Positions 1-64,000 of a DNA stretch of 64,000 nucleotides are shown here, piece by piece; position 1 is the stretch's first letter, and each line of letters starts with the position of its first letter. Under the pieces are notes generated by a model. That model ran no database searches. It was not told the origin of the DNA and saw nothing but the letters and a program-made list of their open reading frames with translations. Location of the stretch: positions 10,875 to 74,874 of the forward strand of contig JALOTN010000004.1 in NCBI GenBank assembly GCA_025457885.1. Direction: 5' to 3'. Both the position numbers and the translations under genes were made by a program. This stretch comes from Thermoplasmatota archaeon. GTDB taxonomy: Archaea; Thermoplasmatota; E2; DHVEG-1.

Positions 1-130
1 TGTCTGGTTCGTAATTCAGTTTCATGTATCGTGGGTTATGGGCAGCTGCCTGCATACTTATCATCAATGAACTGATGATAAGAAATATTCCTATGATTGC
101 GTATCTTCTATATTTCATGGTTTCAAACTC

Positions 131-1765
131 CTATTCTGCGGTGAGATGCCATATCTCACCAGTTGGTAAAAGGGATCCTATGAACCGGGTTGTAACTACA
201 TATATTTCTCCTGATTCGTCCTGTCCGAATCCAAGGATGAAACGTTTCAGAGGTTTTTCGTTTTCGAATGAAAACTCCTGTCGTTCCCATACTCCAGGGT
301 CGGTTTCTGTAAGATAATATATTTTCCCATCAGGTTTGACGAAATCGGTGCTCCAGTCACCAAACACATAGCAGCCAACAAGATTTGGTGATTGATTTCC
401 CCTATAAACATATCCCCCGATTATGGATCTTCCGACGTTATGACTATATTCATAAATCGGTGGTTGCAACGACTCGATACTGATGTTGAGTTCCTCTGCT
501 AAATCAGGATCATAGAGATGAGTACCTTCAAGGATGCGCCAGCCGTAGTTCCCACCGTTTTCCACCAGGTCAATTTCTTCCCATTTATCTTGTCCGACAT
601 CAGCTACAAAAAGGGCTCCAGTGAGACTGTCAAAAGAAAAACGATAGGGATTCCGGAAACCAAATGCATAGATCTCATCAAGACCCTCAGTGCCAACAAA
701 AGGATTGTCTAATGGGATCGCATAGGGGCTGTCTGAGTCGATATCAATCCGAAGGATTTTACCAAGAAGGGTGTTATTGTTCTGGCCATTACCGATGGTT
801 CCATGTTGATCACCAGCACCTCCTCCGTCCCCAAGCCCTATGTAAAGATAACCCTCTGGTCCGAATGCAAGCTGACCACCATTATGATTTGGTTCTGGTT
901 GATCAACTCGTAGAATAATTATCTCTGACAATGGATCTGCTATGTTGGAATCCTCTGATGAGACATGATATTCAGCAATGATACTTTCATGATCCACTCC
1001 TTCTGCAGTCTTCGTGCCGCTATAATAAACAAAGAATCGTCCGTTTATCTCATAATTTGGATGAAAAGCAAGACCGAGCAATCCTCGTTCATCATAGATG
1101 GGATTTACCTTCACCATTTTACTTGTGAGATCTAAGAATGGTGTTTGAAGAAGAACGTCGTTTTCAATAATATAGATCTTTCCTGGTTGGTCCGCGACAA
1201 AGAGACGGTTCGTTCCATCTCCTGCAGTGGTAAGCATCGTTGGTGCCTTCAAACCCGAGGCGATACGATTGAGTGTCGTAGTAAGAGCGTTCACATCCCC
1301 TGGTATCAGACGGACGAAGAAACCTAGCAGGCGGGCACGCGATGTTTTCATTGATGTATTTCCCTCTGATGCATTAATCGTTACTGTTATCGTTGTTTTC
1401 CCAAAACCAAGCACGAATGGAACCTTTATGGTCTCAGTATTACCAGATCGTAAGAGATCTACGGTCCCTCCAGTGTTTTTCCCTACAAGTACGATGCCTC
1501 CATTAAGGATGATTTCCCATGAGAGGTTTGTAAGATTCTCATCTCCGTCGTTTCGGATAACGGCACCGATACCAATACCACCCGTAATCACTTCCACTTC
1601 AAGGGGTGAACCTGCTATCGATGTGTTTTCTTGTTTTGATGGGAGCTTTGCTGCTAGTACGTACATACTTGTAAGAAGAAACACGACGCTGAACAATACT
1701 ATCACAATTTTTTTTCGCATAATAAAAACCTCCTTATTTTTTTTAAAAATAGGGGGGAACCTCAT
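131..1765 (-). CDS. Secreted PQQ-dependent sugar (glucose/sorbosone) dehydrogenase-family beta-propeller protein
   Basis: 544 aa. N-terminal hydrophobic signal/anchor (MRKKIVIVLFSVVFLLTSMYVLAA). SGDH-family motifs GLLGLAFHPNY, NHNGGQLAFGPEGYLYIGLGDGGGAGD, GFRNPYRFSFD. Confidence 0.65.
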   Translation of the reverse strand: MRFPPIFKKNKEVFIMRKKIVIVLFSVVFLLTSMYVLAAKLPSKQENTSIAGSPLEVEVITGGIGIGAVIRNDGDENLTNLSWEIILNGGIVLVGKNTGGTVDLLRSGNTETIKVPFVLGFGKTTITVTINASEGNTSMKTSRARLLGFFVRLIPGDVNALTTTLNRIASGLKAPTMLTTAGDGTNRLFVADQPGKIYIIENDVLLQTPFLDLTSKMVKVNPIYDERGLLGLAFHPNYEINGRFFVYYSGTKTAEGVDHESIIAEYHVSSEDSNIADPLSEIIILRVDQPEPNHNGGQLAFGPEGYLYIGLGDGGGAGDQHGTIGNGQNNNTLLGKILRIDIDSDSPYAIPLDNPFVGTEGLDEIYAFGFRNPYRFSFDSLTGALFVADVGQDKWEEIDLVENGGNYGWRILEGTHLYDPDLAEELNISIESLQPPIYEYSHNVGRSIIGGYVYRGNQSPNLVGCYVFGDWSTDFVKPDGKIYYLTETDPGVWERQEFSFENEKPLKRFILGFGQDESGEIYVVTTRFIGSLLPTGEIWHLTAE

Positions 1766-1877
1766 ATAAAGATTGTGGTAGTGTAAATAAATAAAAAAAA
1801 TGAAATTTTATAACCATAACCTCAAGATTTAAATACCTCGTATCTTTGTTTTAATAAGACACTCGGGAGTTTGAATT

Positions 1878-2786
1878 GTGAAGATTGCTTATGTCAGGCA
1901 GATTATAAAATTAGCACGAATGCCGATTGTTCTGGCGGTCATACCTATTTTTCTTGTCGGAATCCTGTTCGCTCTTCGTTCTGGGGCGTCTTTTTCTGGT
2001 GTAAATTTCCTCTGGGGTTTTTGTATCTTATTCATCATTGAGATAGCAGCGTCCTTTTCAAACGATTATTATGACTATGAAGCAGATAAACACAACAGAC
2101 AATTTGGTTTCTCTGGAGGCAGTGGAGTCTTACTCGAATATCCTGAACTCCTTTCATTTGCAAAATGGGCATCAATCATCATGTTTGTTCTTGCCATCCT
2201 TTTAACAGGTCTGTTTATCATTTTCGCATCACTTCCTTTTTGGGTAATCGTATATATCGGCATCGCCGTGTTTTTTTGCTGGTTTTATACAGCACCACCG
2301 CTTCGTCTTGTTTATCGAGGTCTGGGTGAGATCCCTCACCTGCTCGCAGGAATCATGTTCCCTGGATGGGGATATCTTATTATGACCGGAACAATAACCA
2401 CTGATTTGGTCATATTTGCGATTCCCTTCGGTTTCCTTGGTTTAACAGTGATACTCAATTTTGAGATACCTGACATGGAAGCGGATATCCATGGGGGGAA
2501 ACGAAATCTCATCGTGATGAAAGGTCGATATTTTTCTTTCCTCACCATTTTTTTGCTGTATCTCATTACTTTTCTTTATTTTTTCATCCTTGCTATCTTT
2601 GGATTATTTGAGGATATCCTGAATCCATGGCTGATTACCTTACTTGCTTTTTTCCCCTTATGTATATCTTTTATCTCCATTATAAAAAAGTCAATTCAAA
2701 AAGATGTCGCAACAAAATATGCTATACGAAATGCGATAGCTGGCTTTCTTGCATCGTTTCTCATTATGGCATCTCTTTTATTTTAA
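1878..2786 (+). CDS. UbiA-family polyprenyltransferase (integral membrane)
   Basis: 302 aa, multi-TM. First Asp-rich motif NDYYDYEADKHN (NDxxDxxxD) and second motif EIPDMEAD (DxxxD) are typical of UbiA/MenA/lycopene-elongase prenyltransferases. Lies near the carotenoid genes. Confidence 0.7.
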   Translation: MKIAYVRQIIKLARMPIVLAVIPIFLVGILFALRSGASFSGVNFLWGFCILFIIEIAASFSNDYYDYEADKHNRQFGFSGGSGVLLEYPELLSFAKWASIIMFVLAILLTGLFIIFASLPFWVIVYIGIAVFFCWFYTAPPLRLVYRGLGEIPHLLAGIMFPGWGYLIMTGTITTDLVIFAIPFGFLGLTVILNFEIPDMEADIHGGKRNLIVMKGRYFSFLTIFLLYLITFLYFFILAIFGLFEDILNPWLITLLAFFPLCISFISIIKKSIQKDVATKYAIRNAIAGFLASFLIMASLLF

Positions 2787-2937
2787 CTGAAAACCTTGAG
2801 ATATTGATTGTTTACCACATTTTTAGGGAATCGATATAAATATCTTTGGTAAAATTTATTTAAAGAGCTCTTCTATTTCTAAAATATGGGAGTTACCTCC
2901 TAAACGAGAATCATCTAAATTAAAGGGGAGAAAAAGC

Positions 2938-3756
2938 ATGAAAAAAAGAAATGCAATAGTCTTAGCAATACTGCTGGTATTTTCAAACTTCGTCGTTGTC
3001 GGAGCAGCGATATCTGATCAATTAAAAGATAATACCATTAAACAGAAACATGAGAATCAACCATGGTCAACACTCCAATCAGACGATGACATTACGATTT
3101 CCTTTTCAAAAGCCCCACTGTCCTTAGGAATAAATATCGAAATACAAAACAACAGAAATGTGACCTATCAAGACGTACCATGGAGTTTTCGGGCAAAACC
3201 ACAGATCTCTGGAACAGGACTTGTTTACAAAGACCAAATACGGTCTGGAGTTATCGATCAACTTGAGGCCAATGCACTTGTGACTATTCCATTACGACCA
3301 TTGAAGGGGCAAACTTCGAGTCCTTTTGGGCTTGGGCTGTTCTATTTTAATGCCTCGGTCAGCACGTCAGATACCTTCTTTCGCTCTTCACAACTCTGCT
3401 GGCTGGTGCTCTTTTTCATGGTGAATCTGAAACCAACCTACATGGATATACCACCTGCAGAAGCATACAGCTTATATGAGAATGGGACCTTTGACCTCAT
3501 CATTGATGTGGTCGGTCTGAATATCTATAGCCTTGGTCATCTCCCTGGCGCTGTAAATTACGTCTGGGCTGATGGGACATTAAATGAAACGATTCCTACT
3601 CTTGACAAAAACCTCACCTATCTTGTCTACTGTCACACCGATCCACCTTCCACCGCCAGCGCTCAGGCATTGGTCAATGCAGGGTTTCCCTCCGTCTATC
3701 GATTGGAAGGCAATTATCGAGCATGGGTTGATGCAGGCTACCCTACAGAAACCTAA
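2938..3756 (+). CDS. Secreted protein with C-terminal rhodanese-like domain
   Basis: 272 aa, N-terminal signal peptide. C-terminal region FDLIIDVV...GHLPGAVNY...LVYCHTD...RAWVDAGYP matches the rhodanese fold with its active-site Cys loop. Confidence 0.55.
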   Translation: MKKRNAIVLAILLVFSNFVVVGAAISDQLKDNTIKQKHENQPWSTLQSDDDITISFSKAPLSLGINIEIQNNRNVTYQDVPWSFRAKPQISGTGLVYKDQIRSGVIDQLEANALVTIPLRPLKGQTSSPFGLGLFYFNASVSTSDTFFRSSQLCWLVLFFMVNLKPTYMDIPPAEAYSLYENGTFDLIIDVVGLNIYSLGHLPGAVNYVWADGTLNETIPTLDKNLTYLVYCHTDPPSTASAQALVNAGFPSVYRLEGNYRAWVDAGYPTET

Positions 3757-3845
3757 ACACGTCTTCCTTATTCGCTTCATTAAGCACCGTAACAAATAAA
3801 GTCACATAATCTTCTTAAACCACTGTAATATACGACTAACAAGGT

Positions 3846-4595
3846 TTGAAAGGCGGGAGACATATGGTCATAAACTATCTTATCTTAGATATCCTAATCA
3901 TCTTATTTCCGTTCTTACTTTCATTTAAGTGGAAGTTCGCCTATTATCGATACTACAAGGCATTGTTTCCAGCAATCGCCATCGTCGGAGCAGGTTACAT
4001 TTTCTGGGATGCGATTGTGACTGCAAGAGGAGACTGGTGGTTCAACTATGAGTATCTTTCTGAAATCACCATCATCGGATTACCTCTGGAGGAGATTTTA
4101 TTCTTCATTGTTGTCCCCTATTCCTGTATATTCATCTATGAGAACCTTGAGTATTTCTTTCCAGATAAAAAAACAAGATTCAGCAAGATCTTCTATGTTG
4201 TTTTGATCATATTATTCGTTCTCGGTGGACTTGCGTTCTATCACCAGGATTATACAATCCTTGCTCTGATGTCGTGTGCGTTTTTTTTACTCATCGCGCT
4301 TTGGCGTTTCCCAGACATCCTGCAATCACGGAACTACTGGCTCTACATCGGCATATCTATGATTCCCTTCATAATCTTCAATTACCTGCTCACCTCCACG
4401 CCCATCGTATTGTATAACCCTGCGGCCATCTGGGGTGGTGATGGGGCGTGGAACGGCCGGTTCTTCACTATACCACTCGAAGACTTCTTCTATAATTTCT
4501 CGATGCTATCGTTTTATCTGCTTGTTTACCGGTATTTCAGGAAACGATGGATTCAACCATCTACATCAAAACAAGGATTAAAGGATCACAAATGA
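3846..4595 (+). CDS. crtY: Lycopene cyclase domain protein (fused CrtYc/CrtYd-type)
   Basis: 249 aa polytopic membrane protein. It has two copies of the conserved PxE(E/D) motif of heterodimeric-type lycopene cyclases (GLPLEEILFF and TIPLEDFFY). Located beside crtI/crtB. Confidence 0.6.
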   Translation: MKGGRHMVINYLILDILIILFPFLLSFKWKFAYYRYYKALFPAIAIVGAGYIFWDAIVTARGDWWFNYEYLSEITIIGLPLEEILFFIVVPYSCIFIYENLEYFFPDKKTRFSKIFYVVLIILFVLGGLAFYHQDYTILALMSCAFFLLIALWRFPDILQSRNYWLYIGISMIPFIIFNYLLTSTPIVLYNPAAIWGGDGAWNGRFFTIPLEDFFYNFSMLSFYLLVYRYFRKRWIQPSTSKQGLKDHK

Positions 4596-4608
4596 GTGAT
4601 TCAATGGT

Positions 4609-5124
4609 GTGACCACCATGGATTTTTTTGGAGTGATTCTGGATGGATCTTCGGATCCTTTGCTTTTCGGGATTTTCTTTTTCGTCTATGTCGTGCTCAA
4701 TACCCTTGCCCTGCCTTTCCCAGTGGAACTGGGATTATTCAACCCTGCTTTTCATCCCTTGTTCTTGATAGGTATCCTTGCCGTGGGGCGAGGTGTTGGA
4801 GCGTTTTGTGTTTTTGAAATTGGAGGATTTATCAGAAAAAAGACAAGCACGTGGTCTGTAGGTGCATTCCGGTTACGAAAAACAATCAGCTCTCTTGAGC
4901 GGTTTATCCAACAGTATGGATATTATGCCTTGTTCCTCCTTATGAGCATCCCACTCATGCTGGATTCAGTGGTGCTGTATCTCTTTTCTCTTCTCAATAA
5001 ACGAAAGGATACCAAGGTAGCCCTTGCCCGGCGATGGTTTATCGGTATCACCATTGCAGCAAGTATCCTGCGTGGCACCATCATTCTTTTGGTTGCTGAA
5101 TTTGTAAAAATAATCCTGATATGA
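4609..5124 (+). CDS. Small polytopic membrane protein, unknown function
   Basis: 171 aa, 4-5 predicted TM helices, same strand and tightly spaced after crtY. No recognisable motif. Confidence 0.35.
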   Translation: MTTMDFFGVILDGSSDPLLFGIFFFVYVVLNTLALPFPVELGLFNPAFHPLFLIGILAVGRGVGAFCVFEIGGFIRKKTSTWSVGAFRLRKTISSLERFIQQYGYYALFLLMSIPLMLDSVVLYLFSLLNKRKDTKVALARRWFIGITIAASILRGTIILLVAEFVKIILI

Positions 5125-5183
5125 TATATTTAGTAATACAATAGGTATTACCTCTGGTATCACTTCTGGAGGAACATGTCATC

Positions 5184-6548
5184 ATGGTCTATCGTTCACC
5201 CTGGATCGTCCAATTAAAACGGTCCCGACCTATCCAAAAAGCACACTCCTTGCTCCACCCCGATTGTGTAGTTGTCGGTGGTGGTATCGCTGGGGTTGTC
5301 ACCGCATATTTTATTCTTCGACAGACATCTCATACTATCCTTCTCCTCGAGGCCGATCGTGTCGCCCATGGTGCGACTGGTCATAACGCAGGACAAGTAG
5401 TCAGCTACTTTGAGCGTCCTCTTCATGATATCGCCAGTCAGTTTGGGGCGCCTCTCACCTTAGATGCTTATCATCATCTTCAGGAGACCTGGGGTGTCTT
5501 GGATGATATTATCACCACAGCACACCTAAGGACGCCAGTCACAACATTCACTGGGTACGCTGGATACAGCACGTATCACCAACTTTTGAACCAATTAAAG
5601 ACTCTCCACCTGCTGCGCGATTCAAAAACAACACCAGAAAATCTCCTTCTCCTAAAAGAATCAGACCTTCATGGTAAGATCCCCTCCCTGTATCACCCTT
5701 ACATCAGCCTCATAAAACACCAGGAGTTATTACAACTTCTTGGTACGGGAAATTCACAGTATATCGCTGCTTTTCCCGAAAAAAAAGGATGTACCAACTC
5801 AAGTCTTCTGACCGAAGAACTCGTTGGGTATCTCCTCAGTACCTACCCTGAACGGTTTCATCTTTCAGAGCTTACACCTGTGAAAAGAATTTTGGTCACT
5901 CCAACACAAATTACACTTTCGACACCAGATCAGATCATCAAGACCCCTAGTCTGATTCTCTGCACCAATGGGTATACAACGTATCAGATTGATGCAGAAC
6001 CACTTAAACCGGTTCTCCAAAGATTTCATATTACTTCGACAGTCGGTTACATGAATGGATACCTAGATACTACCCTAAAACCACCGACCGCGACCCAATA
6101 CTTCACAACCCAAAACATCTCTCCAATCGATCCTTATTATTATCTCACGCGACGCATCTATGAACATGGAAGACATGCACATACATTGTTATGCATCGGT
6201 GGACCAGAACATCACTTACCGCAGGATCAACCTTATTCCCCTCATGCACAGTATCTTCCGAACGCACATCATGAAATCGACGCCTTCATTCATACAACCA
6301 GCAGCTATCCTCTTATCAAAACAACACCAGATTTTAAATGGCATGGTCTGATGGGCTATACCCCCACGATGATACGTCTGATCGGACCAGACCCACACTA
6401 TCCCAACCTCTCCTATAATCTTGGTTGCAATGGAGTCGGGATTTTACCATCTATCTATGCGGGAAAACGACTCGGTAACTATCTGGCTGGACGCTCCTTG
6501 AAACCATCTATATTTGATACAAAATTCATGAATAACAAAGAATTTTAA
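5184..6548 (+). CDS. FAD-dependent oxidoreductase (DAO-like)
   Basis: 454 aa. N-terminal dinucleotide-binding motif VVVGGGIAGVVTAYFIL (GxGxxG). Sits between crtY and crtI. Confidence 0.55.
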   Translation: MVYRSPWIVQLKRSRPIQKAHSLLHPDCVVVGGGIAGVVTAYFILRQTSHTILLLEADRVAHGATGHNAGQVVSYFERPLHDIASQFGAPLTLDAYHHLQETWGVLDDIITTAHLRTPVTTFTGYAGYSTYHQLLNQLKTLHLLRDSKTTPENLLLLKESDLHGKIPSLYHPYISLIKHQELLQLLGTGNSQYIAAFPEKKGCTNSSLLTEELVGYLLSTYPERFHLSELTPVKRILVTPTQITLSTPDQIIKTPSLILCTNGYTTYQIDAEPLKPVLQRFHITSTVGYMNGYLDTTLKPPTATQYFTTQNISPIDPYYYLTRRIYEHGRHAHTLLCIGGPEHHLPQDQPYSPHAQYLPNAHHEIDAFIHTTSSYPLIKTTPDFKWHGLMGYTPTMIRLIGPDPHYPNLSYNLGCNGVGILPSIYAGKRLGNYLAGRSLKPSIFDTKFMNNKEF

Positions 6549-6625
6549 TAGAAAATAAATATACTCCTGGAACAAAACTTTCTTTAATATCAAAACTATC
6601 CCTAAAATACGTAACGTGAAACACT

Positions 6626-8092
6626 ATGAAGAAAATAATTATAATCGGTGCAGGTTTTGGAGGAATAGCCGCAGCAGCCCTCCTGGCAAGAGATGGACAT
6701 GATGTCACTGTCGTAGAAAAAAACGATCAACCCGGAGGACGAGCCATCGTCTGGAACGAAAAAGGGTTCGTCTTCGACATGGGGCCATCCTGGTACCTCA
6801 TGCCTGATGTTTTCGAACAGTTCTTTGCTCTCTTTAACAAAAAACCAGAAGACTATTATAAACTCATTCGACTCAACCCAGCCTACCGGGTGTTCTTCGA
6901 TAAAGATGAAATCGTCGATATCTCGCCAGACCTTGAGAAGAACCTTCAACTCTTCGAACGATATCAAAAAGGAGGCCGGGAGCAATTAAAAAAATATCTC
7001 CAGGCTGCAGAATATCAATATACAATAGCAATGAAAGAGTTCATCTACAAGGAATATCGTCATCTCTGGGATTTCTTCAGCCTCCGTCTGTTGTTAAAAG
7101 GTAGTAAACTGCATATCTTCACCAGTCTTGACCGCTATGCGCAACGATACATCACCGATCAGAAATTACGGAAGATCCTTGAATACACCATGGTGTTCCT
7201 TGGAGGCACCCCCTTTGACACCCCTGCTTTATACTCCTTGATGTCCCATGTCGATTTCAACCTGGGCGTCTGGTACCCCGATGGTGGATTTGGAGCTCTT
7301 GCGAGAGGTTTTCAACGCCTCGCGGTTGAACAAGGCGTGAAATTCGAATTCAACACAGAAGTAGAAAAAATAATCGTGAAAAACGGGTCGGTCACTGGTG
7401 TGAAAACTTCTAAAGGAGAGACGTCTGCTGATCTGATCATAGCCAACGCAGATTATCCCTATGTTGAAATGAATCTACTCGAACCAACCTATCAAACCTA
7501 TCCAAAGGAATACTGGGAAAAGAAAGCCATTGCTCCCTCTGCCCTGCTCATGTACCTCGGGGTAAAAGGAAAAATCAAATCTTTTGCGCATCATAACCTA
7601 TATTTTGCCACTGACTGGGAGAAACATTTCCAGACAATATTCCATGAACCCAGCTGGCCAGAAAACCCAAGCTACTACGTCAGCTGTCCCTCAAAATCAG
7701 ATGCCACGGTCGCACCAGCAGATGATGAAAACCTCTTCATCCTGGTTCCGGTTGCTGCTGGATTAGAAGATACACCCCAGGTTAGAGAACGATATTTCAA
7801 CCAAATCATAAATCATTTGGAACTACTCACCGGGGAAAACATCAAGGACCGCATTATTGTCAAACGATTATTCGCCCATAAGGATTTCACCCAGTACTAT
7901 CATGCATACAAAGGGACCGCTCTTGGTCTAGCACATACATTGGGGCAAACCGCTATCTTCCGATGCTCCCATCAGAGTAAAAAAGTCAAAGGACTGTATT
8001 ACACCGGCCATTACACACATCCTGGCATCGGAGTTCCCATGGTAGTGATTTCCTCACAAATCATTGCTGAACAGCTTAGGAGCTCTCCATGA
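6626..8092 (+). CDS. crtI: Phytoene desaturase (CrtI family)
   Basis: 488 aa. N-terminal MKKIIIIGAGFGGIAAAALLARDGHDVTVVEKNDQPGGRA is the canonical CrtI FAD-binding start. Length and C-terminal region are typical. Overlaps crtB by 4 bp. Confidence 0.85.
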   Translation: MKKIIIIGAGFGGIAAAALLARDGHDVTVVEKNDQPGGRAIVWNEKGFVFDMGPSWYLMPDVFEQFFALFNKKPEDYYKLIRLNPAYRVFFDKDEIVDISPDLEKNLQLFERYQKGGREQLKKYLQAAEYQYTIAMKEFIYKEYRHLWDFFSLRLLLKGSKLHIFTSLDRYAQRYITDQKLRKILEYTMVFLGGTPFDTPALYSLMSHVDFNLGVWYPDGGFGALARGFQRLAVEQGVKFEFNTEVEKIIVKNGSVTGVKTSKGETSADLIIANADYPYVEMNLLEPTYQTYPKEYWEKKAIAPSALLMYLGVKGKIKSFAHHNLYFATDWEKHFQTIFHEPSWPENPSYYVSCPSKSDATVAPADDENLFILVPVAAGLEDTPQVRERYFNQIINHLELLTGENIKDRIIVKRLFAHKDFTQYYHAYKGTALGLAHTLGQTAIFRCSHQSKKVKGLYYTGHYTHPGIGVPMVVISSQIIAEQLRSSP

Positions 8093-8982
8093 TTATTGAT
8101 AAGACATTCTTCTCCATCTTCAGAAAAGGAAGCAGGACCTACTTCTACAGCAGCCTGTTCTTCCCCATGCATATCCGTCAGGAGGTCTTCATCCTCTACG
8201 GGTTCGTCCGGAAAACAGACAATTACGTCGACGTCACCCCACAGGACCGTGAAGGTTTTTATTCCTTTAAAAAGAAATATTACGAAGCAAAGAACGGAAA
8301 GGAAACCGGGGATGTCGTCATCGACTCCTTCGTCCGCTTAGCGGAACGGAAAGGATTTCACGATGAATGGGTAGACGCGTTCCTGCATTCCATGGAACTA
8401 GACATCACCAAAACCAAGTACGAGACCCTTGAGGAAGCCTTAGAATATATTTATGGATCTGCTGAGGTCATCGGCTTGATGATGGCACGCATCATCGGTC
8501 TTTCAAAAGAATCCTACGAGTATGCGAAATACCTCGGGCGGGCGATGCAATACATCAACTTCATAAGAGACATCGCAGAGGACCTCAAACTCGGTAGAGT
8601 CTATTTCCCGCAAGTCGATTTACGAAAACACGGGCTGGAGAACCTCACCTATGATCATGTAAAAGACCATCCGGAACAATTCAAACGGTTCCTGCAGACC
8701 CAGCTTGATCATTATTGTCAATGGCAAGAAAAAGCAGAGGAAGGTTATCACTACATCCCAAAACGCTACCTCATCTCTATAAAAACCGCCTCTGAGATGT
8801 ACAACTGGACCGCTGAACAAATCGCCCATCACCCCTTCATCGTTTACGACCTCAAAGTCAAACCGATGATCTCAAAGATACTTCTCACCGTTTTTTCAAA
8901 CCTTATCAACACCATGGGAAAGAAATTCAGCACCAACTTCTGTCATGAAGTCCTACACGAACAACCTCCTCCATCAAAGTAG
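8089..8982 (+). CDS. crtB: Phytoene/squalene synthase family (CrtB)
   Basis: 297 aa. Trans-isoprenyl diphosphate synthase head-to-head family features (YFYSSLFFP, Asp-rich regions, RDIAEDL...GRVYFP). Translationally coupled to crtI. Confidence 0.8.
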   Translation: MIIDKTFFSIFRKGSRTYFYSSLFFPMHIRQEVFILYGFVRKTDNYVDVTPQDREGFYSFKKKYYEAKNGKETGDVVIDSFVRLAERKGFHDEWVDAFLHSMELDITKTKYETLEEALEYIYGSAEVIGLMMARIIGLSKESYEYAKYLGRAMQYINFIRDIAEDLKLGRVYFPQVDLRKHGLENLTYDHVKDHPEQFKRFLQTQLDHYCQWQEKAEEGYHYIPKRYLISIKTASEMYNWTAEQIAHHPFIVYDLKVKPMISKILLTVFSNLINTMGKKFSTNFCHEVLHEQPPPSK

Positions 8983-8987
8983 CTCCT

Positions 8988-9968
8988 ATGAAATCCTTCA
9001 TCAAACCTCGAATCGTTATCAGCAAATGCATTGAATTTGACTTCTGCCGCTACAACAGCCAAATCATCCGCAGCCCAATCGTTAGCACCCTCAAACCCTA
9101 TGTCGAGTTCCAGCCCATCTGCCCTGAAGTAGAAATCCAACTAGGGGTACCAAGAGACCCTATCCGCATCATCGAACAACATACCAACAAAAAGTTAGTA
9201 CAACCAACAACCGGTAGAGATGTCACCGATGCGATGCAAACATTCACCCAGCACTTCCTTGCCTCACTTCAAGGAATTGACGGTTTTTTATTAAAATCAC
9301 AGTCTCCCTCCTGTGGGACGCGAGATGTGAAAATCTATCCAGCGGTCCTCCATTCTGCACCAGTACGCAGGGAAGCAGGATTCTTCGGAGAACAAGTCCT
9401 CCAACGGTTCCCCCATCTTGCCATCGAAGATGAGATGCGACTCCAGAACCCCGTCATCCGACAACACTATCTCACAAAGATATTCACCTTCGCCGCCTTC
9501 CGATCGGTCAAAGACAAAGCATCACTCCAACGGTTATTACAGTTTCACACAGAAAACAAATACCTCCTCATGGGATATAGTCAAAAAGAACTCCGCATCC
9601 TAGGCAATATCCTTGCGAACCAAGAGAAACAACCACTTCCCAAGATGTTCACCGAGTATGAACACCATCTGCATCTAGCGTTTCTTAAGGCACCACGATA
9701 CACCTCCCAGATAAATGTACTGAACCATACCTTTGGATACATCTCAAAAGAGCTCTCCGCTGCAGAAAAAAGGTTTTATGCAGACCTCCTCGAAAAATAC
9801 AAAAATGGACAGATTCCACTCAGCGTCCCAGTCAACCTCATACGCTCCTGGGTCATCCGATTCGAACAAAGCTATCTCTTACCTCAGACCTTTTTCGAAC
9901 CCTACCCTAATCAACTCCTGGACATAGAAGCGATAAAAGCAAGCGAGGTGAGGGATTTCTGGAAGTAA
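8988..9968 (+). CDS. DUF523/DUF1722 (YbgA/TudS-like) protein
   Basis: 326 aa. N-terminal Cys-containing DUF523-like region (ISKCIEFDFCRYN...PICPEV) plus C-terminal DUF1722-like region. ybgA homologs are classically linked to photolyase genes. Confidence 0.55.
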   Translation: MKSFIKPRIVISKCIEFDFCRYNSQIIRSPIVSTLKPYVEFQPICPEVEIQLGVPRDPIRIIEQHTNKKLVQPTTGRDVTDAMQTFTQHFLASLQGIDGFLLKSQSPSCGTRDVKIYPAVLHSAPVRREAGFFGEQVLQRFPHLAIEDEMRLQNPVIRQHYLTKIFTFAAFRSVKDKASLQRLLQFHTENKYLLMGYSQKELRILGNILANQEKQPLPKMFTEYEHHLHLAFLKAPRYTSQINVLNHTFGYISKELSAAEKRFYADLLEKYKNGQIPLSVPVNLIRSWVIRFEQSYLLPQTFFEPYPNQLLDIEAIKASEVRDFWK

Positions 9969-10057
9969 AAAAAACAGATGAACAGAATAACACGACAGAA
10001 CCATCACAGGATCTCCGTCGTCTCATCCACACCCTCCTGTCCAGCCAGCATTTCGCT

Positions 10058-10453
10058 GTGATTGCGACAGAGTCACATCATCACCCCTACACCAGCCTCG
10101 TTTCATTTGTCCCTTCATCGGACGATACTCATCTTTATTTCCCAACAAAAAAAGAGACACAGAAATTTTTTAATATATCAAAAAACCCGCATATCGCTGC
10201 CCTCATCGATAATCGAGAGAACACCCCCGGTGATTTCTCGAAGGCTACCACGGTCATTGCATTAGGAGTTGCCTCTGCAGTAGAGACGAACAAAGAACAT
10301 ATTAGGGAACTTCTCCTCCAAAAACACCCTGATTTATCTGATTTCATCTCTCATCCAGACTGTGCGCTTATCGACATCACCATAACGACCTATCAGATTG
10401 TACAACAATTCGAAAAAGTAAAGATCCTGCGTCTGAGAGATGTACCAGAATGA
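10058..10453 (+). CDS. Pyridoxamine 5'-phosphate oxidase-like FMN-binding split-barrel protein
   Basis: 131 aa as annotated (GTG start). The in-frame upstream peptide RRLIHTLLSSQHFAV resembles the usual N-terminus of this family, so the true start is probably upstream or non-canonical. Overlaps the photolyase start by 4 bp. Confidence 0.45.
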   Translation: MIATESHHHPYTSLVSFVPSSDDTHLYFPTKKETQKFFNISKNPHIAALIDNRENTPGDFSKATTVIALGVASAVETNKEHIRELLLQKHPDLSDFISHPDCALIDITITTYQIVQQFEKVKILRLRDVPE

Positions 10454-11787
10454 TTCAGCAGGAACGCATCCAGCAGCTCAATTCTCATTCCATCGGCTCA
10501 GGAGATTATGTACTCTACTGGATGCAAGCATCACAACGAATTCTAGATAATCATGCGTTACAATACGCGATACAGAAAGCCAATGAATACCAGAAACACC
10601 TCGTAGTTTTTTTTGGTTTGACACCTTCTTTTCCCGAGGCGAACCAAAGACATTACACTTTCATGCTTGAAGGTCTCAAAGAAACACAACAATCGCTTGA
10701 AAAACAAGGTATCACTTTTATCATTCAACCAATCTCACCAGAACAAGGAATCAAGAGACTCGCAACAGATGCATTACTCCTTGTCGTCGATAGAGGGTAC
10801 CTGCGTATTCAACGACAATGGAGACAGATAGTAGCCCAGCAGGTGCGTTGTCCACTACTCCAAGTTGAGACGGATGTCATCGTCCCCATTGATGTTGTGT
10901 CACAGAAAGAAGAATATGCGGCTGCAACCATCAGACCAAAGATACTGAAAAACCTAGAAAAGTTCCTGGTCCCCATCGAACCAGAACCACTTCAAAAAAC
11001 CTGTACGATGCATCATTTCGACTCACTTGACCTTTCGGACATACCCCGTCTTATAACGAACCTTCAAATCGATTCAACCGTGAAACCATCCGCACTATTT
11101 CATGGGGGGACGTCTGCTGCATTGCGATTCCTCCGTCGATTCATCACCCAGAAACTACCATGTTTTTCTGAGTTAAGAAATGACCCGAGCAAAGAATTTT
11201 GTTCCTATCTTAGCCCGTATCTTCATTTCGGTCAAATCTCCCCCTTAACGATCGCATTGAAAATTCGTGCAACAAAGGACCCCAACACTGACGCATTCCT
11301 CGAAGAACTCATCGTGCGAAGGGAGCTGAGTATGAACTATGTATACTTCAACAAAGACTATGATTCCTTCGCTGGTTTACCCTCATGGGCGAAGACAACG
11401 CTTCTCAACCATGTAAAAGACCCTCGACCGTATCTTTATACCGAAGAGGAACTTGAGACTGCAAAGACTCATGACCCGTTCTGGAACGCGGCTCAACGAG
11501 AAATGACACAGACAGGGAAGCTGCAAGGATATATGCGGATGTATTGGGGGAAGAAAATCATTGAATGGACTTCATCACCACAGGAAGCTTTTCAACTGGC
11601 TCTCCGGTTGAATAACAAATATGAACTGGATGGAAGAGACCCCAATGGATTCGCTGGTGTCGCCTGGTGCTTTGGGAAGCACGACCGAGCATGGAAGGAA
11701 CGACCGGTCTTCGGGAAAGTCCGTTACATGAATGACGCGGGTCTGACAAGGAAATTTGATATGACATCCTATATCAGGAACTTATAA
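10450..11787 (+). CDS. phr: Class II CPD deoxyribodipyrimidine photolyase
   Basis: 445 aa. YVLYWMQASQRILDNHALQYAI near the N-terminus and the C-terminal FAD-binding region (GYMRMYWGKK, W-rich) match class II photolyases of archaea/metazoa. Confidence 0.85.
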   Translation: MIQQERIQQLNSHSIGSGDYVLYWMQASQRILDNHALQYAIQKANEYQKHLVVFFGLTPSFPEANQRHYTFMLEGLKETQQSLEKQGITFIIQPISPEQGIKRLATDALLLVVDRGYLRIQRQWRQIVAQQVRCPLLQVETDVIVPIDVVSQKEEYAAATIRPKILKNLEKFLVPIEPEPLQKTCTMHHFDSLDLSDIPRLITNLQIDSTVKPSALFHGGTSAALRFLRRFITQKLPCFSELRNDPSKEFCSYLSPYLHFGQISPLTIALKIRATKDPNTDAFLEELIVRRELSMNYVYFNKDYDSFAGLPSWAKTTLLNHVKDPRPYLYTEEELETAKTHDPFWNAAQREMTQTGKLQGYMRMYWGKKIIEWTSSPQEAFQLALRLNNKYELDGRDPNGFAGVAWCFGKHDRAWKERPVFGKVRYMNDAGLTRKFDMTSYIRNL

Positions 11788-11819
11788 AACATCACTCAGA
11801 GGACTTTTTTTTATGAGAT

Positions 11820-12461
11820 TTATGGCACATGCAGTTCTTTGTCATGACGTATTAATGGAGTGTTGATTAAGGCTCTGAGGAAATCTATCGGGGGAAACTG
11901 TTCTTTATACCCAAGGACTGCGACATAGTCCCCTCCTTTCTGGTAGGGGTCCCAATAATAGACGGAATACGTCCCTGTAATGTTGATCGTCTCATCGAAC
12001 CGTGGGCCTTGATAGTATGATTTTCCACCAAATAGCTCATAGAACTGATCCCGTGGGCTCCCCGGTGGAGCATCTGCTTTTATGATCACGCCACACCCCT
12101 CAGGGATCTCAAATGGTAGGGTCTGATTGGGTGGGGGGAGTCCAGGACCAACCAAGGCAAACCACGGAGTGAAATTCGCATAGAACCCATCACAGACCGG
12201 GACAATAACCTCAAGGAAAATCTGTAATGGCTTGTCTTGTATATTGAACTGGTATACATCGATGTCTGTTGCTGGATTTACCCAGTCGGTCTCCAACCAG
12301 GAATACACTGCGATTGATTGGGTGATTGATCTTCTCACCTTGAATGGTTCTTCAATGGTCGAATCCCGACGTTCCAGATAAGGAACGTGAGCAAGAACGG
12401 TCGGCATAAAAAATAAGAAGCTGCTTATGATTACAAAGATAAACAAGCGTAACCTTTTCAT
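11820..12461 (-). CDS. Secreted hypothetical protein
   Basis: 213 aa with N-terminal signal peptide (MKRLRLFIFVIISSFLFFMPTVLA). No recognisable domain. Confidence 0.4.
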   Translation of the reverse strand: MKRLRLFIFVIISSFLFFMPTVLAHVPYLERRDSTIEEPFKVRRSITQSIAVYSWLETDWVNPATDIDVYQFNIQDKPLQIFLEVIVPVCDGFYANFTPWFALVGPGLPPPNQTLPFEIPEGCGVIIKADAPPGSPRDQFYELFGGKSYYQGPRFDETINITGTYSVYYWDPYQKGGDYVAVLGYKEQFPPIDFLRALINTPLIRHDKELHVP

Positions 12462-12550
12462 AATATCCTAACTCATTAACCATATATAAATATTTTTTTC
12501 CCTATAATTTTTGATTTTCGTAACAATCCCAAAAAGCAGATAAAGCCAAA

Positions 12551-13507
12551 ATGATTTCATTGTATCAAAAACGTGGGGAGAATGTATCCATGTCTGATAT
12601 GAAAATCATGTGTCCGAAATGCCGCCATCAGTTCAATACCACAGGTGCACCAAACGAAAAAATCTATGTCACCTGTCCCTCCTGTAAGACCTATGGGACG
12701 TTTCTGGTCCCAGCAGGAGCCTGCGACCCGAAGAAAGTGGAATGTTTCACAGATATAGGAGATACCCGTTTTCGGAAATTACGGATTTTTAATGCCGTGA
12801 TGGGTGTCATCCATATGATTCAGGGGATCCTTATGCTTATTCTGAGTAATTCTTTTACCTTACCTCTTTGGTACACACGCCCAGAGTATAACGCGGTCAC
12901 CAACACGATTTCACCTGTTTCAGTGGAATTTTTGAAGCTTCCAATTGGACCACTTGTCGCCTTGTTCCTCTTCATGTCGGCAACAGCACACATCCTCCTT
13001 TCCACGGTGCTGTACAAATGGTATGTGAACAATCTGAAGAATCATATCAATCCTGCCCGTTGGTATGAATACTCTTTAAGTGCGTCCCTTATGATTTTCC
13101 TTATTGCCATGTTGGTCACGATTTATGATTTTGGAACGTTACTTGCGCTATTCACCTTGACAGCCGTGATGAACCTTATGGGGTTAATGATGGAGCTTCA
13201 TAATCAGACGACGACAAAGACGAAATGGACGTCGTTTAACATCGGATGCCTCGCAGGATTCATCCCTTGGGTTGTGATCTTCATCCCTCTGGTGATGGCG
13301 TCATCAGTCCCGGATTTTGTCATTGCGATTTTTATTACGATCGCGGTGTTCTTCAACCTCTTCGCCATCAACATGTTCCTTCAGTACAAGCGAATTTGGA
13401 AATGGAAGGATTACCTCTATGGTGAGCGGATGTATATCGTCCTCAGTCTGGTTGCTAAATCTGCTCTCGCCTGGCAGGTGTTCGCCGGAACCCTTCGACC
13501 AATGTAA
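12551..13507 (+). CDS. Heliorhodopsin with N-terminal zinc-ribbon domain
   Basis: 318 aa. Residues ~75-318 align closely with heliorhodopsin 48C12: FNAVMGVIHMIQGILMLILSN, WYEYSLSASLMIFLIA, GCLAGFIPWVVIFIPL, and the TM7 retinal-lysine motif YIVLSLVAKSALAWQVFAGTL, which is near-identical. The N-terminal ~60 aa carries CPKC...CPSC (C4 zinc ribbon). Confidence 0.85.
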   Translation: MISLYQKRGENVSMSDMKIMCPKCRHQFNTTGAPNEKIYVTCPSCKTYGTFLVPAGACDPKKVECFTDIGDTRFRKLRIFNAVMGVIHMIQGILMLILSNSFTLPLWYTRPEYNAVTNTISPVSVEFLKLPIGPLVALFLFMSATAHILLSTVLYKWYVNNLKNHINPARWYEYSLSASLMIFLIAMLVTIYDFGTLLALFTLTAVMNLMGLMMELHNQTTTKTKWTSFNIGCLAGFIPWVVIFIPLVMASSVPDFVIAIFITIAVFFNLFAINMFLQYKRIWKWKDYLYGERMYIVLSLVAKSALAWQVFAGTLRPM

Positions 13508-13567
13508 GACAAACCATCCTCATCCATTCTTCAGAGTAATGAGTAAAACCCCGGAGAATCAGTACCA

Positions 13568-14209
13568 ATGAGCAGCGGCGCGGGTAACCCAGGTATAATA
13601 GATGTCCCCTATTTCCAGCAGACGCGGACCGCAACCTGTGGTCCTGCGTGTCTGATGATGGTGATGAACTATTGGGATTCTTCTTTTGATTTATCAAGGA
13701 AGATGGAATTCCGACTTTGGACACAGAGTTACTCATTGTTTTTACTTGGTGGAACATTTCAATATGAGTTGGCATCCACCGCCGCAGCTTATGGTTTTCA
13801 CCCGGAGATTTCTCAAAAGACAGGATTCTCCACAGAATACCCACGATTCCCACAACTTGCGACACTGATTGAAAACATGGTCTCTTACAAGGCGCGTCGT
13901 ATGAACATCCCTATCCATTATGGATCTGAGAATATTACAGTGATCCGTAAAGCGCTTTCTGAGAACATCCCACCGATTGTTTTTATCAATCTGTTGCCTC
14001 TTCTTGGTGAGAATGTCCTCCATTGGGTCGTTGTCACTGGACTAGATGAACAGTTGGTTCATATAAACGATCCATACATCCCTAAAGGTTTTTTAGGGAA
14101 ACAAAAGAAAAACCATCCTGTTCCAAGAGACGTTTTTTTAAAAGCGATGGAAACACAAACCGGTCGTATCTACCGACTCCCACCATGTGTCGTCCTCATT
14201 AAACCATAG
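13568..14209 (+). CDS. Peptidase C39-like (papain-fold cysteine peptidase) domain protein
   Basis: 213 aa, apparently cytoplasmic. Catalytic Cys context QQTRTATCGPACLMMVMNYW, downstream His (LHWVVVTGLD) and Asp (INDPY) are consistent with a C39-like triad. Confidence 0.5.
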   Translation: MSSGAGNPGIIDVPYFQQTRTATCGPACLMMVMNYWDSSFDLSRKMEFRLWTQSYSLFLLGGTFQYELASTAAAYGFHPEISQKTGFSTEYPRFPQLATLIENMVSYKARRMNIPIHYGSENITVIRKALSENIPPIVFINLLPLLGENVLHWVVVTGLDEQLVHINDPYIPKGFLGKQKKNHPVPRDVFLKAMETQTGRIYRLPPCVVLIKP

Positions 14210-14274
14210 AAACACAATTGGGGTTTTCTTTTGAAACGAACCTTTAAATGACCCTAATGTTTTGATGATTCATC

Positions 14275-15564
14275 ATGCGGATTCTTATCACGGATGAAAT
14301 GAGCCTTAGTACGGTCTTTACTCCTTTTGATCGTTCGTTTCTCTATTCGTTTTCATTTATTCCAACTGTGATTACTGCACGACAGTTGGCTGCGGTGACA
14401 CCCTCAGCCCATCTAGTGACAATCCAAGAAGGAAACCGACCTATCGATTATGATGCATCCTATGATGTGGTACATATAAATTTCAAAACCGCGCTTGCTC
14501 CCCGGGCGTATGAGGTTGCTGATGCGTTCCGGAAGAGAGGAAATCGTGTCATCCTCAGTGGGTATCATCCCTCTGCTCTGCCTGATGAGGCGATGCAACA
14601 TGCGGATGGAATCATAATTGGTGATGCTATCACCCTCTGGCCGGTCGTGGTAAGAGACCTTGAAAATAATACACTCCGACCTCTGTACACCTCTGCTGAT
14701 ACCCCTGAGACACTAATTCTTCCCTCGACATCTTCTGTTACACTGAAGAGTCTTCAATTGACCAATTCCATTGAGGCGACTCGTGGTTGTCCCCATAAAT
14801 GTGATTTCTGTCAGGATTCAAATATTCGAGATGGATCTATGTTTCGCACCCGGTCTCTTGATGATGTCATTGAAGAGGTCGCCTCCCTTCAGCAAAAAGT
14901 ATTTTTCTTCACTGATTTTTCGTTGACTATCGATTTAGCGTATACGAAAGAGTTGTTTCGTTGTCTACGACCGTTGAAAAAGAAGTTTATCTGCGGCGGG
15001 AACATTGATGTTCTTGGTGAAGATGAAGAGCTGCTTCGATTGTCTCATGAGGCTGGATGCATTGAATGGATCAGTGGTTTTGAAACGTTTTCCCAGGAAT
15101 CACTTGATGGTGCGCATAAAAAATCAAACATCGTGGATGACTATACAAGGGCTGTGAAGAATATCCATAAACACAGGATGGCTGTGTTTGGAACATTCGT
15201 CCTTGGTTTTGATGAAGACACCCCCGATATCTTTCAGACGATGCAAACCCACATTGGGAGGCTTGGGATTGATGCAGTAAATTTTGCTCTTCTCACACCC
15301 TACCCAGGGACTCCCTTGTTCTCGCGGTTAGAAAAAGAGGGACGAATACTCACGAAGGATTGGTCATTATATAATCGGAAGAATGTTGTATTTGCACCAA
15401 AGAACATAACAAAAAAAGAACTGGAGGAAGGATTTCGAACCATCACCCGATCGTTTAGTTCCCTTCCTTCGATGGGATATCGAACCGTCCGAAGTCTAAG
15501 TCTAGGAGTGTATCCCTGTCTAGCAACCTTTGCTGGAAACCTCGGACAATATATGAAAACGTGA
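14275..15564 (+). CDS. B12-binding domain-containing radical SAM enzyme
   Basis: 429 aa. N-terminal Rossmann-like cobalamin-binding region, then radical SAM CxxxCxxC (ATRGCPHKCDFCQDS). C-terminal region typical of the class B family. Confidence 0.75.
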   Translation: MRILITDEMSLSTVFTPFDRSFLYSFSFIPTVITARQLAAVTPSAHLVTIQEGNRPIDYDASYDVVHINFKTALAPRAYEVADAFRKRGNRVILSGYHPSALPDEAMQHADGIIIGDAITLWPVVVRDLENNTLRPLYTSADTPETLILPSTSSVTLKSLQLTNSIEATRGCPHKCDFCQDSNIRDGSMFRTRSLDDVIEEVASLQQKVFFFTDFSLTIDLAYTKELFRCLRPLKKKFICGGNIDVLGEDEELLRLSHEAGCIEWISGFETFSQESLDGAHKKSNIVDDYTRAVKNIHKHRMAVFGTFVLGFDEDTPDIFQTMQTHIGRLGIDAVNFALLTPYPGTPLFSRLEKEGRILTKDWSLYNRKNVVFAPKNITKKELEEGFRTITRSFSSLPSMGYRTVRSLSLGVYPCLATFAGNLGQYMKT

Positions 15565-15583
15565 TCTGAGTGCATAAAAGTCG

Positions 15584-15605
15584 TTTTTTTTTTTTTTTTT
15601 TTTTT
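15584..15605 (+). terminator. 22-nt poly(T) tract 20 nt past the radical SAM stop; putative oligo-T archaeal terminator
   Basis: Uninterrupted T22 at 15584-15605 between convergent genes. Archaeal terminators are oligo-T runs. Confidence 0.45.
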
Positions 15606-15731
15606 AAATAATTTAGACTGGTGGATGTTTACCGAGTTATCTCGATATAAAACCAGATGAAAATGACATCGTTATCAAAATCGCTGATTCAGAAGCAAAA
15701 CACTATTTGTTCTAACAAGAGACATCAAATA

Positions 15732-16700
15732 TTAGGCGATATGACACACATTCGACCCTTCATCGGTGCATATCTGAAGGGTACATTCGATGATATTGTA
15801 TTTCTTCAAAAGATAATCATTTATTTTTGAAATGGCGTCCTCTTGTGTACCCTGGATTTTATTTGACTCAAGCTGCATATGAGCAGAAAACACAAGCATA
15901 TCCGGAGTGATTGACCAGAGATGGACATTATGGAGGTCTCGTATTTCCGGGAAATTCTTTTTCAGATCCTCCGAAATCATAGCGATGTTCAAACCCTTCG
16001 GTGCTGTCTCCAAGAGAATCCTTGTGGAATCTTTTAATACACCCCATGCCCAAAACACGATGATAATGGAAATACCAATACTGACAATTGGATCAATGAA
16101 GATCCAGTTCGTAAACATGATAATTAGAGCTGCGATGACGATACCAACTGATGAGATTGCATCAGCGAACATATGATAAAACACCCCACGGATATTCAAA
16201 TCCTTCTGGTGAGCTCCTCGTAGGATAAGGATGCTTAGGATGTTCACCGTTAAACCGATACATGCGATAAGGAGCATTTCCGTACCAAGAATTTCAATGG
16301 GATGGATGAACCGTAAAACAGCTTCGTAAATGATGATTCCTACGACAACCAGTAGAAATAATCCATTCACAAACGCAGCAAGGACCTCTGCCCTGTACAA
16401 CCCGAATGTTTGATGATGACAGGGTGGTTTCCGTGCGATGAGGATAGCTGCAAGTCCGATAATTAAGGCGAACGCATGGGTAAACATATGCCCTGCGTCA
16501 CTGAACAACGCCATGCTGTTTGTCAGATACCCCCCGATAAACTCTAGGACCATAGCGATAATTGTAATTGACAGAGAAATCATGAGTTTCTTCTGTTCAA
16601 CATGCCGATATTCAAAGAGATGCTCTGCATCGGGAGAACTTTTCTTGTCATCCTTCATAGGTTTTGTCGACTCTTTTCCACTGATACTCCTTGTTTGCAA
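15732..16700 (-). CDS. Cation diffusion facilitator (CDF) family divalent metal efflux transporter
   Basis: 322 aa, 6 TM + cytoplasmic C-terminal domain. CDF signature FSDAGHMFTHAFALIIGL (HxxxD) and a second HD pair in TM5. Confidence 0.8.
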   Translation of the reverse strand: MQTRSISGKESTKPMKDDKKSSPDAEHLFEYRHVEQKKLMISLSITIIAMVLEFIGGYLTNSMALFSDAGHMFTHAFALIIGLAAILIARKPPCHHQTFGLYRAEVLAAFVNGLFLLVVVGIIIYEAVLRFIHPIEILGTEMLLIACIGLTVNILSILILRGAHQKDLNIRGVFYHMFADAISSVGIVIAALIIMFTNWIFIDPIVSIGISIIIVFWAWGVLKDSTRILLETAPKGLNIAMISEDLKKNFPEIRDLHNVHLWSITPDMLVFSAHMQLESNKIQGTQEDAISKINDYLLKKYNIIECTLQICTDEGSNVCHIA

Positions 16701-16728
16701 CGATTTTTAAGCTTTTTTGATTTTTCTC

Positions 16729-18588
16729 TCATATCTCTTGTGGGGGAACAATCGGTAAGGTAAACCGGAAGGTACTACCTTTCCCCAATTCACTGTCTAC
16801 CCATATCTTCCCACCATGGGAAAGGACCACACCTTGCGCTATCGTAAAACCAAGTCCTTCAATCCCTGTGTCAATCTGGTAGAGGATGTCAAAAATCTTT
16901 TTCTGTTTGTTCTTTGGGATGCCTTGACCAAAGTCCTGCACTTCAAAGATGATATCATCGCGTTCTTTATTGACTTTCACAGAGATATTTGATCCTTCCG
17001 GGGAGACGTTGATGGCGTTCTGCAGGAGGTTTACAAGGACCTGTCTGATGCGTTCCTGATCAATCATCATCTCCGGGAGGTCCTCATCGATTTCTTTCAT
17101 GATTTGAATTTGTTTATCTTCTGCTGCGTTTTGTATTGCACCAGTCGCAGTGTGTATCAACCTCTGGATGTCTGTTTTTTCTGGGATGAATTTCATTGTT
17201 CCTGACTCTAGATGAGAGACATCGACGGTGTCCTGGATGAGTTGGTCTAATCGATCGGTGTTTGTGAGGATCACCTCAAGACCCTTTCGTTGTTCTTCTG
17301 TGATGGGGCCAAGGCTTTTCATGAGCAGTATCTCGACGTATCCTTTGATGGTCGCCATGGATGTTCGTAACTCATGAGAGGTGACGCTTAGGAAATTTGA
17401 TTTGATATGATCTAGTTTTTTTAATCGAGTGTTTTGTTGTTCGATTTTCTTTTGTGCTTTCTGCAGTTTCTCCAGCTGGACATGGAGTTCTCCGATGGTG
17501 CGTTTGTATTCATTGGTGTGTTTTTTCAGCATCTGGTTTTCTTTAGCGAGGTCTACGGTGCGCTCCTGGACTTTTTTATCTAACCAGAAATGGGCTTTAT
17601 GAAGCTCCTCTTCGATTTTTTTCCGACCTGTGACATCTTCCATGGTGGAATACACTGAAAGCGTGCCACCGGTCTCATTGAAGCTGAGAAAATCATGAAT
17701 GATGAAGACGCGTGGTTCACCATTCTTGGTAATGTAGGTCCGTTCATGGCCTCCCGCGTAAGGTTTTTTGTTGTTGATTTTTTCTTTGAAGGAGGCTTTT
17801 GCGGCTTCTTGTTCGTCACCGTGGATGTACTCAAAGATTGAGTTTCCAATGACTTCAGTTTTTGTGTAGCCAAACAGGTTGCACCATTTTTCATTGACAT
17901 CCGTAATCGTCCCATCGGACGCAAGGGTATGGTAGGGGACGGGTGCTTTTTCGTAGAGTTGTTTGAATTTTTCTTCGGAGGCTCGTAGGGCGTGTTCCAT
18001 TTGTTTGTTCTGTGTATTGTCTTTGATAATGCCAATTGAGCCAATCACGTTGTTGATACGGTCTTTGAGGACGCTAAGGGAGATGTCGACGTCGATGAAG
18101 GTGTTATCCTTTCTAATCATCTGGGTTTCCATATGGTGTTGGATGCCTTTCTGTCTGATGTTTTCGGAGCGGATTTTCTTCCATTCCTCTGGTGGGTAGA
18201 GGTATTTAACGGGTCGCATTATGAGTTCTTCTCGGGTCAGTCCGAGGAGTCGTTCGGTGTATTTGTTCCAATGAACAATCCGTTCATTCTCATCAGTCAG
18301 CATGATGGCGACCGCGGAGTTGTCAAAGATGATTCGGTATTTTTGGCTTGGGTCTCCCAGGTCAATGGTTCTGATGTCCTCCTCCTTACGGTGTCGGAGG
18401 ATGGTGAATATCGAATCCAGTGGCTCTTCCTCAAGTTCCCTGGGGATGACGATCGTATGTTTTCCTGGGGTGTGGGCTCGTAGTTTTCCCATGCGTTCTT
18501 CTTGTCGTAAGGTCTGGATGATCTCCGGGTCTTCTTTTTTCATGGTTTTCCTCCTGGATTCTTTCCTCTTTTTCTTTTTAACACTCAC
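16729..18588 (-). CDS. Cytoplasmic PAS-domain sensor histidine kinase
   Basis: 619 aa. Lys-rich N-terminus, two PAS-like regions, a coiled coil, H-box SHELRTSMATIKGY, and HATPase_c N/G boxes (NLLQNAINV, QDFGQGIP, GLGFTIA). No adjacent response regulator. Confidence 0.8.
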   Translation of the reverse strand: MSVKKKKRKESRRKTMKKEDPEIIQTLRQEERMGKLRAHTPGKHTIVIPRELEEEPLDSIFTILRHRKEEDIRTIDLGDPSQKYRIIFDNSAVAIMLTDENERIVHWNKYTERLLGLTREELIMRPVKYLYPPEEWKKIRSENIRQKGIQHHMETQMIRKDNTFIDVDISLSVLKDRINNVIGSIGIIKDNTQNKQMEHALRASEEKFKQLYEKAPVPYHTLASDGTITDVNEKWCNLFGYTKTEVIGNSIFEYIHGDEQEAAKASFKEKINNKKPYAGGHERTYITKNGEPRVFIIHDFLSFNETGGTLSVYSTMEDVTGRKKIEEELHKAHFWLDKKVQERTVDLAKENQMLKKHTNEYKRTIGELHVQLEKLQKAQKKIEQQNTRLKKLDHIKSNFLSVTSHELRTSMATIKGYVEILLMKSLGPITEEQRKGLEVILTNTDRLDQLIQDTVDVSHLESGTMKFIPEKTDIQRLIHTATGAIQNAAEDKQIQIMKEIDEDLPEMMIDQERIRQVLVNLLQNAINVSPEGSNISVKVNKERDDIIFEVQDFGQGIPKNKQKKIFDILYQIDTGIEGLGFTIAQGVVLSHGGKIWVDSELGKGSTFRFTLPIVPPQEI

Positions 18589-18839
18589 GCTGACCTACAG
18601 TGAGTCGTATTTGTGGATGAGTCTGAGTGACCCATCGTGATCCCATCAAATTGTATCCCATCAAATTGTATATGAAAAAGGAAACATTTTTTGGTATAAA
18701 ACCATTTGGTTTGTTGCGTGTGTTTTTTCTCTCTCAAAGAATACAGTATTATTTTCAAGGCACTGCATCCGTTCCAACCAGCAGACCCCATTATTTATAA
18801 AAAGAAAAATATATTAATCATGAAAAGAACCATTGAGCT

Positions 18840-19196
18840 ATGAGGTTCCTGAAGGGTTTCTTCATACTCATCCTACTTAGCCTTGGCATCATCGCAATAT
18901 TTTTTCCTGCAGCGGTGTTCGTCCATGAGGCCACTCATTCTCTCCTCTATAGCCTTGAGGGGATAGCGGTGACTTCATTCCATGTTCTTGACCCGGAATC
19001 TGTACATGCTGGTCGATTCGGTTTCATCACCACTGCAACAGAATCCAGATACGGTTCTTTTTTCCATGAGATCGTCGCAACCATCAGCACCTCTCTGTTC
19101 ATCGCTGGTGTCCTCATCTTCTTCCTCTTAGGTATCTTAAAAAAAATAACCATTCACCAATTAGAATGCATAGGAGTACATCGAACCTCCCAATAA
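18840..19196 (+). CDS. Small membrane protein, unknown function
   Basis: 118 aa with hydrophobic N-terminal and C-terminal segments. No motif. Confidence 0.3.
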   Translation: MRFLKGFFILILLSLGIIAIFFPAAVFVHEATHSLLYSLEGIAVTSFHVLDPESVHAGRFGFITTATESRYGSFFHEIVATISTSLFIAGVLIFFLLGILKKITIHQLECIGVHRTSQ

Positions 19197-19257
19197 GACC
19201 TCTCATAGATATCCTCCCTTGAAAAACACAACCTTCTTTTGTAACGCACAACCAAGG

Positions 19258-19611
19258 TTATTTTAAAAACTCCATCAGATTTGTTTCCCCTATCCTTACC
19301 TGAGGGAACCTACCGATGAGCTGCTTTGCTATTTCTGATAAAATACTTTTCACACCTGCTGTCTTTTCAACATCACTGCCAGGATAGATCCTGATAACAA
19401 ACCCATCATCCCGCTGACCAATCAACGTAAAAAAACTCCTTTTTTTTCCCTCTTCAATCGCGAGACTCTCGATAAGGATACTAGATTTATCTCGACTTAT
19501 ATACATCGCATCTGTCTTTAAAATCCCCCCTTGATTCCGGATTAAAACCGGTTCTAATAAAGGAAAGATATCATCCACATGGATAGCACCAGTAAGAACA
19601 ACATGAGGCAT
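19258..19611 (-). CDS. Hypothetical protein
   Basis: 117-aa ORF with a good intergenic setting. No recognisable family. Confidence 0.3.
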   Translation of the reverse strand: MPHVVLTGAIHVDDIFPLLEPVLIRNQGGILKTDAMYISRDKSSILIESLAIEEGKKRSFFTLIGQRDDGFVIRIYPGSDVEKTAGVKSILSEIAKQLIGRFPQVRIGETNLMEFLK

Positions 19612-19751
19612 TTTTTCACACCAAGGAGCTGATATCCTCTCAGGTTCTTAATCTTTGAGTCCCCATTGCCTATGTCGCATCAGCGTAATCATCTACATCC
19701 GATATTCCCCATAGGTATATTTTAATAGCATTATCTCCTCATTATCAGTCG

Positions 19752-20447
19752 GTGAATCCTGCGAAAAAACCATCTGAGACGATGCCTCAACAGTTTCATT
19801 TTCATGATTTAGTAATCTCCTTACATCCTGAGGTCTATGATCCTGCAGAGGATTCCTTCCTCTTGCTTGAATCTCTCATGATTAGCCCAAAGGACACAAT
19901 TTTAGAGCTAGGCACTGGGTGTGGTCTGATCGCCTTAGCCTGTGCCTTTCAAGGAGCAACGGTGGTCTGTACAGATATCAATCCGTATGCCGTCCAACTT
20001 ACCCGTCAGAACATCGAAAAAAACAGCCATCTTCTCAAAGGAGTAATCACCGTTCGACAAGGAGATTTGTTTTCCATGGTGAAAAACTCGGAACGATTCA
20101 ACTTGATTCTGTTCAATCCTCCCTATCTTCCCACGAAAAAAAACGAAAGAACAGACACCTGGTTCAATGTTGCGACCGATGGAGGACCCACCGGTCTGCG
20201 GCTGACCAAACAATTCCTTCATGGCCTCCGTCAGCATCTTCAGCCAGATGGTGCTGGATATTTCATCTTCAGCTCCTTGTCGAACCGGATTCTTCTGGAG
20301 AAATACCTTAAAAAGGAACAGCTCTCCTCAACGATTCTTACCACAAAACGATATGACGGGGAGGACCTTGACGTCTACCGCGTCACTCCGACAGCTTCAA
20401 ATCAACAAAAAGAGTTACGTTCCCCAACTGAGGCACGCACCACATGA
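19752..20447 (+). CDS. HemK/Mtq2-type protein N5-glutamine methyltransferase-like class I SAM MTase
   Basis: 231 aa. EVYDPAEDSFLL, the SAM motif LELGTGCGLIALA, and the NPPY motif (ILFNPPYLP) are characteristic of the HemK/Mtq2 family. GTG start, with an alternative ATG at 19782. Confidence 0.7.
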   Translation: MNPAKKPSETMPQQFHFHDLVISLHPEVYDPAEDSFLLLESLMISPKDTILELGTGCGLIALACAFQGATVVCTDINPYAVQLTRQNIEKNSHLLKGVITVRQGDLFSMVKNSERFNLILFNPPYLPTKKNERTDTWFNVATDGGPTGLRLTKQFLHGLRQHLQPDGAGYFIFSSLSNRILLEKYLKKEQLSSTILTTKRYDGEDLDVYRVTPTASNQQKELRSPTEARTT

Positions 20448-21013
20448 CCGATGATCTTTACCCCTGGGGTGGTGAATTCACCACATGCTCACCACATGGT
20501 TGCGTCGCAGTCGTACTCCTCAATATCCAGTACACCCCACCAGAGAGCATCGCCATCTACGGACCTTTAAAAACAGAGAATATCGGCATTGAAAAAATCA
20601 TTGCAAACGTCATTTCAAATCCCTTTATTCGTTATTTAGTACTCTGTGGTGAGGACATCCGGGGACATCGCTCAGGCGCCTCCCTTGTCGCCTTGCATAA
20701 AAATGGGATTGATCAGAATCATCGTATCATTGATGCACTTGGTGCCATCCCTTACATCGAAAACCTCCACCAAGAAGCGATTAAAAGATTCCAGGATCAA
20801 TTAACCATCATCAATCTCCTTGGAGTGACACAAAAAGACCATATCGATGCCGTCATCACAGACTGCAACCAAAAGGCACCCCCCTCATTTGGTGCCCCCT
20901 ACATTGCGATACGCATCAAACCACAGGCGACGGTGACCCTCACAGACAATCGAGCGTTACATTCAAGGATTATTATTGATTATTTAGGGAACATCAAAAA
21001 AAGAGGTATGTGA
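20444..21013 (+). CDS. mtrA: Soluble MtrA-like corrinoid-binding protein (homolog of tetrahydromethanopterin S-methyltransferase subunit A, lacking the C-terminal TM anchor)
   Basis: 189 aa. PLKTENIGIEKIIANVISNPFIRYLVLCGEDIRGHRSG closely matches the MtrA cobamide-binding region, including the conserved His ligand. GAIPYIENLHQEAIKRFQDQ also matches. No C-terminal hydrophobic helix. Confidence 0.75.
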   Translation: MTDDLYPWGGEFTTCSPHGCVAVVLLNIQYTPPESIAIYGPLKTENIGIEKIIANVISNPFIRYLVLCGEDIRGHRSGASLVALHKNGIDQNHRIIDALGAIPYIENLHQEAIKRFQDQLTIINLLGVTQKDHIDAVITDCNQKAPPSFGAPYIAIRIKPQATVTLTDNRALHSRIIIDYLGNIKKRGM

Positions 21014-21916
21014 ATGTTTTCATTTACAAAAGAACAGAAAATCTTCGACATCTCCGGTGTAACCATCGGAGGCCAACCCGGGATGTACCCCACTGTCTTA
21101 TTTGGTGGGTTGTTCTTCAAAGGCGAACCGGATTTCGAGGATGCGAAACGACACCTGCAGGTCTTCTATGACCGCAGCAAACAAACCGGAGTCCCTGTCA
21201 TCCCTGATTTCTTCATCAGGAAAGTCGAGTATATCGACCCTATCCTCTCCTTCATTGAAAAGACAATCCCCCGGAAACACCCTTTCTCTGTTGACATCAT
21301 CGAACCATCTTTGAAGATACAGACCTTGGAACAGCTCGCACACAGAAAACTCCTGCCCCGAACAATCTATAACTCTCTACACATCGGGATGACCAGCGAG
21401 GAACATGAGGCATTACAGACACATCCACCAGAGGCAGCTATCCTCGTCGCATTTAATCCGAAAGACAAATCCCCTGATGGAAAAATCGAGGTTCTTGAGA
21501 ACGGGGCACATCTTATGGAACAAGGATTGTTGAAAACCGCTCAGGATATCGGTATTACGAAACTGCTGATTGACACTGCGGCACTTGCCCCTGGTGAGAA
21601 CAGCGGGGCTGCGATCGCTGCCATCCCCGTCATCAAGGAGGAATACGGTTTACCCACAGGGTGCGCTATCCATAATGTCGTTGAGAAATCCCGGTGGTTA
21701 AACGACTTCCCCTTCGCGAAAAAAACAGTCGACGTCAGCTCCAATACCACCATCCCGCTCTTCGGCGGGGATTACGCACTCTTCGGACCTATTGAAAACA
21801 CAGAACTCATTCTCCCGCTCATCGCCTGGCAAGACATCCTCATCTCCGAGTATACTGAGAATTATTTCGGAATCATCCCAACTGCTTCACATCCTCGGAG
21901 GAAACTACTCAAATGA
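21014..21916 (+). CDS. mtrH: MtrH-like methyl-pterin:corrinoid methyltransferase
   Basis: 300 aa. N-terminus MFSFTKEQKIFDISGVTIGGQPGMYPTVL is near-canonical for MtrH (MFxFDKEQxVFDIGGVKFGGQPGExPTVL). C-terminal YALFGPIEN matches too. Confidence 0.8.
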   Translation: MFSFTKEQKIFDISGVTIGGQPGMYPTVLFGGLFFKGEPDFEDAKRHLQVFYDRSKQTGVPVIPDFFIRKVEYIDPILSFIEKTIPRKHPFSVDIIEPSLKIQTLEQLAHRKLLPRTIYNSLHIGMTSEEHEALQTHPPEAAILVAFNPKDKSPDGKIEVLENGAHLMEQGLLKTAQDIGITKLLIDTAALAPGENSGAAIAAIPVIKEEYGLPTGCAIHNVVEKSRWLNDFPFAKKTVDVSSNTTIPLFGGDYALFGPIENTELILPLIAWQDILISEYTENYFGIIPTASHPRRKLLK

Positions 21917-22812
21917 GACAGAAGATACAGACCAGTGTCATCGGATCCTACCCGGTCTTCATCAACACCCAGGAGATCATGAACCTCTATTTTACTGAAC
22001 AACCAATACCCTGGGCTCCCTACATCCGCCAAGCAGTCCAGGACATGACCACCGCAGGCATCACCAACGTTTCTGATGGCCAGACCAGGGATCCCTTTAT
22101 CCAGTTATTCACCAGAAAAATGAAAGGATGCCGCGTCAGGCAACGACCTGAGATTATCGGAAAAGTACAATACCAAGACCCCATCACCGTTGATGATCAG
22201 ATCTATGCCAAACGACTCCTCCCTAGACATACCAAGCTTATCGGGGTCCTCACTGGTCCGTATACTCTTGCGAAATCCTCCGTTGACTCCTTCTATCATG
22301 ATGAAAAAGAACTTGCTTTTGATTTTGCAACCGCCCTTCGAAAAGAAGCAGAACATCTAGTAAAACATGTCGATTTCATCAGCATCGATGAACCGGTTTT
22401 CTCCAATGAACTCCCCGAGTACGCATCGGAGCTACTCCAAACCATCACTAAAGATCTCTCCTGCCAGACACGACTGCATGTCTGCGGCGATGTCTCCGGT
22501 ATCATCCCGCAACTCGTAGACATGCCAGTTGACATCCTTTCCCACGAGTTCAAAGCCTCACCACATCTCTTTGAGGGTTTCATCGAATACCCCTGCAAGA
22601 AACACATGTGTATCGGTGCAGTCCGCTCCGATGAGGTACGAGTGGAGTCCGTCGAGGAAATCGTCACCCATGTCAGAAAAGCTCTCAGTGTGTTTGATGG
22701 AAACATCTCTCAAATCTCCCCTGACTGCGGACAGCGGCTTCTCCCAAGAGAACATGCGTTTCAAAAACTGAAAAACCTTGCATTAGCAGGAGAGATACTC
22801 AATGGCGGATAA
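21913..22812 (+). CDS. metE: Core-MetE-like (cobalamin-independent methionine synthase catalytic-domain family) methylcorrinoid:homocysteine methyltransferase
   Basis: 299 aa. VIGSYP motif near the N-terminus. Meth_synt_2-like Zn-ligand region (HxCG: RLHVCGD, and a C-terminal CG). The size matches archaeal core-MetE. Overlaps mtrH by 4 bp. Confidence 0.6.
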   Translation: MRQKIQTSVIGSYPVFINTQEIMNLYFTEQPIPWAPYIRQAVQDMTTAGITNVSDGQTRDPFIQLFTRKMKGCRVRQRPEIIGKVQYQDPITVDDQIYAKRLLPRHTKLIGVLTGPYTLAKSSVDSFYHDEKELAFDFATALRKEAEHLVKHVDFISIDEPVFSNELPEYASELLQTITKDLSCQTRLHVCGDVSGIIPQLVDMPVDILSHEFKASPHLFEGFIEYPCKKHMCIGAVRSDEVRVESVEEIVTHVRKALSVFDGNISQISPDCGQRLLPREHAFQKLKNLALAGEILNGG

Positions 22813-23128
22813 AGAAATCCCATTAATTCAAGCAAAGAAAACCACGGAAAAAGATGTTCTCCTAGATCCCAACGGTTTTTTCGTCATCGAGGTCGACAGA
22901 AAAACCATCCGCGTGGAATACTACTCAAACGTGTACAAAAATAAACGAATCGTCTCAGGGATCCTCCAAAAAGTATTCACTGGAACCTCCGCTGATGCCT
23001 TATCTGACACCATCGCATCCCATGTTCCCCCTTTACGACCTGAACATTACCTATACCTTGGTCGTGAGCTACAGAAAGCACAACTCGCGTTCGAACACCA
23101 GAAAAAATACATCCAAGGTGGATGCTAA
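22802..23128 (+). CDS. Small conserved hypothetical protein in the methyltransferase operon
   Basis: 108 aa. Overlaps the metE-like stop by 11 bp on the same strand. No motif I can name. Confidence 0.35.
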   Translation: MADKEIPLIQAKKTTEKDVLLDPNGFFVIEVDRKTIRVEYYSNVYKNKRIVSGILQKVFTGTSADALSDTIASHVPPLRPEHYLYLGRELQKAQLAFEHQKKYIQGGC

Positions 23129-23349
23129 CCTCATATAAACCGTTCCTCGTACCGCATGAGATGTTTTTTCCTCTGAATCAACAATGTTTTTTTCTTCAAA
23201 GCAGCCATGTCCCGTTTATCGATTTTTGGTTTTGTATGAAAAAATTGCTTATCACGAGGCGGCTGATAATGCGATCTCATGGTGAACCATCCTCCATTAT
23301 ATCTTATAACAGCGTAGGTTTATATTAGTGTAACGACAAAAAAAAAAGA

Positions 23350-24132
23350 CTACGATTGTTTCTTCACCGATTCATTTCTGGTCACATGAAACTCTGTTTT
23401 CCCGTTACACCATTTTTTTGTGATATTACTCACCGTGATGGTCTCCCCAATACGACAGGGTTGGATATCCTTTACGTTCCGATCCCAAAGGATTAAATTT
23501 TTTTGTGTATTCTGCTGTTTCATCGTAATCGATGTCACAAAACCAACCTCTCCATCGTCCTTGAAGAACGCTTTTGTGGGTTCTTTCAAGAGTAGGACTC
23601 CAGTGATCTCCTCAGAATACTCCTTTGTTGGCTGCAAGGATGACACATCAGATGGTTCCACCTCTAAAAGCCCCCATCGACCAAGATGAATCTCCATCCC
23701 ACCCGTATACCCCGTCTTGGTGTATCCATTGATGATCTTCACACGTGTCCCTGGTTTGATTTCCTTGTTTTTTATCGAGTCAATATCCCCATTCCATAAA
23801 ACGAGTCGGCAGGAACCGGATTCATCTGCTATCTCGAGATTTACGACCTTTCCTGGGGAGCCGTTCTTTCTTTTAAATGACTTTGAGTCTGAGACGTTTT
23901 GGACTACCCCGGCCACGGTATACTCCCCGTTGGCGGTGAGGTCAGCGATTTTTATGATGCTTTGGGTGTTTCTCCCCAGTTGATCGACCAGGAGGAACGC
24001 AATGGTGTCCTTGTCTATCAGCTCATCATATTGTTTATATTGTTTGTTAATTTCTTTTTCAAATTCTTTTATCGGCTTGATGTCAGCGATGAGTTTGAGA
24101 AGCTCTATTTTTGTCTTATGCATCCGCAGCAT
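23350..24132 (-). CDS. OB-fold ssDNA-binding protein (RPA-like, two OB folds)
   Basis: 260 aa. Two repeats with the RPA-like OB-fold pattern (GKVVNLEIADESGSCRLVLWNGD; second unit ...ILWDRNVKDIQPCRIGETITVSN). Confidence 0.45.
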   Translation of the reverse strand: MLRMHKTKIELLKLIADIKPIKEFEKEINKQYKQYDELIDKDTIAFLLVDQLGRNTQSIIKIADLTANGEYTVAGVVQNVSDSKSFKRKNGSPGKVVNLEIADESGSCRLVLWNGDIDSIKNKEIKPGTRVKIINGYTKTGYTGGMEIHLGRWGLLEVEPSDVSSLQPTKEYSEEITGVLLLKEPTKAFFKDDGEVGFVTSITMKQQNTQKNLILWDRNVKDIQPCRIGETITVSNITKKWCNGKTEFHVTRNESVKKQS

Positions 24133-24564
24133 GTCACGGTATGCGGTCTTCTTTCTTATAGTCTGCTGTGTGAATAAAAAAAAAAATGGGGAAAGTGTGG
24201 TAGTTGGGATTGCACCACGGGATGATTCAGGTTACTGGAAGATGAACTCTTAGGTAGATCGAATTGATTTATGGTCGTTTTTCCAGGGGAGTGTGGTTTG
24301 TTTGTAATAGGGTTTTGTTTTTTTCTTCTCTGTCTTCTGATACCCGTATTTGTATTCCCCATTCCCTCCATAGCGCTTCTCGGTATAGTGCTTCATTTTT
24401 CTTCACCTCTCTTCCCGCCGCTTTTATGGCGGGACGCATGGTGGATTCTGTGCTTTTTCCTATTTAAAGCTGATCTGTGAAAATGTCAAAAAGGAAAAAA
24501 GAACCTTGGCATCAACAGAGGGAAATCATATATATAATATAGCTGATATAAAGTCGTTAGAGGG

Positions 24565-26352
24565 ATGATTTCCATGAAGAATAAGAAACTCGTTGGAGGA
24601 CTTTTTGTTGTGATTCTCGTAGCTGTTGTGGTGCTTTCTGGATGTGTGACTCCGAAACATACTATGGTTCCCATGAGGGATGGGGTCCAGCTTGCGACCG
24701 ATGTGTACGTTAAACAACCAAGTCAGCAGCATGGCGCAATCCTAGTAAGAACGCCCTATAACAAGAACGCCTTGGTCTTGATAGGGACGAACTGGGCGCA
24801 GAACGGCTGGCCGACGGTGATACAAGATAGCCGCGGCAGATTCGCCTCTGAGGGGATTGATACGGTGTTTAAAAATGATCAGACCGATGGTCCGGATACT
24901 CTTGCTTGGATGGCGCAACAACCCTGGTTCAATGGGAAGGTTGCAACCTTTGGCGGGTCTGCGCTTGGGATTACTCAATATCTCATGGCCGGGTCTAATC
25001 CACCTGAGCTTGCTTGTCAATATATCCAGGTCGCTACCCCTGATATGTACACCCATGCGATGTATCCTGGTGGGCAGTTCCGAAAGAACCTTGTCGAAGA
25101 ATGGTTGAAAGGTCAAGGAAGCACGTATATTCTTCCAGAATTGTGGGCTCATGAGAACTATACCATGGACTATTGGACAAATATCTCCTTACAGGATAAC
25201 TGGGGGCAGGTCAATGTACCCGCTATCCATATCGGTGGATGGTACGATATCTTCACCCAAGGGACCATTGACGGATTTCTTGGTTACCAACATCTGGGTG
25301 GACCTGGGGCGCAAGGAAAATCGAAATTGATCCTTGGTCCGTGGACCCATGGAGGCGCGGGGACTACCACACAAGGGGAACTGACCTATCCAGAGAATTC
25401 CCTTGATAACTTCTCCCAGGCGTTATTCTGGCAGATGGCTACCCAGTACACCATGGGCGGCTCCTCAGAGTATGACAGCTGGCCTGCGGTTACGTACTAT
25501 GTGATGGGGGATGTTACCGATCCTAATGCATCCGGTAATGAATGGCGGTTTGCGGATGACTGGCCGATCCCCTCCATTGAACGTGCCTGGTACCTACAGG
25601 GGGATGGCAGCCTTCAGGCTACACCTCCAACACAGGACCATCAGTTCAGCTACTCTTATGATCCCTCAAATCCTGTTCCCACCATTGGTGGACAAAACCT
25701 GAACATGGCCGCGGGTCCCTATGACCAACGATCAGTGGAAAACCGCTCCGATATGCTCCTCTTCACCAGCCCCGTCCTCGGTGCCCCCTATGAGGCGACC
25801 GGTCCGATCACTGCACAGTTGTTCGTCTCCTCGGACTGCCCGGATACTGATTTTACCGTAAAACTCACTGATGTATACCCTGATGGCCGCTCGATGTTGA
25901 TTACCGATGGGATCCTGCGGATGCGGAATCGAAACGGGTTCGACCATTGGGAGCTTATGGAGCCAGGCACCATCTACCAAATCGAGGTCGACCTCTGGAG
26001 CACCTCCTATGTCTGGAACACCGGTCATCAGATCCGTGTCGCGATCTCCTCATCAAACTACCCACGCTGTCTGAATAACCCGAATACCGCGGAGGGGATT
26101 TACCAAAATACCACTTCTAACATCGCCCAGAACCTCCTCTATGTTGATACCGTTCACCCCTCCTGTCTGCTCCTCCCAGAAATCCCACCCACTGCCTCCA
26201 GCGTCCAACAGAGATGGATTCCTTCGATGGTCTCACCTCTCAATATCGAGAATCATCATCAGATACGACTCCCGGAACGACTCAAACACCTCCTTGAACA
26301 ATCACCTCTCTTTCCCAAGCTCTCCGAGTATCGCTCCTTCCTCATCCAATAA
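24565..26352 (+). CDS. Secreted CocE/NonD-family (S15 X-Pro dipeptidyl-peptidase-like) hydrolase
   Basis: 595 aa. Signal peptide/lipobox-like LSGC, nucleophile elbow GGSALG, IHIGGWYDIF, and a C-terminal beta-sandwich domain typical of CocE/NonD. Confidence 0.65.
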   Translation: MISMKNKKLVGGLFVVILVAVVVLSGCVTPKHTMVPMRDGVQLATDVYVKQPSQQHGAILVRTPYNKNALVLIGTNWAQNGWPTVIQDSRGRFASEGIDTVFKNDQTDGPDTLAWMAQQPWFNGKVATFGGSALGITQYLMAGSNPPELACQYIQVATPDMYTHAMYPGGQFRKNLVEEWLKGQGSTYILPELWAHENYTMDYWTNISLQDNWGQVNVPAIHIGGWYDIFTQGTIDGFLGYQHLGGPGAQGKSKLILGPWTHGGAGTTTQGELTYPENSLDNFSQALFWQMATQYTMGGSSEYDSWPAVTYYVMGDVTDPNASGNEWRFADDWPIPSIERAWYLQGDGSLQATPPTQDHQFSYSYDPSNPVPTIGGQNLNMAAGPYDQRSVENRSDMLLFTSPVLGAPYEATGPITAQLFVSSDCPDTDFTVKLTDVYPDGRSMLITDGILRMRNRNGFDHWELMEPGTIYQIEVDLWSTSYVWNTGHQIRVAISSSNYPRCLNNPNTAEGIYQNTTSNIAQNLLYVDTVHPSCLLLPEIPPTASSVQQRWIPSMVSPLNIENHHQIRLPERLKHLLEQSPLFPKLSEYRSFLIQ

Positions 26353-26471
26353 CATCAACAGATACACACCCCTACCGACATCCAGAAACCCACTTCAGAA
26401 GCCTCCTTCAGAAACTATATATATTATATAAGACAACTTTTATATAAAAAACGCGGAGTTTCTGCATACAC

Positions 26472-27707
26472 ATGGTGACAAAAAAGAAAATCTTTGCAAT
26501 CGTACTTGTCGTACTCTTTCTCATCAACATCAGTGCTGCGGCACTCATCTTCATCGACATCCAAGTCCTAGCGTTCCCAAACACGACCCTCCGTGTCGAT
26601 ATCGTCGAGATAAACACCGATGAAATCATCATCCATCATGACATCCAACTGTACAACCCGAACTCTTTTGAGATGATCCTACAGGACTTTCATATTGTCG
26701 CTCGGACAACCGATGGCGAAGAAGTCACCAACATGACGATAGACGGAGGCTCCATCCCCGGACAGACCAACCAAAGCTACGCAGCTGACGACCGCATCAT
26801 CATGAAAGGAGACCTCTCCGACTTACTCAGCACCACCATCACCGGAATCGTAGGCTTCAACATCTTTGGCATCATCACCAAAACCATCCCCCTCGAGGTC
26901 ACCGTACTAACTTCACTAAAGGAAGCATTAAGCAAAATAGCAGTCCCAGACATCACAATTCGCGCGGAAATCGGAGAGATCACCAGATACGGAGTGAACC
27001 TCACCACCGAAGTCGAGGTACACAACCCAAACCCCTTCGACATGATGGTAAACAATTTCCAAGTCACCATCACCACAGAAAATGGAAGCAGCGTGGGTCA
27101 TTTTGATATCCCTGGATCAACCATCCCTGCAGAAAGCACCACGACAGCCACAGGAGCAGGATCAATCCTTCTGACCGCCCTCAACGCCAAAACACTCTAC
27201 ATCACCCTTACCGCAGATGCTGGAGCACACCTCGCAGGAATCAACAAAGCACTCCCGATCACTGCTCGGATTGAGATACTCATGCCAAACCTCGAGGAAC
27301 TCGTCCCACCCGACAAACCCCTGGAACTCTCCTTAGATATCGACTTATCCCGTGTTCGAGGTGGGTTGAAAGGAGATATGACTCTGGAAGTCATCAACCC
27401 AACAAAAATCCCCTTCATCGCCACCGATCTCGTCGTGAAGTACTATGGGGTGAAAAACCACCAAAAATACCTTGTGGCGGAAGGACCCTTTGGATTTGGT
27501 GAACTCGTCCCCGAAGCAACCACCTACTTCCATGGAGAAATGATACTGTACTATTCCAAACTTTTGAATTTCTCCGGGAAAGGTTTCTTCCCCGATATGG
27601 TCTTTGCCCAACTCTGGGCGAAGATATCACTCCCCGACGTCTCTATTTATATCCCTGTTGCGATTGGATCATATATCGATTTTCATCTCCTCAAACCTAA
27701 CCAATAA
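26472..27707 (+). CDS. Membrane-anchored protein with three LEA_2/WHy-like repeats
   Basis: 411 aa. N-terminal TM anchor. Three ~120-aa repeats each contain an NPN(S/P)F(E/D)M motif (LYNPNSFEM, HNPNPFDM) typical of LEA_2 domains. Confidence 0.5.
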   Translation: MVTKKKIFAIVLVVLFLINISAAALIFIDIQVLAFPNTTLRVDIVEINTDEIIIHHDIQLYNPNSFEMILQDFHIVARTTDGEEVTNMTIDGGSIPGQTNQSYAADDRIIMKGDLSDLLSTTITGIVGFNIFGIITKTIPLEVTVLTSLKEALSKIAVPDITIRAEIGEITRYGVNLTTEVEVHNPNPFDMMVNNFQVTITTENGSSVGHFDIPGSTIPAESTTTATGAGSILLTALNAKTLYITLTADAGAHLAGINKALPITARIEILMPNLEELVPPDKPLELSLDIDLSRVRGGLKGDMTLEVINPTKIPFIATDLVVKYYGVKNHQKYLVAEGPFGFGELVPEATTYFHGEMILYYSKLLNFSGKGFFPDMVFAQLWAKISLPDVSIYIPVAIGSYIDFHLLKPNQ

Positions 27708-27841
27708 CCATCAGATGAAAAAAACACGAGTTTAAAAATTTAAATAAATATAATCTATATAATTTTATATAAAAAAACATTCATAGAAAACTACAAATAT
27801 AACGACATAAATAGCACTATAAGATACGATGCGAGGGAGCC

Positions 27842-30286
27842 ATGGTTGACGTAAAACATTCTAAGCGACAGCTAGTCACCATCAAAAAAAGACAATGGTC
27901 TCTTTCTAGCATCTTCGTGCTCCTCCTTCTTACCAGTGGAATATCATCCACCTCAGCAACCATCATCCCCCAGGCTACACCAATCATAGAATCAACCGCC
28001 ACCACCGACCACATCCCAAACCAAAACACCCTTGAAACACCCACCACAACAAATCCCTGGTGGAACCCCAACTGGCATTACCGCACCATTTACAACATCA
28101 CGGGAACCGGCACCATATCCCTCCAAATAAATTTCACACAACTCCTTCGCAACACCCTCCACGTCCTAGACAAAACCTTTGACAACACCACCATCGCTAT
28201 CGTACAATACTCCGCAAACGGGACCACCACCATCGTCAACACCAGCTGGTTCAATGAAACCACCACCTACCACAATAAAACAAACGCAAAAGGCATCCTC
28301 ACCTGGAAAATCACCACACCATCACTCTACCATGTCTACTTCGACGTCCTCGAAAACCAAGGAACACGCAACCCAACACCAGAAACACCAAACCTCACCC
28401 CCTCAGGCAACCCCCAAGCCGCCATCATCTCCACCCACGGCTGGTGGCCTGCGTTTACCACCTCATTTGAAACCTACTATCCCCCTCCAAAAACACTCAA
28501 TGTACAACTCCAAACCACCGCACTAGCAACAAACATCACCGCTAAAGTCCTCTACAACAACAACCTCAACTTCACCAAACAACTCACCACCCAAGACCAT
28601 CTCCAATGGAACATCACCATCGCCAACCTTACAAAAATCGGAGATTGGACCATCCAAATAAACGGACACGACGACGCAGGATATCAACCAACACAGATAT
28701 CCATCAGTTTCTACATCGGAAAACCAGATCTCGTCGCCACCGCCATCACCGCACCAAACATCTCCTACATAGGAAACAATGTAACCGTCACAGGACATCT
28801 CATCGCAAAAAATACCACCGTCGAACATGTCGACATCAGCCTAAAAGTCGACACTATCAACGTCGACACACAAAAAAACCTGACCATACAAAAGAATATC
28901 AACACCTCCTACGACCTGGTCTGGGTCAACTGCACCAAAGGAATCCATAACCTCTCAATAAACATTATTTACCACCAAGACTCAAATCAAACAAATAACG
29001 TCCGCTGGAAACACATCACCATCGAAGGAATACCAGACCTCTCAGTACTCAATCTGAGTGTCTCACCAACCACCGTCAACGAAGGAAAACCAATCACCGT
29101 CAACGCCTTCATCAAAAACAAAGGTGACGGCAACGCATCCGACTACACCATGGTTCTCTACTGTGAACAAAACCAAAACAACCAAACCATGCTCTATATA
29201 CAAAGCAAAAACACCACGACCTTCTCCCTCAAAAAAGATCAATTTACCAACGTGACACTCACCTGGTCACAGACACGATACGGGAAAACCACCTTCAACG
29301 GAGAATGGGCGGTAGGCATACAAATCCTGACCTCAGAAGAAACACCAGACAAGAATGAAACAGACAACAAAAAACCACTCTACCATGCACTCTACGTCAT
29401 CGCAGCAGAACGAAACCCCCCGCTTCTAACCAACTTAGAGTTTCTCTCCACCCTTGAAATAGGAGACCAACAACAAATCACCGTCAAAGCAACCGATGAA
29501 TCAGGAATCGACACCGTGACCATCTCCCTAAAAACCCCCAACAAAACCTACCTAAACACCACCATGACCCCTATTGAAGGAAACACATACGAATATCTCC
29601 TCACAACCACACAAATCGGCAGACATAATTTTACCATTAAAGCCACCGACCTTTCACCGAATAAAAACCAATCCATCATCACCGGATTTTTCATCGTCAC
29701 TGAAGATCAAACCCCACCGACCATCACATACTATGGAGTCAACCCCATCAAACAACTCCCGAATCTCCCCGTGGAAATCCGCTGTATCGCTACCGATTAC
29801 TCAGGGATACGATCCGCAGAGGTAACCATACAATTCCCAGACAACACCGTACAGACCCACACCATGAATACCCCACCAGGGGATACAAAATACATCTATG
29901 AAAAAACCTACGATATCACAGGAAAATACCTTTTCACCATCACCATCAGAGACACCCTAGGAAACCCAATCACCACCGACGAAAAAACATTCTGGGTCAC
30001 CGAGCATCTCGACGACACCGACAATGATGGGATACCAGATGACTGGGAGAAACGCTACGGATTCAACCCCACTGACCCCAACGATGCATCCAATGACCAG
30101 GACGATGACGGATTCACCAATAAAGAAGAATACCAACAAGGAACCAATCCACTGAAAAAACAGACCTCCACACCAGAAATCATGGATCAACTGCAGCAGA
30201 ACTGGGCGTATCTCTCCGCCTCTCTTCTCATCTTTCTTATCATCATCATCCTAGCAATCTACGGCATACGGAGACGCACCCCATGA
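27842..30286 (+). CDS. Large cell-surface protein (CARDB-like domain, Asp-rich Ca-binding repeats, C-terminal TM anchor)
   Basis: 814 aa. Signal peptide, Thr/Asn-rich region with many N-x-T/S sequons, a CARDB-like segment (VSPTTVNEGKPITVNAFIKNKGDGNASDY), thrombospondin-type-3-like DDTDNDGIPDDWE...DPNDASNDQDDDGFTNKEE, and a C-terminal hydrophobic helix + RRR. Confidence 0.6.
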   Translation: MVDVKHSKRQLVTIKKRQWSLSSIFVLLLLTSGISSTSATIIPQATPIIESTATTDHIPNQNTLETPTTTNPWWNPNWHYRTIYNITGTGTISLQINFTQLLRNTLHVLDKTFDNTTIAIVQYSANGTTTIVNTSWFNETTTYHNKTNAKGILTWKITTPSLYHVYFDVLENQGTRNPTPETPNLTPSGNPQAAIISTHGWWPAFTTSFETYYPPPKTLNVQLQTTALATNITAKVLYNNNLNFTKQLTTQDHLQWNITIANLTKIGDWTIQINGHDDAGYQPTQISISFYIGKPDLVATAITAPNISYIGNNVTVTGHLIAKNTTVEHVDISLKVDTINVDTQKNLTIQKNINTSYDLVWVNCTKGIHNLSINIIYHQDSNQTNNVRWKHITIEGIPDLSVLNLSVSPTTVNEGKPITVNAFIKNKGDGNASDYTMVLYCEQNQNNQTMLYIQSKNTTTFSLKKDQFTNVTLTWSQTRYGKTTFNGEWAVGIQILTSEETPDKNETDNKKPLYHALYVIAAERNPPLLTNLEFLSTLEIGDQQQITVKATDESGIDTVTISLKTPNKTYLNTTMTPIEGNTYEYLLTTTQIGRHNFTIKATDLSPNKNQSIITGFFIVTEDQTPPTITYYGVNPIKQLPNLPVEIRCIATDYSGIRSAEVTIQFPDNTVQTHTMNTPPGDTKYIYEKTYDITGKYLFTITIRDTLGNPITTDEKTFWVTEHLDDTDNDGIPDDWEKRYGFNPTDPNDASNDQDDDGFTNKEEYQQGTNPLKKQTSTPEIMDQLQQNWAYLSASLLIFLIIIILAIYGIRRRTP

Positions 30287-30819
30287 GCCTGATAACCCGC
30301 CGGACTCTCCCGTTTGTTGCAATCATCTTCTTCGCCTTCCTCGTCTTCCTCTTCTCCCTTTGGGACATCATCTACCATGAACAATGGCTCGAGCGTATCC
30401 TTGCATTATACGCGATATTGATTCTCCTCACCTTCCTGTTCCTCGTGTCTCACGAAAAAAAGAAACCCGTCATTAAAAAAAACGTCGATGAATATGAAAA
30501 AACATCGGAAGGAAAATTACAGCATTTCAAATGCCCTTCCTGCGGAGGGATTTTTGCGGTTAAAAAATCAAGTCAAGAGAATAAACAATCATTCACTTTG
30601 ACATGTCCGGATTGTGGGATGACCGGGTCTATTCCTTCCAAACCATCACAAATACAGGAGGAAATCCCAGAAAAAAAATCAGTCCAAAAGCAGTTCCAAT
30701 GCCAGAACTGCGGAGAGACCATCACGATTTGGTCCGAGGGACCGGATATGATTCAAGAACAGATTCATGTCTACTCCTGCCCGTATTGTGGGAAAAAACA
30801 AGACCTCAATCTCACCTAG
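30283..30819 (+). CDS. Membrane protein with two C4 zinc ribbons
   Basis: 178 aa. The start overlaps the upstream stop (ATGA). Two TM helices, then CPSCGG...CPDCG and CQNCG...CPYCG. Confidence 0.45.
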   Translation: MSLITRRTLPFVAIIFFAFLVFLFSLWDIIYHEQWLERILALYAILILLTFLFLVSHEKKKPVIKKNVDEYEKTSEGKLQHFKCPSCGGIFAVKKSSQENKQSFTLTCPDCGMTGSIPSKPSQIQEEIPEKKSVQKQFQCQNCGETITIWSEGPDMIQEQIHVYSCPYCGKKQDLNLT

Positions 30820-32687
30820 ATATGATGACGGATTTTCACTGCCTCCCCATGCGATGACTCCGTCATTTCTTTTCCATTCATAAGTGCCACACCAACACCA
30901 CAAACAGTATCATTCTTCCTTATTATGACTTCATCACCAATCCGAATAGAATCATCCGCATCGATGATCCCTGGAGCAAACACCGATCCTTTCAGAGTGA
31001 AATCACCAGCGATTTCCACCCAATACTGCTCCGCATCTCCAAGTCGGTTCGCCCCCTCCAAGGTCAACGAGAGAAACCCTCGTTCCTCAGTCAGCATCCC
31101 CAGTTGAGTTCCTTTCTGCATGATCTTCAAATAAGGATATTTCCCGATAACGGTGCTTTCTTTCATCAAATGATCCGCAAGAGGAGAACCAAACTGGTAA
31201 CCAGCCAGTGATTGCATGTTTTCATACAATCGCGTTTGGAGTCTCACACGGTCAAAACTTGATGTGAGTTTTTCTAACGCTTGAGATAACGTTGAAAGAG
31301 ACGTTTCAGATGTCGGTGAATCCTCACAGGTCACCCATGGTTTTTCCAAAATATCACACACAAATAACCGCATCGCCGCAGGGAGATGCACAATGACTGC
31401 ATCATAGCAGTTGTGCTTCAGATATTCCTGAAGCATTGTACGTATCATCTTTTTTTCGTCCTCATCCCAATGCCCGGTCACCGCGATATCATAGTTTTTC
31501 GCAGGGTACGTCAATTCAAGTTCCCGTGGAACCAGCCCCAGTGGTGACGTAAGAATCAGTTCATGGACCACAAAGGGATTCACTTGTCTGGTGATACATT
31601 CTCTAAAAAGCTGATGAGATTTAGAAAACGAGTAGGGTTTCTTCGCTGAACAGGGGAGCAGAACTAAAATCTTGGCACTCCTTGGTTTTTCATACCGATG
31701 GAGGACCCGATACTGGAATCGTCTAATCTCCGGTCGGAGAAGCGCATCTTTGGTTGTCGCAATCAATGGTTGTTTTCGAATCAGAGGAGTCCGTTCTTCA
31801 AGGAACTCATACTGATTCAGATCAAGGATATGGAGCAGGGCAGCAAGATGTGGTCTGGTTCGTACGCGTATTTCAACAAGCTCTCGTAACGAACCGGTAC
31901 GTATCGCGTTCCTCACCAGCTGTATCTCTGAGTCAAGCATCGTGTAATTATGTTGAAGAATCTCATCATAGTTCATTGATGAGACATCCTTTTTTATAGC
32001 ACAGGTCGGACACCTACAAGGATTCTCATGTAAGTGATCTTTTGAGTAATACCCCGTCTGGAACAGGAATATCTCGTTTCGTGCCGCCATGATAGCAGGA
32101 AACGAATCAAACAAGTCAACCCCCATATACGCGAGAAGCGCAATACTTGTTGGGTCACCAACACAGGGAAGATAAAGCGGTGTTGTGTACCCAATTTGTT
32201 GGCGAAGTGTGGTGATGAAATCAACAAAATATGATTGTTGATTAAACAGTTGGATGGCATCTGAAACGATGCAGAGAGTTGTGTCTTTTTTTCTTCTCAG
32301 GTCCGGTATCAGTTCTTTTTTTCCTGGAATAAGATAACAAGGGGTGTTGGTGTTCTGTTTCACTGCATCTGAATGCATCTCTCGAATCACATCTTTTGGA
32401 TAGAGAAGATACTGGTCTAAACAGGCAGGTTTTCTCTCGTTGTTTTTTTGCGTTGAAAAAATGCTTCTCCCGATCTGTATGACTGGTTGAGTTGTTTTTA
32501 TTGGTTCCTGTGTTAGAAGGATGCGAGAGAATGTTGGAGCCTGAAGTTGGGAGGTCTGGATATAAAGAATCTCTGGTGTGCAGATACTCTCCTCTTTTAT
32601 CTTGAGCTGTCCCATGCGGGCAGGTCCGTCTCGAAACTGTATCTGAAAATCCATTGATGACTGATATGATGCTCTGTTTAAGAACAT
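30816..32687 (-). CDS. tgtA: Archaeosine tRNA-guanine transglycosylase (ArcTGT)
   Basis: 623 aa. TGT catalytic domain with the zinc motif CRCPTCA...H, and C-terminal extensions as in ArcTGT. Consistent with queC elsewhere in the window. Confidence 0.7.
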   Translation of the reverse strand: MFLNRASYQSSMDFQIQFRDGPARMGQLKIKEESICTPEILYIQTSQLQAPTFSRILLTQEPIKTTQPVIQIGRSIFSTQKNNERKPACLDQYLLYPKDVIREMHSDAVKQNTNTPCYLIPGKKELIPDLRRKKDTTLCIVSDAIQLFNQQSYFVDFITTLRQQIGYTTPLYLPCVGDPTSIALLAYMGVDLFDSFPAIMAARNEIFLFQTGYYSKDHLHENPCRCPTCAIKKDVSSMNYDEILQHNYTMLDSEIQLVRNAIRTGSLRELVEIRVRTRPHLAALLHILDLNQYEFLEERTPLIRKQPLIATTKDALLRPEIRRFQYRVLHRYEKPRSAKILVLLPCSAKKPYSFSKSHQLFRECITRQVNPFVVHELILTSPLGLVPRELELTYPAKNYDIAVTGHWDEDEKKMIRTMLQEYLKHNCYDAVIVHLPAAMRLFVCDILEKPWVTCEDSPTSETSLSTLSQALEKLTSSFDRVRLQTRLYENMQSLAGYQFGSPLADHLMKESTVIGKYPYLKIMQKGTQLGMLTEERGFLSLTLEGANRLGDAEQYWVEIAGDFTLKGSVFAPGIIDADDSIRIGDEVIIRKNDTVCGVGVALMNGKEMTESSHGEAVKIRHHI

Positions 32688-32700
32688 TTAGTTTTTCTTC

Positions 32701-34251
32701 TTAATGACGGAAGTACCTCTGACCCGTGAACACCATGGGTATCTTATGGTGGTCGGCTGCCTCGATGACCTCCGCATCCCTAATGGAGCCCCCTGGTTGA
32801 ATGATTGCTTTGACCCCTGCGTTCACCGCGACGTCCACAGCGTCCCTGAAGGGGAAGAACGCGTCACTGGCCATGATGGATCCTTTGATGTTGTCCTTGC
32901 CTTTGTTGGTGGCAATCCATGTGGCATCAACCCGGGAGGTCTGTCCTCCACCGATTCCCACGGTCCGCGTGTCTTTTACAAACACCACGGAGTTTGATTT
33001 GATATGTTTGACGCATCGTACCGCGAAATCCATGGAGAGTAAATCCTCCTTTGTTGGTTTGTTTTTTGTCACGACCTTCCAGGTGTTTTGATCCGCGAAC
33101 CACACGTCTCGTTCCTGGATGAGGTACCCTCCGACGACACTGCGGAGGTCTAAGCCGTTTCGCATCTGTTTTTTCTCAAGACCGGGGAGTCCAAGGCACC
33201 TGAGGTTTTTCTTACTTTGTAATATCTGTTGTGCCTCAGGGGTGAAACCTGGTGCGATAATCACTTCAAGGAAATATTTTGAGAGCTCCTGAGCGACTTC
33301 ATGGTCCAGTTCTCTGTTGAATGCGACAATACCACCGTACGGTGAATAGATGTCGGTGGCGTAGGCATCGTTCCACGCCTGAAGTTCTGTAACTGCACTG
33401 GCGATTCCGCAGGGAGTCGCATGTTTAATGATCACGCAGGAGGGTGCATTGAATTCTTTGATACATTCAATCGCACAGTTGGAATCAAGGATGTTGTTGA
33501 ATGACAACTCTTTCCCCTGTAATTGCTCTGCGGTAGCGATACAGGGTTCCTTGGTTACGGGGAGGCTTTTATAAAACGCTCCTTTCTGATGCGGGTTTTC
33601 CCCGTACCGCATCTCCTGAATCTTCCGCATGGTTATGGAGAAATCCTCTGGTAAAACCTCTTTGGTCCATCGGCTTCTCAGGTACTGGGCGATCATTGCG
33701 TCATACTGAGCCGTATGAGCATAGGCATGGATCGCTAATTTCTCTTTTTGCTCAGCTGATACTCCTTTTTTTGATTGTAACGCCTGGAGGACCTCATGAT
33801 AGTGTTTTGGGCTCGTGACCACGACGACATCCTCGTAGTTCTTGGCTGCCGCGCGAATGAGCGTAGGTCCCCCGATGTCGATATTCTCGATAACCTCCTC
33901 GATGCTAACGTTTGGTTTTTGAATCGTGCTTTCAAACGGGTAGAGGTTGCAGACGACCACATCGATCATGTTGATATGATGTTCCTTGAGGGTTTTCTGA
34001 TGGTCTTTCTTTTCTCGCCTTGCAAGGATCCCTGCATGAATGATCGGATGCAGAGTCTTAACTCTCCCATCAAGCATCTCAGGAAACCCGGTCACCGACG
34101 ACACATCAGTGTACGGGATGTTAGCTTTCTGCAGCACCGCAGCAGTCCCACCGGTTGTTAGAATAGTGTACCCTAGCGTATGAAGTCCTTTTGAAAAATC
34201 AACGATACCTTCCTTGTCATAAACGCTTATCAGTGCGTATCGGTAATCCAT
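32701..34251 (-). CDS. purH: Bifunctional AICAR transformylase/IMP cyclohydrolase
   Basis: 516 aa. N-terminal MGS-like domain (ALISVYDKEGIVDF...ILTTGGTA) and C-terminal AICARFT domain. Confidence 0.85.
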   Translation of the reverse strand: MDYRYALISVYDKEGIVDFSKGLHTLGYTILTTGGTAAVLQKANIPYTDVSSVTGFPEMLDGRVKTLHPIIHAGILARREKKDHQKTLKEHHINMIDVVVCNLYPFESTIQKPNVSIEEVIENIDIGGPTLIRAAAKNYEDVVVVTSPKHYHEVLQALQSKKGVSAEQKEKLAIHAYAHTAQYDAMIAQYLRSRWTKEVLPEDFSITMRKIQEMRYGENPHQKGAFYKSLPVTKEPCIATAEQLQGKELSFNNILDSNCAIECIKEFNAPSCVIIKHATPCGIASAVTELQAWNDAYATDIYSPYGGIVAFNRELDHEVAQELSKYFLEVIIAPGFTPEAQQILQSKKNLRCLGLPGLEKKQMRNGLDLRSVVGGYLIQERDVWFADQNTWKVVTKNKPTKEDLLSMDFAVRCVKHIKSNSVVFVKDTRTVGIGGGQTSRVDATWIATNKGKDNIKGSIMASDAFFPFRDAVDVAVNAGVKAIIQPGGSIRDAEVIEAADHHKIPMVFTGQRYFRH

Positions 34252-34329
34252 TACTCTTACCCAAGGAACATATATCCAATACTCATAAACATTTGGGTTT
34301 ATCCAAAACCAGGTAGGATTCCAATCCTA

Positions 34330-35091
34330 CTAGATGGATTTCTGTTCTTTTTGCAGTGCCTCCAGCAAACTCAGTTCACCCTTCAGAACCTGTAAAGCGG
34401 TCTTCTCAGAGATCGTAAACCTCCCTTCGCTGAGTTGTCTGCTCCATCGCTGGATGTTCTTAATCGCCCCACGCGACGTCTCAATTGGGAGGGTGGACTG
34501 GACGCGACCACCAGAGAGTAACGCGATGACTGCCGCCGCCTCGCTGTCCCGGATGGATCGTCGTTTCTGCTGAGCAGGTGTCGTACGAGTCTCATCGACG
34601 ATTTCAATTGGCACCTCTAAGGGGATCAGGGAGTTGATGATACGATTTCGGTTGATTACTGAGCCATGGCCAATCCGGATATATGTCTCCTTTGAGGGAT
34701 AGCATTGTAAAAATTGTTTGACTGTGCTAAGCACTTTTTCCGGGCTGTCTACCTGTAGCTTCTGTAGTAATATATCATCGCAGACAACTGCTATTCCAGG
34801 CCGCTCCCCTGGGTCAATCCCAATTGATATCTTCGCATACAGCTCTTTACCGGTGAGTTTCTGCAACGCAAGGTCAATAGCATACTCAATGGAATCACAT
34901 GCATCCACCGCGACTTTCTTCCCATGAGCGATTCGATGGTACTCCTTTTGTGAAGTGAGGATCACTCCGATCCTCCGAGGGAGATTCTCCGGGGACGCCA
35001 AGGAGACATATGCGACATTGCGTTTCTTCAGTCCTTTGATGATATCATGATACAATGAGAAATCCTTGGTGTACACACCCAGTGTTTTCAT
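34330..35091 (-). CDS. Hypothetical protein with RNase H-like (YqgF/RuvC-fold) signature
   Basis: 253 aa. ISIGIDPGERPGIAVVCDD resembles the N-terminal catalytic Asp motif of YqgF/RuvC-like nucleases. Confidence 0.35.
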   Translation of the reverse strand: MKTLGVYTKDFSLYHDIIKGLKKRNVAYVSLASPENLPRRIGVILTSQKEYHRIAHGKKVAVDACDSIEYAIDLALQKLTGKELYAKISIGIDPGERPGIAVVCDDILLQKLQVDSPEKVLSTVKQFLQCYPSKETYIRIGHGSVINRNRIINSLIPLEVPIEIVDETRTTPAQQKRRSIRDSEAAAVIALLSGGRVQSTLPIETSRGAIKNIQRWSRQLSEGRFTISEKTALQVLKGELSLLEALQKEQKSI

Positions 35092-35138
35092 CTAAAAAAA
35101 CAATCTACCATGCTCGATATATACATTTCCCCCTGTTG

Positions 35139-35879
35139 TTACGTGAAGAACTTGGTCAGGAGGTTCCCACCGATAAACATCCCGCTGAGCAGCAGCACAG
35201 AGACGGAGAATAACACGAACCAGACGGTTTCCTTCCACATCATCACTTTCTTCCCATCCAATGGGCCAAATGGCAAGAGATTGAACGTCGCAAGCAGGAG
35301 GTTCACCAGACAGACAAACCCAACCAGTGTTCCCCAGAATCCCATGTCTGAGAAAAGAAAATGATACAATATATAGGTGAACACCGCTATCACGATATTC
35401 GCACTCGCACCTGCAGCGGCGATCCTTCCTGTGTCAGCGGGGTTCGCATTCCCTCGGAACATCACTGCGCCTGGGGTAGCGAACACAAGCCCTGTAAAGA
35501 ATGCAACAATGATAGAAAGAAGAAGCCCGCGCGGATACATACGAAACTCAGACCATAACCCGCATTTCTGCGCGACGAACTTATGGGACAATTCATGAAT
35601 GAAAAAAGCAGAGACAATACCTAAAAAAGCAATGGGCATAAAATAGAAAAAAGATCCGATATCCACTGGCGAACCCAAGAGAAAGAACAACAGGTTATTC
35701 TTCGAAAAGGTAAACGTAAAGGCGACAGTCAGTATCGTGATGGCGATACCCAGATGTCCTAGTTCGATTTTACTAAACGAACCGGGTTTTCCCACCTCCA
35801 AGCTCCCCTGAGGGATGTACATATACTCCCGGGGGGACAGATCATGAAAAGAGGTGTAGAATTTCCTTCGCTCAGACAT
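35139..35879 (-). CDS. Site-2 protease family (M50) membrane metalloprotease
   Basis: 246 aa polytopic membrane protein with HExxH inside a TM helix (FFIHELSHKF) and a second LDG motif (LPFGPLDGKK). Confidence 0.65.
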   Translation of the reverse strand: MSERRKFYTSFHDLSPREYMYIPQGSLEVGKPGSFSKIELGHLGIAITILTVAFTFTFSKNNLLFFLLGSPVDIGSFFYFMPIAFLGIVSAFFIHELSHKFVAQKCGLWSEFRMYPRGLLLSIIVAFFTGLVFATPGAVMFRGNANPADTGRIAAAGASANIVIAVFTYILYHFLFSDMGFWGTLVGFVCLVNLLLATFNLLPFGPLDGKKVMMWKETVWFVLFSVSVLLLSGMFIGGNLLTKFFT

Positions 35880-35929
35880 CGGAGTCGTTCCTTATTGAAA
35901 CGAGTTATAAAGAATCCAGATAAAAACAT

Positions 35930-37099
35930 TTAGCCAAGACCCATGCTAAGAATCCAGGGTAATGCAATGATCGTCCCAATAATGCTGCCAAGATTCCCCA
36001 ATGCGACCACCATTAACAGACGGATGACCTTGTTCTTCAAGAACCCCCGGATGCTTTCAATCTTACTGAGCTCCTGAAAATCCTTAATCAAAGGTTTCCG
36101 CAGTTTCGCTTCGACCAACCCAGCAAACCACCCTGGTGCGAAGAACGGCTCCAATGACGTAAATGGTGCAGCAACAAACGCCGTCAGAATCGAAAGCGGA
36201 TGACCCCGTGCGATCGCAACACCAATCCCTGAGAGTATCCCATGGACCAGGAACCATACTAAGAATACATCCTTAATCTTATTCCATGGATCTAAACCCG
36301 TTGAATAAATAATCCAGGCTATCAACCCAAAGAAAATCACTGGGATGGCAACCTCAACGACCTTCACCCAACTGAAACGTTTCTTTGGGACCTGCTCTAA
36401 CTCCTGCAGGTTCGCATCAAACCGCTCCCCCTGCAGATACTTTTTAATCCCATTCAGATGACCAGCGCCGACAACCGCAACAACCTTTCCTTTTTTGCTT
36501 TCCTCATGGATCTTCTGCGCGATATACTGATCCCGCTCAGAGATCAACACCTTTGAGGCACTCGGGGCTATCTTACTGAACTCCTCCATCATCTGAGAAA
36601 TAACATCCTGTTTCATCAATTCCTTCAAATCCAACTCCTCAAGTTCCTCCTCATCATAACCGATCATCGCTTTGAGGAACTCCCAGAATACCCGGAACTT
36701 CTCACGAATCCCCATCAACCGCCACGCCCGTTTCAGGGTCACAGTGATGTCACGATCAACCAGGGCGACCGGAACATGATTCCTTTCTGCCTCCTGCATC
36801 GCAGCACACATCTCAGAACCAGGCTCCACCCCATACTCCTCACCAAGCCTACGTTGGATCGACGCAAGAAACGTCTGGGCAAGCATAAAATACGCATTAT
36901 TGGACTTAATGAGCGCAGTCACCGGGGTATTTTCCCATTTATCCTTCTTAGTAATCGAATCATACCGACGTTGACACAGCTCGACAGCAACAATATCAGG
37001 TTTATACGCCTCAATCGCTTGCCGTACCTCTTGGACGCTCTCCTCAGAAATATGAGCCGTACCGATAAGGATAATGTTATCAGAGATTTTTTCTTCCAA
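35930..37099 (-). CDS. TraB/PrgY family protein
   Basis: 389 aa. ILIGTAHISEESV...DIVAVELC is the signature N-terminus of the TraB family. C-terminal TM helices. Confidence 0.7.
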   Translation of the reverse strand: MEEKISDNIILIGTAHISEESVQEVRQAIEAYKPDIVAVELCQRRYDSITKKDKWENTPVTALIKSNNAYFMLAQTFLASIQRRLGEEYGVEPGSEMCAAMQEAERNHVPVALVDRDITVTLKRAWRLMGIREKFRVFWEFLKAMIGYDEEELEELDLKELMKQDVISQMMEEFSKIAPSASKVLISERDQYIAQKIHEESKKGKVVAVVGAGHLNGIKKYLQGERFDANLQELEQVPKKRFSWVKVVEVAIPVIFFGLIAWIIYSTGLDPWNKIKDVFLVWFLVHGILSGIGVAIARGHPLSILTAFVAAPFTSLEPFFAPGWFAGLVEAKLRKPLIKDFQELSKIESIRGFLKNKVIRLLMVVALGNLGSIIGTIIALPWILSMGLG

Positions 37100-37149
37100 A
37101 GAGTCTCTCCTTTAAGCCGGTTATCTACACAACGAAGACAAAAAAATCT

Positions 37150-37782
37150 TTAAATTTCTGCTTCGAAATCCTCAACGGTTGTCGTAAACTCTTCATCAGA
37201 CGAAATCTTCCCTTGTTCCCGAAGGATCGCACGGGCAAGCAACCAGTAAATCAAGGCAAGCGCTCGTCGACCTTTGTTGTTTGTTGGGACGACATAATCA
37301 ATGTATTTCGTCTCATTGTTCGTATCACATAAGGCAATGACGGGAATCCCAATATTCTTTGCCTCATGCAACGCCTGAATATCCGCAAGTGGGTCAGTCA
37401 ATACAATAATCTCTGGCTCAAGAAACGTCTTTGCATTCGGGTTGGTCAACGTCCCAGGCTGGAACCGACCATCAAGCACCTGAATACCAGTTATCTCCCC
37501 AAGCTTCCGCACTGGTTTCTGACCATACTGACGAACCGAGACCACCAGGATTTTTGAGGGGTCGTATTTCGCAAGGAACTTCGCGGCTGCCTTTATCCGC
37601 TCATCGGTTTTCTTCACATCAATGATGTATAAACCGTCATTCCGCACCTTGTAGATGAACTCCTTGATATCAGCGGTTTTTTGTCGTGTGCCGATATGAA
37701 CACCGGACGTCATGTAGACTTCCTCAGTCACCATCATGGTTGGTTCTGTTTCTGCTGCTGTTTTTTCTTCCGCCATAGTCAT
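37150..37782 (-). CDS. rps2: 30S ribosomal protein S2 (uS2)
   Basis: 210 aa. [31 protein letters not shown] matches archaeal uS2. Confidence 0.85.
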
Positions 37783-37793
37783 GCCTCAAATCC

Positions 37794-38018
37794 TTACGCT
37801 TTCATATCCTTTTGTTTCACGGTGATTGGAATAGCGTTTTCGTCATACTCAAGCATCGCGATCTCAACAGGGTCAATCATGTCCTTAGGTATCTCTGCGA
37901 GAAGCGTAGGTGCCCCCATAGAGAGTTGTAAGGCGCGAGCGCCAATGATACGAGCTTTTTCAAAGCGAGTATACGACACAGTCTTCCTCCGAAGCCATCG
38001 GGATAGGTAGAAGCCCAA
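37794..38018 (-). CDS. rpoK: DNA-directed RNA polymerase subunit K (Rpb6/omega homolog)
   Basis: 74 aa. TRFEKARIIGARALQLSMGAP is the conserved Rpb6/RpoK core. Confidence 0.7.
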   Translation of the reverse strand: MGFYLSRWLRRKTVSYTRFEKARIIGARALQLSMGAPTLLAEIPKDMIDPVEIAMLEYDENAIPITVKQKDMKA

Positions 38019-38043
38019 ATAACAGAAACCTTTAAAAATATTG

Positions 38044-38069
38044 CCCTTGAAAACAACGGTTTTTCAAGG
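38044..38069 (-). terminator. Perfect 10-bp stem/6-nt loop hairpin followed by a T-rich run on the minus strand; putative terminator of the r-protein super-operon
   Basis: cccttgaaaa-caacgg-ttttcaaggg on the + strand. On the minus strand it is followed by AATATTTTTAAAGG. Lies in the 84-nt gap between the small ORF (ends 38103) and rpoK (starts 38018). Confidence 0.5.
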
Positions 38070-38102
38070 GGAATGAGGTTTTTGTGTATAATAACGGGTT
38101 TT

Positions 38103-38327
38103 TTATTTTAATTCGTCGGTGAACTCCGCAATATCGGTTGCGGTCATCCTGCTGGAGAACTCATCGTCTAAGGCAAGCTGCATGTCGACGATGATATCGC
38201 GGAGTAACCGGTCGATGCGGTTATTTTCAAATTCTTTTACCCCGTCGATGTCTGAATAAATCTTCCCCATATAGTTTCCATCATTGCGATGAATTTCAAT
38301 ATTGTAGAGAACTTCCTCCATCTTCAA
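38103..38327 (-). CDS. Small acidic hypothetical protein at the end of the r-protein operon
   Basis: 74 aa, acidic, no motif. Occupies the position after L30 where L15/secY normally sit. Confidence 0.3.
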   Translation of the reverse strand: MKMEEVLYNIEIHRNDGNYMGKIYSDIDGVKEFENNRIDRLLRDIIVDMQLALDDEFSSRMTATDIAEFTDELK

Positions 38328-38398
38328 ACACCCTCTTTCTCTTTATTCACCCAATAAAATAGAATCCCTATAATAATCTTTTGGAATATTTCGGTTGC

Positions 38399-38863
38399 TT
38401 AGAGCATCCGTTCAATGAGTGGGTTGATGGCGTCCTTTCGGTACCCCAGCGAGCCTTTATTCACAAACGATCGTTTCACGGTCCGATGACCTTTCCGTGG
38501 TGGGTTGAGTCGGAATACTGGTTTGATCTCAGGGATGTCCTTGTATTTTACTTTGTTCTCTAAAATCGCCTCACAGAGTTTTTCAAAACTATGATACGGG
38601 GCTGCCTTCTTGAGGTACTCCTCGGTGAGTGGTTTATCACCGATTAATCTGCCTCGTACCATTAAAAGTTTCGTCAATGTCTCTTTGTTAATCTCACCCC
38701 AGGTGGTGTAGTCTTTTATAATCTGGAGCATTCCTTTATGAACCGTGTTTTCCTCAAGAAGCACGCAGTGGTTCGCGCGGGTTAACCGCAGCAACTGCAT
38801 GGTTCTCTTAATATCAGGTTTTATGTTGACTGAGCCTCTTACTCGGATAACTGCATAGACCAT
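38399..38863 (-). CDS. rpl30: 50S ribosomal protein L30 (uL30)
   Basis: 154 aa. MVYAVIRVRGSVNIKPDIKRTMQLLRL matches archaeal uL30. Confidence 0.8.
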   Translation of the reverse strand: MVYAVIRVRGSVNIKPDIKRTMQLLRLTRANHCVLLEENTVHKGMLQIIKDYTTWGEINKETLTKLLMVRGRLIGDKPLTEEYLKKAAPYHSFEKLCEAILENKVKYKDIPEIKPVFRLNPPRKGHRTVKRSFVNKGSLGYRKDAINPLIERML

Positions 38864-38868
38864 GTTGT

Positions 38869-39621
38869 TTATCCCTCCGTTTTAACTGGGGCCGCTGGTT
38901 CTTCTTTTACAGGTACTCCAATGTTTCCTTGGACGATACCTAGTTTATTCATCTCACTTTCGGTGATCCTCATCTCTGCGTTCTTCTTTAACGCATCATA
39001 GACACCTTTTGCGTAGTTTACGACCGTCTTGGTTTTCCCCTCGGTGAACGCCCAGCAGTCACTTACGCCAGCAAGGCGGAGGATCTTCTTTGCGACATCA
39101 CCAGTGGCTAGTCCGATACCGCGAGGTGCGGGTTTGAAGGTGACTTCGACAGAACCGCTTTTCCCTGTCACCAGGAACGGGATCGTATGGGGTGTGCGAC
39201 ATCCGCATTCCCAGGAACCGCATCCTCGCCGGATCTGGATCATGTTCATCTTGGCATTCTCAATCGCTCGTTTAATGCTTAAGCCGACCTCTTTGCCTTT
39301 TGCTTGGCCAAGGCCGACAAAACCGTCTTTGTTACCGACAGCAACCGTGATGACGAACTTGACTCGCCTGCCGGAGTCAGTCATCCGCTGCACCATCTTT
39401 ACATCAATAACCTCATCCTCAACAGTTGGTAAGAGCAGATCAACAATCTCAGGTTCTCTCATGGGTAACCCGGATTTTAACGCATCACTCATGGTGGTGA
39501 TCTCACCGTTTTTCACCATTTTTCCCAGTCTGGTCTTTGGTGTCCAAATGACCGGGGCGGCGCCTTCGTCAAACTGTCTGCGTCGTCCTCGGGGTCCGCC
39601 ACGATCTCCTCGTCCTGCCAT
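38869..39621 (-). CDS. rps5: 30S ribosomal protein S5 (uS5)
   Basis: 250 aa. RG-rich N-terminus, then S5 dsRBD and C-terminal domain ([26 protein letters not shown]). Confidence 0.85.
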
Positions 39622-39623
39622 AG

Positions 39624-40130
39624 TTATTTGCCTCCATTCATCCTTGTTCTGATATCACCAACGAGCGGTTTAATCTCCTTGTTCAGATGTGCTCCGTAAA
39701 TACGGTCCTCTTTAGGCAGCATTGCTTCATCATGGGGACAGTCGATCCCTGCGTCCAAGACGCCTTTCAATGATGCAAACAGGGTGCTACCGACCGTCGG
39801 GTGATACAGTCCGATGTCAAGCACTCCTTGTTCGATTCCTTTTTCCTTTGCTCGTTTGCCTGCAAGAAAACCAGTCAGATACGCTGCTGGTGTGTTTGAA
39901 ACAGAATATTTCCATCCATAGTCTTTCGCAAGCTCATTAGAGATAGCAGACACAATGATCCGGTCGCCCTGGGGGTTGTACTCCACGAACTGCACGCGAA
40001 TCGCCCGAAGCGATCGTCTGACGACGATTCGGGGTTTCTTGCTGCGCAGCAGTTTCAGTCGAAGCCGGTAATCGGTTTTCCGTTCCCGGTGTCTCCGTGG
40101 TTTGACATGGTATCGTGGTCCTGATTTCAT
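39624..40130 (-). CDS. rpl18: 50S ribosomal protein L18 (uL18)
   Basis: 168 aa. [26 protein letters not shown]... is typical of archaeal L18P. Confidence 0.85.
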
Positions 40131-40588
40131 TGGTTCTCCTCCTTAAGGATGTTATCGCTGAGTAAATGTGATTTCAGATGTTGTTTACTGCGGAAGACGC
40201 CTCCCTTTGCCTTCTTGTAATACTGGCGGTAGGTGTGTGCGTCAATCTTCTCGTTCTCTCGCAGTTCCTTCAAATACGTCCGGATGGGGCGAATGGTTCG
40301 GATCCATTGTTCCTTCTTTGGGAGCCGGGCATGCTTTGGTCCTTTCCGAGACCCCTGGCCGGTTCGTCGTCCTTTTTTGCGCTGATTCAGGACATACTTA
40401 TGTCGTCCCCGGGAGTTGCCTTGTTTCGGCTCACTTTTAATGGCACCACCATTGATGAGGATCATGATGTCATTCCGGGTGACTGCCTTAGCAATCTCCT
40501 CGAGTCTATCCGGGTCCATCCATACTTTTGTTCCACCGCATTTCAACATGGACGCAGCCATCCTGCGTTGATTCCGTAAGTCGGTCAT
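40127..40588 (-). CDS. rpl19e: 50S ribosomal protein L19e
   Basis: 153 aa. MTDLRNQRRMAASMLKCGGTKVWMDP is the L19e signature N-terminus. Confidence 0.85.
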   Translation of the reverse strand: MTDLRNQRRMAASMLKCGGTKVWMDPDRLEEIAKAVTRNDIMILINGGAIKSEPKQGNSRGRHKYVLNQRKKGRRTGQGSRKGPKHARLPKKEQWIRTIRPIRTYLKELRENEKIDAHTYRQYYKKAKGGVFRSKQHLKSHLLSDNILKEENQ

Positions 40589-41293
40589 TTAAGATTCCCC
40601 CATGTTCAAGACTCTGATAGCAAGCTCATCGGCTCGTTTCGCGATATCCAAGCGTTTCTTCGTCCCAACCGTACCACCGATGCGTACCGCTTGTTTCTTC
40701 GGGTCAATGGTGTCTAGCTCCTTGACGGTATGAACCATGACTTCCTCGAAACCAGATGCATGGAGCCCGCGGACGATTTTTGGTGCACGGAACCCTACCC
40801 GCACCTTGCTTGGTCGATACTTCAAATTGATCCGTAATTTTGAGGTATATCCAGTCGGGCGTCGCCAGTTCTTCGGGATCCTTTTATACCGGAACCCCTC
40901 GTCCCGTAGGAAATGCGGGGTGCGTTTCTTGATTTGCCGGCGGATCACCAGCTGCTCCTTCTGCTGCTCGTTTAACTGTGGTTTTATCTTCGGATGATAT
41001 GCCCCTTTCTGCTGCTCGACGATCTCCACTGCTTCTTCTTTCTTCTCTGGTTGTTCTGCTTGTTCTTTCTTCTCATCGGTTTTCTTCACTGGTTTTTCTT
41101 TTTTGACTTTGAGTTGATCAATGATTTCCTTCGCATTTTTCTCTGAGACTCCTTTCAGCTTCGTCAGATCCTTTATCTTTGCTTTTTTCAGTTTCTCAAG
41201 GGAATCATACCCGTTGTCATAGAGGAGTTTTGCTTTTGCTTTACCCACACCTTTTAACGCTTCAAACTCCTTTAACACTGCTTCTTTTGTCAT
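40589..41293 (-). CDS. rpl32e: 50S ribosomal protein L32e with N-terminal HhH extension
   Basis: 234 aa. C-terminal ~130 aa are L32e (RRQIKKRTPHFLRDEGFRYKRIPKNWRRPTG...). The N-terminal ~95 aa contain an HhH-like module (LKGVGKAKAKLLYDNGYDSLEKL...LKGVSEKNAKEII) plus a KE-rich linker. Confidence 0.8.
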   Translation of the reverse strand: MTKEAVLKEFEALKGVGKAKAKLLYDNGYDSLEKLKKAKIKDLTKLKGVSEKNAKEIIDQLKVKKEKPVKKTDEKKEQAEQPEKKEEAVEIVEQQKGAYHPKIKPQLNEQQKEQLVIRRQIKKRTPHFLRDEGFRYKRIPKNWRRPTGYTSKLRINLKYRPSKVRVGFRAPKIVRGLHASGFEEVMVHTVKELDTIDPKKQAVRIGGTVGTKKRLDIAKRADELAIRVLNMGES

Positions 41294-41296
41294 GGT

Positions 41297-41845
41297 TTAG
41301 CCTCTTTTCACAATGTAGATACCGTCTTGGAACACCCGGATATCACGATTTTTCACTTTCGTTGCTCGTTCGATATTCGCAGCGGTCTGTCCAACTTTTT
41401 CCTTATCAATTGCGGTAAGGATGATGCTTTCCCCTTTGATGTCCACTTTGACGTTCTCCAGGATCTCTGCGCGGCGTGCGAACCGCTCCCCTAGGAAGTT
41501 CTGGATGAGCAGCTGGTTGCCTTCCACGCTGGTCTTAATCGGGAAATGAGAAAACACGGTTTTCATCTTACATTCATAGCCTTGACTGACTCCTTTGATC
41601 ATGTTTCGGATATGGGCTTTGAAGGTACCGATCAACGCTTTTTCTCTCCGGCGAGGAGATTGAGCACAGATGATCTGAACGACATTCCCTGAAACAGACA
41701 CCTGGATCTTCGGATGGGACAGGACCTTTGCTAGAGCACCTTTCTGTCCTTTCACATGAATGGTTTTCCCTTCAACGGTGATCTGGACACCATCTGGGAT
41801 TTTTATTTCTTCTTTAATCGTGGCTTTCTTTTCCATGTGTCTCAC
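41297..41845 (-). CDS. rpl6: 50S ribosomal protein L6 (uL6)
   Basis: 182 aa, two-domain L6 pattern, placed between S8 and L32e. Confidence 0.85.
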   Translation of the reverse strand: MRHMEKKATIKEEIKIPDGVQITVEGKTIHVKGQKGALAKVLSHPKIQVSVSGNVVQIICAQSPRRREKALIGTFKAHIRNMIKGVSQGYECKMKTVFSHFPIKTSVEGNQLLIQNFLGERFARRAEILENVKVDIKGESIILTAIDKEKVGQTAANIERATKVKNRDIRVFQDGIYIVKRG

Positions 41846-41848
41846 TCT

Positions 41849-42250
41849 TTAGTAAACATACGCGAGGAGTTTTCCTCCGATGCCTTTCTTTCGTGCCTCG
41901 TCATGACCGATGATGCCCTCGGTGGTGGTAAGGATGAGTAACCCGAAGTCACGCGCGGGGAGATACCGAGCCTCCCATTTATCCATCTCATCGACCTTGA
42001 TGGGGTAGCGTGGTTTGATAACACCGCAGTTATTGATACTTCCGAGGAGTTCTATTTGATAGATACCTGCTTTTCCATCCTCCACAAACTCGAAGTTCCC
42101 AAGATACCCTTTCTCCTTAAGCAGGGTCAAGACCCCGCCGATGAGCTTTGAGGAGGGTCGGATACTGCATTTATGTATCCCTCGGATTTCTGCGTTTCTG
42201 ATGATTGATAATGCATCTGCCAATGGATCGTTTAACATAATCTTCAACAA
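41849..42250 (-). CDS. rps8: 30S ribosomal protein S8 (uS8)
   Basis: 133 aa. NDPLADALSIIRNAE is the S8 N-terminal signature. Confidence 0.85.
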   Translation of the reverse strand: MLKIMLNDPLADALSIIRNAEIRGIHKCSIRPSSKLIGGVLTLLKEKGYLGNFEFVEDGKAGIYQIELLGSINNCGVIKPRYPIKVDEMDKWEARYLPARDFGLLILTTTEGIIGHDEARKKGIGGKLLAYVY

Positions 42251-42253
42251 CCT

Positions 42254-42409
42254 CTAATCGTATTTTTTAAACCCCATTTCTTCTGCGCGGTCACGGAAAC
42301 ACTGTCTGCAGAGATGAAGTCCATAGCGTCGGATAATTCCACGTTTTCTACCACATTGCTCACATCCGATTTTCCTGCCGTATATTTTCTTTCTCTCCTT
42401 GATCCTCAT
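42254..42409 (-). CDS. rps14: 30S ribosomal protein S14 (uS14, zinc type)
   Basis: Not in the supplied ORF track. I translated it by hand from the minus strand: [51 protein letters not shown] (51 aa). It has the CxxC...CxxC zinc motif. Its ATG overlaps the L5 stop (ATGA). Confidence 0.8.
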
Positions 42410-42996
42410 TCTACGACCTCGACGTTAAATTTTTCTGCGATAAACTTCATGGTTTCTTCTCTGCTTAACTCATGGCGATGTGGTATTTTCCGTCGGTCGA
42501 TCCGACGATTTTTTATCCGATACCCGGGATTTTCGACCGTTACACAGATATCCATGCCGAAGATACCGACGTTCGGGTCGTATTTCTGACCCTCGAAAAG
42601 GGTATGGTCTGGTACCCCGAATGAAAAATTCCCTTGATTGTCAAATGAGTACTCTGAGATTTTATTTTCCCGGATCTTTAAGGCACTCATCAGGAATGTC
42701 TCTGCTGCTTTCTTTCGCAGGGTGACTTTACAACCGATAGGCATAAATTTACGTAAACCCCAGTCTTTATTGGTTGTTTTTGAGAGTGTTTGTATAGGTT
42801 TTTGTTTGGTGACTCCTTCTAAGACCGATTCTGCTTTCTTGAGCTTTTCTCCTGCTTCCCCGACTCCGATGTTCACCGTGACTTTTGCGACATGTGGTTT
42901 CAAAGGGCTCTCCTTTGTTTTTTTCTTAGTGGTAGATTTTTTTGAATGCGCCGTTGTTTTATGGGTTTTCGTGGTGGTTGTCTTTTTTGGGCTCAT
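42406..42996 (-). CDS. rpl5: 50S ribosomal protein L5 (uL5) with N-terminal K/T-rich extension
   Basis: 196 aa. The conserved L5 core starts at [14 protein letters not shown] and is preceded by a ~35-aa Lys/Thr-rich segment. The start overlaps the S4e stop by 4 bp. Confidence 0.8.
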
Positions 42997-43709
42997 TGCA
43001 TTTTCACCTCAGGAAGTGTGATTGCTGGTTTGGTCTTCCCTATGGGAAACACATGCTGTGCAATCGTTGAAAATTCTTTTTCTCCTTTCAGATTCACGAG
43101 ATTTGGTTTTGAGGATGCAACCATATGAATCTCTTCGATACTAGCGATTTCCCCGATATGGCTCCCGCCGATGATCATGGAGACGGTTCCTTTATCAAAT
43201 TTATAGACCTCGTCGATCTTCTTTTCCTTAAATCCGATTTTCAGGACATCCCCTGTCTTATATTCGTCTTTTTCCACCAGCTTGTTCTTTCCGTCATGCA
43301 GGTTCAACTGTACTTTTTTTCCTTTTATTATCGTCTTATTCTGTATGCGGCAGAGTTTCCATTCTGCATCGCTTTCCGAGATGGGGGTGAGGGTAAGCTT
43401 TCCGTTTCTGTCATAAAGTATTCGAAGGTTCTTTCGCATCTTTGGTATCGAAACAACATCCATGAAGCCGCAAGGGAATTTGAAGTTCTTCCGTTTCATT
43501 CCGTCGACGAGGATGTCTCCATTCGAAACGATTTTTCGCGCTTCTTTATAGGTGTCGCACAACCCAAGATAATCACGGACAAGGAGTCCTAAGGGGATTG
43601 ATTGTGCTAAAGGATGGGGCCCTGGTGCTGCACGGATTGTTAACGCGCGTTCTTTTCGATGGATGCGCAGTACTCGAGGTGCTGCAAGTCTTTTCAGGTG
43701 TTTGCTCAT
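42993..43709 (-). CDS. rps4e: 30S ribosomal protein S4e
   Basis: 238 aa. MSKHLKRLAAPR...LTIRAAPGPH is the S4e N-terminus. Confidence 0.85.
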   Translation of the reverse strand: MSKHLKRLAAPRVLRIHRKERALTIRAAPGPHPLAQSIPLGLLVRDYLGLCDTYKEARKIVSNGDILVDGMKRKNFKFPCGFMDVVSIPKMRKNLRILYDRNGKLTLTPISESDAEWKLCRIQNKTIIKGKKVQLNLHDGKNKLVEKDEYKTGDVLKIGFKEKKIDEVYKFDKGTVSMIIGGSHIGEIASIEEIHMVASSKPNLVNLKGEKEFSTIAQHVFPIGKTKPAITLPEVKMQ

Positions 43710-44395
43710 GGTTCACCTTCTTCTTTCTTTTTTGTTGTTTTTTTAGAGGGAGATTTTTTTGTTGCTGGTTTCTTTTTCGGCGGCTCAGCATCGGCTTTTT
43801 CTGTTTTCTCTTCTGGTTTTTCTTCTTCGGCTTCTACCTTAATGGTCTCTGCAGTTTTTTCTGTTATTATTTCTTCTTTCGGCGGCTCAGGGGTTTCTTC
43901 TTTTTGTTTTTCCTCAGCTGCTTTTACTGCTTCTTCTGCCTTCGCTGCTTCTTCTGCAGCCTTCTTTTCAGCCTCAAGGTTCTTGAGTTGCTCTTCTGCT
44001 TCTTTTTCAATTTCTTTCTTTGCAGTCTCTGAAAGTCCTTTTTCTAGCTTGCGTCGTCGCCATTTATCTGTGACGTTTAATTTTGTGATAAGTAAGGTAC
44101 TGGCATGGATTGGTTTTGCTATCTTTGTTCCTTTCGCAGTGGTGATGGTGACACCTTCTATTTCTATCGTTTGATCTCGTACGTTGACTTTCGAGATTTT
44201 ATCCTCATGCCCCCGATAGTTTCCACGCATGATTTTTACGGTATCTCCTTTCACAACAGGGATGCTTCGTCTATCGTATTTTAATAGGAGGTTTTCTGCA
44301 AGATGTGACGAAATCCATTTCCTCTTTTTATGTAAAGGTGCATTATGGAGATTGTAGCGTTGCTTTCTTGGTTTTGTTGATGTCATATCACTCAC
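43706..44395 (-). CDS. rpl24: 50S ribosomal protein L24 (uL24) with ~110-aa K/E/A-rich C-terminal tail
   Basis: 229 aa. N-terminal ~115 aa are the KOW-containing L24 (VKGDTVKIMRGNYRGHEDKISKV). The remainder is a low-complexity charged tail (EAEEQLKNLEAEKKAAEEAAKAEEAVKAAEEKQKEE...). Confidence 0.8.
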   Translation of the reverse strand: MSDMTSTKPRKQRYNLHNAPLHKKRKWISSHLAENLLLKYDRRSIPVVKGDTVKIMRGNYRGHEDKISKVNVRDQTIEIEGVTITTAKGTKIAKPIHASTLLITKLNVTDKWRRRKLEKGLSETAKKEIEKEAEEQLKNLEAEKKAAEEAAKAEEAVKAAEEKQKEETPEPPKEEIITEKTAETIKVEAEEEKPEEKTEKADAEPPKKKPATKKSPSKKTTKKKEEGEP

Positions 44396-44396
44396 T

Positions 44397-44795
44397 TTAC
44401 AGGATTGTTGCTGCTAATGCAGCGATCTTTGGCCATCGTTCTGCCGCTTCAATGGCGACCGGGCCTTTGATCATTGTTCCTTTCGTTTCTCCGGTATCTG
44501 TTATTAACACGGCAGCGTTATCTTCGAATTGGACCATGAGGCCATCTGGGCGTCGGAATGGACGTCTCTGACGGACAATTACCGCTTTTAAGATCTGCCG
44601 TCTCATCTCTGTTGCCCCTTTTTTTACGCTGACAATTACTAAATCACCGACGCCAGCGGTAGGGGTTCGACGATGTACTCCTTTAATCTTAACGGTCATA
44701 ATAATTTGTACGACTTTTGCACCGGTGTTATCGATACATGTTAGACGGGCGCCAACCGGCAGCCCTCGCATTACTCTACCCGCTATTCCTTTCAT
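44397..44795 (-). CDS. rpl14: 50S ribosomal protein L14 (uL14)
   Basis: 132 aa, highly conserved uL14 sequence (LTCIDNTGAKVVQII..., RQRRPFRRPDG). Confidence 0.9.
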   Translation of the reverse strand: MKGIAGRVMRGLPVGARLTCIDNTGAKVVQIIMTVKIKGVHRRTPTAGVGDLVIVSVKKGATEMRRQILKAVIVRQRRPFRRPDGLMVQFEDNAAVLITDTGETKGTMIKGPVAIEAAERWPKIAALAATIL

Positions 44796-44810
44796 GTCTT
44801 TTCACCAATC

Positions 44811-45155
44811 TCACATTTTTTCTATTGCGACGAATGAAACTGTTTTGCTTAAGGGTCGACATTCTGCAATTCGAACGGTGTCACCTGCTGTAAGATGCAT
44901 ACAAGGCGGACAGTGAGCATGATACGTTGAGGTCCGTTTCTCGTACCGCTCATATTTCTTGACATAATGCATGAATTCTCGTTTGACGGAGACGGTGTTT
45001 TGCCTTTTGGTTGATACCACCGTTCCCATGAGAACTTGTCCTCGTACAGGTAATGTCCCATGAAATGGGCAGTACGTATCGGTACAGCTATCGCTCGGTG
45101 GTTTGACATTTAACCCTATGTCTCGTGCTTGTTTTTTTTCTGCCAATGTGTTCAC
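44811..45155 (-). CDS. rps17: 30S ribosomal protein S17 (uS17)
   Basis: 114 aa. [33 protein letters not shown] matches the archaeal uS17 OB fold. Confidence 0.85.
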
Positions 45156-45430
45156 CTTGTTTTTTTTATCCTATCTTCTGGTCGATACACCAATCGTGAT
45201 CCGTTCACGATGGTTTTTTTTCCATGGTACTCAAACGCAAATGTCGCGGTTTTCTTCGCGATCCGTTTGTGTTTGTTACCGATTTGTATGAGGAAGGTCT
45301 GTTGTGTCTCATCGATGATGAGACCGGTTTGATGGACCCATGCTGGGTCGGTGCATTCGATGATGCTGACGGTTCTGCCGATGAGTTCATCGCTGATGAT
45401 CGGCTCTTGTTCCATAGCTGGACCTTCCAT
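45152..45430 (-). CDS. rnp1: RNase P protein component 1 (Rpp29/Pop4)
   Basis: 92 aa. [34 protein letters not shown] is the Rpp29 Sm-like core. It sits at the canonical position between L29/SUI1 and S17. Confidence 0.7.
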
Positions 45431-45456
45431 GGCGCTCTTGGCGTCTGATCAGCTGG

Positions 45457-45756
45457 TTAGATGACGTCAACAGTGAATCCGAGTTTTTCCAATGCTTCTT
45501 TTACCCGTGTTCGATGGTCTCCCTGGAGTTCAATCCTGCCTTCCTTGATGGTTCCGCCGCAGGCGCAGATCGATTTGAGGTTGCTTACCAAGGCGTTCAT
45601 ATCCAGGTCATGGGGGTTCAGACCGTCGACGACGGTCATCGTCTTCCCATATCGTCTCTTGTCGACCGCGATCGTGATGCTTTGTTGTTCACGCGCTATC
45701 TCTTCACAGACACAGATTTCTTTTGGGAGGCCACATTTTGGGCATATATCACTCAT
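45457..45756 (-). CDS. Translation initiation factor aSUI1 (eIF1 homolog) with N-terminal zinc ribbon
   Basis: 99 aa. N-terminal CPKCGLPKEICVC, then the SUI1 domain (ITIAVDKRRYGKTMTVVDGL...ICACGGTIKEGRIELQGDHRTRVKEALEKLGF). Confidence 0.75.
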   Translation of the reverse strand: MSDICPKCGLPKEICVCEEIAREQQSITIAVDKRRYGKTMTVVDGLNPHDLDMNALVSNLKSICACGGTIKEGRIELQGDHRTRVKEALEKLGFTVDVI

Positions 45757-45956
45757 TTGTGTTCTCCTTCCTCCTGCATGATTGTCAGAATCCGTGCGAT
45801 GGATTGACGCAATTGCCGGATTTTCCCTGGGGAGGGTGATGATCCCCCCATGGCAGAGATGCCACGTTCATGCATGAGTTCTTCTTTTAACTCTTTGAGT
45901 TTTTCATTCTGTTCTTCAGGAGTCATCTGTTTTATTTCTTTAACTTTGAGAGCCAT
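45753..45956 (-). CDS. rpl29: 50S ribosomal protein L29 (uL29)
   Basis: 67 aa. MALKVKEIKQMTPEEQNEKLKELKEELMHER is the typical L29 helix-rich sequence. Confidence 0.75.
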   Translation of the reverse strand: MALKVKEIKQMTPEEQNEKLKELKEELMHERGISAMGGSSPSPGKIRQLRQSIARILTIMQEEGEHK

Positions 45957-46821
45957 TTTCAGTACCCTCTTCTAACAATTTTCGTATGTTTTTTACTATT
46001 AACTCGGCGGTTTTGTTGCCGATGCCATCGATTGCGATGAGGTCATCGAGATTCATCGTGTACAGCTCCTCAAGGGAGGTGATTTTTGCTTTCTCAAGTT
46101 TTTTTACAACCGAGGGACCAATGCCCGGGACGTCTGTGATTTTCTTGATGTCTGTTTTTTTCTCAAGTTTCACCTCGGGTTGTTTTATCTCCACTTTGGG
46201 TTCTGGTTTTGCTTCTTCTTTTACCGCGAGTTTATAGGTAATCTCATCAGGGAGTTTTGCATCTGGTTTCATGATTCTGACTTTCACGCCAAGCACGCCG
46301 GGTTTGAGTTTCGCGGTCGCATAGCCAATGTCCATGACTTCTTTTGCGGTCTCACCGCAGTATTTCACATGCCCTTCGGTGAATTTCTCTGTCCGGTGTC
46401 GTTCTCCGGTGAGTTTTCCAGCGAGGATCACCTGGCAGCCTTTTGCTCCTGCTTGCATGATTCGTCGGACGGTTGAGTGTCCTGCTCGTCTGAAATGCCA
46501 TCCTCGTTCGAGGGCTTCCGCAAGTTTCTCTGCCATGATCTGTGCGTTCAATGATGCACTTGAGCCTGCTTCCTGAATCTCAATCTGAGGGTTGTCAACG
46601 TTGAATTTCGTGCGAATGGAATCGGTCAGTTCCTTGATCTTCGAACCGCTTTTACCGATGACCATACCGGGTCGTTCGACGAGGATGTTGACTCGGGTTC
46701 CGATGGGGGTTCGTTGGATATTCATCCCACCAAAACCAGCTCCTTCGATTTCTTTTACCAGGAACTTTTTTATTAACGATCGTTTGGCGTTTTCTCTGAT
46801 AAACTTGCGTTCATTAGCCAT
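45940..46821 (-). CDS. rps3: 30S ribosomal protein S3 (uS3) with C-terminal HhH extension
   Basis: 293 aa. N-terminal KH and S3-C domains (MANERKFIREN..., PGMVIGKSGSKIKEL), then a ~90-aa C-terminal extension with HhH (DVPGIGPSVVKKLEKAKITSLEEL...IDGIGNKTAELIVKNI). Confidence 0.85.
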   Translation of the reverse strand: MANERKFIRENAKRSLIKKFLVKEIEGAGFGGMNIQRTPIGTRVNILVERPGMVIGKSGSKIKELTDSIRTKFNVDNPQIEIQEAGSSASLNAQIMAEKLAEALERGWHFRRAGHSTVRRIMQAGAKGCQVILAGKLTGERHRTEKFTEGHVKYCGETAKEVMDIGYATAKLKPGVLGVKVRIMKPDAKLPDEITYKLAVKEEAKPEPKVEIKQPEVKLEKKTDIKKITDVPGIGPSVVKKLEKAKITSLEELYTMNLDDLIAIDGIGNKTAELIVKNIRKLLEEGTENGSQS

Positions 46822-47267
46822 TATTCTACCTCTTCAAGAATGATTTCAACATCGGTGGTCGTTTCGTTTTTATCGGTGGCTCTTCCGTGTGCTCGTGGCA
46901 TGATACCTCGGATGATTCTACCTTGATAGGCGGAGATGTGGGTGATTTTCATTTTATCAACATCAAATCCTTTGTACTCAGCGTTGTTCTCTGCGTTTTC
47001 GACGACTTTGAGCATGTAGCGTGCGGCTTTTTCCGGGAAGCTGCCTGGTCCGATCCCTTTCTGATGTAGGCGTTTCTTCTTATGATAGATCGCAGGAAGC
47101 GGTCGTTTCAGGGCGATGATTTCCTCCAGATACTTCTTAGCATCCTCGATGGTTTTTCCTCGTAACGCATGGGCAAGGTTCATCGAGTCTTTTTGGGAAC
47201 AGTGGAGTTCGTATCCGTAGGCTCGTGCGCTTTTTTCCGGGTCTTTCTCAGCTGAGTATTTAGGCAT
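46821..47267 (-). CDS. rpl22: 50S ribosomal protein L22 (uL22)
   Basis: 148 aa. ARAYGYELHCSQKDSMNLAHALRGKTIEDAKKYL is typical of uL22. Confidence 0.85.
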   Translation of the reverse strand: MPKYSAEKDPEKSARAYGYELHCSQKDSMNLAHALRGKTIEDAKKYLEEIIALKRPLPAIYHKKKRLHQKGIGPGSFPEKAARYMLKVVENAENNAEYKGFDVDKMKITHISAYQGRIIRGIMPRAHGRATDKNETTTDVEIILEEVE

Positions 47268-47273
47268 GGCTCA

Positions 47274-47729
47274 TCACTTCAATGGCATGAATTTAGAACC
47301 TCTGGTAGCTCCTACTCCGGGTCCTGTGTGTTTTACTTTCTTACGAGTCAAAGCGAATTCCCCTAGGTAATGGCCGATCATCTGGGGCTGGATGTTCACT
47401 CGTTCGAAATCCTTTCCGTTGTGAATCAGGATGTTATGGCCAACAAATGAGGGTAACACGATCATATTTCTGCAATGGGTTTTTATCAGATCCCCTTGTT
47501 TTGCGTTCTTCACATCAATCATCAGTTTATTCTCATCCTTTGATAATCCTCGTTTCAGGGTCCGTCGGGACCGTGAGGGAAGCATGGGTAGTAACTCTTC
47601 GACGGTGAGTTTTTGGAGTTCCTCAATGGTTTTCCCATGGAATTGGAACTCCTTTTTTCGAATCTCAACTTTCTTACGGTCTCGTTTCCGTCTGCTCTTC
47701 GCTGCAGACCCAAATTTTATTTGCGCCAT
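47274..47729 (-). CDS. rps19: 30S ribosomal protein S19 (uS19)
   Basis: 151 aa. Conserved core GHNILIHNGKDFERVNIQPQMIGHYLGEFALTRK. Confidence 0.85.
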   Translation of the reverse strand: MAQIKFGSAAKSRRKRDRKKVEIRKKEFQFHGKTIEELQKLTVEELLPMLPSRSRRTLKRGLSKDENKLMIDVKNAKQGDLIKTHCRNMIVLPSFVGHNILIHNGKDFERVNIQPQMIGHYLGEFALTRKKVKHTGPGVGATRGSKFMPLK

Positions 47730-47734
47730 GATTA

Positions 47735-48442
47735 TTACCTTCTTCCAGTTCTTCTAGCAGCAATATTCCCGACTTTCCTACCAGGTGGTGCGCCACGTGG
47801 GACACAACTTGGTTTTCCGACATGCTGGTGGCTTCCTCCTCCATGGGGGTGGTCCACCGGGTTCATGGCAACACCACGGACGACGGGGTAGTTCCGCCCT
47901 TTTCCGCGAGATGCATGCCATTTTTTTCCTGCTTTCATGAATGGTTTGTCCTGTCGTCCCCCACCCGCGGCGATGCCGACGGTGGCTCGACAGAGTGAAT
48001 CGAGTGTTTTGAATTGACCGGATGGGAGGCGGATGATTGTCTTGCGGGCATCATGGGAGATGACATAAGCGCCACTGCCGCCTGCGCGAACCATTTTTCC
48101 CCCGTCACCAGGGGTGATTTCGATGTTGTAGATCGGGTATCCCTCGGGGACGTTGCCGATGGGCATGATGTTGCCTATTTCACAGTCTGCTTTGCTTGCA
48201 GTGAATTTTACTTCCTGCCCGATGGAGGATCCCTCGGTTGCTATCATAAGGATTTTTTTGTTGTTCTGCATTCTGATTTCAGCGACAGGAGCGCTTCGAC
48301 CAGGGTCGTGAAGAAGGTTCTCCACGGTGCCTTTGGTGTTCCTGTCATTAGCGTAATGGATGTTTCCTCGGTATTTGTGTGACGGAACGTTGTATCGTCC
48401 ACGGACTCGTCCTCGTCGTTGTTGGATAAGGTTTTTCCCCAT
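47735..48442 (-). CDS. rpl2: 50S ribosomal protein L2 (uL2)
   Basis: 235 aa, highly conserved (GRNYPVVRGVAMNPVDHPHGGG, GSSIGQEV). Confidence 0.9.
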   Translation of the reverse strand: MGKNLIQQRRGRVRGRYNVPSHKYRGNIHYANDRNTKGTVENLLHDPGRSAPVAEIRMQNNKKILMIATEGSSIGQEVKFTASKADCEIGNIMPIGNVPEGYPIYNIEITPGDGGKMVRAGGSGAYVISHDARKTIIRLPSGQFKTLDSLCRATVGIAAGGGRQDKPFMKAGKKWHASRGKGRNYPVVRGVAMNPVDHPHGGGSHQHVGKPSCVPRGAPPGRKVGNIAARRTGRR

Positions 48443-48453
48443 GGTTCACCTCT

Positions 48454-48717
48454 TTAGAAGACTCCTATGCGCATCCCGAGGTCCTCTGCTTTGTATTCTG
48501 GCATGAAGACAACGGTTGCATGTTTTCCTTTGCTTGTTATCCGTGTGTTGACTGATTTGACTTTCACGGAGAACATTTTTTCGACCGCTTTTTTTATCAA
48601 CGCTTTGTTCGCGGTGCGTCTTACAACGAATTCTAATGCGTTGTTTTTCTCCATGTGACTCATTGATTTTTCTGTCACAAACGGATAGAGAACAATTGAA
48701 TATGGATCCATCGTCAT
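48454..48717 (-). CDS. rpl23: 50S ribosomal protein L23 (uL23)
   Basis: 87 aa. YPFVTEKSMSHMEKNNALEFVVRRTANKALIKKAVEKMF matches uL23. Confidence 0.85.
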   Translation of the reverse strand: MTMDPYSIVLYPFVTEKSMSHMEKNNALEFVVRRTANKALIKKAVEKMFSVKVKSVNTRITSKGKHATVVFMPEYKAEDLGMRIGVF

Positions 48718-49478
48718 TATTTTGCGCCTCCTATTTTTGTTAAAGCGGATTTGGTAAAAATGGTTAGTCTGCCAGCAATCCCGCCAGGGGCGAGAAGCTC
48801 GATGTTGAGCTGTTGTGGTTTGCTGATATCGACACCGCTGAGGTTCTCAGAGCTTTGTAATAATCCTTCTTTTACGGAGACGATAAGGAGGGATTTTGGG
48901 ACTCGATAGCGGCGTCCTCGCATCTTTCCTTTGCCGGCTCGGACGTGTTTTCCGTTTGCGGACCGGAGGACATCTGAGTTAATCCCTATTTTCTCGAGGA
49001 CTTCGATGACCTCTTTGGTCTTCTTGAGGTTCTCAAAGTCATCGTCGATGACAATGGGTAAGGTGACTTTCTCGTCAAATCGGTGTCCTCTTTTTGAGAC
49101 GATTTCTTTCACAGCGGTTGCAGCAAGGGCTGAGTTGCGAGCGAGTTTGTTTTCTTTTTTATTCATTTTTTCTTTCCAGTCCCGTTCGACTTTTGGTGGA
49201 TGGGCTCGTCTTCCGCTGACGACATTGGGGGCAAGAGCTGCGGCCTGTCCTTGGGTTAACCGTGGGACACGGGACATCCCTCTGCCTTTTCCTACGGATG
49301 CGACCGCGTGTCGTGTTCCTGCTAAGGGGTCAGACCCGTAGGGTTGTCGTTGGTTTGAGTGGATGACTTCGAATGATTTTTTTATGATGTCCGGTCGATA
49401 GGGGGTGTCGAAGATTTTTGGCAGATCGATTTTTTCTTTGACGGTTCCGTCTAAGGAGTAGAGGTTTACTTTTGTCAT
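48717..49478 (-). CDS. rpl4: 50S ribosomal protein L4 (uL4)
   Basis: 253 aa, archaeal L4/L1e pattern. The stop overlaps the L23 start. Confidence 0.85.
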   Translation of the reverse strand: MTKVNLYSLDGTVKEKIDLPKIFDTPYRPDIIKKSFEVIHSNQRQPYGSDPLAGTRHAVASVGKGRGMSRVPRLTQGQAAALAPNVVSGRRAHPPKVERDWKEKMNKKENKLARNSALAATAVKEIVSKRGHRFDEKVTLPIVIDDDFENLKKTKEVIEVLEKIGINSDVLRSANGKHVRAGKGKMRGRRYRVPKSLLIVSVKEGLLQSSENLSGVDISKPQQLNIELLAPGGIAGRLTIFTKSALTKIGGAK

Positions 49479-49480
49479 TG

Positions 49481-50473
49481 TTAGGCCCCCTGTTTACTCG
49501 TGGTGGACACATAGGTGATTTCTGCTTTTTGGAATTTCACACCTCGTTGATATCGGACTGCGTCTCGCATCCCAATGAGTCGTTTGGTTGGTCCTGGGAT
49601 GGAGCCATGGATAAGGATGTAGGAGTTGCGTATCACACCGTAGTTCGGGAATCCGCCAGCAGGGGTGATCTCCTCGCCGTTCTCTCCGATTTTCAGGACA
49701 CGTTTGTTGTATTCGGTGCGTTGATGGTATCCCATTTGTCCTGCTTGTGGGACGGTTGCCTGTACCCAGCTGGGGTGCCAGGAACCCGCGGTTCCGATCA
49801 TCCGTCGGTGTTTTGAGTTTTTATGTAAAAGGAGTTTCACATGATGTCTTTTGATGGTGCCTTGCCATCCTTTTCCTTTGGTGATAGCGATGGTGTCCAG
49901 CATGTCTCCTTCTTTGACGACATCGTTTATCTTAAGGTCTTTTCCGAGGAGGTCTTTTGCGTATTTGACTTGATCTTCAATGGTGCCTCCGCCGATTTTC
50001 ACCTCGCTAATCTCTGGTGCTTTTTTGGTTGTCCCAGAAACGAGTTTTGGTTGTGTGTAGACGATAACGCGTATTTCGTCGGCATCCTTTGTCAGGTCCC
50101 AGTTTTTCTCTTTTTGGTTTTTTGCCATGGGGATCCTGCGTGAGAGTTCTGGGTCGAGTTTTTCTGCCCAGATTTCACCAGTGCATTGGAGCCCGTAGGC
50201 GGTTTGATGGTATGCGCGGACTGCAGCGACTTTCATGGGTGGTGTTTCGACGACAGTGACAGCCATTTTGACTTCTCTACCTGAGGTTGTCGAGGTTGGT
50301 CGGTAGTCGACGATGAATGCATGGGTCATCCCGGCTTTGTATCCGAAGAAGCCTTGGATCTTTGGTTTGTCCGCTCCTTCTGCCCAGCTTTTAATGTGGG
50401 GTGTTTCTGTTTTTGCTCGTTTGCGTGGCCAATAACCGTGTGACCCTCGTTTTGGATGGTGGATATTTGGCAT
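49481..50473 (-). CDS. rpl3: 50S ribosomal protein L3 (uL3)
   Basis: 330 aa. HPKRGSHGYWPRKRA...FFGYKAGMTH is the uL3 N-terminus. First gene of the operon. Confidence 0.9.
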   Translation of the reverse strand: MPNIHHPKRGSHGYWPRKRAKTETPHIKSWAEGADKPKIQGFFGYKAGMTHAFIVDYRPTSTTSGREVKMAVTVVETPPMKVAAVRAYHQTAYGLQCTGEIWAEKLDPELSRRIPMAKNQKEKNWDLTKDADEIRVIVYTQPKLVSGTTKKAPEISEVKIGGGTIEDQVKYAKDLLGKDLKINDVVKEGDMLDTIAITKGKGWQGTIKRHHVKLLLHKNSKHRRMIGTAGSWHPSWVQATVPQAGQMGYHQRTEYNKRVLKIGENGEEITPAGGFPNYGVIRNSYILIHGSIPGPTKRLIGMRDAVRYQRGVKFQKAEITYVSTTSKQGA

Positions 50474-50640
50474 AATATATCCTCTGTTTTTTTCTAGTCT
50501 GTATTAGATTGAATTGTTGTTGTGTCAGAACCGTGACATTTCCGAAACAACCAAAAATAGGTGAGGTTGTTTCTTACCGGGATTCTTGGAGAATTGCCCG
50601 ATCGTGTCTGGTAGAGACAAGGAAGTAAGGCATAAAAGAA

Positions 50641-50660
50641 TTGGTATATAAATGTTGTCC
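50641..50660 (-). promoter_or_regulatory. Candidate TATA box (ATTTATATA on the minus strand) upstream of the rpl3 operon
   Basis: TATATAAAT at 50645-50653, ~170 nt upstream of the L3 start in a 420-nt AT-rich intergenic region. Position and identity are uncertain because the region has several AT-rich candidates. Confidence 0.25.
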
Positions 50661-50892
50661 CCTTGAGAGTTGGTTCATGGAAATGGGTTGGTGAGTCAGT
50701 CTGTAGTGTACAATATATATTATGCATTTTTCATGGTTTTGTTTTTGTTTTTGCATATCTTCTTACATTGGAGTGATGTTGGTAATTTACCAATAATTAT
50801 AAATAGGGGCTACACTATAATATTATTGCTGATACGTTGCTTGCTATCATCAGTCAATGCAACGGTAGCAGAACAAAAGGGAGACATTATAA

Positions 50893-51879
50893 ATGGATGA
50901 AAAAACTCAAAAGAACAAAAAAATAATCACAACACTTCTCATCATAAGCATGGTAGGAATCATAAGCTTCTCAGGATGTACCACTCAACAAGAAGCCACC
51001 ACCATAAAAGTCTCAGGAGCATACTCGCTCTATCCGATGATGGTGATCTGGGCTCAACAATATCATAGCCTGCATCCTGATATCAACATCGATGTCAGCT
51101 CTGGTGGAGCCGGAAAAGGAATGGCAGACGCACTCGCCGGTTCCGTCAACCTTGGGATGGTCTCACGAGATGTTACCTCGGCAGAGGCAGACCAAGGCAT
51201 CATCGCCGTCGCCGTCGTCGAAGACGCAGTCCTTGCGACCATCAACACCGAAAACCCGGTGCTTGCGATCATCCAAGAAAAGGGACTGACCAAAGAACAA
51301 CTCCGAGCAATCTTCATCAACTACTCCATAACAACCTGGGGGCAACTCGTTGGAGATATGAACAACACCGACCCGATTAAGGTCTACTCACGATCTGACC
51401 CCTGTGGCGCGGCTGAATCCTGGGTAAAATACCTTGGAGACTACACACAGGACTCCATCCCGACCCGGGAAGAAATCACCAAGGTAAAAGGCGATGACTC
51501 CATGTCAAAATCCATCGCAGGCGACCCCCTTGGGATCGGATACAGCAACGTCAACTATATTTACTCCAACTCCACAAAAACCCCTAAGGACGGAATCGCG
51601 GTCGTTCCTCTCGACCTCAATGAAAATGGAACCATCGATCCCGAAGAAGATTTTTATGACAGCAGAGACGATGTGGTGAACGCAGAAATCCATGATACCT
51701 TACCAGCACCCCCCTCACGACTCGTCTATCTCGTCACCCTGAACAATTTCACTGGAGCAACCAAAGACTTCGTCCAATGGATTCTCACGGATGGACAACA
51801 ATACACGTTTGACAATGGATATGGAGCAGTACCAACCGACATACTCGACGACCAAATTCAGATCCTCGAAGGCACCTAA
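50893..51879 (+). CDS. pstS: Phosphate ABC transporter substrate-binding protein
   Basis: 328 aa. Lipoprotein-like N-terminus (SGC), then PstS fold motifs (SGAYSLYP...SSGGAGKGMADALAGSVNLGMVSRD). Confidence 0.8.
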   Translation: MDEKTQKNKKIITTLLIISMVGIISFSGCTTQQEATTIKVSGAYSLYPMMVIWAQQYHSLHPDINIDVSSGGAGKGMADALAGSVNLGMVSRDVTSAEADQGIIAVAVVEDAVLATINTENPVLAIIQEKGLTKEQLRAIFINYSITTWGQLVGDMNNTDPIKVYSRSDPCGAAESWVKYLGDYTQDSIPTREEITKVKGDDSMSKSIAGDPLGIGYSNVNYIYSNSTKTPKDGIAVVPLDLNENGTIDPEEDFYDSRDDVVNAEIHDTLPAPPSRLVYLVTLNNFTGATKDFVQWILTDGQQYTFDNGYGAVPTDILDDQIQILEGT

Positions 51880-51930
51880 GAAAGGATATTTAAAGCCCTT
51901 AATATATCAAAATAAAAAAACAGGATACTT

Positions 51931-52989
51931 ATGTCCCCCAGCACCCTTAACGACCTATTTAAAAATAAAGTAGTGCTAGGAGGCATAGTATCTCTTCTTC
52001 TTTCAATACTCTCACTTTTCGTGCTGAACAATCTTGTCTTTTTTGTGGTGTTCCTGGTCATATTCATCATTCTACTCCTCTTTAACTTCATCAAAATCAC
52101 CAGAAAACTCTACGATACCCTTGGCTCACGCCTGATGCTGTTCGTCACTGCCTCCATCATATTTCTCTTCTTCCTTCTCCTTATCATCCTCATCCAAGGA
52201 TCCCTGCGCATCCTCTCAGAGGAATCCCTTCCGAGCCTCCTTTTCTCCTCAACATGGAAACCCTTCTCCGGGGAATTCGGCCTGTTTGCTGTTATCATTG
52301 ACACCCTCATCGTCACCGCGATTTCCATGCTTATCGCCGTTCCCATCTCCCTGCTTAGCGCGATTTACATCGCAGAATACGCTCCAAAGAAATTCAAAAA
52401 CATCGTCAGACCATTCATCGACGTCCTCGCAGGAGTACCCTCTGTCGTCTTCGGTCTCTGTGCCCTACTGGTGTTCGTCCCTATCGTCCGAGATGACATC
52501 GCCCCGTTCTTCGGCAGCAACATCAGCTCCGGTTTTAGTCTCTTTACCGCAGCATTGATACTCGCCATCATGGTCTTTCCCATCATCATCTCCTTATGCC
52601 TTGAATCATTCAACTCCATCCCCATCGCCCTCAAAGAAGCATCACTCTCTGTGGGAGCCACCAAATGGGAGACTGTGAAAAAAGTCATCTTCCGCGCCTC
52701 CGGCCCCGGGATACTTGCCGCAATCTTCCTAGGATTCGGCAGAGCATTTGGTGAAACCATCGCGGTTAGCATGGTGATCGGCAACCAAGAGCTCATCCCC
52801 AGTTCACTCTTCGGACCCGGTCAGACGCTTGCTTCCCTCATCGCTTCTAACTACACCGAGGTAAGCTCCATTCCGATTCTTGCGAGCGCCCTTATCTTCG
52901 TCGCCTTACTCCTTTTTATTGTCGTACTCATCTTCAATCTCCTTGGATACCTCGTCCTCCGAAGAGCCAGTAAGAGGTGGAAGTATTGA
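51931..52989 (+). CDS. pstC: Phosphate ABC transporter permease PstC
   Basis: 352 aa, multi-TM, ABC permease EAA-like loop (EASLSVGATKWETVKKVIFRASGPGI). Confidence 0.8.
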   Translation: MSPSTLNDLFKNKVVLGGIVSLLLSILSLFVLNNLVFFVVFLVIFIILLLFNFIKITRKLYDTLGSRLMLFVTASIIFLFFLLLIILIQGSLRILSEESLPSLLFSSTWKPFSGEFGLFAVIIDTLIVTAISMLIAVPISLLSAIYIAEYAPKKFKNIVRPFIDVLAGVPSVVFGLCALLVFVPIVRDDIAPFFGSNISSGFSLFTAALILAIMVFPIIISLCLESFNSIPIALKEASLSVGATKWETVKKVIFRASGPGILAAIFLGFGRAFGETIAVSMVIGNQELIPSSLFGPGQTLASLIASNYTEVSSIPILASALIFVALLLFIVVLIFNLLGYLVLRRASKRWKY

Positions 52990-53840
52990 ATAGAAGAAGA
53001 AACATAGAAGAAAAAATATTCATCGGTCTTATGCTTGCTTCCGTGTTCATCGTCATGGGCAGTCTCATCCTAATAGTTGGCGTTATCGTCTTCAACGGAG
53101 CACCATCCCTTTCTCTTCAAATACTCACCCAGACCTCCGAAGGAGGATTCTACCTTGGAGCAGGCGGAGGGTTTCTCAATGCTATCGTCGGATCACTCCT
53201 TCTGGCCCTCCCCGCCACAGGACTTGCCTTCATCATCGGCATCGCTATCGCATTATATCTTCAGAAGGACTTCCTCAACCCAAGCATCGCTAACTTTATC
53301 CGCATCTGCCTGGACATCCTCTGGGGCGTCCCCTCCGTCGTCTACGGAGTGTTCTGCCTCACCATCATGATCGCAATAGGCATGACTGGAGGATCCGTCC
53401 TCTTTGGAATTATCGCTCTCACCCTCCTTGAAATCCCTATCATCACTCGCAGCATCGACGAATCTATTAAAATGGTCCCCGCCGGATTGAAAGAAACTGC
53501 GTATTCCTTAGGATCTACAAAAGTCGAAACCGCGATGAAAGTAGTCCGACGACAAGCCATGCCAGGGATCATCGCTGGTGTGCTCCTCGGGTTTGGACGA
53601 GGAATCGGTGATGCAGCATCGATACTCCTGACTGTCGGGGATTCGAATTATTTCCCAACATCACTGTCAGATCAGACTGCAGCACTTCCCACCATGATTC
53701 TTAACCTCGTCAGCATGCCTGACCAGGTGGTTCAAAACAAGGCATACGCCGTCGCCTTCGTCTTACTTATGATCGTCTTACTCATCAGCATCATCACACG
53801 ATACTTAACCAAAAAATCATCAAAACATATCATCAAATAA
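52977..53840 (+). CDS. pstA: Phosphate ABC transporter permease PstA
   Basis: 287 aa, multi-TM, EAA-like loop (ETAYSLGSTKVETAMKVVRRQAMPGI). Overlaps pstC. Confidence 0.8.
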   Translation: MEVLNRRRNIEEKIFIGLMLASVFIVMGSLILIVGVIVFNGAPSLSLQILTQTSEGGFYLGAGGGFLNAIVGSLLLALPATGLAFIIGIAIALYLQKDFLNPSIANFIRICLDILWGVPSVVYGVFCLTIMIAIGMTGGSVLFGIIALTLLEIPIITRSIDESIKMVPAGLKETAYSLGSTKVETAMKVVRRQAMPGIIAGVLLGFGRGIGDAASILLTVGDSNYFPTSLSDQTAALPTMILNLVSMPDQVVQNKAYAVAFVLLMIVLLISIITRYLTKKSSKHIIK

Positions 53841-53868
53841 AAAAAATATTCATAAGAAGGAATCAACC

Positions 53869-54636
53869 ATGGAGAACCCCAAGACAATCCAAATAGAGAC
53901 CAAGGCGTTAAATGTCGCCATCCACAACAACCAGGTGTTGAAAAACATCGACATTCAGATACCCGCCAAGCAACTCACCGCCATCATCGGTCCATCTGGA
54001 TGTGGAAAAACCACGCTACTCAAATCATTCAACAGACTCCTGGAGATCCAGGACGGCATCAAGATAGAAGGCGAGATTGTCGTCGATGGCATCAACATCA
54101 TGTCCAGCGGCCTTAACGTCCCGGACATCCGGAAAAAAATGGGGCTCATCTCCCAAAAACCCTACCCCTTACCCATGTCCATATTTGAAAACGTCGCTTA
54201 TGGACTGCGCATCCACCATGACAAGAACCAAAAGGAACTCGCAGAGGCAGTACAAAACTGCCTTCAAGAAGTCGGACTCTGGAGCGAAGTCAAAGACCGA
54301 CTCCATGACCCTGCCTCACGATTATCCGTCGGACAGCAACAACGATTATGCCTCGCCAGAGCCATCGCTGTACAACCAGAGGTCATCTTATGCGATGAAC
54401 CTACCTCCGCTCTTGACCCTATCGCCGCCCAACAAATCGAAAAACTCCTCCTAAAACTCAAGAAGGACTTCACCGTCATCCTTGTGACCCATACCCTCCG
54501 ACAGGCCAAACGGGTCGCGGACCATGTCATCTTCCTGTATTTCGGTAAGGTCGTTGAACAGGGAACTGCCGCTGAATTTTTCAACAACCCCAAAAACCCT
54601 GAGACAAAAGCCTATCTTGCAGGAGAAATAAGTTAA
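53869..54636 (+). CDS. pstB: Phosphate ABC transporter ATP-binding protein PstB
   Basis: 255 aa. Walker A GPSGCGKTT, ABC signature LSVGQQQRL, Walker B ILCDEPTSALD. Confidence 0.9.
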   Translation: MENPKTIQIETKALNVAIHNNQVLKNIDIQIPAKQLTAIIGPSGCGKTTLLKSFNRLLEIQDGIKIEGEIVVDGINIMSSGLNVPDIRKKMGLISQKPYPLPMSIFENVAYGLRIHHDKNQKELAEAVQNCLQEVGLWSEVKDRLHDPASRLSVGQQQRLCLARAIAVQPEVILCDEPTSALDPIAAQQIEKLLLKLKKDFTVILVTHTLRQAKRVADHVIFLYFGKVVEQGTAAEFFNNPKNPETKAYLAGEIS

Positions 54637-54675
54637 AGAACATCAATTAACAGAAACCACCGAGCGTGAAATACC

Positions 54676-54864
54676 ATGAAAATCGATCTGGAATCCGTGA
54701 AATGCATCAAAGAAACCGCAATCACCATCCGTGGATCCCGCCGACGAATCACCGTTCCCTCCGAAGTCGTCGAACTGCTCAAACTCAAAGATGGTGATAA
54801 ACTCAAATGGATTGTCCTTACAGATCGGACAATCACCCTCTCAAAAGTAAATAATAAAAAATAA
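54676..54864 (+). CDS. AbrB/SpoVT-type small DNA-binding protein
   Basis: 62 aa. RRRITVPSEVVELLKLKDGDKL matches the swapped-hairpin AbrB-family motif. Located directly after pstB. Confidence 0.4.
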   Translation: MKIDLESVKCIKETAITIRGSRRRITVPSEVVELLKLKDGDKLKWIVLTDRTITLSKVNNKK

Positions 54865-54891
54865 AAAAAAAGATAGATCTTTGTTTTCCAG

Positions 54892-55542
54892 TTAAGCGGT
54901 ATCGAGCTCTTTTCCGTAGGCGTGTTTCGGTGTAATCCCACTAGCGATCCCTGCGGCCACCGCTATTTTTACGGTATCACCGATAATGAACGGGATCAGA
55001 CCCATAAGGAGCAACCCTCCGAGATCCACTGGTGTACCACTCAAGGACAACCACCCATACAGCTGTAATAACCCAAAGCCGAAAACAATCCCAAAATTCG
55101 CAAAAAACATCAAAGCAAACATCGCCCAATACTTCCGAGAACGGACATAGGTATCCACACAATATCCCAGGAAGAAGGCAGCAAGAACAAACCCAATCAG
55201 ATACCCACCAGTAGGCCCAGCGAGATACGCAAGTCCACCATTCATACCAGCGAACCAGGGGACTCCGGCAAGACCCACACCAAGATAAATACTTTGGCTA
55301 ACGCCACCCCACCATTTTCCAAGAATCACGGCACTGAGAACCACTGCAAACGTCTGACCGGTCAGAGGAACAGGTGATCCAGGGATATAAAACCGCAGCT
55401 GAGCAAGCAAAGCGGTAAGACAAGCAAAGCTCACGGCAAGGATAACCTTGTTATACAATTCAAGTTGATAACGCCATTTAAAAAACGCGTACCGAGCATG
55501 TTTGTATTTATTTACATACATGGTTATTTCCATAGAAATCAA
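54892..55542 (-). CDS. bioY: BioY-family biotin ECF transporter S component
   Basis: 216 aa. PVPLTGQTFAVVLSAVILG...LAGPTGGYLIGFVLAA is the BioY signature. Confidence 0.75.
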   Translation of the reverse strand: MISMEITMYVNKYKHARYAFFKWRYQLELYNKVILAVSFACLTALLAQLRFYIPGSPVPLTGQTFAVVLSAVILGKWWGGVSQSIYLGVGLAGVPWFAGMNGGLAYLAGPTGGYLIGFVLAAFFLGYCVDTYVRSRKYWAMFALMFFANFGIVFGFGLLQLYGWLSLSGTPVDLGGLLLMGLIPFIIGDTVKIAVAAGIASGITPKHAYGKELDTA

Positions 55543-55745
55543 CCTCTTTTTAGATAGAAAGTCAAGAGGTGTAACAAATACTGCTAAAAGAAGTTTTTGC
55601 CTCTTTTTCCGATATTTCTTAAAAACTCTAGGAGAAAAATCTGAAACAAAAACTCATCTTATCACAATCCTTTTTTAAAAAAACTTTCGCTCCTTCATCC
55701 CCTGAAGAGAAACATAATTAAAGAAATCCTACTATACGACTGCCT

Positions 55746-57014
55746 ATGTTTCAAGTACCACGAGGAACCAGAGACTTTACTCCAGAAGAAATGCAAAAAC
55801 GACGCTACCTAGAACATACCATGGCTACCACATTCACCTCCTTTGGGTACGGCGAAATCCAGACCCCTACCTTCGAAAACCAAGAACTCTTCACCGCAAA
55901 ATCCGGGGAATCTATCATCAATGAACTATACGCATTCAACGATAAAGGAGGCAGAGCACTTGCATTACGACCTGAGTTGACCGCACCAGTCATCCGCTGC
56001 TACGTTGAACGATTACAAATGGAACCCAAACCACTCAAACTCTACTACTTTGGAAACTGCTACCGATACGACCGACCACAGAAGGGACGATACCGGGAGT
56101 TCCAACAAGCGGGCTGTGAGCTCATCGGAACAGATACTCACGAAGCCACCGCTGAGTTACTCGCCCTCGCGTACACCATACTGAAAAACACAGGATTAAA
56201 AGACATCCACCTCAATATCGGCAACCTCACTATCATCAGTGCTATCTTCAGAAAACTTCATCTCCTCAAAGACGACCAAAAGATGATTCTCCCCTTGATC
56301 GACAAATCCCAATTCGATGACCTACAAATAGCGCTCCGAGATTGTAACGTCTCCGAGGAGATGATCACAACATTCCTTGATGTCCTCCAAACATCTGATA
56401 TCACCAAAATCCGTGCATTCATCGGTGATGATGCAGAAGCCAACACAGAACTATCCTCCCTGGAAACCATCCTTGATCTACTCAGAGACGCATTCCACAT
56501 CCCTGATTATGTCATCAAACTCAGTATCGTCCGAGGGTTGGATTATTACAAAGGCTTGGTCTTTGAAATCGACGCACCCGCCCTTGGGGCTGAAAAACAG
56601 CTCTGCGGAGGAGGCTCCTACGATTTAATCAGCTTATTTGGTGGAACAGCTGTCCCCACATCGGGATTCGCCATCGGATTTGACAGAACACTCCTGGCAT
56701 TAGAAGAGGAAGGTTTTCAATTTCCCACACCCAAACTTGACGTATTCGTCATCCCAGTCAATCCAACAATGAACAATACTGTAATACAGATCACCCAAAA
56801 GTTACGTTCGTTAGGGATCTCAGCGGATTTTGATCAACTCAGACGAGGAATCGGAAAATCCCTTAAATACGCGGATGCCAAACATGCAGAAAAGGTTATC
56901 ATCGTCGGGCCCAAAGAACTCGAGAACAACACTGTTACCATACGCAATATGAAAACCGGCGCCCAAGAGGTCGTCACTCTGAACGATATCTACACAAAAT
57001 TACAAAAAAGCTAA
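55746..57014 (+). CDS. hisS: Histidyl-tRNA synthetase
   Basis: 422 aa. VPRGTRDFTPEE (motif 1 region), class II aaRS core, C-terminal anticodon-binding domain. Confidence 0.9.
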   Translation: MFQVPRGTRDFTPEEMQKRRYLEHTMATTFTSFGYGEIQTPTFENQELFTAKSGESIINELYAFNDKGGRALALRPELTAPVIRCYVERLQMEPKPLKLYYFGNCYRYDRPQKGRYREFQQAGCELIGTDTHEATAELLALAYTILKNTGLKDIHLNIGNLTIISAIFRKLHLLKDDQKMILPLIDKSQFDDLQIALRDCNVSEEMITTFLDVLQTSDITKIRAFIGDDAEANTELSSLETILDLLRDAFHIPDYVIKLSIVRGLDYYKGLVFEIDAPALGAEKQLCGGGSYDLISLFGGTAVPTSGFAIGFDRTLLALEEEGFQFPTPKLDVFVIPVNPTMNNTVIQITQKLRSLGISADFDQLRRGIGKSLKYADAKHAEKVIIVGPKELENNTVTIRNMKTGAQEVVTLNDIYTKLQKS

Positions 57015-57032
57015 TCCCTCCTAGGATATCAC

Positions 57033-57548
57033 ATGAAAAAGAAATTTTTTATCATTGACACCTCAGCCATTCTCTCTGGAAAACCACTCTCCTTCCCTGA
57101 TGCTACCATTATCACCTCACCAGGCGTCTCCGATGAATTTCATCCAGGAGGAAGAGATTTTCAACGATTTGAACTCCTCAAAGAAACAGGGTTAAGTATT
57201 CAAATGCCCACAAAAGACTCACTAAAAATGGTTAAACAAACAGCACAAAAAACTGGTGACGACCGACGATTATCCCCTGCTGACATTGAAATAATCGCAC
57301 TTGCCCTGGATATCAACAGAGAAGAGGGGCAAGAAGCGACTCTTCTGAGTGATGATTATTCCGTTCAAAATATCGCTTCAACCCTTCAAATAAACTACCA
57401 AGGGCTTGTACAAAAAGGAATAACAAAAAAGTTTAAATGGGTCTCTCGTTGTCCAGGGTGCGGAAAACAATTCAATGAGATAAAAAAAATCTGTCCTATC
57501 TGTGGGACCGAGACAAAAAACCATCTTTCACAGAAAAAAAAACTTTGA
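57033..57548 (+). CDS. Nob1-like PIN-domain endonuclease with C-terminal zinc ribbon
   Basis: 171 aa. PIN N-terminus (FFIIDTSAIL), then CPGCGKQ...CPICG, matching archaeal Nob1 architecture. Confidence 0.55.
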   Translation: MKKKFFIIDTSAILSGKPLSFPDATIITSPGVSDEFHPGGRDFQRFELLKETGLSIQMPTKDSLKMVKQTAQKTGDDRRLSPADIEIIALALDINREEGQEATLLSDDYSVQNIASTLQINYQGLVQKGITKKFKWVSRCPGCGKQFNEIKKICPICGTETKNHLSQKKKL

Positions 57549-58384
57549 TTGTGAAACAAATGAACCTAAAAGACCAGTTCATGAAATTTTGGAAAAGTGA
57601 GGATAACAAAATCTCGATCATTCGAGACGTCCTCGTCGCTCTCCTTGCGGTATTCATCATTTTAATGGTTTTATGGGGGTATACTGGTCAATGGTTCGCC
57701 GCCCCAATGGTCGCAATAGAATCTGGAAGTATGGAGCATCCCAATTCTCCTTTCGGTCGCCTCGGGACGATTGATGCAGGCGATATGGTGTTAGTCCAGA
57801 AAGTATCAAAGAAAAACGATATCGTACCCCATGGTGGGCCGGTGAAAGGTGCCGAGGCAGAGAACGGATGGCAGACCTATGGGGACTACGGAGATGTCAT
57901 TATCTACAAACCACTTGGTCGAACCGATGTTTCGCAGATTATCCATCGGGCGATGTGCTGGGTGGATGTCTATCAAACAAACGGTGTTATCACCTACACA
58001 GTCGCGGATTATGGAATCTATAATCAAACAAGTCTCACGATTGAGCATTTAGGATTATTCAATAGAAATCCCGGTTGGAGCCACTCAGGGTATCTGACAA
58101 AAGGAGATAACAATGAGATAATTGACCAGGTCACGGATATTTGCCCAGAACCTGTTCAAGTCGATTGGATCTCTGGGAAAGCTCGACTTGAAATCCCCTG
58201 GCTTGGAGCAATCAATCTGTTTTTTGAGGATATTCTGCATGGAAAGAATACCATCGGAAATGTCCATCAGGATAGTCTTATCTGTCTTGGTGTTGTGATT
58301 GCTGTCCTTGTCTCTATACCAATCACCCTTGATGTCTATGATTATGTGAAGAAACGTAAAAAAAATGAGGTAAAAAACGAATAA
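57545..58384 (+). CDS. Signal peptidase I (archaeal/eukaryotic Sec11-type, S26B)
   Basis: 279 aa. N-terminal TM, catalytic Ser box IESGSMEHP (SxSMxP), C-terminal TM anchor. The start overlaps the upstream stop. Confidence 0.6.
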   Translation: MIVKQMNLKDQFMKFWKSEDNKISIIRDVLVALLAVFIILMVLWGYTGQWFAAPMVAIESGSMEHPNSPFGRLGTIDAGDMVLVQKVSKKNDIVPHGGPVKGAEAENGWQTYGDYGDVIIYKPLGRTDVSQIIHRAMCWVDVYQTNGVITYTVADYGIYNQTSLTIEHLGLFNRNPGWSHSGYLTKGDNNEIIDQVTDICPEPVQVDWISGKARLEIPWLGAINLFFEDILHGKNTIGNVHQDSLICLGVVIAVLVSIPITLDVYDYVKKRKKNEVKNE

Positions 58385-58442
58385 CTTTCCCCTGAGAACA
58401 TCATCTTACTTTTCCAAGGATTTTGTCTTTGTTCATTTTTTT

Positions 58443-61154
58443 TTAAAAATGCTCGATTGAATCAAACACCTGCCATTCTACAAACTCTGTGCATTCTGCT
58501 ATTATTCTTTGGGCATTTTTCTTTTTTAAACCGGTTTTCATGAGGTCTTTGACGGTTGCTGAACGAAGCTTCTCAATACTTGTATATCCTGAGTTGCTCA
58601 GAATTCCAGCGGTCTCTTGATCAATACTATCAAAGGCGACGAACGGATCGTTTCGCTCAGCAACGGGGTTCGTTAATTTTTCCTTTATGATTTCTTCTTT
58701 CATATGGAGATCCATTTTTTTCCTTGCTTTCTCCTCAGCCTTCGATTGGTATCTCTGTTCTTCTTTCTCTCTCTTTTTTTGTTCTTTTTGCATCTTTCGT
58801 TCAAATGCTTTTGTTTTTCGGAGTTCCTTTTCTTCTGCAGCTATGCGTACTAAATCCATCGTTTGTTTCTGTTGTTCTACAACTTTACGTTCATCGATGA
58901 GTTTTGTCTCTTTCGTTTTTCCAAAAGATAATCTGCTGATTTGTTGCTTGTCTTTTTTCTGTTCAATGAGTTTTTGCTGCTGTTCCTTCTTTTCCTTTTC
59001 TTTTGCTTCAAATTCCATTATCGCGATTTTTCGTTTTTCTATTTTTTGTTCCTCTTTGAGGCGTTTTTTTGCCTCACGTTCTTTTTCCTCTGCTTGTTTT
59101 TTTAGGAGTTTTTCATCTGTTATTTTCTGTTTCCAAGCTTCATTGCCTCCCTTTGGTGCCTTGAAAAGTGTTTGACGTTGTTTCTCTTCTAGTTTCTTCT
59201 GGAGTTGCTGTTCTTTTTCTTTCTTTTTTAACTCCAGGCGTTCTCGATAGGCTTTTTCTTTTTGCTCCTTTTGCAGATGTTTCTGATCTTTTCTTTTTTC
59301 TTTTTCTATCTGTTTTAGTTTTTCTTTTTCTAATACGTGGTCGTGAATAGCTGATGGATGATGTTTAAGGTCTTGTGGTGTCTCTTCCTTAGTGGTTTTT
59401 TCCTGGGGAAGTGTTTTTCGTTCTTCTTTTTTAGCGCCAAAGAACGATTTATGTACTTTTTCTGGTTTTTCTTTTGTGAAAACAGGGGGTTTCGGGAGGG
59501 GTTGTTCTTGTGTGGTGCTATCTGGTGATGGCGCAAGAGGTGTCTTTTTTTCTTTCGTTATCTTTTCATGTTTTTGTTTTTCCTTTTTGTGTCGTTCGGT
59601 AAGTTCGATGTGCGATTTTTCTTCCATTTCCTTTAGGAGTCGCTGTTCCTCCTGTTGTTTTTGTTTGACTTGGGCTGCGGTGTGTTTCTCTTGGATTTCT
59701 TTTTGTTCTTGTTCTTCCCGTTGTTTTTGTTTTGTTTGTAATGTTTCAAGTCTGATTTGTATTTCTTTTTGTTTTGCCTGTCTTTTTTCTTCTATGGCTT
59801 TTTGTTTTGCATCCTGTTTTGCTTTTTTTGCCTCAAGTTTCTTTTGCTTTCTTTCTTCTTTTTCTTTTTTAAGCATCGCAGCCTGTTCGAGCCGGAGTTT
59901 TGCTTCCCGTTCTTTTAAGAGGCGTTGTTCTTCCTGTTCTTTTTGTTTCGTTTCGACTGCTGCTTTTTTCAACTCGAAATCCTTTTGTTTTTGGGCCTGT
60001 TTTTGTTTATGTTGAAACTCTATCCATTCGAGTTTCAATTTTCGGTCATGTTCTTTCGCAAGCCGTTTTGCCTCCCGTTTCTTTTTTCCTACCTCGAGGC
60101 GTGCTGTTCTTTCATTTATCTTTTTTTGTTTCCGGTCTTCTTTTTCCTTTTTTTGCCGTTCGATGATTTCAAGTTTGGATTTTTTCTCTAGTTCTTTTTG
60201 AAGGTGTTGTTCTTCTTTTTCTTTTTGTTCTGCTTGGGCGAATTTTTGTTTTAACTCCAGTGTTTTTTGTGTCTTTTCCTGTTGTTGTTTTTGTTTTGCT
60301 TCTATGGTTTCAATTTTGAGTTGTTTTTCTTTTTCTTTTGCCTGATGTTTTGCCTCTTTTTCTTTTCGTTTTTCTTCAAGTCTTGTTTTTTTCTCTTCGA
60401 TTTTCTTTTGATGAGACGCCTCAGGTGCTGTTGGTGGATGTTCAAGTGGGACGGAGGCTTTTTTTTCTGTGGTGACTGCTTGGAATTCCACTGGCTCTGC
60501 AGGTGGTGGTTCTGTGTGTTGTTTGGTCGGTATGGAGAAAAACTCTTTTTTTTCTTCTTTTAAGGGAACGGCTTGTAAAAATTCCTTCTTTTTTGGTGTT
60601 GGTTCGATTGTAACGTGAGGTCCTCCGATGGCTGGTTCGTTTGAGACAGGTTGGAACTCCGGGAGGTTTTCTTCTTGACTTCGGGAGGTTTTTATTGGGA
60701 TGAATTCCTTTTGTTTCGGTTGTTTCTTTCGCCGTGTTTCTTGCGTTGTTTTCGCTGGTTTTTTCTTACTGGAAGTGATTTTTTCAATATCAAAGAGGGG
60801 TTCTTTCGCAAACGGGTCTTCCTTTACTGGTAGAAAATTGACGGGAGGTGGTGCTTGGGTTTTTTGTGTTGGTCGTGGACCGAGGTCAATTTGAATGACT
60901 CGTTCCTCCTTTTTCTGGGGTTCTTGTTGTTTTCGGAGGGCGACTCGTGGTTGGAGTCCTTCAGACTGGGGGTGCTTTGGGATGGAAGCCTGTGCTGATG
61001 GTCGATTGGTGTCCTCAGAGAGTTTTTTTCGTAACTCGTTGAGTTTTTCTGTTTCCTGCGGGGATAAGGTTCTTTGTTTTGGTAACGAGGCACTATCAAT
61101 TAATTCGTGCAACTTCTCAATGTCTTTTACTCGTGTTTTTCTCTCTCGCACCAT
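58443..61154 (-). CDS. 903-aa K/E/Q-rich coiled-coil tandem-repeat protein with C-terminal HhH-like module
   Basis: ~70% charged residues. Imperfect ~55-60 aa tandem repeats of the type KQKEQEEQRLLKE[RM]E[AE]K...KKEKE[ED]RKQKK. The C-terminal ~80 aa are non-repetitive with an HhH-like segment (ETAGILSNSGYTSIEKLRSATVKDLMKTGL..AQRIIAE). Confidence 0.55.
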   Translation of the reverse strand: MVRERKTRVKDIEKLHELIDSASLPKQRTLSPQETEKLNELRKKLSEDTNRPSAQASIPKHPQSEGLQPRVALRKQQEPQKKEERVIQIDLGPRPTQKTQAPPPVNFLPVKEDPFAKEPLFDIEKITSSKKKPAKTTQETRRKKQPKQKEFIPIKTSRSQEENLPEFQPVSNEPAIGGPHVTIEPTPKKKEFLQAVPLKEEKKEFFSIPTKQHTEPPPAEPVEFQAVTTEKKASVPLEHPPTAPEASHQKKIEEKKTRLEEKRKEKEAKHQAKEKEKQLKIETIEAKQKQQQEKTQKTLELKQKFAQAEQKEKEEQHLQKELEKKSKLEIIERQKKEKEDRKQKKINERTARLEVGKKKREAKRLAKEHDRKLKLEWIEFQHKQKQAQKQKDFELKKAAVETKQKEQEEQRLLKEREAKLRLEQAAMLKKEKEERKQKKLEAKKAKQDAKQKAIEEKRQAKQKEIQIRLETLQTKQKQREEQEQKEIQEKHTAAQVKQKQQEEQRLLKEMEEKSHIELTERHKKEKQKHEKITKEKKTPLAPSPDSTTQEQPLPKPPVFTKEKPEKVHKSFFGAKKEERKTLPQEKTTKEETPQDLKHHPSAIHDHVLEKEKLKQIEKEKRKDQKHLQKEQKEKAYRERLELKKKEKEQQLQKKLEEKQRQTLFKAPKGGNEAWKQKITDEKLLKKQAEEKEREAKKRLKEEQKIEKRKIAIMEFEAKEKEKKEQQQKLIEQKKDKQQISRLSFGKTKETKLIDERKVVEQQKQTMDLVRIAAEEKELRKTKAFERKMQKEQKKREKEEQRYQSKAEEKARKKMDLHMKEEIIKEKLTNPVAERNDPFVAFDSIDQETAGILSNSGYTSIEKLRSATVKDLMKTGLKKKNAQRIIAECTEFVEWQVFDSIEHF

Positions 61155-61238
61155 CGGCCTTGAAAAGTGTTGTCCCGTATTAATAAATTTTCCTAAAAAA
61201 AACTATAGTTGTATAACCAATAAGGTTTCTTCTGTGTT

Positions 61239-61925
61239 TCATCTCATTTTGTAGGGGACTGGGTCTTTTTGGTGTGCCTCCTGAAATCCTTTGAGGCGTA
61301 ACTGACAGGAATCACATCGTCCGCATGCTTTGGTTCCACCTCGATAACAGGACCAGGTTTTTGAGAAGGGAACCTTTAATCGTGCTCCTTTTTTGACGAT
61401 TTGTGCTTTTGAGAGATGGAGAAGGGGTGCTTTGATGCGTACTGGTTTTCCCTTGACTCCTTGGCATGTTGCGACACGGGCGAGCTGTTGAATTATCTGG
61501 ATATAGCGTGGTCGACAATCTGGGTAGGCGGAGTAATCAACCGCATTGACACCTATGAAGATTGCCTCTGCGTTAATGGTCTCTGCATAGGCGAGTGCAT
61601 AGGAAAGGAAGATGGTGTTTCGTCCAGGGACATAGGTGGTAGGGATGGTCCTTCCGATTTCATTTATCGGATGGTTCGGGATCGTCTCAGGGGATGAGGC
61701 AAGCAGGGAGGATCTACCGATTTTCTGAAGATCAATTGATAAAATGAGATGGTTTTTCGCCCCGACTGCAGTGCTTATTTTTTTTGCGCACGTGAGTTCT
61801 TTTGTGTGTCGTTGACCGTAACGAAATGACAATGCGTAGATATCATAACCTTGTTTTTTTGCGATAAAAGCCGTCACCGCGGAATCAAGACCACCGGAGA
61901 GGAGACAGACCGCTTTTTTTGTCAT
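61239..61925 (-). CDS. queC: 7-cyano-7-deazaguanine synthase
   Basis: 228 aa. PP-loop CLLSGGLDS near the N-terminus and the C-terminal zinc Cys cluster (CYRGG...CGRCDSC). Confidence 0.85.
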   Translation of the reverse strand: MTKKAVCLLSGGLDSAVTAFIAKKQGYDIYALSFRYGQRHTKELTCAKKISTAVGAKNHLILSIDLQKIGRSSLLASSPETIPNHPINEIGRTIPTTYVPGRNTIFLSYALAYAETINAEAIFIGVNAVDYSAYPDCRPRYIQIIQQLARVATCQGVKGKPVRIKAPLLHLSKAQIVKKGARLKVPFSKTWSCYRGGTKACGRCDSCQLRLKGFQEAHQKDPVPYKMR

Positions 61926-61928
61926 GGG

Positions 61929-63098
61929 TTATCGGTTCCAGAGCGGTGACATGGTTCGGAGTCGTTCGACAATCTGAGGGAGCATCTGGGAGACGGTTGT
62001 TATTTCTTCTTTGGTGTTTTCTCTTCCTAGGGAGAGTCGTAATGACCCGTGCGCTTGGACTGGGTCTAGGCCGATGGCAAGCAGCACATGTGATGCTTGG
62101 AGTTTCTTTGATGAGCATGCTGAACCGGTGGAGGTAGCAATCCCTTGTTCATCTAATCCGAGTAGTAATGATTCTCCTTCGATACCGGTGAAACGGAAGT
62201 GAGCGTTGTTGATTAGTCGTTTCTCTGGATGCCCGTTGAGATAGCTTTCTTCGATCTGCAAGATATTTTTTATGAGAGTATCTCGTAGTGTTTTCATTTT
62301 GCTGTTATCCGCTGTCATTCTTTTTTTGGCAAGTTCGCAGGCTTTCCCAAGACCGACAATCCCGGGGGTGTTAAGGGTGCTGCTGCGGATCCCTTTTTCA
62401 TGTCCGCCTCCATGGATGATGGGTTGGATTTTGATGCCATTGCGGATATAGAGTGCTCCGATTCCTTTTGGTCCGTAGATTTTATGGGAAGAAAGTGCGA
62501 GCATGTCGATATGTTGTTTTTTGACATCGATGGGGATTTTTGTAACCGCTTGCACAGCATCCGTATGGAGGGTTATTTCGTGTTCGTGTGCTATTTTGCC
62601 GATTTCCTCGATTGGCTCAATGGTACCAATCTCATTGTTCGCATACATGAATGTAAGAAGGAACGTGTTTTTTGAGATTGATTCTTTTAGGGTTTCCAAG
62701 TCGATTAATCCTTGGTGGTCAACGGGGAGGTATTTCACCTGGAAACCTTGTGTCTCCAGATGGTGGCATACTTCTAGGACTCCGGGGTGTTCGATGGTTG
62801 AGGTGATGATATGGGGTCCTTTTGACGTTCGTTTATCTTTGTGTTGATACGCAAGTCCTTTGATTGCAAGGTTGTCTGACTCGGTTCCTCCTGCGGTGAA
62901 GATGATCTCATCCTCACGTGCGCCAAGGATGTCCCCGACATTTGCTCGTGCGATGTCGATTGCTTCTCTTGCTTCCCGACCATAGGCATGGATAGAAGAT
63001 GGGTTCCCAAAGTGTGTTGAGAAATAGGGAAGCATCGCGTTGATGACTTCTTCATCGACTTTTGTGGTGGATGCATGATCAAGGAAAATTCGTTTCAT
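61929..63098 (-). CDS. Cysteine desulfurase (class V aminotransferase, NifS/IscS-like)
   Basis: 389 aa. MKRIFLDHASTT N-terminus, PLP lysine region SSHKIYGPKGIGALY, and the active-site Cys loop (STGSACSS). Confidence 0.85.
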   Translation of the reverse strand: MKRIFLDHASTTKVDEEVINAMLPYFSTHFGNPSSIHAYGREAREAIDIARANVGDILGAREDEIIFTAGGTESDNLAIKGLAYQHKDKRTSKGPHIITSTIEHPGVLEVCHHLETQGFQVKYLPVDHQGLIDLETLKESISKNTFLLTFMYANNEIGTIEPIEEIGKIAHEHEITLHTDAVQAVTKIPIDVKKQHIDMLALSSHKIYGPKGIGALYIRNGIKIQPIIHGGGHEKGIRSSTLNTPGIVGLGKACELAKKRMTADNSKMKTLRDTLIKNILQIEESYLNGHPEKRLINNAHFRFTGIEGESLLLGLDEQGIATSTGSACSSKKLQASHVLLAIGLDPVQAHGSLRLSLGRENTKEEITTVSQMLPQIVERLRTMSPLWNR

Positions 63099-63109
63099 TC
63101 TTCATCACC

Positions 63110-63982
63110 TTATTTCATATCCATCATTCGTTGTAATGGGATGCGTGCTCTTCGCATGATTTCATCAGAGAGATGGATCTTTGGTTCGAGAGTCTGTAGG
63201 CTTTTTAATACTTTTTCCAAGGTTGTTTTTTTCATATTTGGGCAGATTGCTGTTGAGATGGGATAGAATTTCTTCCCGGGGTTTTCCTTTTCGAGTCGAT
63301 AGCATAACCCTTGTTCTGTGCCGATGATGAATTCTTTTTTTGGTGAGGTTTTCACATGATCTACCATGCCATTGGTGGAGAATGCATGGTCCGCTAGTTT
63401 GATGATGTCTGGTTGGCATTCTGGATGGACCAATAATTCCGCCTCAGGATGTTGTTGTTTCAGGAGTAGAATCTCCTCTTTTTTAATATCATGATGAGTA
63501 CGACAGACCCCTGGCCAGAGGATCATTTCTTTCTTAGGAACCTGTGATTGAATATACAGTCCGAGGTTTCGATCAGGGACAAAGATTATTTTTTTCGATG
63601 CTCTGCTTTTTACGATTTTTACTCCGTTTGCCGAGGTACAGCAGATATCTGCGAGTGCTTTGACATCCGCAGTCGTGTTGATGTAGGCGACGACCTCCCC
63701 ATCAGGATGTTCTTTTTTCAGCCATCCAAGGCTTTCTGCATCGACCATTTCTGCCATGGGGCAATTCGCTGTTTTATCCGGGAGAAGAACGGTTTTCTCT
63801 GGATTCAGGATTTTGGCGGCTTCAGCCATGAAATCAACACCACAGAACACGATGACGTTTGCCTCTGTTTTCGTTGCTTTTAACGATAGGTCCAGCGAGT
63901 CACCAACAAAATCTGCAATATCCTGGACCTCTGGTCGTTGGTAATTATGGGCAAGGATGACTGCGTTGTGTGTTTTTTTCAA
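63110..63982 (-). CDS. nadA: Quinolinate synthase
   Basis: 290 aa. NAVILAHNYQRPEVQDIADFVGDS is the NadA signature, with three Cys ligands spread along the sequence. It starts with TTG at the window edge (stop at 63988-90 just upstream), so the true start is ambiguous. Confidence 0.8.
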   Translation of the reverse strand: MKKTHNAVILAHNYQRPEVQDIADFVGDSLDLSLKATKTEANVIVFCGVDFMAEAAKILNPEKTVLLPDKTANCPMAEMVDAESLGWLKKEHPDGEVVAYINTTADVKALADICCTSANGVKIVKSRASKKIIFVPDRNLGLYIQSQVPKKEMILWPGVCRTHHDIKKEEILLLKQQHPEAELLVHPECQPDIIKLADHAFSTNGMVDHVKTSPKKEFIIGTEQGLCYRLEKENPGKKFYPISTAICPNMKKTTLEKVLKSLQTLEPKIHLSDEIMRRARIPLQRMMDMK

Positions 63983-64000
63983 TTTTTCTATCTGTTGAAC

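Follow-up and report, generated by a model that had tools for sequence, protein, structure and literature searches.

The 64 kb stretch of DNA analysed here (the window) carries a modular and conserved gene island, which we interpret, with a probability of about 0.75, as a light-response and photoprotection island of Thermoplasmatota archaea carrying TaHeR-type heliorhodopsins. Genes for carotenoid biosynthesis, a RudS-type protein and a photolyase (phr) are combined with a heliorhodopsin gene, and the conservation of their order supports the light-response role put forward in the original prediction. The same gene order is found on many independent metagenome contigs, with protein identities of 58-86%, and the arrangement is therefore not the product of chance. 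This type of island has already been described in two papers (PMC8612252, PMC9585477).

Layout and conservation of the island

The open reading frames from a UbiA-family gene through phr, their coordinates, their common orientation on the forward (+) strand and two 4-bp overlaps were confirmed as originally predicted, by ORF coordinates and by family assignment with Pfam and NCBIfam. One gene was missing from that prediction (2938-3756, +); its 272-aa product starts with a hydrophobic stretch and has a rhodanese domain at its C-terminus (Pfam Rhodanese, residues 173-265; E-value: 8e-13). The block does lie upstream of the heliorhodopsin gene, but not immediately so, as an opposite-strand gene (11820-12461) is located between phr and the latter. 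An archaeal ribosomal-protein operon is also present in the window, the host being a member of the uncultured Thermoplasmatota.

A total of 79 UbiA-related loci were mapped, while neighbour counts were derived from the 38 UbiA-anchored loci of at least 8 kb. The left part of the conserved order comprises genes for SOUL (-), LEA-like (-), CrtZ (+) and GSDH-like (-) proteins, followed by UbiA, the rhodanese-domain protein (in some islands; homologues in 10/38 loci, in both clades), CrtY and, again in some islands, a 171-aa membrane protein and a DAO-family oxidoreductase. The right part continues with CrtI, CrtB, RudS, PNPOx, phr (in some islands), a 213-aa protein (-) and heliorhodopsin. The left edge of the window cuts the island. 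Two contigs, L177 and L178, match window positions 1-5021 at 99.8-99.96% identity; just beyond position 1 they continue with genes for CrtZ, a LEA_2-like protein and a SOUL protein, crtZ lying within a few hundred bases of the window edge.

Carotenoid biosynthesis

Phytoene synthase is encoded by crtB (8089-8982, +; Pfam SQS_PSY; E-value: 5e-51), which overlaps by 4 bp with the upstream gene for a phytoene desaturase of the archaeal CrtI/CrtD ('CrtID') type (6626-8092, +; NCBIfam NF058655; Bitscore: 709; cut-off: 640). The latter shares 46% amino acid identity with the CrtI of a haloarchaeal bacterioruberin cluster. A fused two-domain lycopene cyclase of the CrtYcd type is encoded further upstream (3846-4595, +; Pfam Lycopene_cyc in two stretches, 92 bits; TIGR03462, 88.7 bits). 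Its translation likely starts at the ATG at 3864, and its product is called as a 243 aa protein on the identical contig L001.

The gene families thus assigned agree with the original proposal that crtB, crtI and crtYcd would together give beta-carotene. CrtB would form phytoene, the desaturase would convert this to lycopene and the fused cyclase would close the beta rings, its beta specificity being suggested by the CrtZ beta-ring hydroxylase gene with which it co-occurs in related loci. Given the presence of crtZ just past the left edge of the window, the likely product of the predicted pathway is the yellow carotenoid zeaxanthin.

tRNA desulfidase and photolyase genes

Downstream of crtB, a RudS-type protein is encoded (8988-9968, +) in which a TudS [4Fe-4S] desulfidase domain (PF04463; E-value: 2e-34) is followed by DUF1722 (PF08349; E-value: 1.4e-39). 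Residues 6-112 match TudS 6z92, and Cys14, Cys45 and Cys109 align with the cluster ligands tabulated for RudS and TudS (PMC11417400). Such TudS-DUF1722 fusions constitute RudS, a characterised desulfidase which removes 4-thiouridine (s4U) from tRNA, shortens the UVA growth delay and is often encoded in light-responsive operons, including photolyase and carotenoid operons (PMC11417400). The statement that no function is known for this ybgA-like DUF523/DUF1722 gene is consequently wrong, and we predict that its product removes the 4-thiouridine modification from tRNA. E. coli ybgA, by contrast, comprises the DUF1722 half only. As in the bacterial RudS operons, the fusion gene, with its three cluster cysteines, adjoins photolyase and crt genes. 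The present host is, however, an archaeon, and no LitR/MerR B12 regulator was seen, in contrast to the bacterial operons (PMC11417400).

A PNPOx-like split-barrel protein of 131 aa (10058-10453, +; Pfam PNPOx_N, 37 bits) is encoded next, with homologues in 17/38 UbiA-anchored loci; in one locus (L018) a 39%-identical homologue lies near a DAO gene. Its gene overlaps by 4 bp with phr (10450-11787, +), which codes for a class II CPD photolyase (Pfam DNA_photolyase; TIGR00591; Bitscore: 551.4; cut-off: 550.05). Proximity of a heliorhodopsin gene to a CPD photolyase gene is shared with Trichococcus flocculiformis, in which heliorhodopsin enhances photolyase activity (PMC9769723), and by analogy a similar mechanism is plausible here. 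Unlike in that pair, the photolyase here belongs to class II, and its gene is missing from several otherwise identical islands (L008, L135, L103, L120, L122).

Heliorhodopsin and retinal supply

The heliorhodopsin (12551-13507, +; Pfam Heliorhodopsin, 312.6 bits) carries an N-terminal CxxC...CxxC zinc-ribbon extension, placing it in the Znf-HeR class described in PMC8612252. It matches the crystallised TaHeR (PDB 6IS6) over residues 68-318 (E-value: 1.9e-118), with the Schiff-base lysine motif SLVAKSALAWQ conserved, and is by these sequence criteria a zinc-ribbon close relative of that protein. Thermoplasmatales Znf-HeR genes have carotenoid genes and genes for photolyase and UvdE on their flanks (Bulzu et al. 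2021, PMC8612252), and in Thermoprofundales subgroup E heliorhodopsin always occurs with carotenoid and PhrB/UvsE genes (PMC9585477). The window belongs to the same phylum and resembles these neighbourhoods in the zinc-ribbon N-terminus, the TaHeR-like core and the flanking lycopene cyclase, phytoene desaturase, SQS_PSY and photolyase genes; in contrast to them, no UvdE/UvsE gene was seen in the window. The RudS gene, the rhodanese gene, the DAO cassette and the 213-aa secreted neighbour are seen here but are not discussed in either paper.

This 213-aa neighbour (11820-12461, -) bears a signal peptide and no Pfam match. Its gene accompanies the heliorhodopsin gene more constantly than any other, adjoining it in two different arrangements. 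It has 486 homologues, the named ones from Thermoplasmatota, and among the 120 matches listed none has a functional name or Pfam domain. Two features are invariant, an AHVPY(L/I)E motif directly past the signal peptide and ELH at the C-terminus. The protein is modelled as a beta-sandwich, for which a structural search gave no convincing match.

As originally noted, no recognisable Blh/Brp-type enzyme or carotenoid cleavage oxygenase is encoded in the window: the Pfam models BCD (Blh/Brp) and RPE65 (CCD) match no ORF of at least 150 aa in the 64 kb, and tblastn of haloarchaeal Brp against the window gave no match at E<=5. As no known beta-carotene cleavage enzyme is found on the island, retinal must come from a gene elsewhere in the genome, an unknown enzyme or the environment. 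The missing step is a real gap, but one already published as an open question for heliorhodopsin genomes. The suspected involvement of the 171-aa and 454-aa proteins is unsupported, neither of them resembling an answer to the question of retinal supply.

The window represents a few per cent of the genome, so that blh can be called absent from the window and the related islands, but not from the organism. A canonical blh/brp or CCD gene elsewhere in the genome, or uptake of retinal from neighbours, would mean that nothing is missing, an explanation to which this small coverage lends weight and which we consider somewhat less than evenly probable. The structure paper on TaHeR by Shihoya and colleagues from 2019 reportedly proposed capture of environmental retinal via a fenestration, which counts in favour of uptake. 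Retinal uptake has likewise been proposed for rhodopsin-bearing Saccharibacteria (bioRxiv 10.1101/2022.02.13.480300). However, blh is rare in heliorhodopsin genomes and accompanies heliorhodopsin chiefly where there is another rhodopsin as well (bioRxiv 10.1101/2021.02.16.431466), no Blh/Brp-like sequence was found in the 79 related loci, and Aurantimicrobium forms retinal although it has no known gene for this (PMC7734400).

The linkage of carotenoid and heliorhodopsin genes might also reflect a function of zeaxanthin beyond that of photoprotectant or retinal precursor, namely as an antenna, bound as second chromophore at heliorhodopsin's lateral fenestration. We regard this as a tentative and rather unlikely proposal. 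Heliorhodopsin and the CrtZ-containing pathway are co-located at many loci, the heliorhodopsin in the window is closely related to TaHeR, and a 2025 preprint reports the TaHeR fenestration to be conserved, proposes xanthophyll binding and finds that zeaxanthin docks best (10.1101/2025.11.27.691015). The basis of that preprint is, however, docking and the comparison of structures, and the carotenoids it proposes are exogenous; binding and energy transfer in TaHeR-type proteins are putative, while the DNA-repair and tRNA genes on the same island suit a general light-stress regulon.

The UbiA-family prenyltransferase

The first gene of the co-directional string encodes a UbiA-superfamily prenyltransferase (1878-2786, +; Pfam UbiA, 76.5 bits) with an NDxxDxxxD motif in the form NDYYDYEAD. 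Its named homologues are from 'Candidatus Thermoplasmatota archaeon' or 'Thermoplasmatales archaeon SG8-52-3'. The original prediction suggested a lycopene elongase which, like LyeJ or CrtEb, diverts lycopene to C45/C50 carotenoids. In support, roughly half of the 38 loci of at least 8 kb have the UbiA gene beside or among crt genes (CrtB in 20, CrtI in 18, CrtY in 17), the CrtI belongs to the CrtI/CrtD type that haloarchaea employ for bacterioruberin, and some Thermoprofundales are reported with bacterioruberin gene sets (PMC9585477). The 'BchG' and 'BchE' genes counted in the same paper are, we infer, probably UbiA and B12-radical-SAM genes.

The protein itself nonetheless falls outside the LyeJ/CrtEb family. 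Its best NCBIfam models are those of MenA, but with 63-69 bits it stays far below their cut-offs of 264-316. It does not match the LyeJ model NF009516, on which a genuine LyeJ, encoded in the crtB-crtI-lyeJ-cruF cluster of a Halarchaeum, reaches 397 bits, nor NF010119 and NF009608, the two lesser matches of LyeJ. Its BLASTP similarity to LyeJ (27% identity over 113 aa; E-value: 0.002) is of superfamily level only. Neither LyeJ nor its partner CruF was found in the window or in the 79 related loci. The haloarchaeal crtB-crtI/D-lyeJ-cruF cluster (Haloarcula japonica c0507-c0505; plasmid copies in Halarchaeum and Halocatena) is similar to the window in having a CrtI passing NF058655 and in combining CrtB and a UbiA-family gene in one string, but a cyclase and CrtZ take the place of LyeJ and CruF here, and the predicted product is hence a C40 xanthophyll of the beta-ring pathway rather than a C50 carotenoid.

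The steadiest neighbours of the UbiA gene are a SOUL gene or the divergently transcribed gene for a 544-aa GSDH-like protein with a PQQ-type glucose/sorbosone dehydrogenase fold (131-1765, -; PF07995; E-value: 1e-40), which is found near it in 24/38 loci. In the close clade (62-86% identity) the latter is its divergent neighbour even at loci lacking crt genes, and several close homologues (62-66% identity; L116-L119, L121) adjoin the GSDH-like gene alone, with no crt gene within 9 kb. The tie of the UbiA gene to the GSDH-like or SOUL gene is at least as firm as that to the crt genes. On sequence grounds the protein is a distinct, remotely MenA-like prenyltransferase and not LyeJ/CrtEb, and lycopene elongation is a very improbable function. 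As the UbiA and DAO genes keep their place in or next to the crt string over an identity range of 55-100%, both may nevertheless have some role in carotenoid tailoring.

An accessory cassette within the carotenoid genes

Between crtY and crtI are located genes for a polytopic membrane protein of 171 aa (4609-5124, +), whose VTT/DedA similarity is sub-threshold (Pfam VTT_dom, 23.7 bits; gathering score: 33.9), and a 454-aa FAD oxidoreductase of the DAO family (5184-6548, +; Pfam DAO, 83 bits). The 171-aa gene is seen solely in the company of the DAO gene; comparison of its product by hhalign with the DedA proteins adjoining Patescibacteria DAO genes gave a probability of 0.1%. The AlphaFold2 model of the flavoprotein (pLDDT 87) has a D-amino-acid-oxidase or sarcosine/glycine-oxidase-type fold, with sarcosine oxidase, glycine oxidase, MTOX, NikD and D-arginine dehydrogenase as top Foldseek matches (TM about 0.62; 12-15% identity). 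Its relatives occur in 522 GTDB species, the best 80 of which (40-45% identity) are almost all Patescibacteria, with no crt or heliorhodopsin gene at their loci. Given this amine-oxidase fold and mainly patescibacterial family, action of the enzyme on carotenoids is unlikely.

The pair is an accessory cassette: it is missing from most related heliorhodopsin islands (L139, L135, L099/L100, L115, L122, L130, L150, L154, L156 and L176, among others) and is shrunk to an in-frame deletion remnant in L101/L102. That one or both proteins carry out a non-canonical, carotenoid-cleaving step replacing Blh, as originally suggested, would fit their retention between crtY and crtI in relatives down to 55% identity, the lack of a known cleavage enzyme in the window and the unknown retinal pathway postulated in the literature (bioRxiv 10.1101/2021.02.16.431466; PMC7734400), but is scarcely credible in view of a modelled fold unlike that of any carotenoid enzyme, the patescibacterial family and the dispensability of the cassette.

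Proposed role of the island

Gene spacing and synteny suggest that the island is organised as an operon and induced by light. The co-directional string which encodes the carotenoid enzymes would also supply a RudS-type desulfidase for removal of the UVA-sensitive tRNA base 4-thiouridine, a PNPOx-like flavoprotein and a class II CPD photolyase, with the zinc-ribbon heliorhodopsin encoded next. Expressed in the light, this set would limit photo-oxidative damage by quenching, mend UV lesions and allow translation to continue. Heliorhodopsin would act as a sensor or helper of the island enzymes, and the xanthophyll may also bind to it.

Gene content and extent of the island

Gene identities were assigned from an ORF map of the window together with Pfam and NCBIfam scans. 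The island opens with a UbiA-family prenyltransferase gene (1878-2786, +; Pfam UbiA), followed by a gene coding for a 272 amino acid protein with a C-terminal rhodanese domain (2938-3756) and the gene for a fused two-domain lycopene cyclase (CrtYcd; 3846-4595, +), which matches Pfam Lycopene_cyc in two stretches. The DAO cassette comes next, comprising the genes for a 171 amino acid membrane protein (4609-5124, +; sub-threshold VTT_dom) and a 454 amino acid DAO-family flavoprotein (5184-6548, +; Pfam DAO). Downstream lie crtI (6626-8092, +; NF058655), crtB (8089-8982, +; Pfam SQS_PSY), which overlaps crtI by 4 bp, a gene encoding a DUF523+DUF1722 protein (8988-9968, +; PF04463 and PF08349), a PNPOx-like gene (10058-10453, +; Pfam PNPOx_N), the class II photolyase gene phr (10450-11787, +), which overlaps the PNPOx-like gene by 4 bp, and the heliorhodopsin gene (12551-13507, +; Pfam Heliorhodopsin). 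All genes named in the original prediction were found in their expected positions on the + strand; it had passed over the rhodanese gene and an opposite-strand gene between phr and the heliorhodopsin gene, which codes for a 213 amino acid secreted protein (unk213; 11820-12461, -). The photolyase matches the class II CPD model TIGR00591 (phr2) over its full length (551.4 bits; cut-off: 550.05). Scanning the window for Rfam families and tRNA genes gave no matches.

Contigs of the same population, 99.8-99.96% identical to positions 1-5021, reveal the sequence to the left of position 1. A 159 amino acid CrtZ with the usual histidine motifs is encoded there (contigs L177:3546-3986 and L178:5267-5746), and beyond it are genes for a 409 amino acid LEA_2-like protein, a SOUL haem-binding protein and a Pyr_redox_2 pyridine-nucleotide disulfide oxidoreductase. 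The window edge therefore cuts the island.

Conservation of the island in related loci

With the UbiA protein as anchor, 79 metagenome loci were retrieved and homologues of each island gene were mapped onto them. Loci of the close clade (UbiA identity: 62-86%) have the gene order SOUL(-), LEA_2-like(-), CrtZ(+), GSDH(-), UbiA(+), [rhodanese], CrtYcd, [171-aa, DAO], CrtI, CrtB, RudS, PNPOx-like, [phr], unk213(-), HeR(+), [C39-like, B12-radical SAM], where HeR is heliorhodopsin, RudS the DUF523+DUF1722 protein, and square brackets mark variably present parts. Among the 38 UbiA-anchored loci of at least 8 kb, GSDH is a neighbour in 24, SOUL in 22, CrtB in 20, CrtZ in 19, CrtI in 18, CrtY and PNPOx in 17 each, HeR in 15, RudS in 14 and phr in 8, while Brp, CruF or LyeJ is found in none (0/38). 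The island is thus both conserved and modular.

Host, heliorhodopsin and its neighbours

Named homologues of the UbiA protein, the flavoprotein and unk213 belong to 'Candidatus Thermoplasmatota archaeon' MAGs or to 'Thermoplasmatales archaeon SG8-52-3', and an archaeal ribosomal-protein operon is present in the window. Helix-hairpin-helix (HhH) elements occur at the N-terminus of ribosomal protein L32e (40589-41293, -) and the C-terminus of S3 (45940-46821, -), and HhH is the sole Pfam match of a 903 amino acid protein (58443-61154, -).

The heliorhodopsin scores 312.6 bits on Pfam Heliorhodopsin, and its residues 68-318 match the crystallised TaHeR of Thermoplasmatales archaeon SG8-52-1 (PDB 6IS6; e-value: 1.9e-118). 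Alignment to 6IS6 shows that the Schiff-base lysine motif of the retinal-binding TM7 (SLVAKSALAWQ) is retained. The protein carries an additional N-terminal CxxC...CxxC zinc ribbon and, by sequence, is assigned to the 'Znf-HeR' class of zinc-ribbon heliorhodopsins (Bulzu et al. 2021, PMC8612252).

The steadiest neighbour of the heliorhodopsin gene is unk213, which belongs to no Pfam family; the two genes point away from each other in the close clade, and in the distant clade they abut and run in the same direction. Across 28 homologues two motifs are invariant: AHVPY(L/I)E, which directly follows the predicted signal peptide, and ELH at the C-terminus. The mature protein would consequently begin with a histidine, and this suggests a metal site. 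The AlphaFold2 model of unk213 is a beta-sandwich, for which comparison with the PDB gave no convincing structural match (best TM: 0.38).

The heliorhodopsin gene is followed by genes for a C39-like peptidase (DUF3335; 13568-14209, +) and a B12-binding radical SAM protein (14275-15564, +). This pair also follows HeR in loci L008 and L099/L100, and the peptidase is present in L103 and L139; the pair is absent after HeR in L135 and the distant clade. A PAS-PAS-HisKA-HATPase histidine kinase is encoded 3 kb from the heliorhodopsin gene (16729-18588, -), and in the distant clade (L003, L005) the island itself contains PAS/DUF835 proteins; kinase and PAS/DUF835 proteins alike are possible signalling partners. 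Further downstream, a string of methyltransferase, MtrA-like, MtrH-like and MetE-like (Meth_synt_2) genes (19752-22812, +) may constitute a corrinoid-dependent methyl-transfer module.

Carotenoid pathway and its probable product

CrtI scores 709.4 bits on the NCBIfam equivalog NF058655 for the archaeal CrtI/CrtD ('CrtID') type (cut-off: 640) and shares 46% identity with CrtI of a Halarchaeum crtB-crtI-lyeJ-cruF cluster; any 3,4-desaturase activity of the window protein is putative. The cyclase adjoining UbiA is a fused two-domain protein which co-occurs with CrtZ, and no tblastn match to it was found in plasmids. The predicted pathway leads from GGPP through phytoene, lycopene and beta-carotene to zeaxanthin, which is probably its end. 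A 2025 preprint (10.1101/2025.11.27.691015) proposed a lateral fenestration of heliorhodopsins, TaHeR among them, as the binding site of xanthophylls such as zeaxanthin. A predicted zeaxanthin pathway beside a heliorhodopsin gene would fit this proposal, with an endogenous source of the pigment.

The UbiA-family protein

The UbiA protein matches PF01040 (76.5 bits; gathering score: 34.2) and has the Asp-rich NDxxDxxxD motif in the form NDYYDYEAD, with N62, D63, D66 and D70 invariant across 25 homologues. It had been proposed as a lycopene elongase of the LyeJ/CrtEb kind; for this question, syntenic LyeJ and CruF sequences from haloarchaeal plasmid clusters served as references. On NF009516 (cut-off: 205) the Halarchaeum LyeJ reaches 397.5 bits, and it also matches the UbiA-family models NF010119 and NF009608 below their cut-offs. 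The window protein matches none of these three models even at E<=10, and its relatives P0107 and P0112 reach just 33 bits on NF009516. BLASTP aligns it to LyeJ at 27% identity over 113 amino acids (e-value: 0.002). A CruF partner is absent from the window (E<=5) and from the 79 related loci (E<=1e-5), nor do small C50 cyclase subunits adjoin the gene, the neighbouring cyclase being of the fused two-domain form; the elongase assignment is thus unsupported. The best MenA equivalog models yield 62.9-68.8 bits against cut-offs of 264-316, and TIGR00751 yields 40 bits against 102. Among solved structures, chlorophyll synthase and UBIAD1 come nearest (e-values: 1e-4 to 4e-3). The lack of a LyeJ-model match and the scores far below the MenA cut-offs place the protein in a separate branch, predicted to be distinct and remotely MenA-like.

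The steadiest neighbour of UbiA differs between the clades: it is a GSDH-like gene in the close one and a SOUL gene in the distant one, divergent in both cases. Several close homologues (L116-L119, L121) lack any crt gene within 9 kb. In the distant-clade locus L003, an analogy to lyeJ-cruF was offered by a weak CruF tblastn match (e-value: 0.021) to a 276 amino acid gene after UbiA; it was dropped as Pfam is blank on this protein, and a TspO-like impression of the same protein is likewise unsupported. Gains of 'BchG' and 'BchE' have been reported for Thermoprofundales subgroup E (PMC9585477); in our reading these are probably this UbiA protein and the B12-radical SAM gene adjoining heliorhodopsin, respectively.

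A predicted RudS-type tRNA desulfidase

The DUF523+DUF1722 protein combines TudS (PF04463; e-value: 2e-34), for which the current Pfam name is '2-thiouracil desulfurase', with a following DUF1722 domain (PF08349; e-value: 1.4e-39). YbgA of E. coli, by contrast, comprises the DUF1722 half only. The TudS-DUF1722 fusion was characterised in 2024 as RudS, a [4Fe-4S] desulfidase which strips 4-thiouridine from tRNA and shortens UVA-induced growth delay, and whose authors note that its gene is frequently part of light-responsive operons, together with genes for photolyase or carotenoid synthesis (PMC11417400). The earlier statement that no function is known for this ybgA-like gene is accordingly out of date. 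Cys14, Cys45 and Cys109 of the window protein correspond to the cluster ligands Cys12/44/110 of RudS_ST and Cys10/43/104 of TudS, and the protein is predicted to be a RudS-type tRNA s4U desulfidase.

The DAO cassette

The 454 amino acid flavoprotein belongs to the DAAO/sarcosine oxidase superfamily (PF01266: 83.4 bits) and has the two-domain DAAO fold. The top 50 Foldseek matches of its AlphaFold2 model (pLDDT: 87) are all DAAO-family enzymes (e-value: ~1e-17; TM: 0.57-0.65). Its fold neighbours include monomeric sarcosine oxidase, glycine oxidase, MTOX, NikD, D-arginine dehydrogenase and L-amino-acid deaminase (TM: ~0.62; 12-15% identity). These enzymes oxidise C-N bonds in small amines and are not known to act on polyenes.

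The family is large, with 3009 matches in the homologue search and 522 relatives in GTDB species genomes. The best 80 of these 522 share 40-45% identity and are nearly all from Patescibacteria, the few others including the Thermoplasmatota locus L019 and locus L018 (both 55%). None of the Patescibacteria loci within the best 80 has a crt or heliorhodopsin gene, nor do they share a conserved neighbour. When the 80 GTDB loci were examined for a functional partner, the commonest neighbour family was present in at most 13. A UvrD/UvrB context, first met in locus L010, is not general, with UvrB near the DAO gene in 6-7 of the 80 loci, all of one subclade. Directly adjoining the DAO gene are a DedA/VTT protein in 5/80 and a predicted polytopic membrane protein in 8/80 loci. 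The 171 amino acid protein scores 23.7 bits on Pfam VTT_dom, under the gathering score of 33.9 (e-value: 7e-5), and hhalign with very shallow profiles gave it a 0.1% probability against five DedA proteins beside Patescibacteria DAO genes. Loci L020-L097 are Patescibacteria DAO loci, and the family is very common in these reduced genomes. DAO homologues of 54-55% identity (L009, L018) come from another lineage (MAG title: 'delta proteobacterium'), where DPRP (photolyase-related), amine oxidase, small ORF and DAO genes form a cluster, with a PNPOx-like gene (39% identical to that of the window) and MsrA further along; this hints that DAO and PNPOx-like genes travel with light and oxidative-stress genes.

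The cassette is located between crtY and crtI in the window and in Thermoplasmatota loci L008, L103, L108 and L120, while in L019 the DAO gene occupies this position without the 171 amino acid gene. It is missing in the closest UbiA relatives and in most heliorhodopsin islands. In L101 (9348-9878) and L102 (5441-5971) it has collapsed to an in-frame deletion remnant, in which the first ~30 residues of the 171 amino acid protein are fused to the last ~130 residues of the flavoprotein; the cassette therefore decays in some lineages. The suggestion that this pair hides retinal chemistry finds no support in an amine-oxidase fold, a Patescibacteria-centred family and a cassette missing from most HeR islands. 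We conclude that the pair is unlikely to act in carotenoid or retinal formation; it is an accessory module, probably acquired horizontally, that would be co-expressed with the light regulon.

Proposed role of the island and the source of retinal

We infer that the genes together form a regulon for light and UV stress. Its carotenoid would protect the membrane and may serve heliorhodopsin, the photolyase would repair cyclobutane dimers, and RudS would sustain translation by removing the tRNA base that UVA can crosslink. Heliorhodopsin may sense light or assist the island enzymes; enhancement of photolyase has been demonstrated for one heliorhodopsin of bacterial origin (PMC9769723).

With its lysine retained, the heliorhodopsin requires retinal. 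As originally predicted, no Blh/Brp or carotenoid cleavage oxygenase is recognisable in the 64 kb window: no ORF of at least 150 amino acids matches the BCD (Blh/Brp) or RPE65 (CCD) Pfam families, and six-frame tblastn with a haloarchaeal (Halobaculum) Brp gave no match. A known beta-carotene cleavage enzyme is likewise encoded in none of the 79 related loci. The observation is correct, and both the island type and the missing-blh puzzle are already in print. According to earlier work, blh is rare among heliorhodopsin neighbours and genomes, and an unrecognised retinal pathway was proposed there (bioRxiv 10.1101/2021.02.16.431466); Aurantimicrobium produces retinal without any known gene (PMC7734400). 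A literature search found no newly discovered non-Blh retinal enzyme or solution of the retinal gap.

The window represents ~64 kb of one genome, and a blh gene elsewhere in that genome is a possible source, as is uptake of retinal from the environment. Far less probable, at roughly 6%, is an island self-sufficient for both chromophores, with zeaxanthin as endogenous antenna and retinal formed by a cleavage enzyme whose family has so far had no link to carotenoids; that enzyme would be one of the constant unassigned members, i.e. the remotely MenA-like UbiA protein, unk213 with its invariant histidine, or the SOUL or PNPOx-like protein. The DAO cassette is a poor candidate for this step.

Zeaxanthin as the likely end product bears on the recent proposal of xanthophyll antennae in heliorhodopsins, and the ybgA-like gene can now be assigned to a known UVA-response function. 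For the retinal supply of heliorhodopsin-only microbes, the island is a natural place to search. The present analysis narrows this search by removing the 'elongase' and the flavoprotein within the operon, which had been its two most tempting candidates, and the constant but unassigned members, the UbiA enzyme and the 213 amino acid secreted protein, are the most useful leads and the better experimental targets.

Follow-up and report, generated by a model that had tools for sequence, protein, structure and literature searches.

The window analysed here, a 64,000-nucleotide stretch of DNA from a Thermoplasmatota archaeon, encodes a heliorhodopsin (HeR) that carries at its N terminus a 40-residue ribbon with four cysteines (Cys4), followed by an acidic linker of ~20 residues. 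Judged by its sequence, the gene is one more member of the published Znf-HeR subfamily and not a new type of protein. Our preferred reading, to which we give a probability of about one half, is that the ribbon is a metal-binding module for docking a partner that would be modulated by light. What we add is a larger subfamily, a true absence of the ribbon in close non-fused relatives, and the occurrence of the ribbon on other protein families. The cellular role of heliorhodopsins is largely open, and there are few ways to get at their signalling target, of which a covalently attached cytoplasmic domain is one. This way in was published in 2021, and the window adds a member rather than a discovery.

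The seven-helix heliorhodopsin domain (12779..13495, +) is recognised over its full length by two family models. Residues 77–315, in the numbering of the 318-residue open reading frame, match PF18761 from position 1 to 242 of 242 (E 2.1e-93, 312.6 bits against a threshold of 26.7), and residues 64–302, in the 305-residue numbering used below, match the NCBIfam model NF038020 'heliorhodopsin HeR' over positions 1–244 of 244 (336.6 bits, cut-off 100). Both matches confirm the heliorhodopsin identity proposed in the first-pass annotation, and its remark that the TM7 motif resembles that of HeR 48C12 also holds: the 15-mer YIVLSLVAKSALAWQ is identical in 48C12. Within it, K290 (codon 13457..13459, +), the retinal Schiff-base lysine, pairs with K241 of 48C12 and is invariant in an alignment of 30 homologues. 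Equally invariant is E160 (codon 13067..13069, +), which aligns with the counterion E107/E108 of 48C12 and TaHeR and which we take, from published heliorhodopsin structures, to serve as the counterion here. The full-length AlphaFold2 (AF2) model is of moderate confidence (pLDDT 69). It predicts the seven-helix fold that the earlier annotation had expected, including the long TM1–TM2 β-hairpin (strands 90–101 and 106–118, after helix 1), and Foldseek superposes it on the solved TaHeR structure 6is6 (E 2.8e-23, TM-score 0.89, r.m.s.d. 2.5 Å). As shown by the sequence together with the model, the protein is predicted to be a complete retinal-binding seven-transmembrane heliorhodopsin with Schiff-base lysine and glutamate counterion in place. 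The family has an experimentally established topology in which the N terminus faces the cytoplasm. The loops TM2–3, TM4–5 and TM6–7 read as Lys/Arg-rich in our sequence, as does the RFRKLR stretch before TM1, and from the family topology and these loops we infer that the ribbon lies on the cytoplasmic side.

The open reading frame 12551..13507 (+, 318 aa) is present as first described. Its proposed start at ATG 12551 was dropped in favour of ATG 12590, residue M14 of that frame, which is most likely the true start and gives a coding sequence (12590..13507, +) of 305 aa plus stop, with the ribbon downstream of the start. We prefer this codon because most homologues begin there, because a Shine-Dalgarno-like motif before it is conserved, and because at one locus (L001) the frame of the homologous upstream ATG ends in a TAG; the matches to the heliorhodopsin models agree with it as well. 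Among the closest homologue clusters most proteins are 305 aa long and begin M-x-E-x-K-I-x-C. The motif GGGGAG (12575..12580, +) lies 9 nt before ATG 12590, and a GGAG/GAGG motif 7–10 nt before the conserved ATG is clear in the window and in L001–L006, L008 and L011, with no clear motif in L012 and in three loci aligned from residue 3. The in-frame upstream extension of 13 codons (12551..12589, +), used in the first-pass annotation and by some gene callers, is carried only by the two nearest clusters (P0001 and P0002) and is probably a non-coding 5' leader; at other loci, 3–25 open codons precede the conserved methionine. The ribbon is retained with either start, and the first methionine downstream of it falls within TM1. 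Three independent metagenome contigs encode exactly this protein, which also speaks for a real fusion; JGI 3300037461 is one environmental sample with the gene.

The ribbon domain (residues 1–40; 12590..12709, +) has four predicted β-strands and two CPxC knuckles, CPKC (12611..12622, +) and CPSC (12674..12685, +), which together span residues 8–32 of the 305-residue protein in frame with the heliorhodopsin domain. The two motifs are those noted earlier; the spacer between them, initially counted as 18 residues, has 17 on direct reading (RHQFNTTGAPNEKIYVT). In the AF2 prediction of the isolated domain (pLDDT 80; strands 2–7, 14–19, 24–28 and 35–39), both CxxC knuckles sit at β-hairpin turns, between strands 1/2 and 3/4. 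Invariant positions in the 30-sequence alignment are C8, P9 and C11 of the first knuckle, C29, P30 and C32 of the second, and G19, T34 and G36; besides the cysteine ligands, the elements HQF, G-x-P and TYG-x-F-x-F/V-P are strongly conserved. The net charge of the ribbon is about +3. Orthologues had been named as the place to look for conservation of the cysteine pairs, and all four cysteines are found in 118 of the 120 closest clusters at 90 % identity, down to 70 % identity. The ribbon codons, compared with those of L001–L003, give dN/dS values of 0.06–0.12, a sign that the ribbon is under purifying selection.

Between ribbon and TM1 lies a variable linker of net negative charge (residues 41–63; 12710..12778, +), which gives a distance of ~20 residues and runs into the RFRKLR entry to TM1. 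In some pairs its dN/dS exceeds that of the ribbon. The linker dipeptide C52-F53 (nt 12743–12748), just before RFRKLR, is nearly invariant (≥90 % of sequences). Further cysteines are conserved in the linker besides the four of the ribbon: C52, and often C45 or C60.

These data bear on the idea that the fusion is an annotation artefact, in which the protein would begin past the cysteine pairs, with the ribbon left untranslated or belonging to a small gene of its own. Such a start, after the ribbon and at a non-ATG codon, is found in one NCBI gene call (P0045, 256 aa). However, 118 of the 120 closest clusters have no stop between ribbon and TM1, a start with a Shine-Dalgarno-like motif is conserved upstream of the ribbon, and the next methionine lies inside TM1. 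Nearly all of these clusters keep the four cysteines, and purifying selection acts on the ribbon. The sequence comparisons thus effectively refute the artefact reading, and the fusion seen in the first-pass annotation is genuine.

Heliorhodopsins with an N-terminal CxxC-17x-CxxC ribbon, found only in Thermoplasmatales/Thermoplasmatota archaea, were described as Znf-HeR (ntv1) by Bulzu et al. (2021, mSphere 6:e00661-21, PMC8612252), who present six such sequences and report an HHpred match of the extension to zinc_ribbon_4. The fusion had been called unusual at first; if that was meant as undescribed, it does not stand, and our gene shares motif, taxon and gene neighbourhood with the proteins described there, with no essential difference. 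We count at least 118 clusters at 90 % identity in the subfamily. A survey of 80 species-representative genome hits places Znf-HeR at 13 loci in 12 species-level genomes; all 13 loci are titled Thermoplasmatota, Thermoplasmatales or Euryarchaeota UBA33, and their proteins are 66–91 % identical to the window's protein. Among the same 80 hits, the ribbon is absent from all bacterial and other archaeal heliorhodopsin loci. Our literature search found no experimental follow-up of Znf-HeR and our structure search no solved Znf-HeR. The entry 9vfc, a 317-aa heliorhodopsin with an N-terminal extension, was considered as a ribbon carrier and rejected, as it was matched by neither the ribbon sequence nor the ribbon profile at E≤10.

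The closest solved relative is TaHeR (6is6; E 1.9e-118, ~72 % identity), compared with 42–43 % identity for 48C12. TaHeR, from Thermoplasmatales archaeon SG8-52-1 (6is6, 7clj, 7u55), shares near-identical cytoplasmic loops, the TM3 glutamate and the TM7 lysine, but at 259 aa it lacks the ribbon, unlike Znf-HeR. Proteins of the TaHeR type might be Znf-HeR proteins truncated by mis-annotation. This was rejected for TaHeR-like and other non-fused heliorhodopsins at the loci examined, L014 and L017–L030 (including the TaHeR-like L025), where the reading frame directly upstream either meets a stop or stays open only briefly; because of this, we consider the absence of the ribbon there to be real. 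As TaHeR-type proteins with nearly the same cytoplasmic loops do without it, the ribbon would be dispensable for basic heliorhodopsin function. A regular-expression and HMM scan of six-frame translations of the 80 loci detected no strong free-standing ribbon gene near a non-fused heliorhodopsin. The only candidate, a weak one (E 5e-5) at L031, sits at the C terminus of an open frame 355 codons long. TaHeR, crystallised and spectroscopically characterised, is a natural "ribbon-less" control at ~72 % identity. The Znf-HeR clade itself has many members, is well conserved and shows clearly where translation starts, which makes for reliable construct design.

Zinc-ribbon models, which the first-pass annotation had looked to alongside PF18761, match more faintly than the heliorhodopsin model: no Pfam zinc-ribbon model reaches threshold on the ribbon. 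By hmmscan, PF13717 (Zn_ribbon_4) is sub-threshold at E 0.016 with the full protein and 0.0063 with the domain alone; all 34 family ribbons match it at E≤0.1 (best 4.5e-6), each under the gathering score of 30.3 bits. Against the PDB, neither a fold search with the isolated model nor sequence and profile searches gave a significant match to the ribbon.

The protein was initially proposed to be a one-component light sensor with a nucleic-acid- or protein-binding module. If the ribbon contacts DNA or RNA, the protein would be a regulator tethered to the membrane and acting, for instance, on the neighbouring carotenoid and photolyase genes. Archaeal CPxCG-type zinc fingers do include nucleic-acid binders, the ribbon's charge is positive, and the genes for crtB, crtI and lycopene cyclase adjoin Znf-HeR in distant members. 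An analogy is offered by Brz of Halobacterium salinarum, a small zinc-finger protein that controls transcription of bop, an opsin gene, and crtB1 (PMC2253796). The family ribbons match its model, PF23454 (Zn_ribbon_Brz), in 33 of 34 cases, weakly (best E 4.5e-5). These matches are sub-threshold and, in the three ribbons for which aligned ranges were printed (those of the window's protein, P0164 and P0141), offset: the Brz profile begins at the second knuckle of the ribbon. Because of this offset by one knuckle, the similarity is of a generic kind, and PF13717 matches all 34 ribbons and does so better than PF23454. Brz resembles the ribbon as a small archaeal CPxC-type zinc finger, and genetics links it to an opsin gene and to crtB1, but it is a free-standing small protein with a histidine in its second pattern; there is no evidence of orthology, homology to Brz was rejected, and we treat it as an analogy only. 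The passages on Brz in PMC2253796, moreover, do not demonstrate DNA binding by Brz itself. No nucleic-acid-binding family matched the ribbon at threshold; matches to TFIIB, Brz, Elf1 and Com ribbons fell short of it and, in those with printed ranges, covered no more than a knuckle. With the linker leaving little reach to the chromosome, and with the ribbon also found on ABC ATPases, peptidases and secretion ATPases, which is hard to square with sequence-specific DNA binding, we regard the DNA/RNA-binding sensor as quite improbable.

A profile of the ribbon retrieved 274 cluster representatives at E≤1e-3, and among the best 150 of these, 81 are proteins other than heliorhodopsins that carry the ribbon N-terminally with identical C-x2-C-x17-C-x2-C spacing. 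The carriers include ABC_tran/DrrA-type (ABC-2 exporter) ATPases, S26-like signal-peptidase-like proteins, a T2SSE/FlaI-like ATPase, and several uncharacterised polytopic membrane proteins; their taxonomy could be read in 1 of 10 clusters and is there Thermoplasmata/Thermoplasmatota. Aligned by hhalign, the ribbons of heliorhodopsins and of the other carriers match with a probability of 99.9 % (E 1.4e-31). The searched parts of PMC8612252 make no mention of the ribbon on non-rhodopsin proteins. Within the 64-kb window there is no second strong copy, only a weak double-CxxC match at 30124..30816. Found at the head of unrelated proteins, the ribbon looks like a generic cytoplasmic docking module, which is likelier than an output domain that serves heliorhodopsins alone or binds DNA.

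The same distribution can be read as a sign of a housekeeping part shared by all carriers, with light sensing independent of it: a fast-folding plug that fixes the N-in orientation, a membrane or lipid anchor, or an element of oligomerisation or stability. An N-terminal domain common to many unrelated membrane or membrane-associated proteins would suit such a role, as would its modest positive charge and the fact that TaHeR-type relatives function, and crystallise as dimers, in its absence. The other known heliorhodopsin fusion, with MORN repeats, is likewise discussed in PMC8612252 as membrane-binding or dimer-stabilising. Against this, a topology determinant would be of no use to the soluble ABC ATPase subunits and the T2SSE-type ATPase that also carry the ribbon, and the strong conservation of HQF, G-x-P and TYG-x-F-x-F/V-P beyond the cysteine ligands suggests a specific binding surface. 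A housekeeping role is in our view less probable than docking.

In the docking reading that we prefer, the ribbon would fold around a metal ion, zinc or possibly iron, at the cytoplasmic face of the membrane. As a protein–protein docking module it would hold a soluble or peripheral partner beside the cytoplasmic loops of the photoreceptor, and the docked partner may then be modulated as the heliorhodopsin slowly changes its conformation in response to light. This model is patterned on non-fused heliorhodopsins that bind their partners directly and modulate them: AbHeR with glutamine synthetase, TfHeR with photolyase, and OcHeR with the ABC transporter OmrDE (PMC9529153, PMC9769723, PMC11109279). 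They belong to the same photoreceptor family, and in published work they bind and modulate, depending on light, a cytoplasmic or membrane protein whose gene is close by, but unlike Znf-HeR they have no ribbon. Since the ribbon heads many unrelated membrane-associated proteins, apparently of the same lineage, its target is probably common to all carriers and not specific to light signalling, and the target of the heliorhodopsin ribbon can thus be approached via a partner shared by ABC ATPases and the other membrane proteins. Some observations sit less easily with docking: TaHeR-type proteins manage with nearly the same loops and no ribbon, the charge of the ribbon fits lipid head groups or nucleic acid equally well, and the full-length model reaches a pLDDT of only 69.

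A parallel for the arrangement is ZitP of Caulobacter crescentus (2nb9; zinc_ribbon_5/4 clan), which likewise combines an N-terminal cytoplasmic Cys4 ribbon of ~40 residues, a linker and a transmembrane protein. Its zinc finger (ZnR) binds the protein PopZ directly (PMC5182065). In the fold search with the ribbon model ZitP ranks first (target-normalised TM-score 0.67), but at E 0.83 the match is not significant; ZitP is also bacterial, bitopic and unrelated to light, and no sequence homology was detected in PDB searches. To our knowledge, a relative of PopZ is not to be expected in archaea. More speculatively, and on balance we think it unlikely, the ribbon might be a docking tag, apparently confined to Thermoplasmatota, that gathers many membrane machines at one common cytoplasmic hub or scaffold. 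Such an arrangement would resemble the docking of ZitP on PopZ, with Znf-HeR as the light-sensitive member of the network, and light would then control a shared hub instead of a single enzyme.

Upstream of the gene lie a carotenoid cluster (1878..8982, +; by Pfam a UbiA prenyltransferase, lycopene cyclase, CrtI-like phytoene desaturase and CrtB-like phytoene synthase, with interspersed genes) and a class II CPD photolyase (10450..11787, +; PF00875; TIGR00591 phr2, 551 bits with the cut-off at 550). Downstream, on the opposite strand, are a CDF-type cation (zinc) efflux protein and a PAS-PAS-HisKA-HATPase histidine kinase (together 15732..18588, −; the kinase at 16729..18588; Pfam). The setting agrees with that given for Znf-HeR in PMC8612252, where lycopene cyclase, phytoene desaturase, SQS_PSY, DNA photolyase and a histidine kinase are nearby: of these, the window has the first four upstream, with a CrtI-like desaturase and a photolyase of class II, and the kinase, which carries PAS domains, downstream. 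The photolyase gene lies 760 bp upstream of the heliorhodopsin gene, with an oppositely oriented gene in between; photolyase adjoins Znf-HeR at one other locus examined (L013) and a non-fused heliorhodopsin at L023. The case thus differs from TfHeR and its photolyase in that the photolyase here is of class II and split from the heliorhodopsin by an oppositely oriented gene. Carotenoid genes are linked to Znf-HeR at six other loci (L001–L003, L007, L008 and L013). The carotenoid/retinal-precursor genes, the class II photolyase and the PAS histidine kinase point to a light and UV protection response.

Cys4 zinc sites can serve as redox switches, and the site in the ribbon might therefore be a redox or metal sensor through which light-induced oxidative stress or the zinc level switches the receptor, a second input in place of an output. 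The zinc efflux gene near the heliorhodopsin gene and the additional linker cysteines (C52, often C45 or C60) would fit this. Bulzu et al. (PMC8612252) link heliorhodopsins to light-induced oxidative stress and refer to work in which TaHeR and 48C12 bound zinc, possibly at a cytoplasmic site. The CDF and kinase genes lie directly 3' of the heliorhodopsin gene at L002, L003, L010 and L015, with CDF two genes away in the window, but this linkage occurs only among close relatives (≥87 % identity) and may for that reason be plain synteny. Structural and regulatory sites look alike at the sequence level, and the many unrelated proteins that carry the ribbon favour a structural role of the site. We consider a sensor role of the Cys4 site doubtful.

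Apart from the carotenoid genes and one putatively secreted protein, the neighbourhood is conserved only among close relatives, and such conservation could reflect chromophore supply rather than signalling. This last protein, of 213 aa, is uncharacterised, has a signal-peptide-like hydrophobic stretch at its N terminus and is divergently transcribed (11820..12461, −). It matches no Pfam or NCBIfam model. Its family comprises 486 proteins; no Pfam domain occurs in any of them, every member with a name is called 'hypothetical', and wherever the source name tells the organism, it belongs to Thermoplasmatota. The gene is the steadiest neighbour of Znf-HeR, adjacent to it at L001–L004, L007 and L013.

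The 318-residue product of the open reading frame at 12551..13507 (+) covers the whole Pfam Heliorhodopsin model with residues 77-315 (E 2.1e-93). The protein also scores 336.6 bits against the NCBIfam equivalog "heliorhodopsin HeR" (cut-off 100), which bears out its first-pass annotation as a heliorhodopsin. Among solved structures, the protein is most similar to TaHeR of Thermoplasmatales archaeon SG8-52-1 (6is6; E 1.9e-118, ~72 % identity); identity to 48C12 is 42-43 %. The near-identity to 48C12 reported earlier for the Schiff-base lysine motif of TM7 holds, with an identical 15-mer whose lysine corresponds to K241, and the TM3 glutamate counterion is also aligned. An AlphaFold2 model of moderate confidence (pLDDT 69), built with 30 homologues, matches 6is6 with a TM-score of 0.89.

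In the N-terminal extension, the spacer between CPKC and CPSC is 17 residues long, not 18 as counted previously. Of the 120 protein clusters nearest in sequence (99-70 % identity), 118 have the motif C-x2-C-x17-C-x2-C at the N-terminus, the two exceptions being one downstream gene call and one truncated sequence. In a 30-sequence alignment, C8, P9, C11, G19, C29, P30, C32, T34 and G36 show no variation, and C52-F53 of the linker almost none. Ribbon codons give a dN/dS of 0.06-0.12 (Nei-Gojobori, against three relatives), and the 7TM part 0.02-0.03 in the comparisons with unsaturated dS. Gene calls on three independent metagenome contigs in public data give exactly the same 318-residue product. 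Most homologues are 305 residues long and start seven residues ahead of the first cysteine; a GGAG/GAGG motif lies 7-10 nt 5' of the corresponding ATG in the window and most printed loci (evident in L001-L006, L008 and L011 but ambiguous in L012 and in the three loci whose alignment begins at residue 3); and the frame from the upstream ATG runs to a TAG in the ribbon-bearing locus L001. The best-supported start is therefore 12590, displacing 12551 and still preceding the ribbon. With the start ahead of the ribbon and the cysteine pairs conserved, the fusion is confirmed and an artefact is hardly credible. Comparative sequence evidence thus shows that the heliorhodopsin is complete and that its Cys4 ribbon is conserved and translated.

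This architecture is already known. Bulzu et al. 2021 (mSphere; PMC8612252) described six such heliorhodopsins, all from Thermoplasmatales archaea, and named them Znf-HeR; the extension (ntv1) matches zinc_ribbon_4 and contains CxxC-17x-CxxC. The flanking genes they list are lycopene cyclase, phytoene desaturase, SQS_PSY, DNA photolyase and UvdE, with a histidine kinase nearby. The window presents the same architecture and neighbourhood picture, and its protein is one more member. In our literature search, experimental work on the fusion was not found, and later papers merely cite it.

A scan of GTDB representatives (one genome per species) returned 80 heliorhodopsin loci, 13 of them, from twelve genomes, with the ribbon. 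Every one of these thirteen bears a Thermoplasmatota, Thermoplasmatales or Euryarchaeota UBA33 label, and the ribbon is absent from every bacterial locus among the 80. The nearest non-fused relatives are L014 (77 %), the TaHeR-like L025 (74 %) and others among L017-L030. These are genuinely without a ribbon, since stops or just short open frames lie 5' of the genes in L014 and L017-L030. TaHeR, whose cytoplasmic loops are nearly identical to those of the window protein, is by alignment a natural ribbon-less comparator. Two further observations concern individual genomes. One MAG of an uncultured Thermoplasmatales (CAZXHI01) has two paralogous Znf-HeR genes, each on its own contig (L007, 7531..8436, and L009, 10001..10909), only one of which adjoins carotenoid genes and the 213-aa neighbour described below. 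In L031, a Thermoplasmata MAG locus with a non-fused heliorhodopsin, a CRKC-x17-CPKC sequence (~17490..17595 (+); E 5e-5 to the ribbon profile) closes a 355-codon open frame ~7 kb downstream of the heliorhodopsin gene.

Modelled alone, the ribbon forms four strands with both knuckles at hairpin turns (pLDDT 80). No Pfam zinc-ribbon model reached threshold; PF13717 was matched below threshold by all 34 family ribbons at E<=0.1 (best E 4.5e-6). Searches of the PDB by sequence, profile and fold gave no significant ribbon match. The top fold match, itself not significant (E 0.83, TM 0.67), is the zinc finger of ZitP, a ribbon at the cytoplasmic N-terminus of a membrane protein, through which that protein binds PopZ (PMC5182065). 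The ribbons also gave weak matches to the model of Brz, an intriguing result since Brz controls bop and crtB1 transcription in Halobacterium (PMC2253796); we treat Brz as an analogy only, the matches being, where aligned ranges were printed, generic and shifted by one knuckle. Elsewhere in the window, a ribbon-like signal appears only as a weak double CxxC-ribbon match (E 0.012) at 30124..30816 (+), in the C-terminal half of the frame holding ORF 30283..30819.

An exhaustive ribbon-profile search of 1.84 billion cluster representatives gave 274 matches at E<=1e-3. Among the best 150 are 81 proteins other than heliorhodopsins that share exactly the C-x2-C-x17-C-x2-C spacing at the N-terminus, along with the G-x-PGE turn and the G-x-F-x-FP tail (within clusters P0129-P0270, e.g. 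P0171, P0188, P0220, P0232, P0263, P0151 and P0164). The ribbon heads at least 21 DrrA-like ABC-2 ATPases by motif, one of them paired with an ABC-2 permease beside archaeal ribosomal protein genes, in a cluster that NCBI names Thermoplasmata/Thermoplasmatota. It also heads S26 signal-peptidase-like proteins (classed from weak, sub-threshold Pfam matches and a sequence motif), and occurs on a T2SSE/FlaI-type ATPase, on several families of small polytopic membrane proteins and in multi-ribbon repeat proteins. Aligned with hhalign, heliorhodopsin and other ribbons match over all 42 columns (probability 99.9 %, E 1.4e-31). To judge from its sequence, the ribbon is a module shared across unrelated proteins, likely confined to this lineage, with a taxon label in one of ten clusters looked up. 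A word search of Bulzu et al. 2021 for "ABC transporter" and "standalone" found no description of it on non-heliorhodopsin proteins. The chief value of the protein lies in a well-defined construct, TaHeR as its natural control and, as a side observation, this shared module.

We infer that the ribbon is cytoplasmic and metal-bound. In our preferred reading, to which we give a probability of about one half, it would dock a partner protein at the cytoplasmic face of the heliorhodopsin, whose slow light-driven change would modulate that partner. This is consistent with reports that non-fused heliorhodopsins regulate partners (PMC9529153, PMC9769723, PMC11109279), and the ribbon's promiscuity suggests that many membrane machines share this partner. 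A doubtful but serious competitor is a role outside signalling, in biogenesis, anchoring or oligomerisation. The first-pass annotation was right about a ribbon on a heliorhodopsin, and its proposal of a membrane-tethered nucleic-acid-binding regulator seems improbable; the ribbon's net charge of ~+3 does not discriminate docking from these rivals, nor from a redox or zinc switch, which we likewise think unlikely.

Upstream lies a carotenoid cluster (1878..8982 (+)) encoding a UbiA prenyltransferase, lycopene cyclase, CrtI-like oxidase and CrtB-like phytoene synthase, together with a rhodanese-domain protein, a small weakly VTT-like membrane protein and an FAD oxidoreductase; no beta-carotene dioxygenase (Blh/Brp) was recognisable among the ten genes scanned there. 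Six other Znf-HeR loci, the distant L007, L008 and L013 (70-72 % identity) among them, also contain carotenoid genes, as does the locus of one non-fused heliorhodopsin (L023). This is most simply read as supply of chromophore precursors and photoprotection. The string at 8988..11787 (+) encodes a 2-thiouracil-desulfurase/DUF1722 (YbgA-like) fusion, a PNPOx/F420-type oxidoreductase and a class II photolyase (10450..11787 (+)) whose start overlaps the preceding stop, a layout reminiscent of the E. coli ybgA-phr pairing. It recurs in L013 and partially in L002, L003, L008 and L023; the photolyase lies beside Znf-HeR only in the window and L013.

The most constant neighbour is a 213-aa protein (11820..12461 (-)) without a Pfam or NCBIfam match, divergent from the heliorhodopsin gene across a 90-130 bp A/T-rich spacer; it adjoins Znf-HeR in L001-L004, L007 and L013, divergently or convergently. 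None of the 486 members of its family has a Pfam domain, named members are all "hypothetical", and source names giving an organism are all Thermoplasmatota. Judged by eye, the protein's N-terminus resembles a signal peptide, with histidine directly after the likely cleavage site (VLA/HVPY).

Converging on the locus from the 3' side are a CDF-family (zinc-type) cation efflux protein and a PAS-PAS-HisKA-HATPase histidine kinase (15732..18588 (-); kinase 16729..18588). The pair directly follows the heliorhodopsin gene in L003, L010 and L015, as does the CDF gene in L002, where the contig ends. The linkage may reflect more than synteny, given the receptor's putative zinc site, but it is confined to close relatives. 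A C39-like cysteine peptidase (DUF3335/Peptidase_C39_2) and a B12-binding radical SAM protein (13568..15564 (+)) intervene in the window; this looks like an insertion, since the CDF gene is directly 3' of the heliorhodopsin in L002 and L003. Among the genome loci examined only L004 shares it, as does metagenome contig L081, which carries an identical heliorhodopsin protein. Further along, a conserved string (19752..22812 (+)) of methyltransferase, MtrA-like, MtrH-like and cobalamin-independent-synthase-like genes, the first three also present in L003, points to methyl-transfer metabolism in this lineage of Thermoplasmatota.

Follow-up and report, generated by a model that had tools for sequence, protein, structure and literature searches.

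A conserved peptidase–radical SAM gene pair beside a zinc-ribbon heliorhodopsin in Thermoplasmatota archaea

Thermoplasmatota archaea carry a deeply conserved, uncharacterized pair of adjacent genes encoding a DUF3335/C39-like cysteine peptidase and a radical SAM enzyme. In the 64-kb stretch of DNA from a Thermoplasmatota MAG that we analyzed (the window), this pair lies just downstream of a zinc-ribbon heliorhodopsin (Znf-HeR) gene, and a preliminary description of the sequence had proposed that all three genes form one operon. After comparison with about 100 loci related to that of the window, we retain the peptidase–radical SAM part of this proposal but not the heliorhodopsin link, which is limited to one shallow clade. 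The explanation we favor, with about even confidence, is that two independent modules stand side by side: the heliorhodopsin is next to the pair through synteny inherited within that clade, and the pair, by a mechanism that we infer, modifies and cleaves a peptide or protein. The function of heliorhodopsin has been open since 2018, therefore any real effector would matter, and the comparison removes the peptidase/radical SAM "operon" as a tempting, poorly supported candidate. Better-supported partners of Znf-HeR are hyp213, an orphan protein encoded almost always beside it, and the ABC-2 exporter with a ribbon-bearing ATPase found in a sister clade. The DUF3335–radical SAM pair is a compact two-gene target without accessory genes, offering a route to new radical SAM chemistry in uncultured Thermoplasmatota, as well as to a first function for DUF3335.

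Conservation of the peptidase–radical SAM pair

The gene identities given in the preliminary description agree with Pfam and NCBIfam, and the three genes do lie on one strand, separated by 60 and 65 nt and followed by a T22 tract (Table 1). The locus has a conserved right-hand border made up of a CDF cation-efflux gene and a PAS histidine kinase gene (15732..18588, minus strand). Scans of the region for tRNAs and Rfam families gave no match, and PADLOC assigned it no defense-system membership. Finding three genes on one strand with short spacers does not by itself go beyond chance.

Table 1. Features of the locus (window coordinates).
Feature	Position	Strand	Remarks
Light island	1878..11787	+	upstream of heliorhodopsin; UbiA prenyltransferase, lycopene cyclase, FAD oxidoreductase, CrtI-like desaturase, phytoene synthase, DUF523-DUF1722, PNPOx-like protein, class II photolyase (Pfam, NCBIfam)
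hyp213	11820..12461	-	213 aa; orphan protein, secreted or membrane-anchored; divergent from heliorhodopsin
Zinc-ribbon heliorhodopsin (Znf-HeR)	12551..13507	+	318 aa
HeR–C39 spacer	13508..13567	+	60 nt; no T-run, no good TATA box
DUF3335/C39-like peptidase	13568..14209	+	213 aa; stand-alone cytoplasmic papain-fold cysteine hydrolase
C39–radical SAM spacer element	14224..14250	+	putative terminator, then putative promoter of the radical SAM gene (leaderless transcript)
Radical SAM enzyme, class-B architecture	14275..15564	+	429 aa; unclassified family
T22 run	15584..15605	+	plausible strong archaeal oligo-T terminator
CDF cation-efflux gene	15732..16700	-	convergent (Pfam)
PAS histidine kinase	16729..18588	-	Pfam

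What does stand above chance is the conserved adjacency of the peptidase and radical SAM genes. Of 17 Thermoplasmatota genome loci that could be evaluated, 16 have the two as neighbors, and so do three further, more diverged metagenome loci, where they are flanked by housekeeping genes such as those for ribosomal proteins, MCM and ABCE1. The order is C39 to radical SAM at identities of at least 54% and radical SAM to C39 at 44–53%. No other gene is conserved around the pair, and the flanks are unrelated between loci. This adjacency outlasts inversion of the gene order and complete replacement of the neighboring genes, and it is still seen at 44–50% identity, which is unusual for neutral synteny; we therefore conclude that the two genes encode a true functional unit, complete in itself.

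The two enzymes and their candidate substrates

The peptidase matches DUF3335 (PF11814) at 3e-28 and 99.2 bits (cut-off 25), with further matches to Peptidase_C39_2 (PF13529, 50.5 bits) and Peptidase_C39 (PF03412, 35 bits). The catalytic Cys, His and Asp picked out earlier were well chosen, as 19 homologues all share the predicted catalytic residues Q18, C24, H152 and D168; inspection also found no N-terminal hydrophobic segment, in line with the claim that the protein lacks an export signal. Its best solved relative is 6mpz, a LahT-type double-glycine protease domain (profile match, E 4e-5), and its profile matches to ComA are weak. With the C39 domains of LahT and ComA, which belong to PCAT/AMS ABC transporters, the peptidase shares the papain fold and the Q/C/H/D residues. 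Unlike them, it is neither fused to nor beside an ABC exporter and contains an insert that is larger by ~60 residues, and the neighborhood comparison found no linked ABC exporter conserved beside the pair. It also differs from bacteriocin-processing C39 peptidases sensu stricto in having no double-glycine precursor nearby.

The DUF3335 domain of bacteria comes joined to a GNAT domain (see also PMC10318531), and our own scans place RimK-type peptide ligases beside it in 36 of 62 loci. The bacterial GNAT-DUF3335 proteins and the archaeal peptidase belong to the same family (PF11814) at about 30% identity, have the same catalytic residues, and are both cytoplasmic and each paired with one substrate-modifying enzyme. 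However, no GNAT domain is present in the archaeal protein, which is paired with a radical SAM enzyme rather than with a RimK-like (RLAN) ATP-grasp ligase. The archaeal DUF3335 genes have no ATP-grasp neighbor at the compared loci, and a related radical SAM gene is missing from the vicinity of all 62 DUF3335 loci outside Thermoplasmatota. Our literature searches returned no characterized member of the archaeal DUF3335 or bacterial GNAT-DUF3335 group and nothing joining RLAN, ATP-grasp and papain-like proteins.

The radical SAM enzyme matches PF04055 at 2e-13 and 51.2 bits (cut-off 29.5). Its cluster motif, CPHKCDFC (CxxxCxxC; residues 172–179, nt 14788–14811), has invariant cysteines C172, C176 and C179, and the only other conserved cysteines are C240 and C262. 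The earlier assignment to class B holds for the predicted architecture: the AF2 model (pLDDT 90.8) has an N-terminal Rossmann (B12-like) domain, a radical SAM barrel and a C-terminal helical domain. The B12-binding match (PF02310), however, is sub-threshold in the window protein at 17.4 bits (cut-off 32.1); a match to this domain is recorded for several close homologues. Pfam also gave a weak DUF4070 match and found no PqqD-like RiPP recognition element or SPASM/twitch domain. In Foldseek searches with the model, AprD4 was the best match (TM 0.74–0.76) and MgmA the second, and across AprD4, MgmA, CysS, TsrM and TokK the TM scores were 0.64–0.76 at identities of 12–18%. The domain architecture is common to the class B enzymes MgmA, CysS, TsrM and TokK, and the fold is also like that of AprD4, a cobalamin-independent look-alike with a small-molecule substrate. 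The predicted fold thus has class-B-type architecture, and cobalamin use is putative.

The enzyme fits no named family, housekeeping ones included. Named families scored against NCBIfam cut-offs included HpnJ, BchE, HpnR, MgmA (TIGR04014), the ladderane radical SAM enzyme, ApyD and PhpK, and none of 22 matches reached its family cut-off, all falling far below. The nearest profiles were HpnJ (95.1 vs 577.6 bits) and BchE (85 vs 481 bits), with HpnR and the ladderane-lipid enzyme also among the nearest. For the closest representatives outside the family, the recorded names were all generic ("B12-binding domain-containing radical SAM", "YgiQ").

We hypothesize that the pair, found across a Thermoplasmatota lineage, works as a cytoplasmic two-enzyme unit. 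The radical SAM enzyme would carry out a radical modification, most plausibly a cobalamin-dependent C-methylation or other C–H functionalization, on a peptide or protein substrate encoded elsewhere, and the DUF3335 hydrolase would free that substrate from a leader or tag by cutting a peptide or isopeptide bond. Such modification and cleavage of a peptide or protein is, as we infer it, the most likely role of the pair. The invariant C39-clan tetrad and the double-glycine leader protease domain as best solved relative count in its favor, as do the GNAT fusions and RimK-type neighbors of bacterial DUF3335 and the second-best structural match, MgmA, an archaeal protein-methylating class-B enzyme. 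Counting against it are the cobalamin-free, small-molecule enzyme AprD4 as best fold match, the sub-threshold B12 score, fusions of radical SAM paralogues described below, and the lack of a nearby precursor: a search of 23 loci found no conserved small ORF, of Gly-Gly type or any other, up to 1.5 kb from the pair. The spacers are 60–110 nt long, and each small ORF that recurs at these loci is an alternative-frame reading of a flanking gene. The preliminary description had likewise seen no convincing precursor ORF, and the RiPP maturation that it mentioned has no local precursor here. We found no RiPP-recognition, transporter or immunity gene linked to the pair and no literature joining radical SAM with C39 and Thermoplasmat*.

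Peptide systems that combine a radical modifier with a hydrolase include mycofactocin (MftC/MftE), PQQ (PqqE/PqqF) and the proteusins (PoyB/C), whose clusters also contain the precursor gene and, in most cases, a recognition (PqqD/RRE) element. The pair follows the same logic of one radical modifier, one hydrolase and a peptide substrate, but unlike these clusters it comes without a precursor gene and without a PqqD/RRE element.

A role in a lipid, carotenoid or small-molecule pathway is possible, though we consider it doubtful. Here the target of the radical SAM enzyme would be a carotenoid, an isoprenoid lipid or a metabolite with an amide group, DUF3335 would act on the same molecule as an amidase or acyl/aminoacyl transferase, and the heliorhodopsin would not be required. 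A lipid or carotenoid substrate had been raised before, and weak hints of it persist in paralogues of the radical SAM enzyme (34–39% identity), one fused to an MMPL/RND protein with a sterol-sensing domain (P0420) and one to a PLD-like domain (P0458). These fusions, however, amount to 2 of 150 representatives and lie outside the orthologous family (at least 44–48% identity). The far-below-cut-off proximity to HpnJ, BchE, HpnR and the ladderane-lipid enzyme, the small-molecule substrate of AprD4, the missing precursor gene and, in the window, the adjacent carotenoid cluster also fit such a pathway. DUF3335 clusters of Zixibacteria and Ignavibacteria additionally contain an Orn/DAP-decarboxylase-like gene and a second ATP-grasp gene, and have the look of metabolite biosynthesis. 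Against this, housekeeping genes surround the pair in most lineages, where genes for lipids or carotenoids are missing from the vicinity, and archaeal ether lipids do not present a C39-type hydrolase with an obvious amide or ester bond to cleave.

Heliorhodopsin linkage and putative transcription signals

The heliorhodopsin matches PF18761 at 2e-93 and 312.6 bits (cut-off 26.7) and NF038020 at 336.4 bits (cut-off 100). Its putatively metal-binding ribbon consists of CPKC (residues 21–24), 17 residues and CPSC (42–45), at nt 12611–12685; relatives align only from residue 9–10, and translation may therefore begin at the ATG at 12590. Znf-HeRs in carotenoid/photolyase islands have been published for Thermoplasmatales from 6 sequences (Bulzu et al. 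2021, mSphere, PMC8612252), and we compared ~40 Znf-HeR loci. The window protein, from the same phylum, has the published N-terminal CxxC-17x-CxxC ribbon with the same spacing, and its neighborhood likewise holds carotenoid genes, a photolyase and a histidine kinase; Znf-HeR and its light island are thus already known. The main text of that paper makes no mention of C39/DUF3335 or radical SAM neighbors.

The constant companion of Znf-HeR is hyp213, not C39. The hyp213 gene neighbors 32 of 33 Znf-HeRs but none of 27 ribbon-less heliorhodopsins, and its product has a signal-like N-terminal helix followed by an invariant AHVPY, and an equally invariant ELH close to its C-terminus; the fold is a beta-sandwich. 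We propose that Znf-HeR and hyp213 would make up the first module, a light cassette of the published kind at the end of the carotenoid/photolyase island.

Heliorhodopsin and the pair come apart in both directions. Only 6 of the 17 evaluable pair loci have a heliorhodopsin upstream, 11 lack it, and the HeR-to-C39 order is limited to one shallow clade, in which the radical SAM enzymes are at least 76% identical. Among heliorhodopsins at least 77% identical in a metagenome scan, 10 have C39 downstream, whereas 5 adjoin the CDF gene directly with neither C39 nor radical SAM gene between; in all, 5–6 loci keep the heliorhodopsin without the pair. In L002, HeR–C39 is present and the adjacent radical SAM gene is absent. 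No pair was found at ~57 heliorhodopsin loci of 51–75% identity. Loci with and without heliorhodopsin interleave inside the clade in the radical SAM tree, as do loci with and without the pair in the heliorhodopsin tree. The HeR-to-C39 order is thus missing beyond this clade, and neither a three-gene operon nor the proposed heliorhodopsin-controlled module is supported. Most of the findings that the preliminary description named as refuting its proposal are seen at these loci.

Scans for sigma-70 promoters and hairpin terminators gave counts at shuffled expectation, and these models are inapplicable to archaea; promoter and terminator signals were judged by comparative inspection of the spacers. 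In the window, a T4CT4 run (14224–14232) follows the C39 stop codon and a TATA-like box, TTTAAATG, lies at 14243–14250, 24 nt before the radical SAM ATG. All 13 close relatives have a TTTAAAT box 22–26 nt before this ATG, preceded by T-runs, in spacers that otherwise diverge. The conserved box argues for a promoter of the radical SAM gene's own, contrary to the uninterrupted operon first envisaged. The HeR–C39 spacer has a fixed length of 63–64 nt in 16 of 16 junctions. A T-run plus TATA-like element, GTGTTTTTTAAAACAC or ATTTAAAAAC, stands ~20 nt ahead of the ATG in 13 of 16 homologous spacers, but has been lost from the window, L081 and L083. Because of this loss and the presence of a GGAG (in the window at 13553–13556, 11 nt before the C39 ATG), C39 may be co-transcribed with heliorhodopsin in this sub-lineage and there only. 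All promoter and terminator assignments at the locus are putative, drawn from motif conservation.

The fixed spacer, together with retention of the HeR–C39 link in about three quarters of the clade, counts against two independent modules and fits lineage-specific coupling. In a further reading, the DUF3335 hydrolase and the radical SAM enzyme would be a new archaeal maturation system for peptides or proteins, its substrate encoded elsewhere as for MCR-modifying radical SAM enzymes, and in the window sub-lineage the peptidase would also have been captured into the heliorhodopsin transcript, placing part of the system under the control of light; we regard this combination as unlikely. Control of the peptidase and/or radical SAM enzyme by heliorhodopsin, through its cytoplasmic zinc ribbon or co-transcription, strikes us as distinctly improbable. 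The shared strand and fixed spacer, and the GGAG without T-run or TATA element in the window, L081 and L083, would suit read-through and coupled translation, and heliorhodopsins have been found to bind a neighboring enzyme, namely glutamine synthetase (PMC9529153) and photolyase (PMC9769723); we found no literature linking heliorhodopsin with radical SAM. Yet the adjacency is confined to the shallow clade and repeatedly broken, the radical SAM gene has its own putative signals, and hyp213 is the constant neighbor. Moreover, the zinc-ribbon module occurs in neither enzyme, and in a sister clade heliorhodopsin shares it with the ATPase of an ABC-2 exporter. That the three genes are unrelated neighbors and the C39–radical SAM adjacency meaningless inherited synteny is very improbable, as this adjacency survives inversion, flank turnover and deep divergence, even though each gene could have its own promoter and L002 has C39 without an adjacent radical SAM gene.

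The T22 run is by far the longest homopolymer of the window, the next being 11. It was rejected as a conserved regulatory element because it is specific to the window genome: the same position holds T8 in L081, whose radical SAM gene is 99% identical, and T5–T8 in other relatives.

Conservation of the peptidase and radical SAM genes

Three plus-strand open reading frames, encoding a heliorhodopsin (HeR), a DUF3335/C39-like papain-fold protein (C39) and a radical SAM enzyme (rSAM), are separated by 60 nt (HeR-C39) and 65 nt (C39-rSAM) and followed by a T22 run, all exactly where a preliminary description of the window had placed them. The catalytic Cys, His and Asp named there for the peptidase correspond to C24, H152 and D168, which together with Q18 are invariant in 19 homologues. 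The CxxxCxxC cysteines of the rSAM (C172, C176 and C179) are also invariant, and a Candidatus Thermoplasmatota MAG has identical C39 and rSAM sequences on record.

Coordinates of the features discussed, in the window or in related loci (L-numbers)
Feature	Sequence	Positions	Strand	Details
Carotenoid cluster	window	1878-8982		UbiA prenyltransferase, lycopene cyclase, FAD oxidoreductase, CrtI-like desaturase, phytoene synthase
hyp213 gene	window	11820-12461	-	
HeR gene	window	12551-13507	+	318 aa; Pfam 2e-93, NCBIfam HeR 336 bits
DUF3335/C39-like gene	window	13568-14209	+	213 aa; PF11814 3e-28
T-run past C39 stop codon	window	14224-14232		
TTTAAAT(G) box	window	14243-14250		
rSAM gene	window	14275-15564	+	429 aa; CxxxCxxC, radical SAM barrel, N-terminal Rossmann domain
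T22 run	window	15584-15605	+	longest homopolymer of the window, next longest 11
HeR-C39 locus	L002	10001-11471		
Split rSAM gene	L010	10710-11997		
Region in a diverged pair locus	L161	394-3414		
HeR-adjacent ABC region	L095	5111-7059		
HeR-adjacent ABC region	L097	8995-10946		
HeR-adjacent ABC region	L100	2598-3762		

We scanned genomes with the peptidase as anchor (80 loci) and metagenomes with heliorhodopsin as anchor (80 loci), and annotated the loci of both scans by tblastn using the window's proteins as queries. C39 adjoins rSAM in 16 of the 17 evaluable Thermoplasmatota genome loci, in the order C39 then rSAM where peptidase identity is at least 54%, and in the order rSAM then C39 in L013 to L017, at 44-53%. 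Three further, diverged contigs reached via rSAM homologues also carry the pair, in either order, flanked by ribosomal-protein, MCM, Rad51/PolB or ABCE1 genes. Carriers of the pair include two complete MAG chromosomes, CP070798.1 and CP070836.1, and the contigs stem from freshwater and sediment samples. Clustering of all ORFs around the pair found no other gene that travels with it. Because adjacency outlasts inversion, turnover of the flanks and divergence to 44-50% identity, C39 and rSAM are a functional pair, a conserved two-gene cytoplasmic unit that joins a radical SAM enzyme to a C39-clan thiol hydrolase.

Individual loci depart from this arrangement. L002 keeps HeR and C39 without rSAM, with a cation-efflux (CDF) gene 47 nt past C39, and the rSAM gene of L010 is apparently split by a frameshift, giving two overlapping tblastn segments. 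L161, a diverged pair locus, additionally has genes for a 464-aa Peptidase_C39_2 protein, a LuxE-type acyl-protein synthetase and a transglutaminase core some kilobases upstream of the pair; these were not seen in other pair loci.

HeR proved to be a separable neighbor. It lies upstream of the pair in 6 genome loci (L001-L004, L006 and L010) and is absent from 11. The preliminary proposal of a HeR-C39-rSAM operon or module is thus supported in part, for its C39-rSAM link and not for its HeR link. In 10 metagenome loci with HeRs at least 77% identical to that of the window, C39 follows 64 nt downstream; in L086, L088, L090, L092 and L104, HeR directly abuts a convergent CDF gene without C39 or rSAM, and L093 is one more such high-identity locus without C39. 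The pair occurs in none of about 57 heliorhodopsin loci at 51-75% identity. HeR-bearing and HeR-less loci interleave in the rSAM tree (L004 is sister to L007/L008, and L001 to L005), as do CDF-abutting and C39-bearing loci in the heliorhodopsin tree. Together, the surveys and trees indicate two cassettes that are present or absent independently at one site left of the CDF and PAS histidine kinase genes. The finding is best read as a conserved DUF3335-rSAM pair that happens to adjoin a published type of light cassette.

Relatives of the two enzymes and their possible substrate

The best solved relative of the peptidase is the double-glycine leader protease domain 6mpz (E 4e-5). Outside Thermoplasmatota, DUF3335 usually forms the C-terminal half of a GNAT fusion of about 375 aa. 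In 36 of 62 such loci, its neighbor is an RLAN-domain-bearing RimK-like ATP-grasp ligase, sometimes joined by an Orn/DAP-decarboxylase-like gene plus a further ATP-grasp gene; none of the 62 has a related rSAM gene. The sole mention of DUF3335 that we found in the literature records the GNAT fusion and assigns no function (PMC10318531).

Against NCBIfam, the rSAM reaches no family cut-off, the best scores being HpnJ (95 vs 578 bits) and BchE (85 vs 481). AprD4 is its closest solved sequence (E 4e-7), and the structural model (pLDDT 90.8) superposes on AprD4 with a TM of 0.74-0.76 and further on MgmA, CysS, TsrM, TokK and OxsB, with 12-18% identity across the set. Judged from this model, the enzyme has a class-B architecture and belongs to an unclassified family. 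Its Pfam B12-binding score is sub-threshold, and AprD4, the top structural match, is cobalamin-free. An exhaustive HMMER search returned 1,414 cluster representatives at E<=1e-30, with identity grading down from 45%. A few paralogues at 34-39% identity (P0420, 1210 aa; P0458, 671 aa; P0400; P0444) carry fused partners, namely an MMPL/RND transporter that includes a sterol-sensing domain, or a PLD-like, STAS or ferredoxin domain, a hint that the wider family may act on lipids.

We favor a model in which both enzymes would act on one substrate encoded elsewhere, probably a peptide or protein. The rSAM would introduce a C-methyl group or another radical modification, and removal of a leader or tag would fall to the hydrolase. 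This substrate is favored because of the C39-clan catalytic machinery, because bacterial DUF3335 relatives sit in a peptide-ligase context, and because archaeal class-B enzymes, including MgmA, the second-best fold match, modify proteins without linked substrates. The main rival is that the pair serves a lipid or small-molecule pathway, to which the MMPL and PLD fusions, the HpnJ-like best profile and the AprD4-like fold all point. The same may be said of the lack of any precursor near the pair, where we found no conserved small ORF, in line with the preliminary description. Light control of the peptidase or rSAM by heliorhodopsin, also proposed there, is the weakest reading and unlikely, given the pair-bearing genome loci that lack HeR and the distant HeR loci that lack the pair. 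The analysis gave no defence-system or RNA-family matches.

Putative transcription signals and the T22 tract

In 13 of 13 close relatives, the rSAM ATG is preceded at 22-26 nt by a TTTAAAT(G) box, although the rest of the spacer diverges freely; ahead of the box, T-runs lie just past the C39 stop codon. Archaeal TATA boxes have their center about 26-27 nt ahead of the transcription start. The spacing of the conserved box matches this position and therefore fits a dedicated rSAM promoter, a candidate on sequence grounds, that would give a leaderless mRNA. Of 16 HeR-C39 spacers, 13 contain a GTGTTTTTTAAAACAC or ATTTAAAAAC element, comprising a T-run and a TATA-like sequence, about 20 nt upstream of the C39 start codon. 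This element has been lost from the window, L081 and L083, which have GGAG 11 nt ahead of the start codon instead, so co-transcription of HeR and C39 is conceivable only in the window's sub-lineage. Scans for bacterial-type promoters and terminators were uninformative.

The T22 tract is unique to this genome: the corresponding run is T8 in L081, with its 99% identical rSAM gene, and T5-T8 in other relatives. A deletion junction may lie at this tract. Past its T8, L081 carries an Ig-domain gene that is missing from the window. A near-identical motif of about 26 nt, AACTTAACAATCGTTAAATTTATATA, occurs about 60-110 nt past the rSAM stop codon in L004, L005, L007, L008, L070, L081 and L087, ahead of the Ig-domain (Big_7) surface-protein gene that comes after rSAM in these seven loci; the motif probably represents a promoter or operator under strong conservation. 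Neither AACTTAACAATCGTTAAATTTATATA nor the Big_7 gene is present in the window.

The light cassette and other candidate heliorhodopsin partners

The HeR of the window carries an N-terminal zinc ribbon, CPKC-17x-CPSC. Heliorhodopsins of this kind (Znf-HeRs) were described previously (Bulzu et al. 2021, PMC8612252) from six Thermoplasmatales sequences with CxxC-17x-CxxC, whose neighboring genes encode lycopene cyclase, phytoene desaturase, phytoene synthase, photolyase or UvdE and, on one contig, a histidine kinase. The window reproduces this gene picture exactly. The main text of PMC8612252 does not mention C39 and uses "radical" solely within "peroxide radicals", and our literature search found no publication combining heliorhodopsin with radical SAM. 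One rhodanese-domain gene and one VTT-domain gene are interspersed in the window's carotenoid cluster, and no obvious gene for retinal-forming beta-carotene cleavage was found among the ORFs scanned.

Comparing the window with loci L081-L113 and L001-L010, we found that 32 of the 33 Znf-HeR loci that could be evaluated have the gene for hyp213, a 213-aa protein, within 3 kb of HeR, placed upstream in divergent or downstream in convergent orientation; none of 27 loci with ribbon-less HeRs has it there. The hyp213 family of 486 members has no Pfam domain; in it, a signal-like helix is followed by an invariant AHVPY, and an invariant ELH lies near the C-terminus. The protein is a predicted orphan secreted beta-sandwich protein and a better candidate HeR partner than the peptidase or rSAM. 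In a sister clade (L095, L097 and L100), HeR adjoins a DrrA-like ABC ATPase with an N-terminal CxxC-17x-CxxC ribbon as in HeR, 44-51% identical, and an ABC-2 permease comes after the ATPase; two different gene orders occur. The zinc ribbon is absent from both the peptidase and the rSAM of the window. The shared motif hints that the ribbon may couple HeR to an exporter. A frameshift divides the ATPase gene in L100. Both the pair and these two newly proposed candidate partners of HeR, hyp213 and the ribbon-bearing ATPase/exporter, are worthwhile, testable leads.

Elsewhere in the window, composition is anomalous at 26001-30000 (GC skew -0.29 to -0.46, AT skew up to +0.38) and at 40001-50000 (AT skew steady at about -0.31 to -0.34), possibly reflecting very long one-strand genes or repetitive surface proteins.
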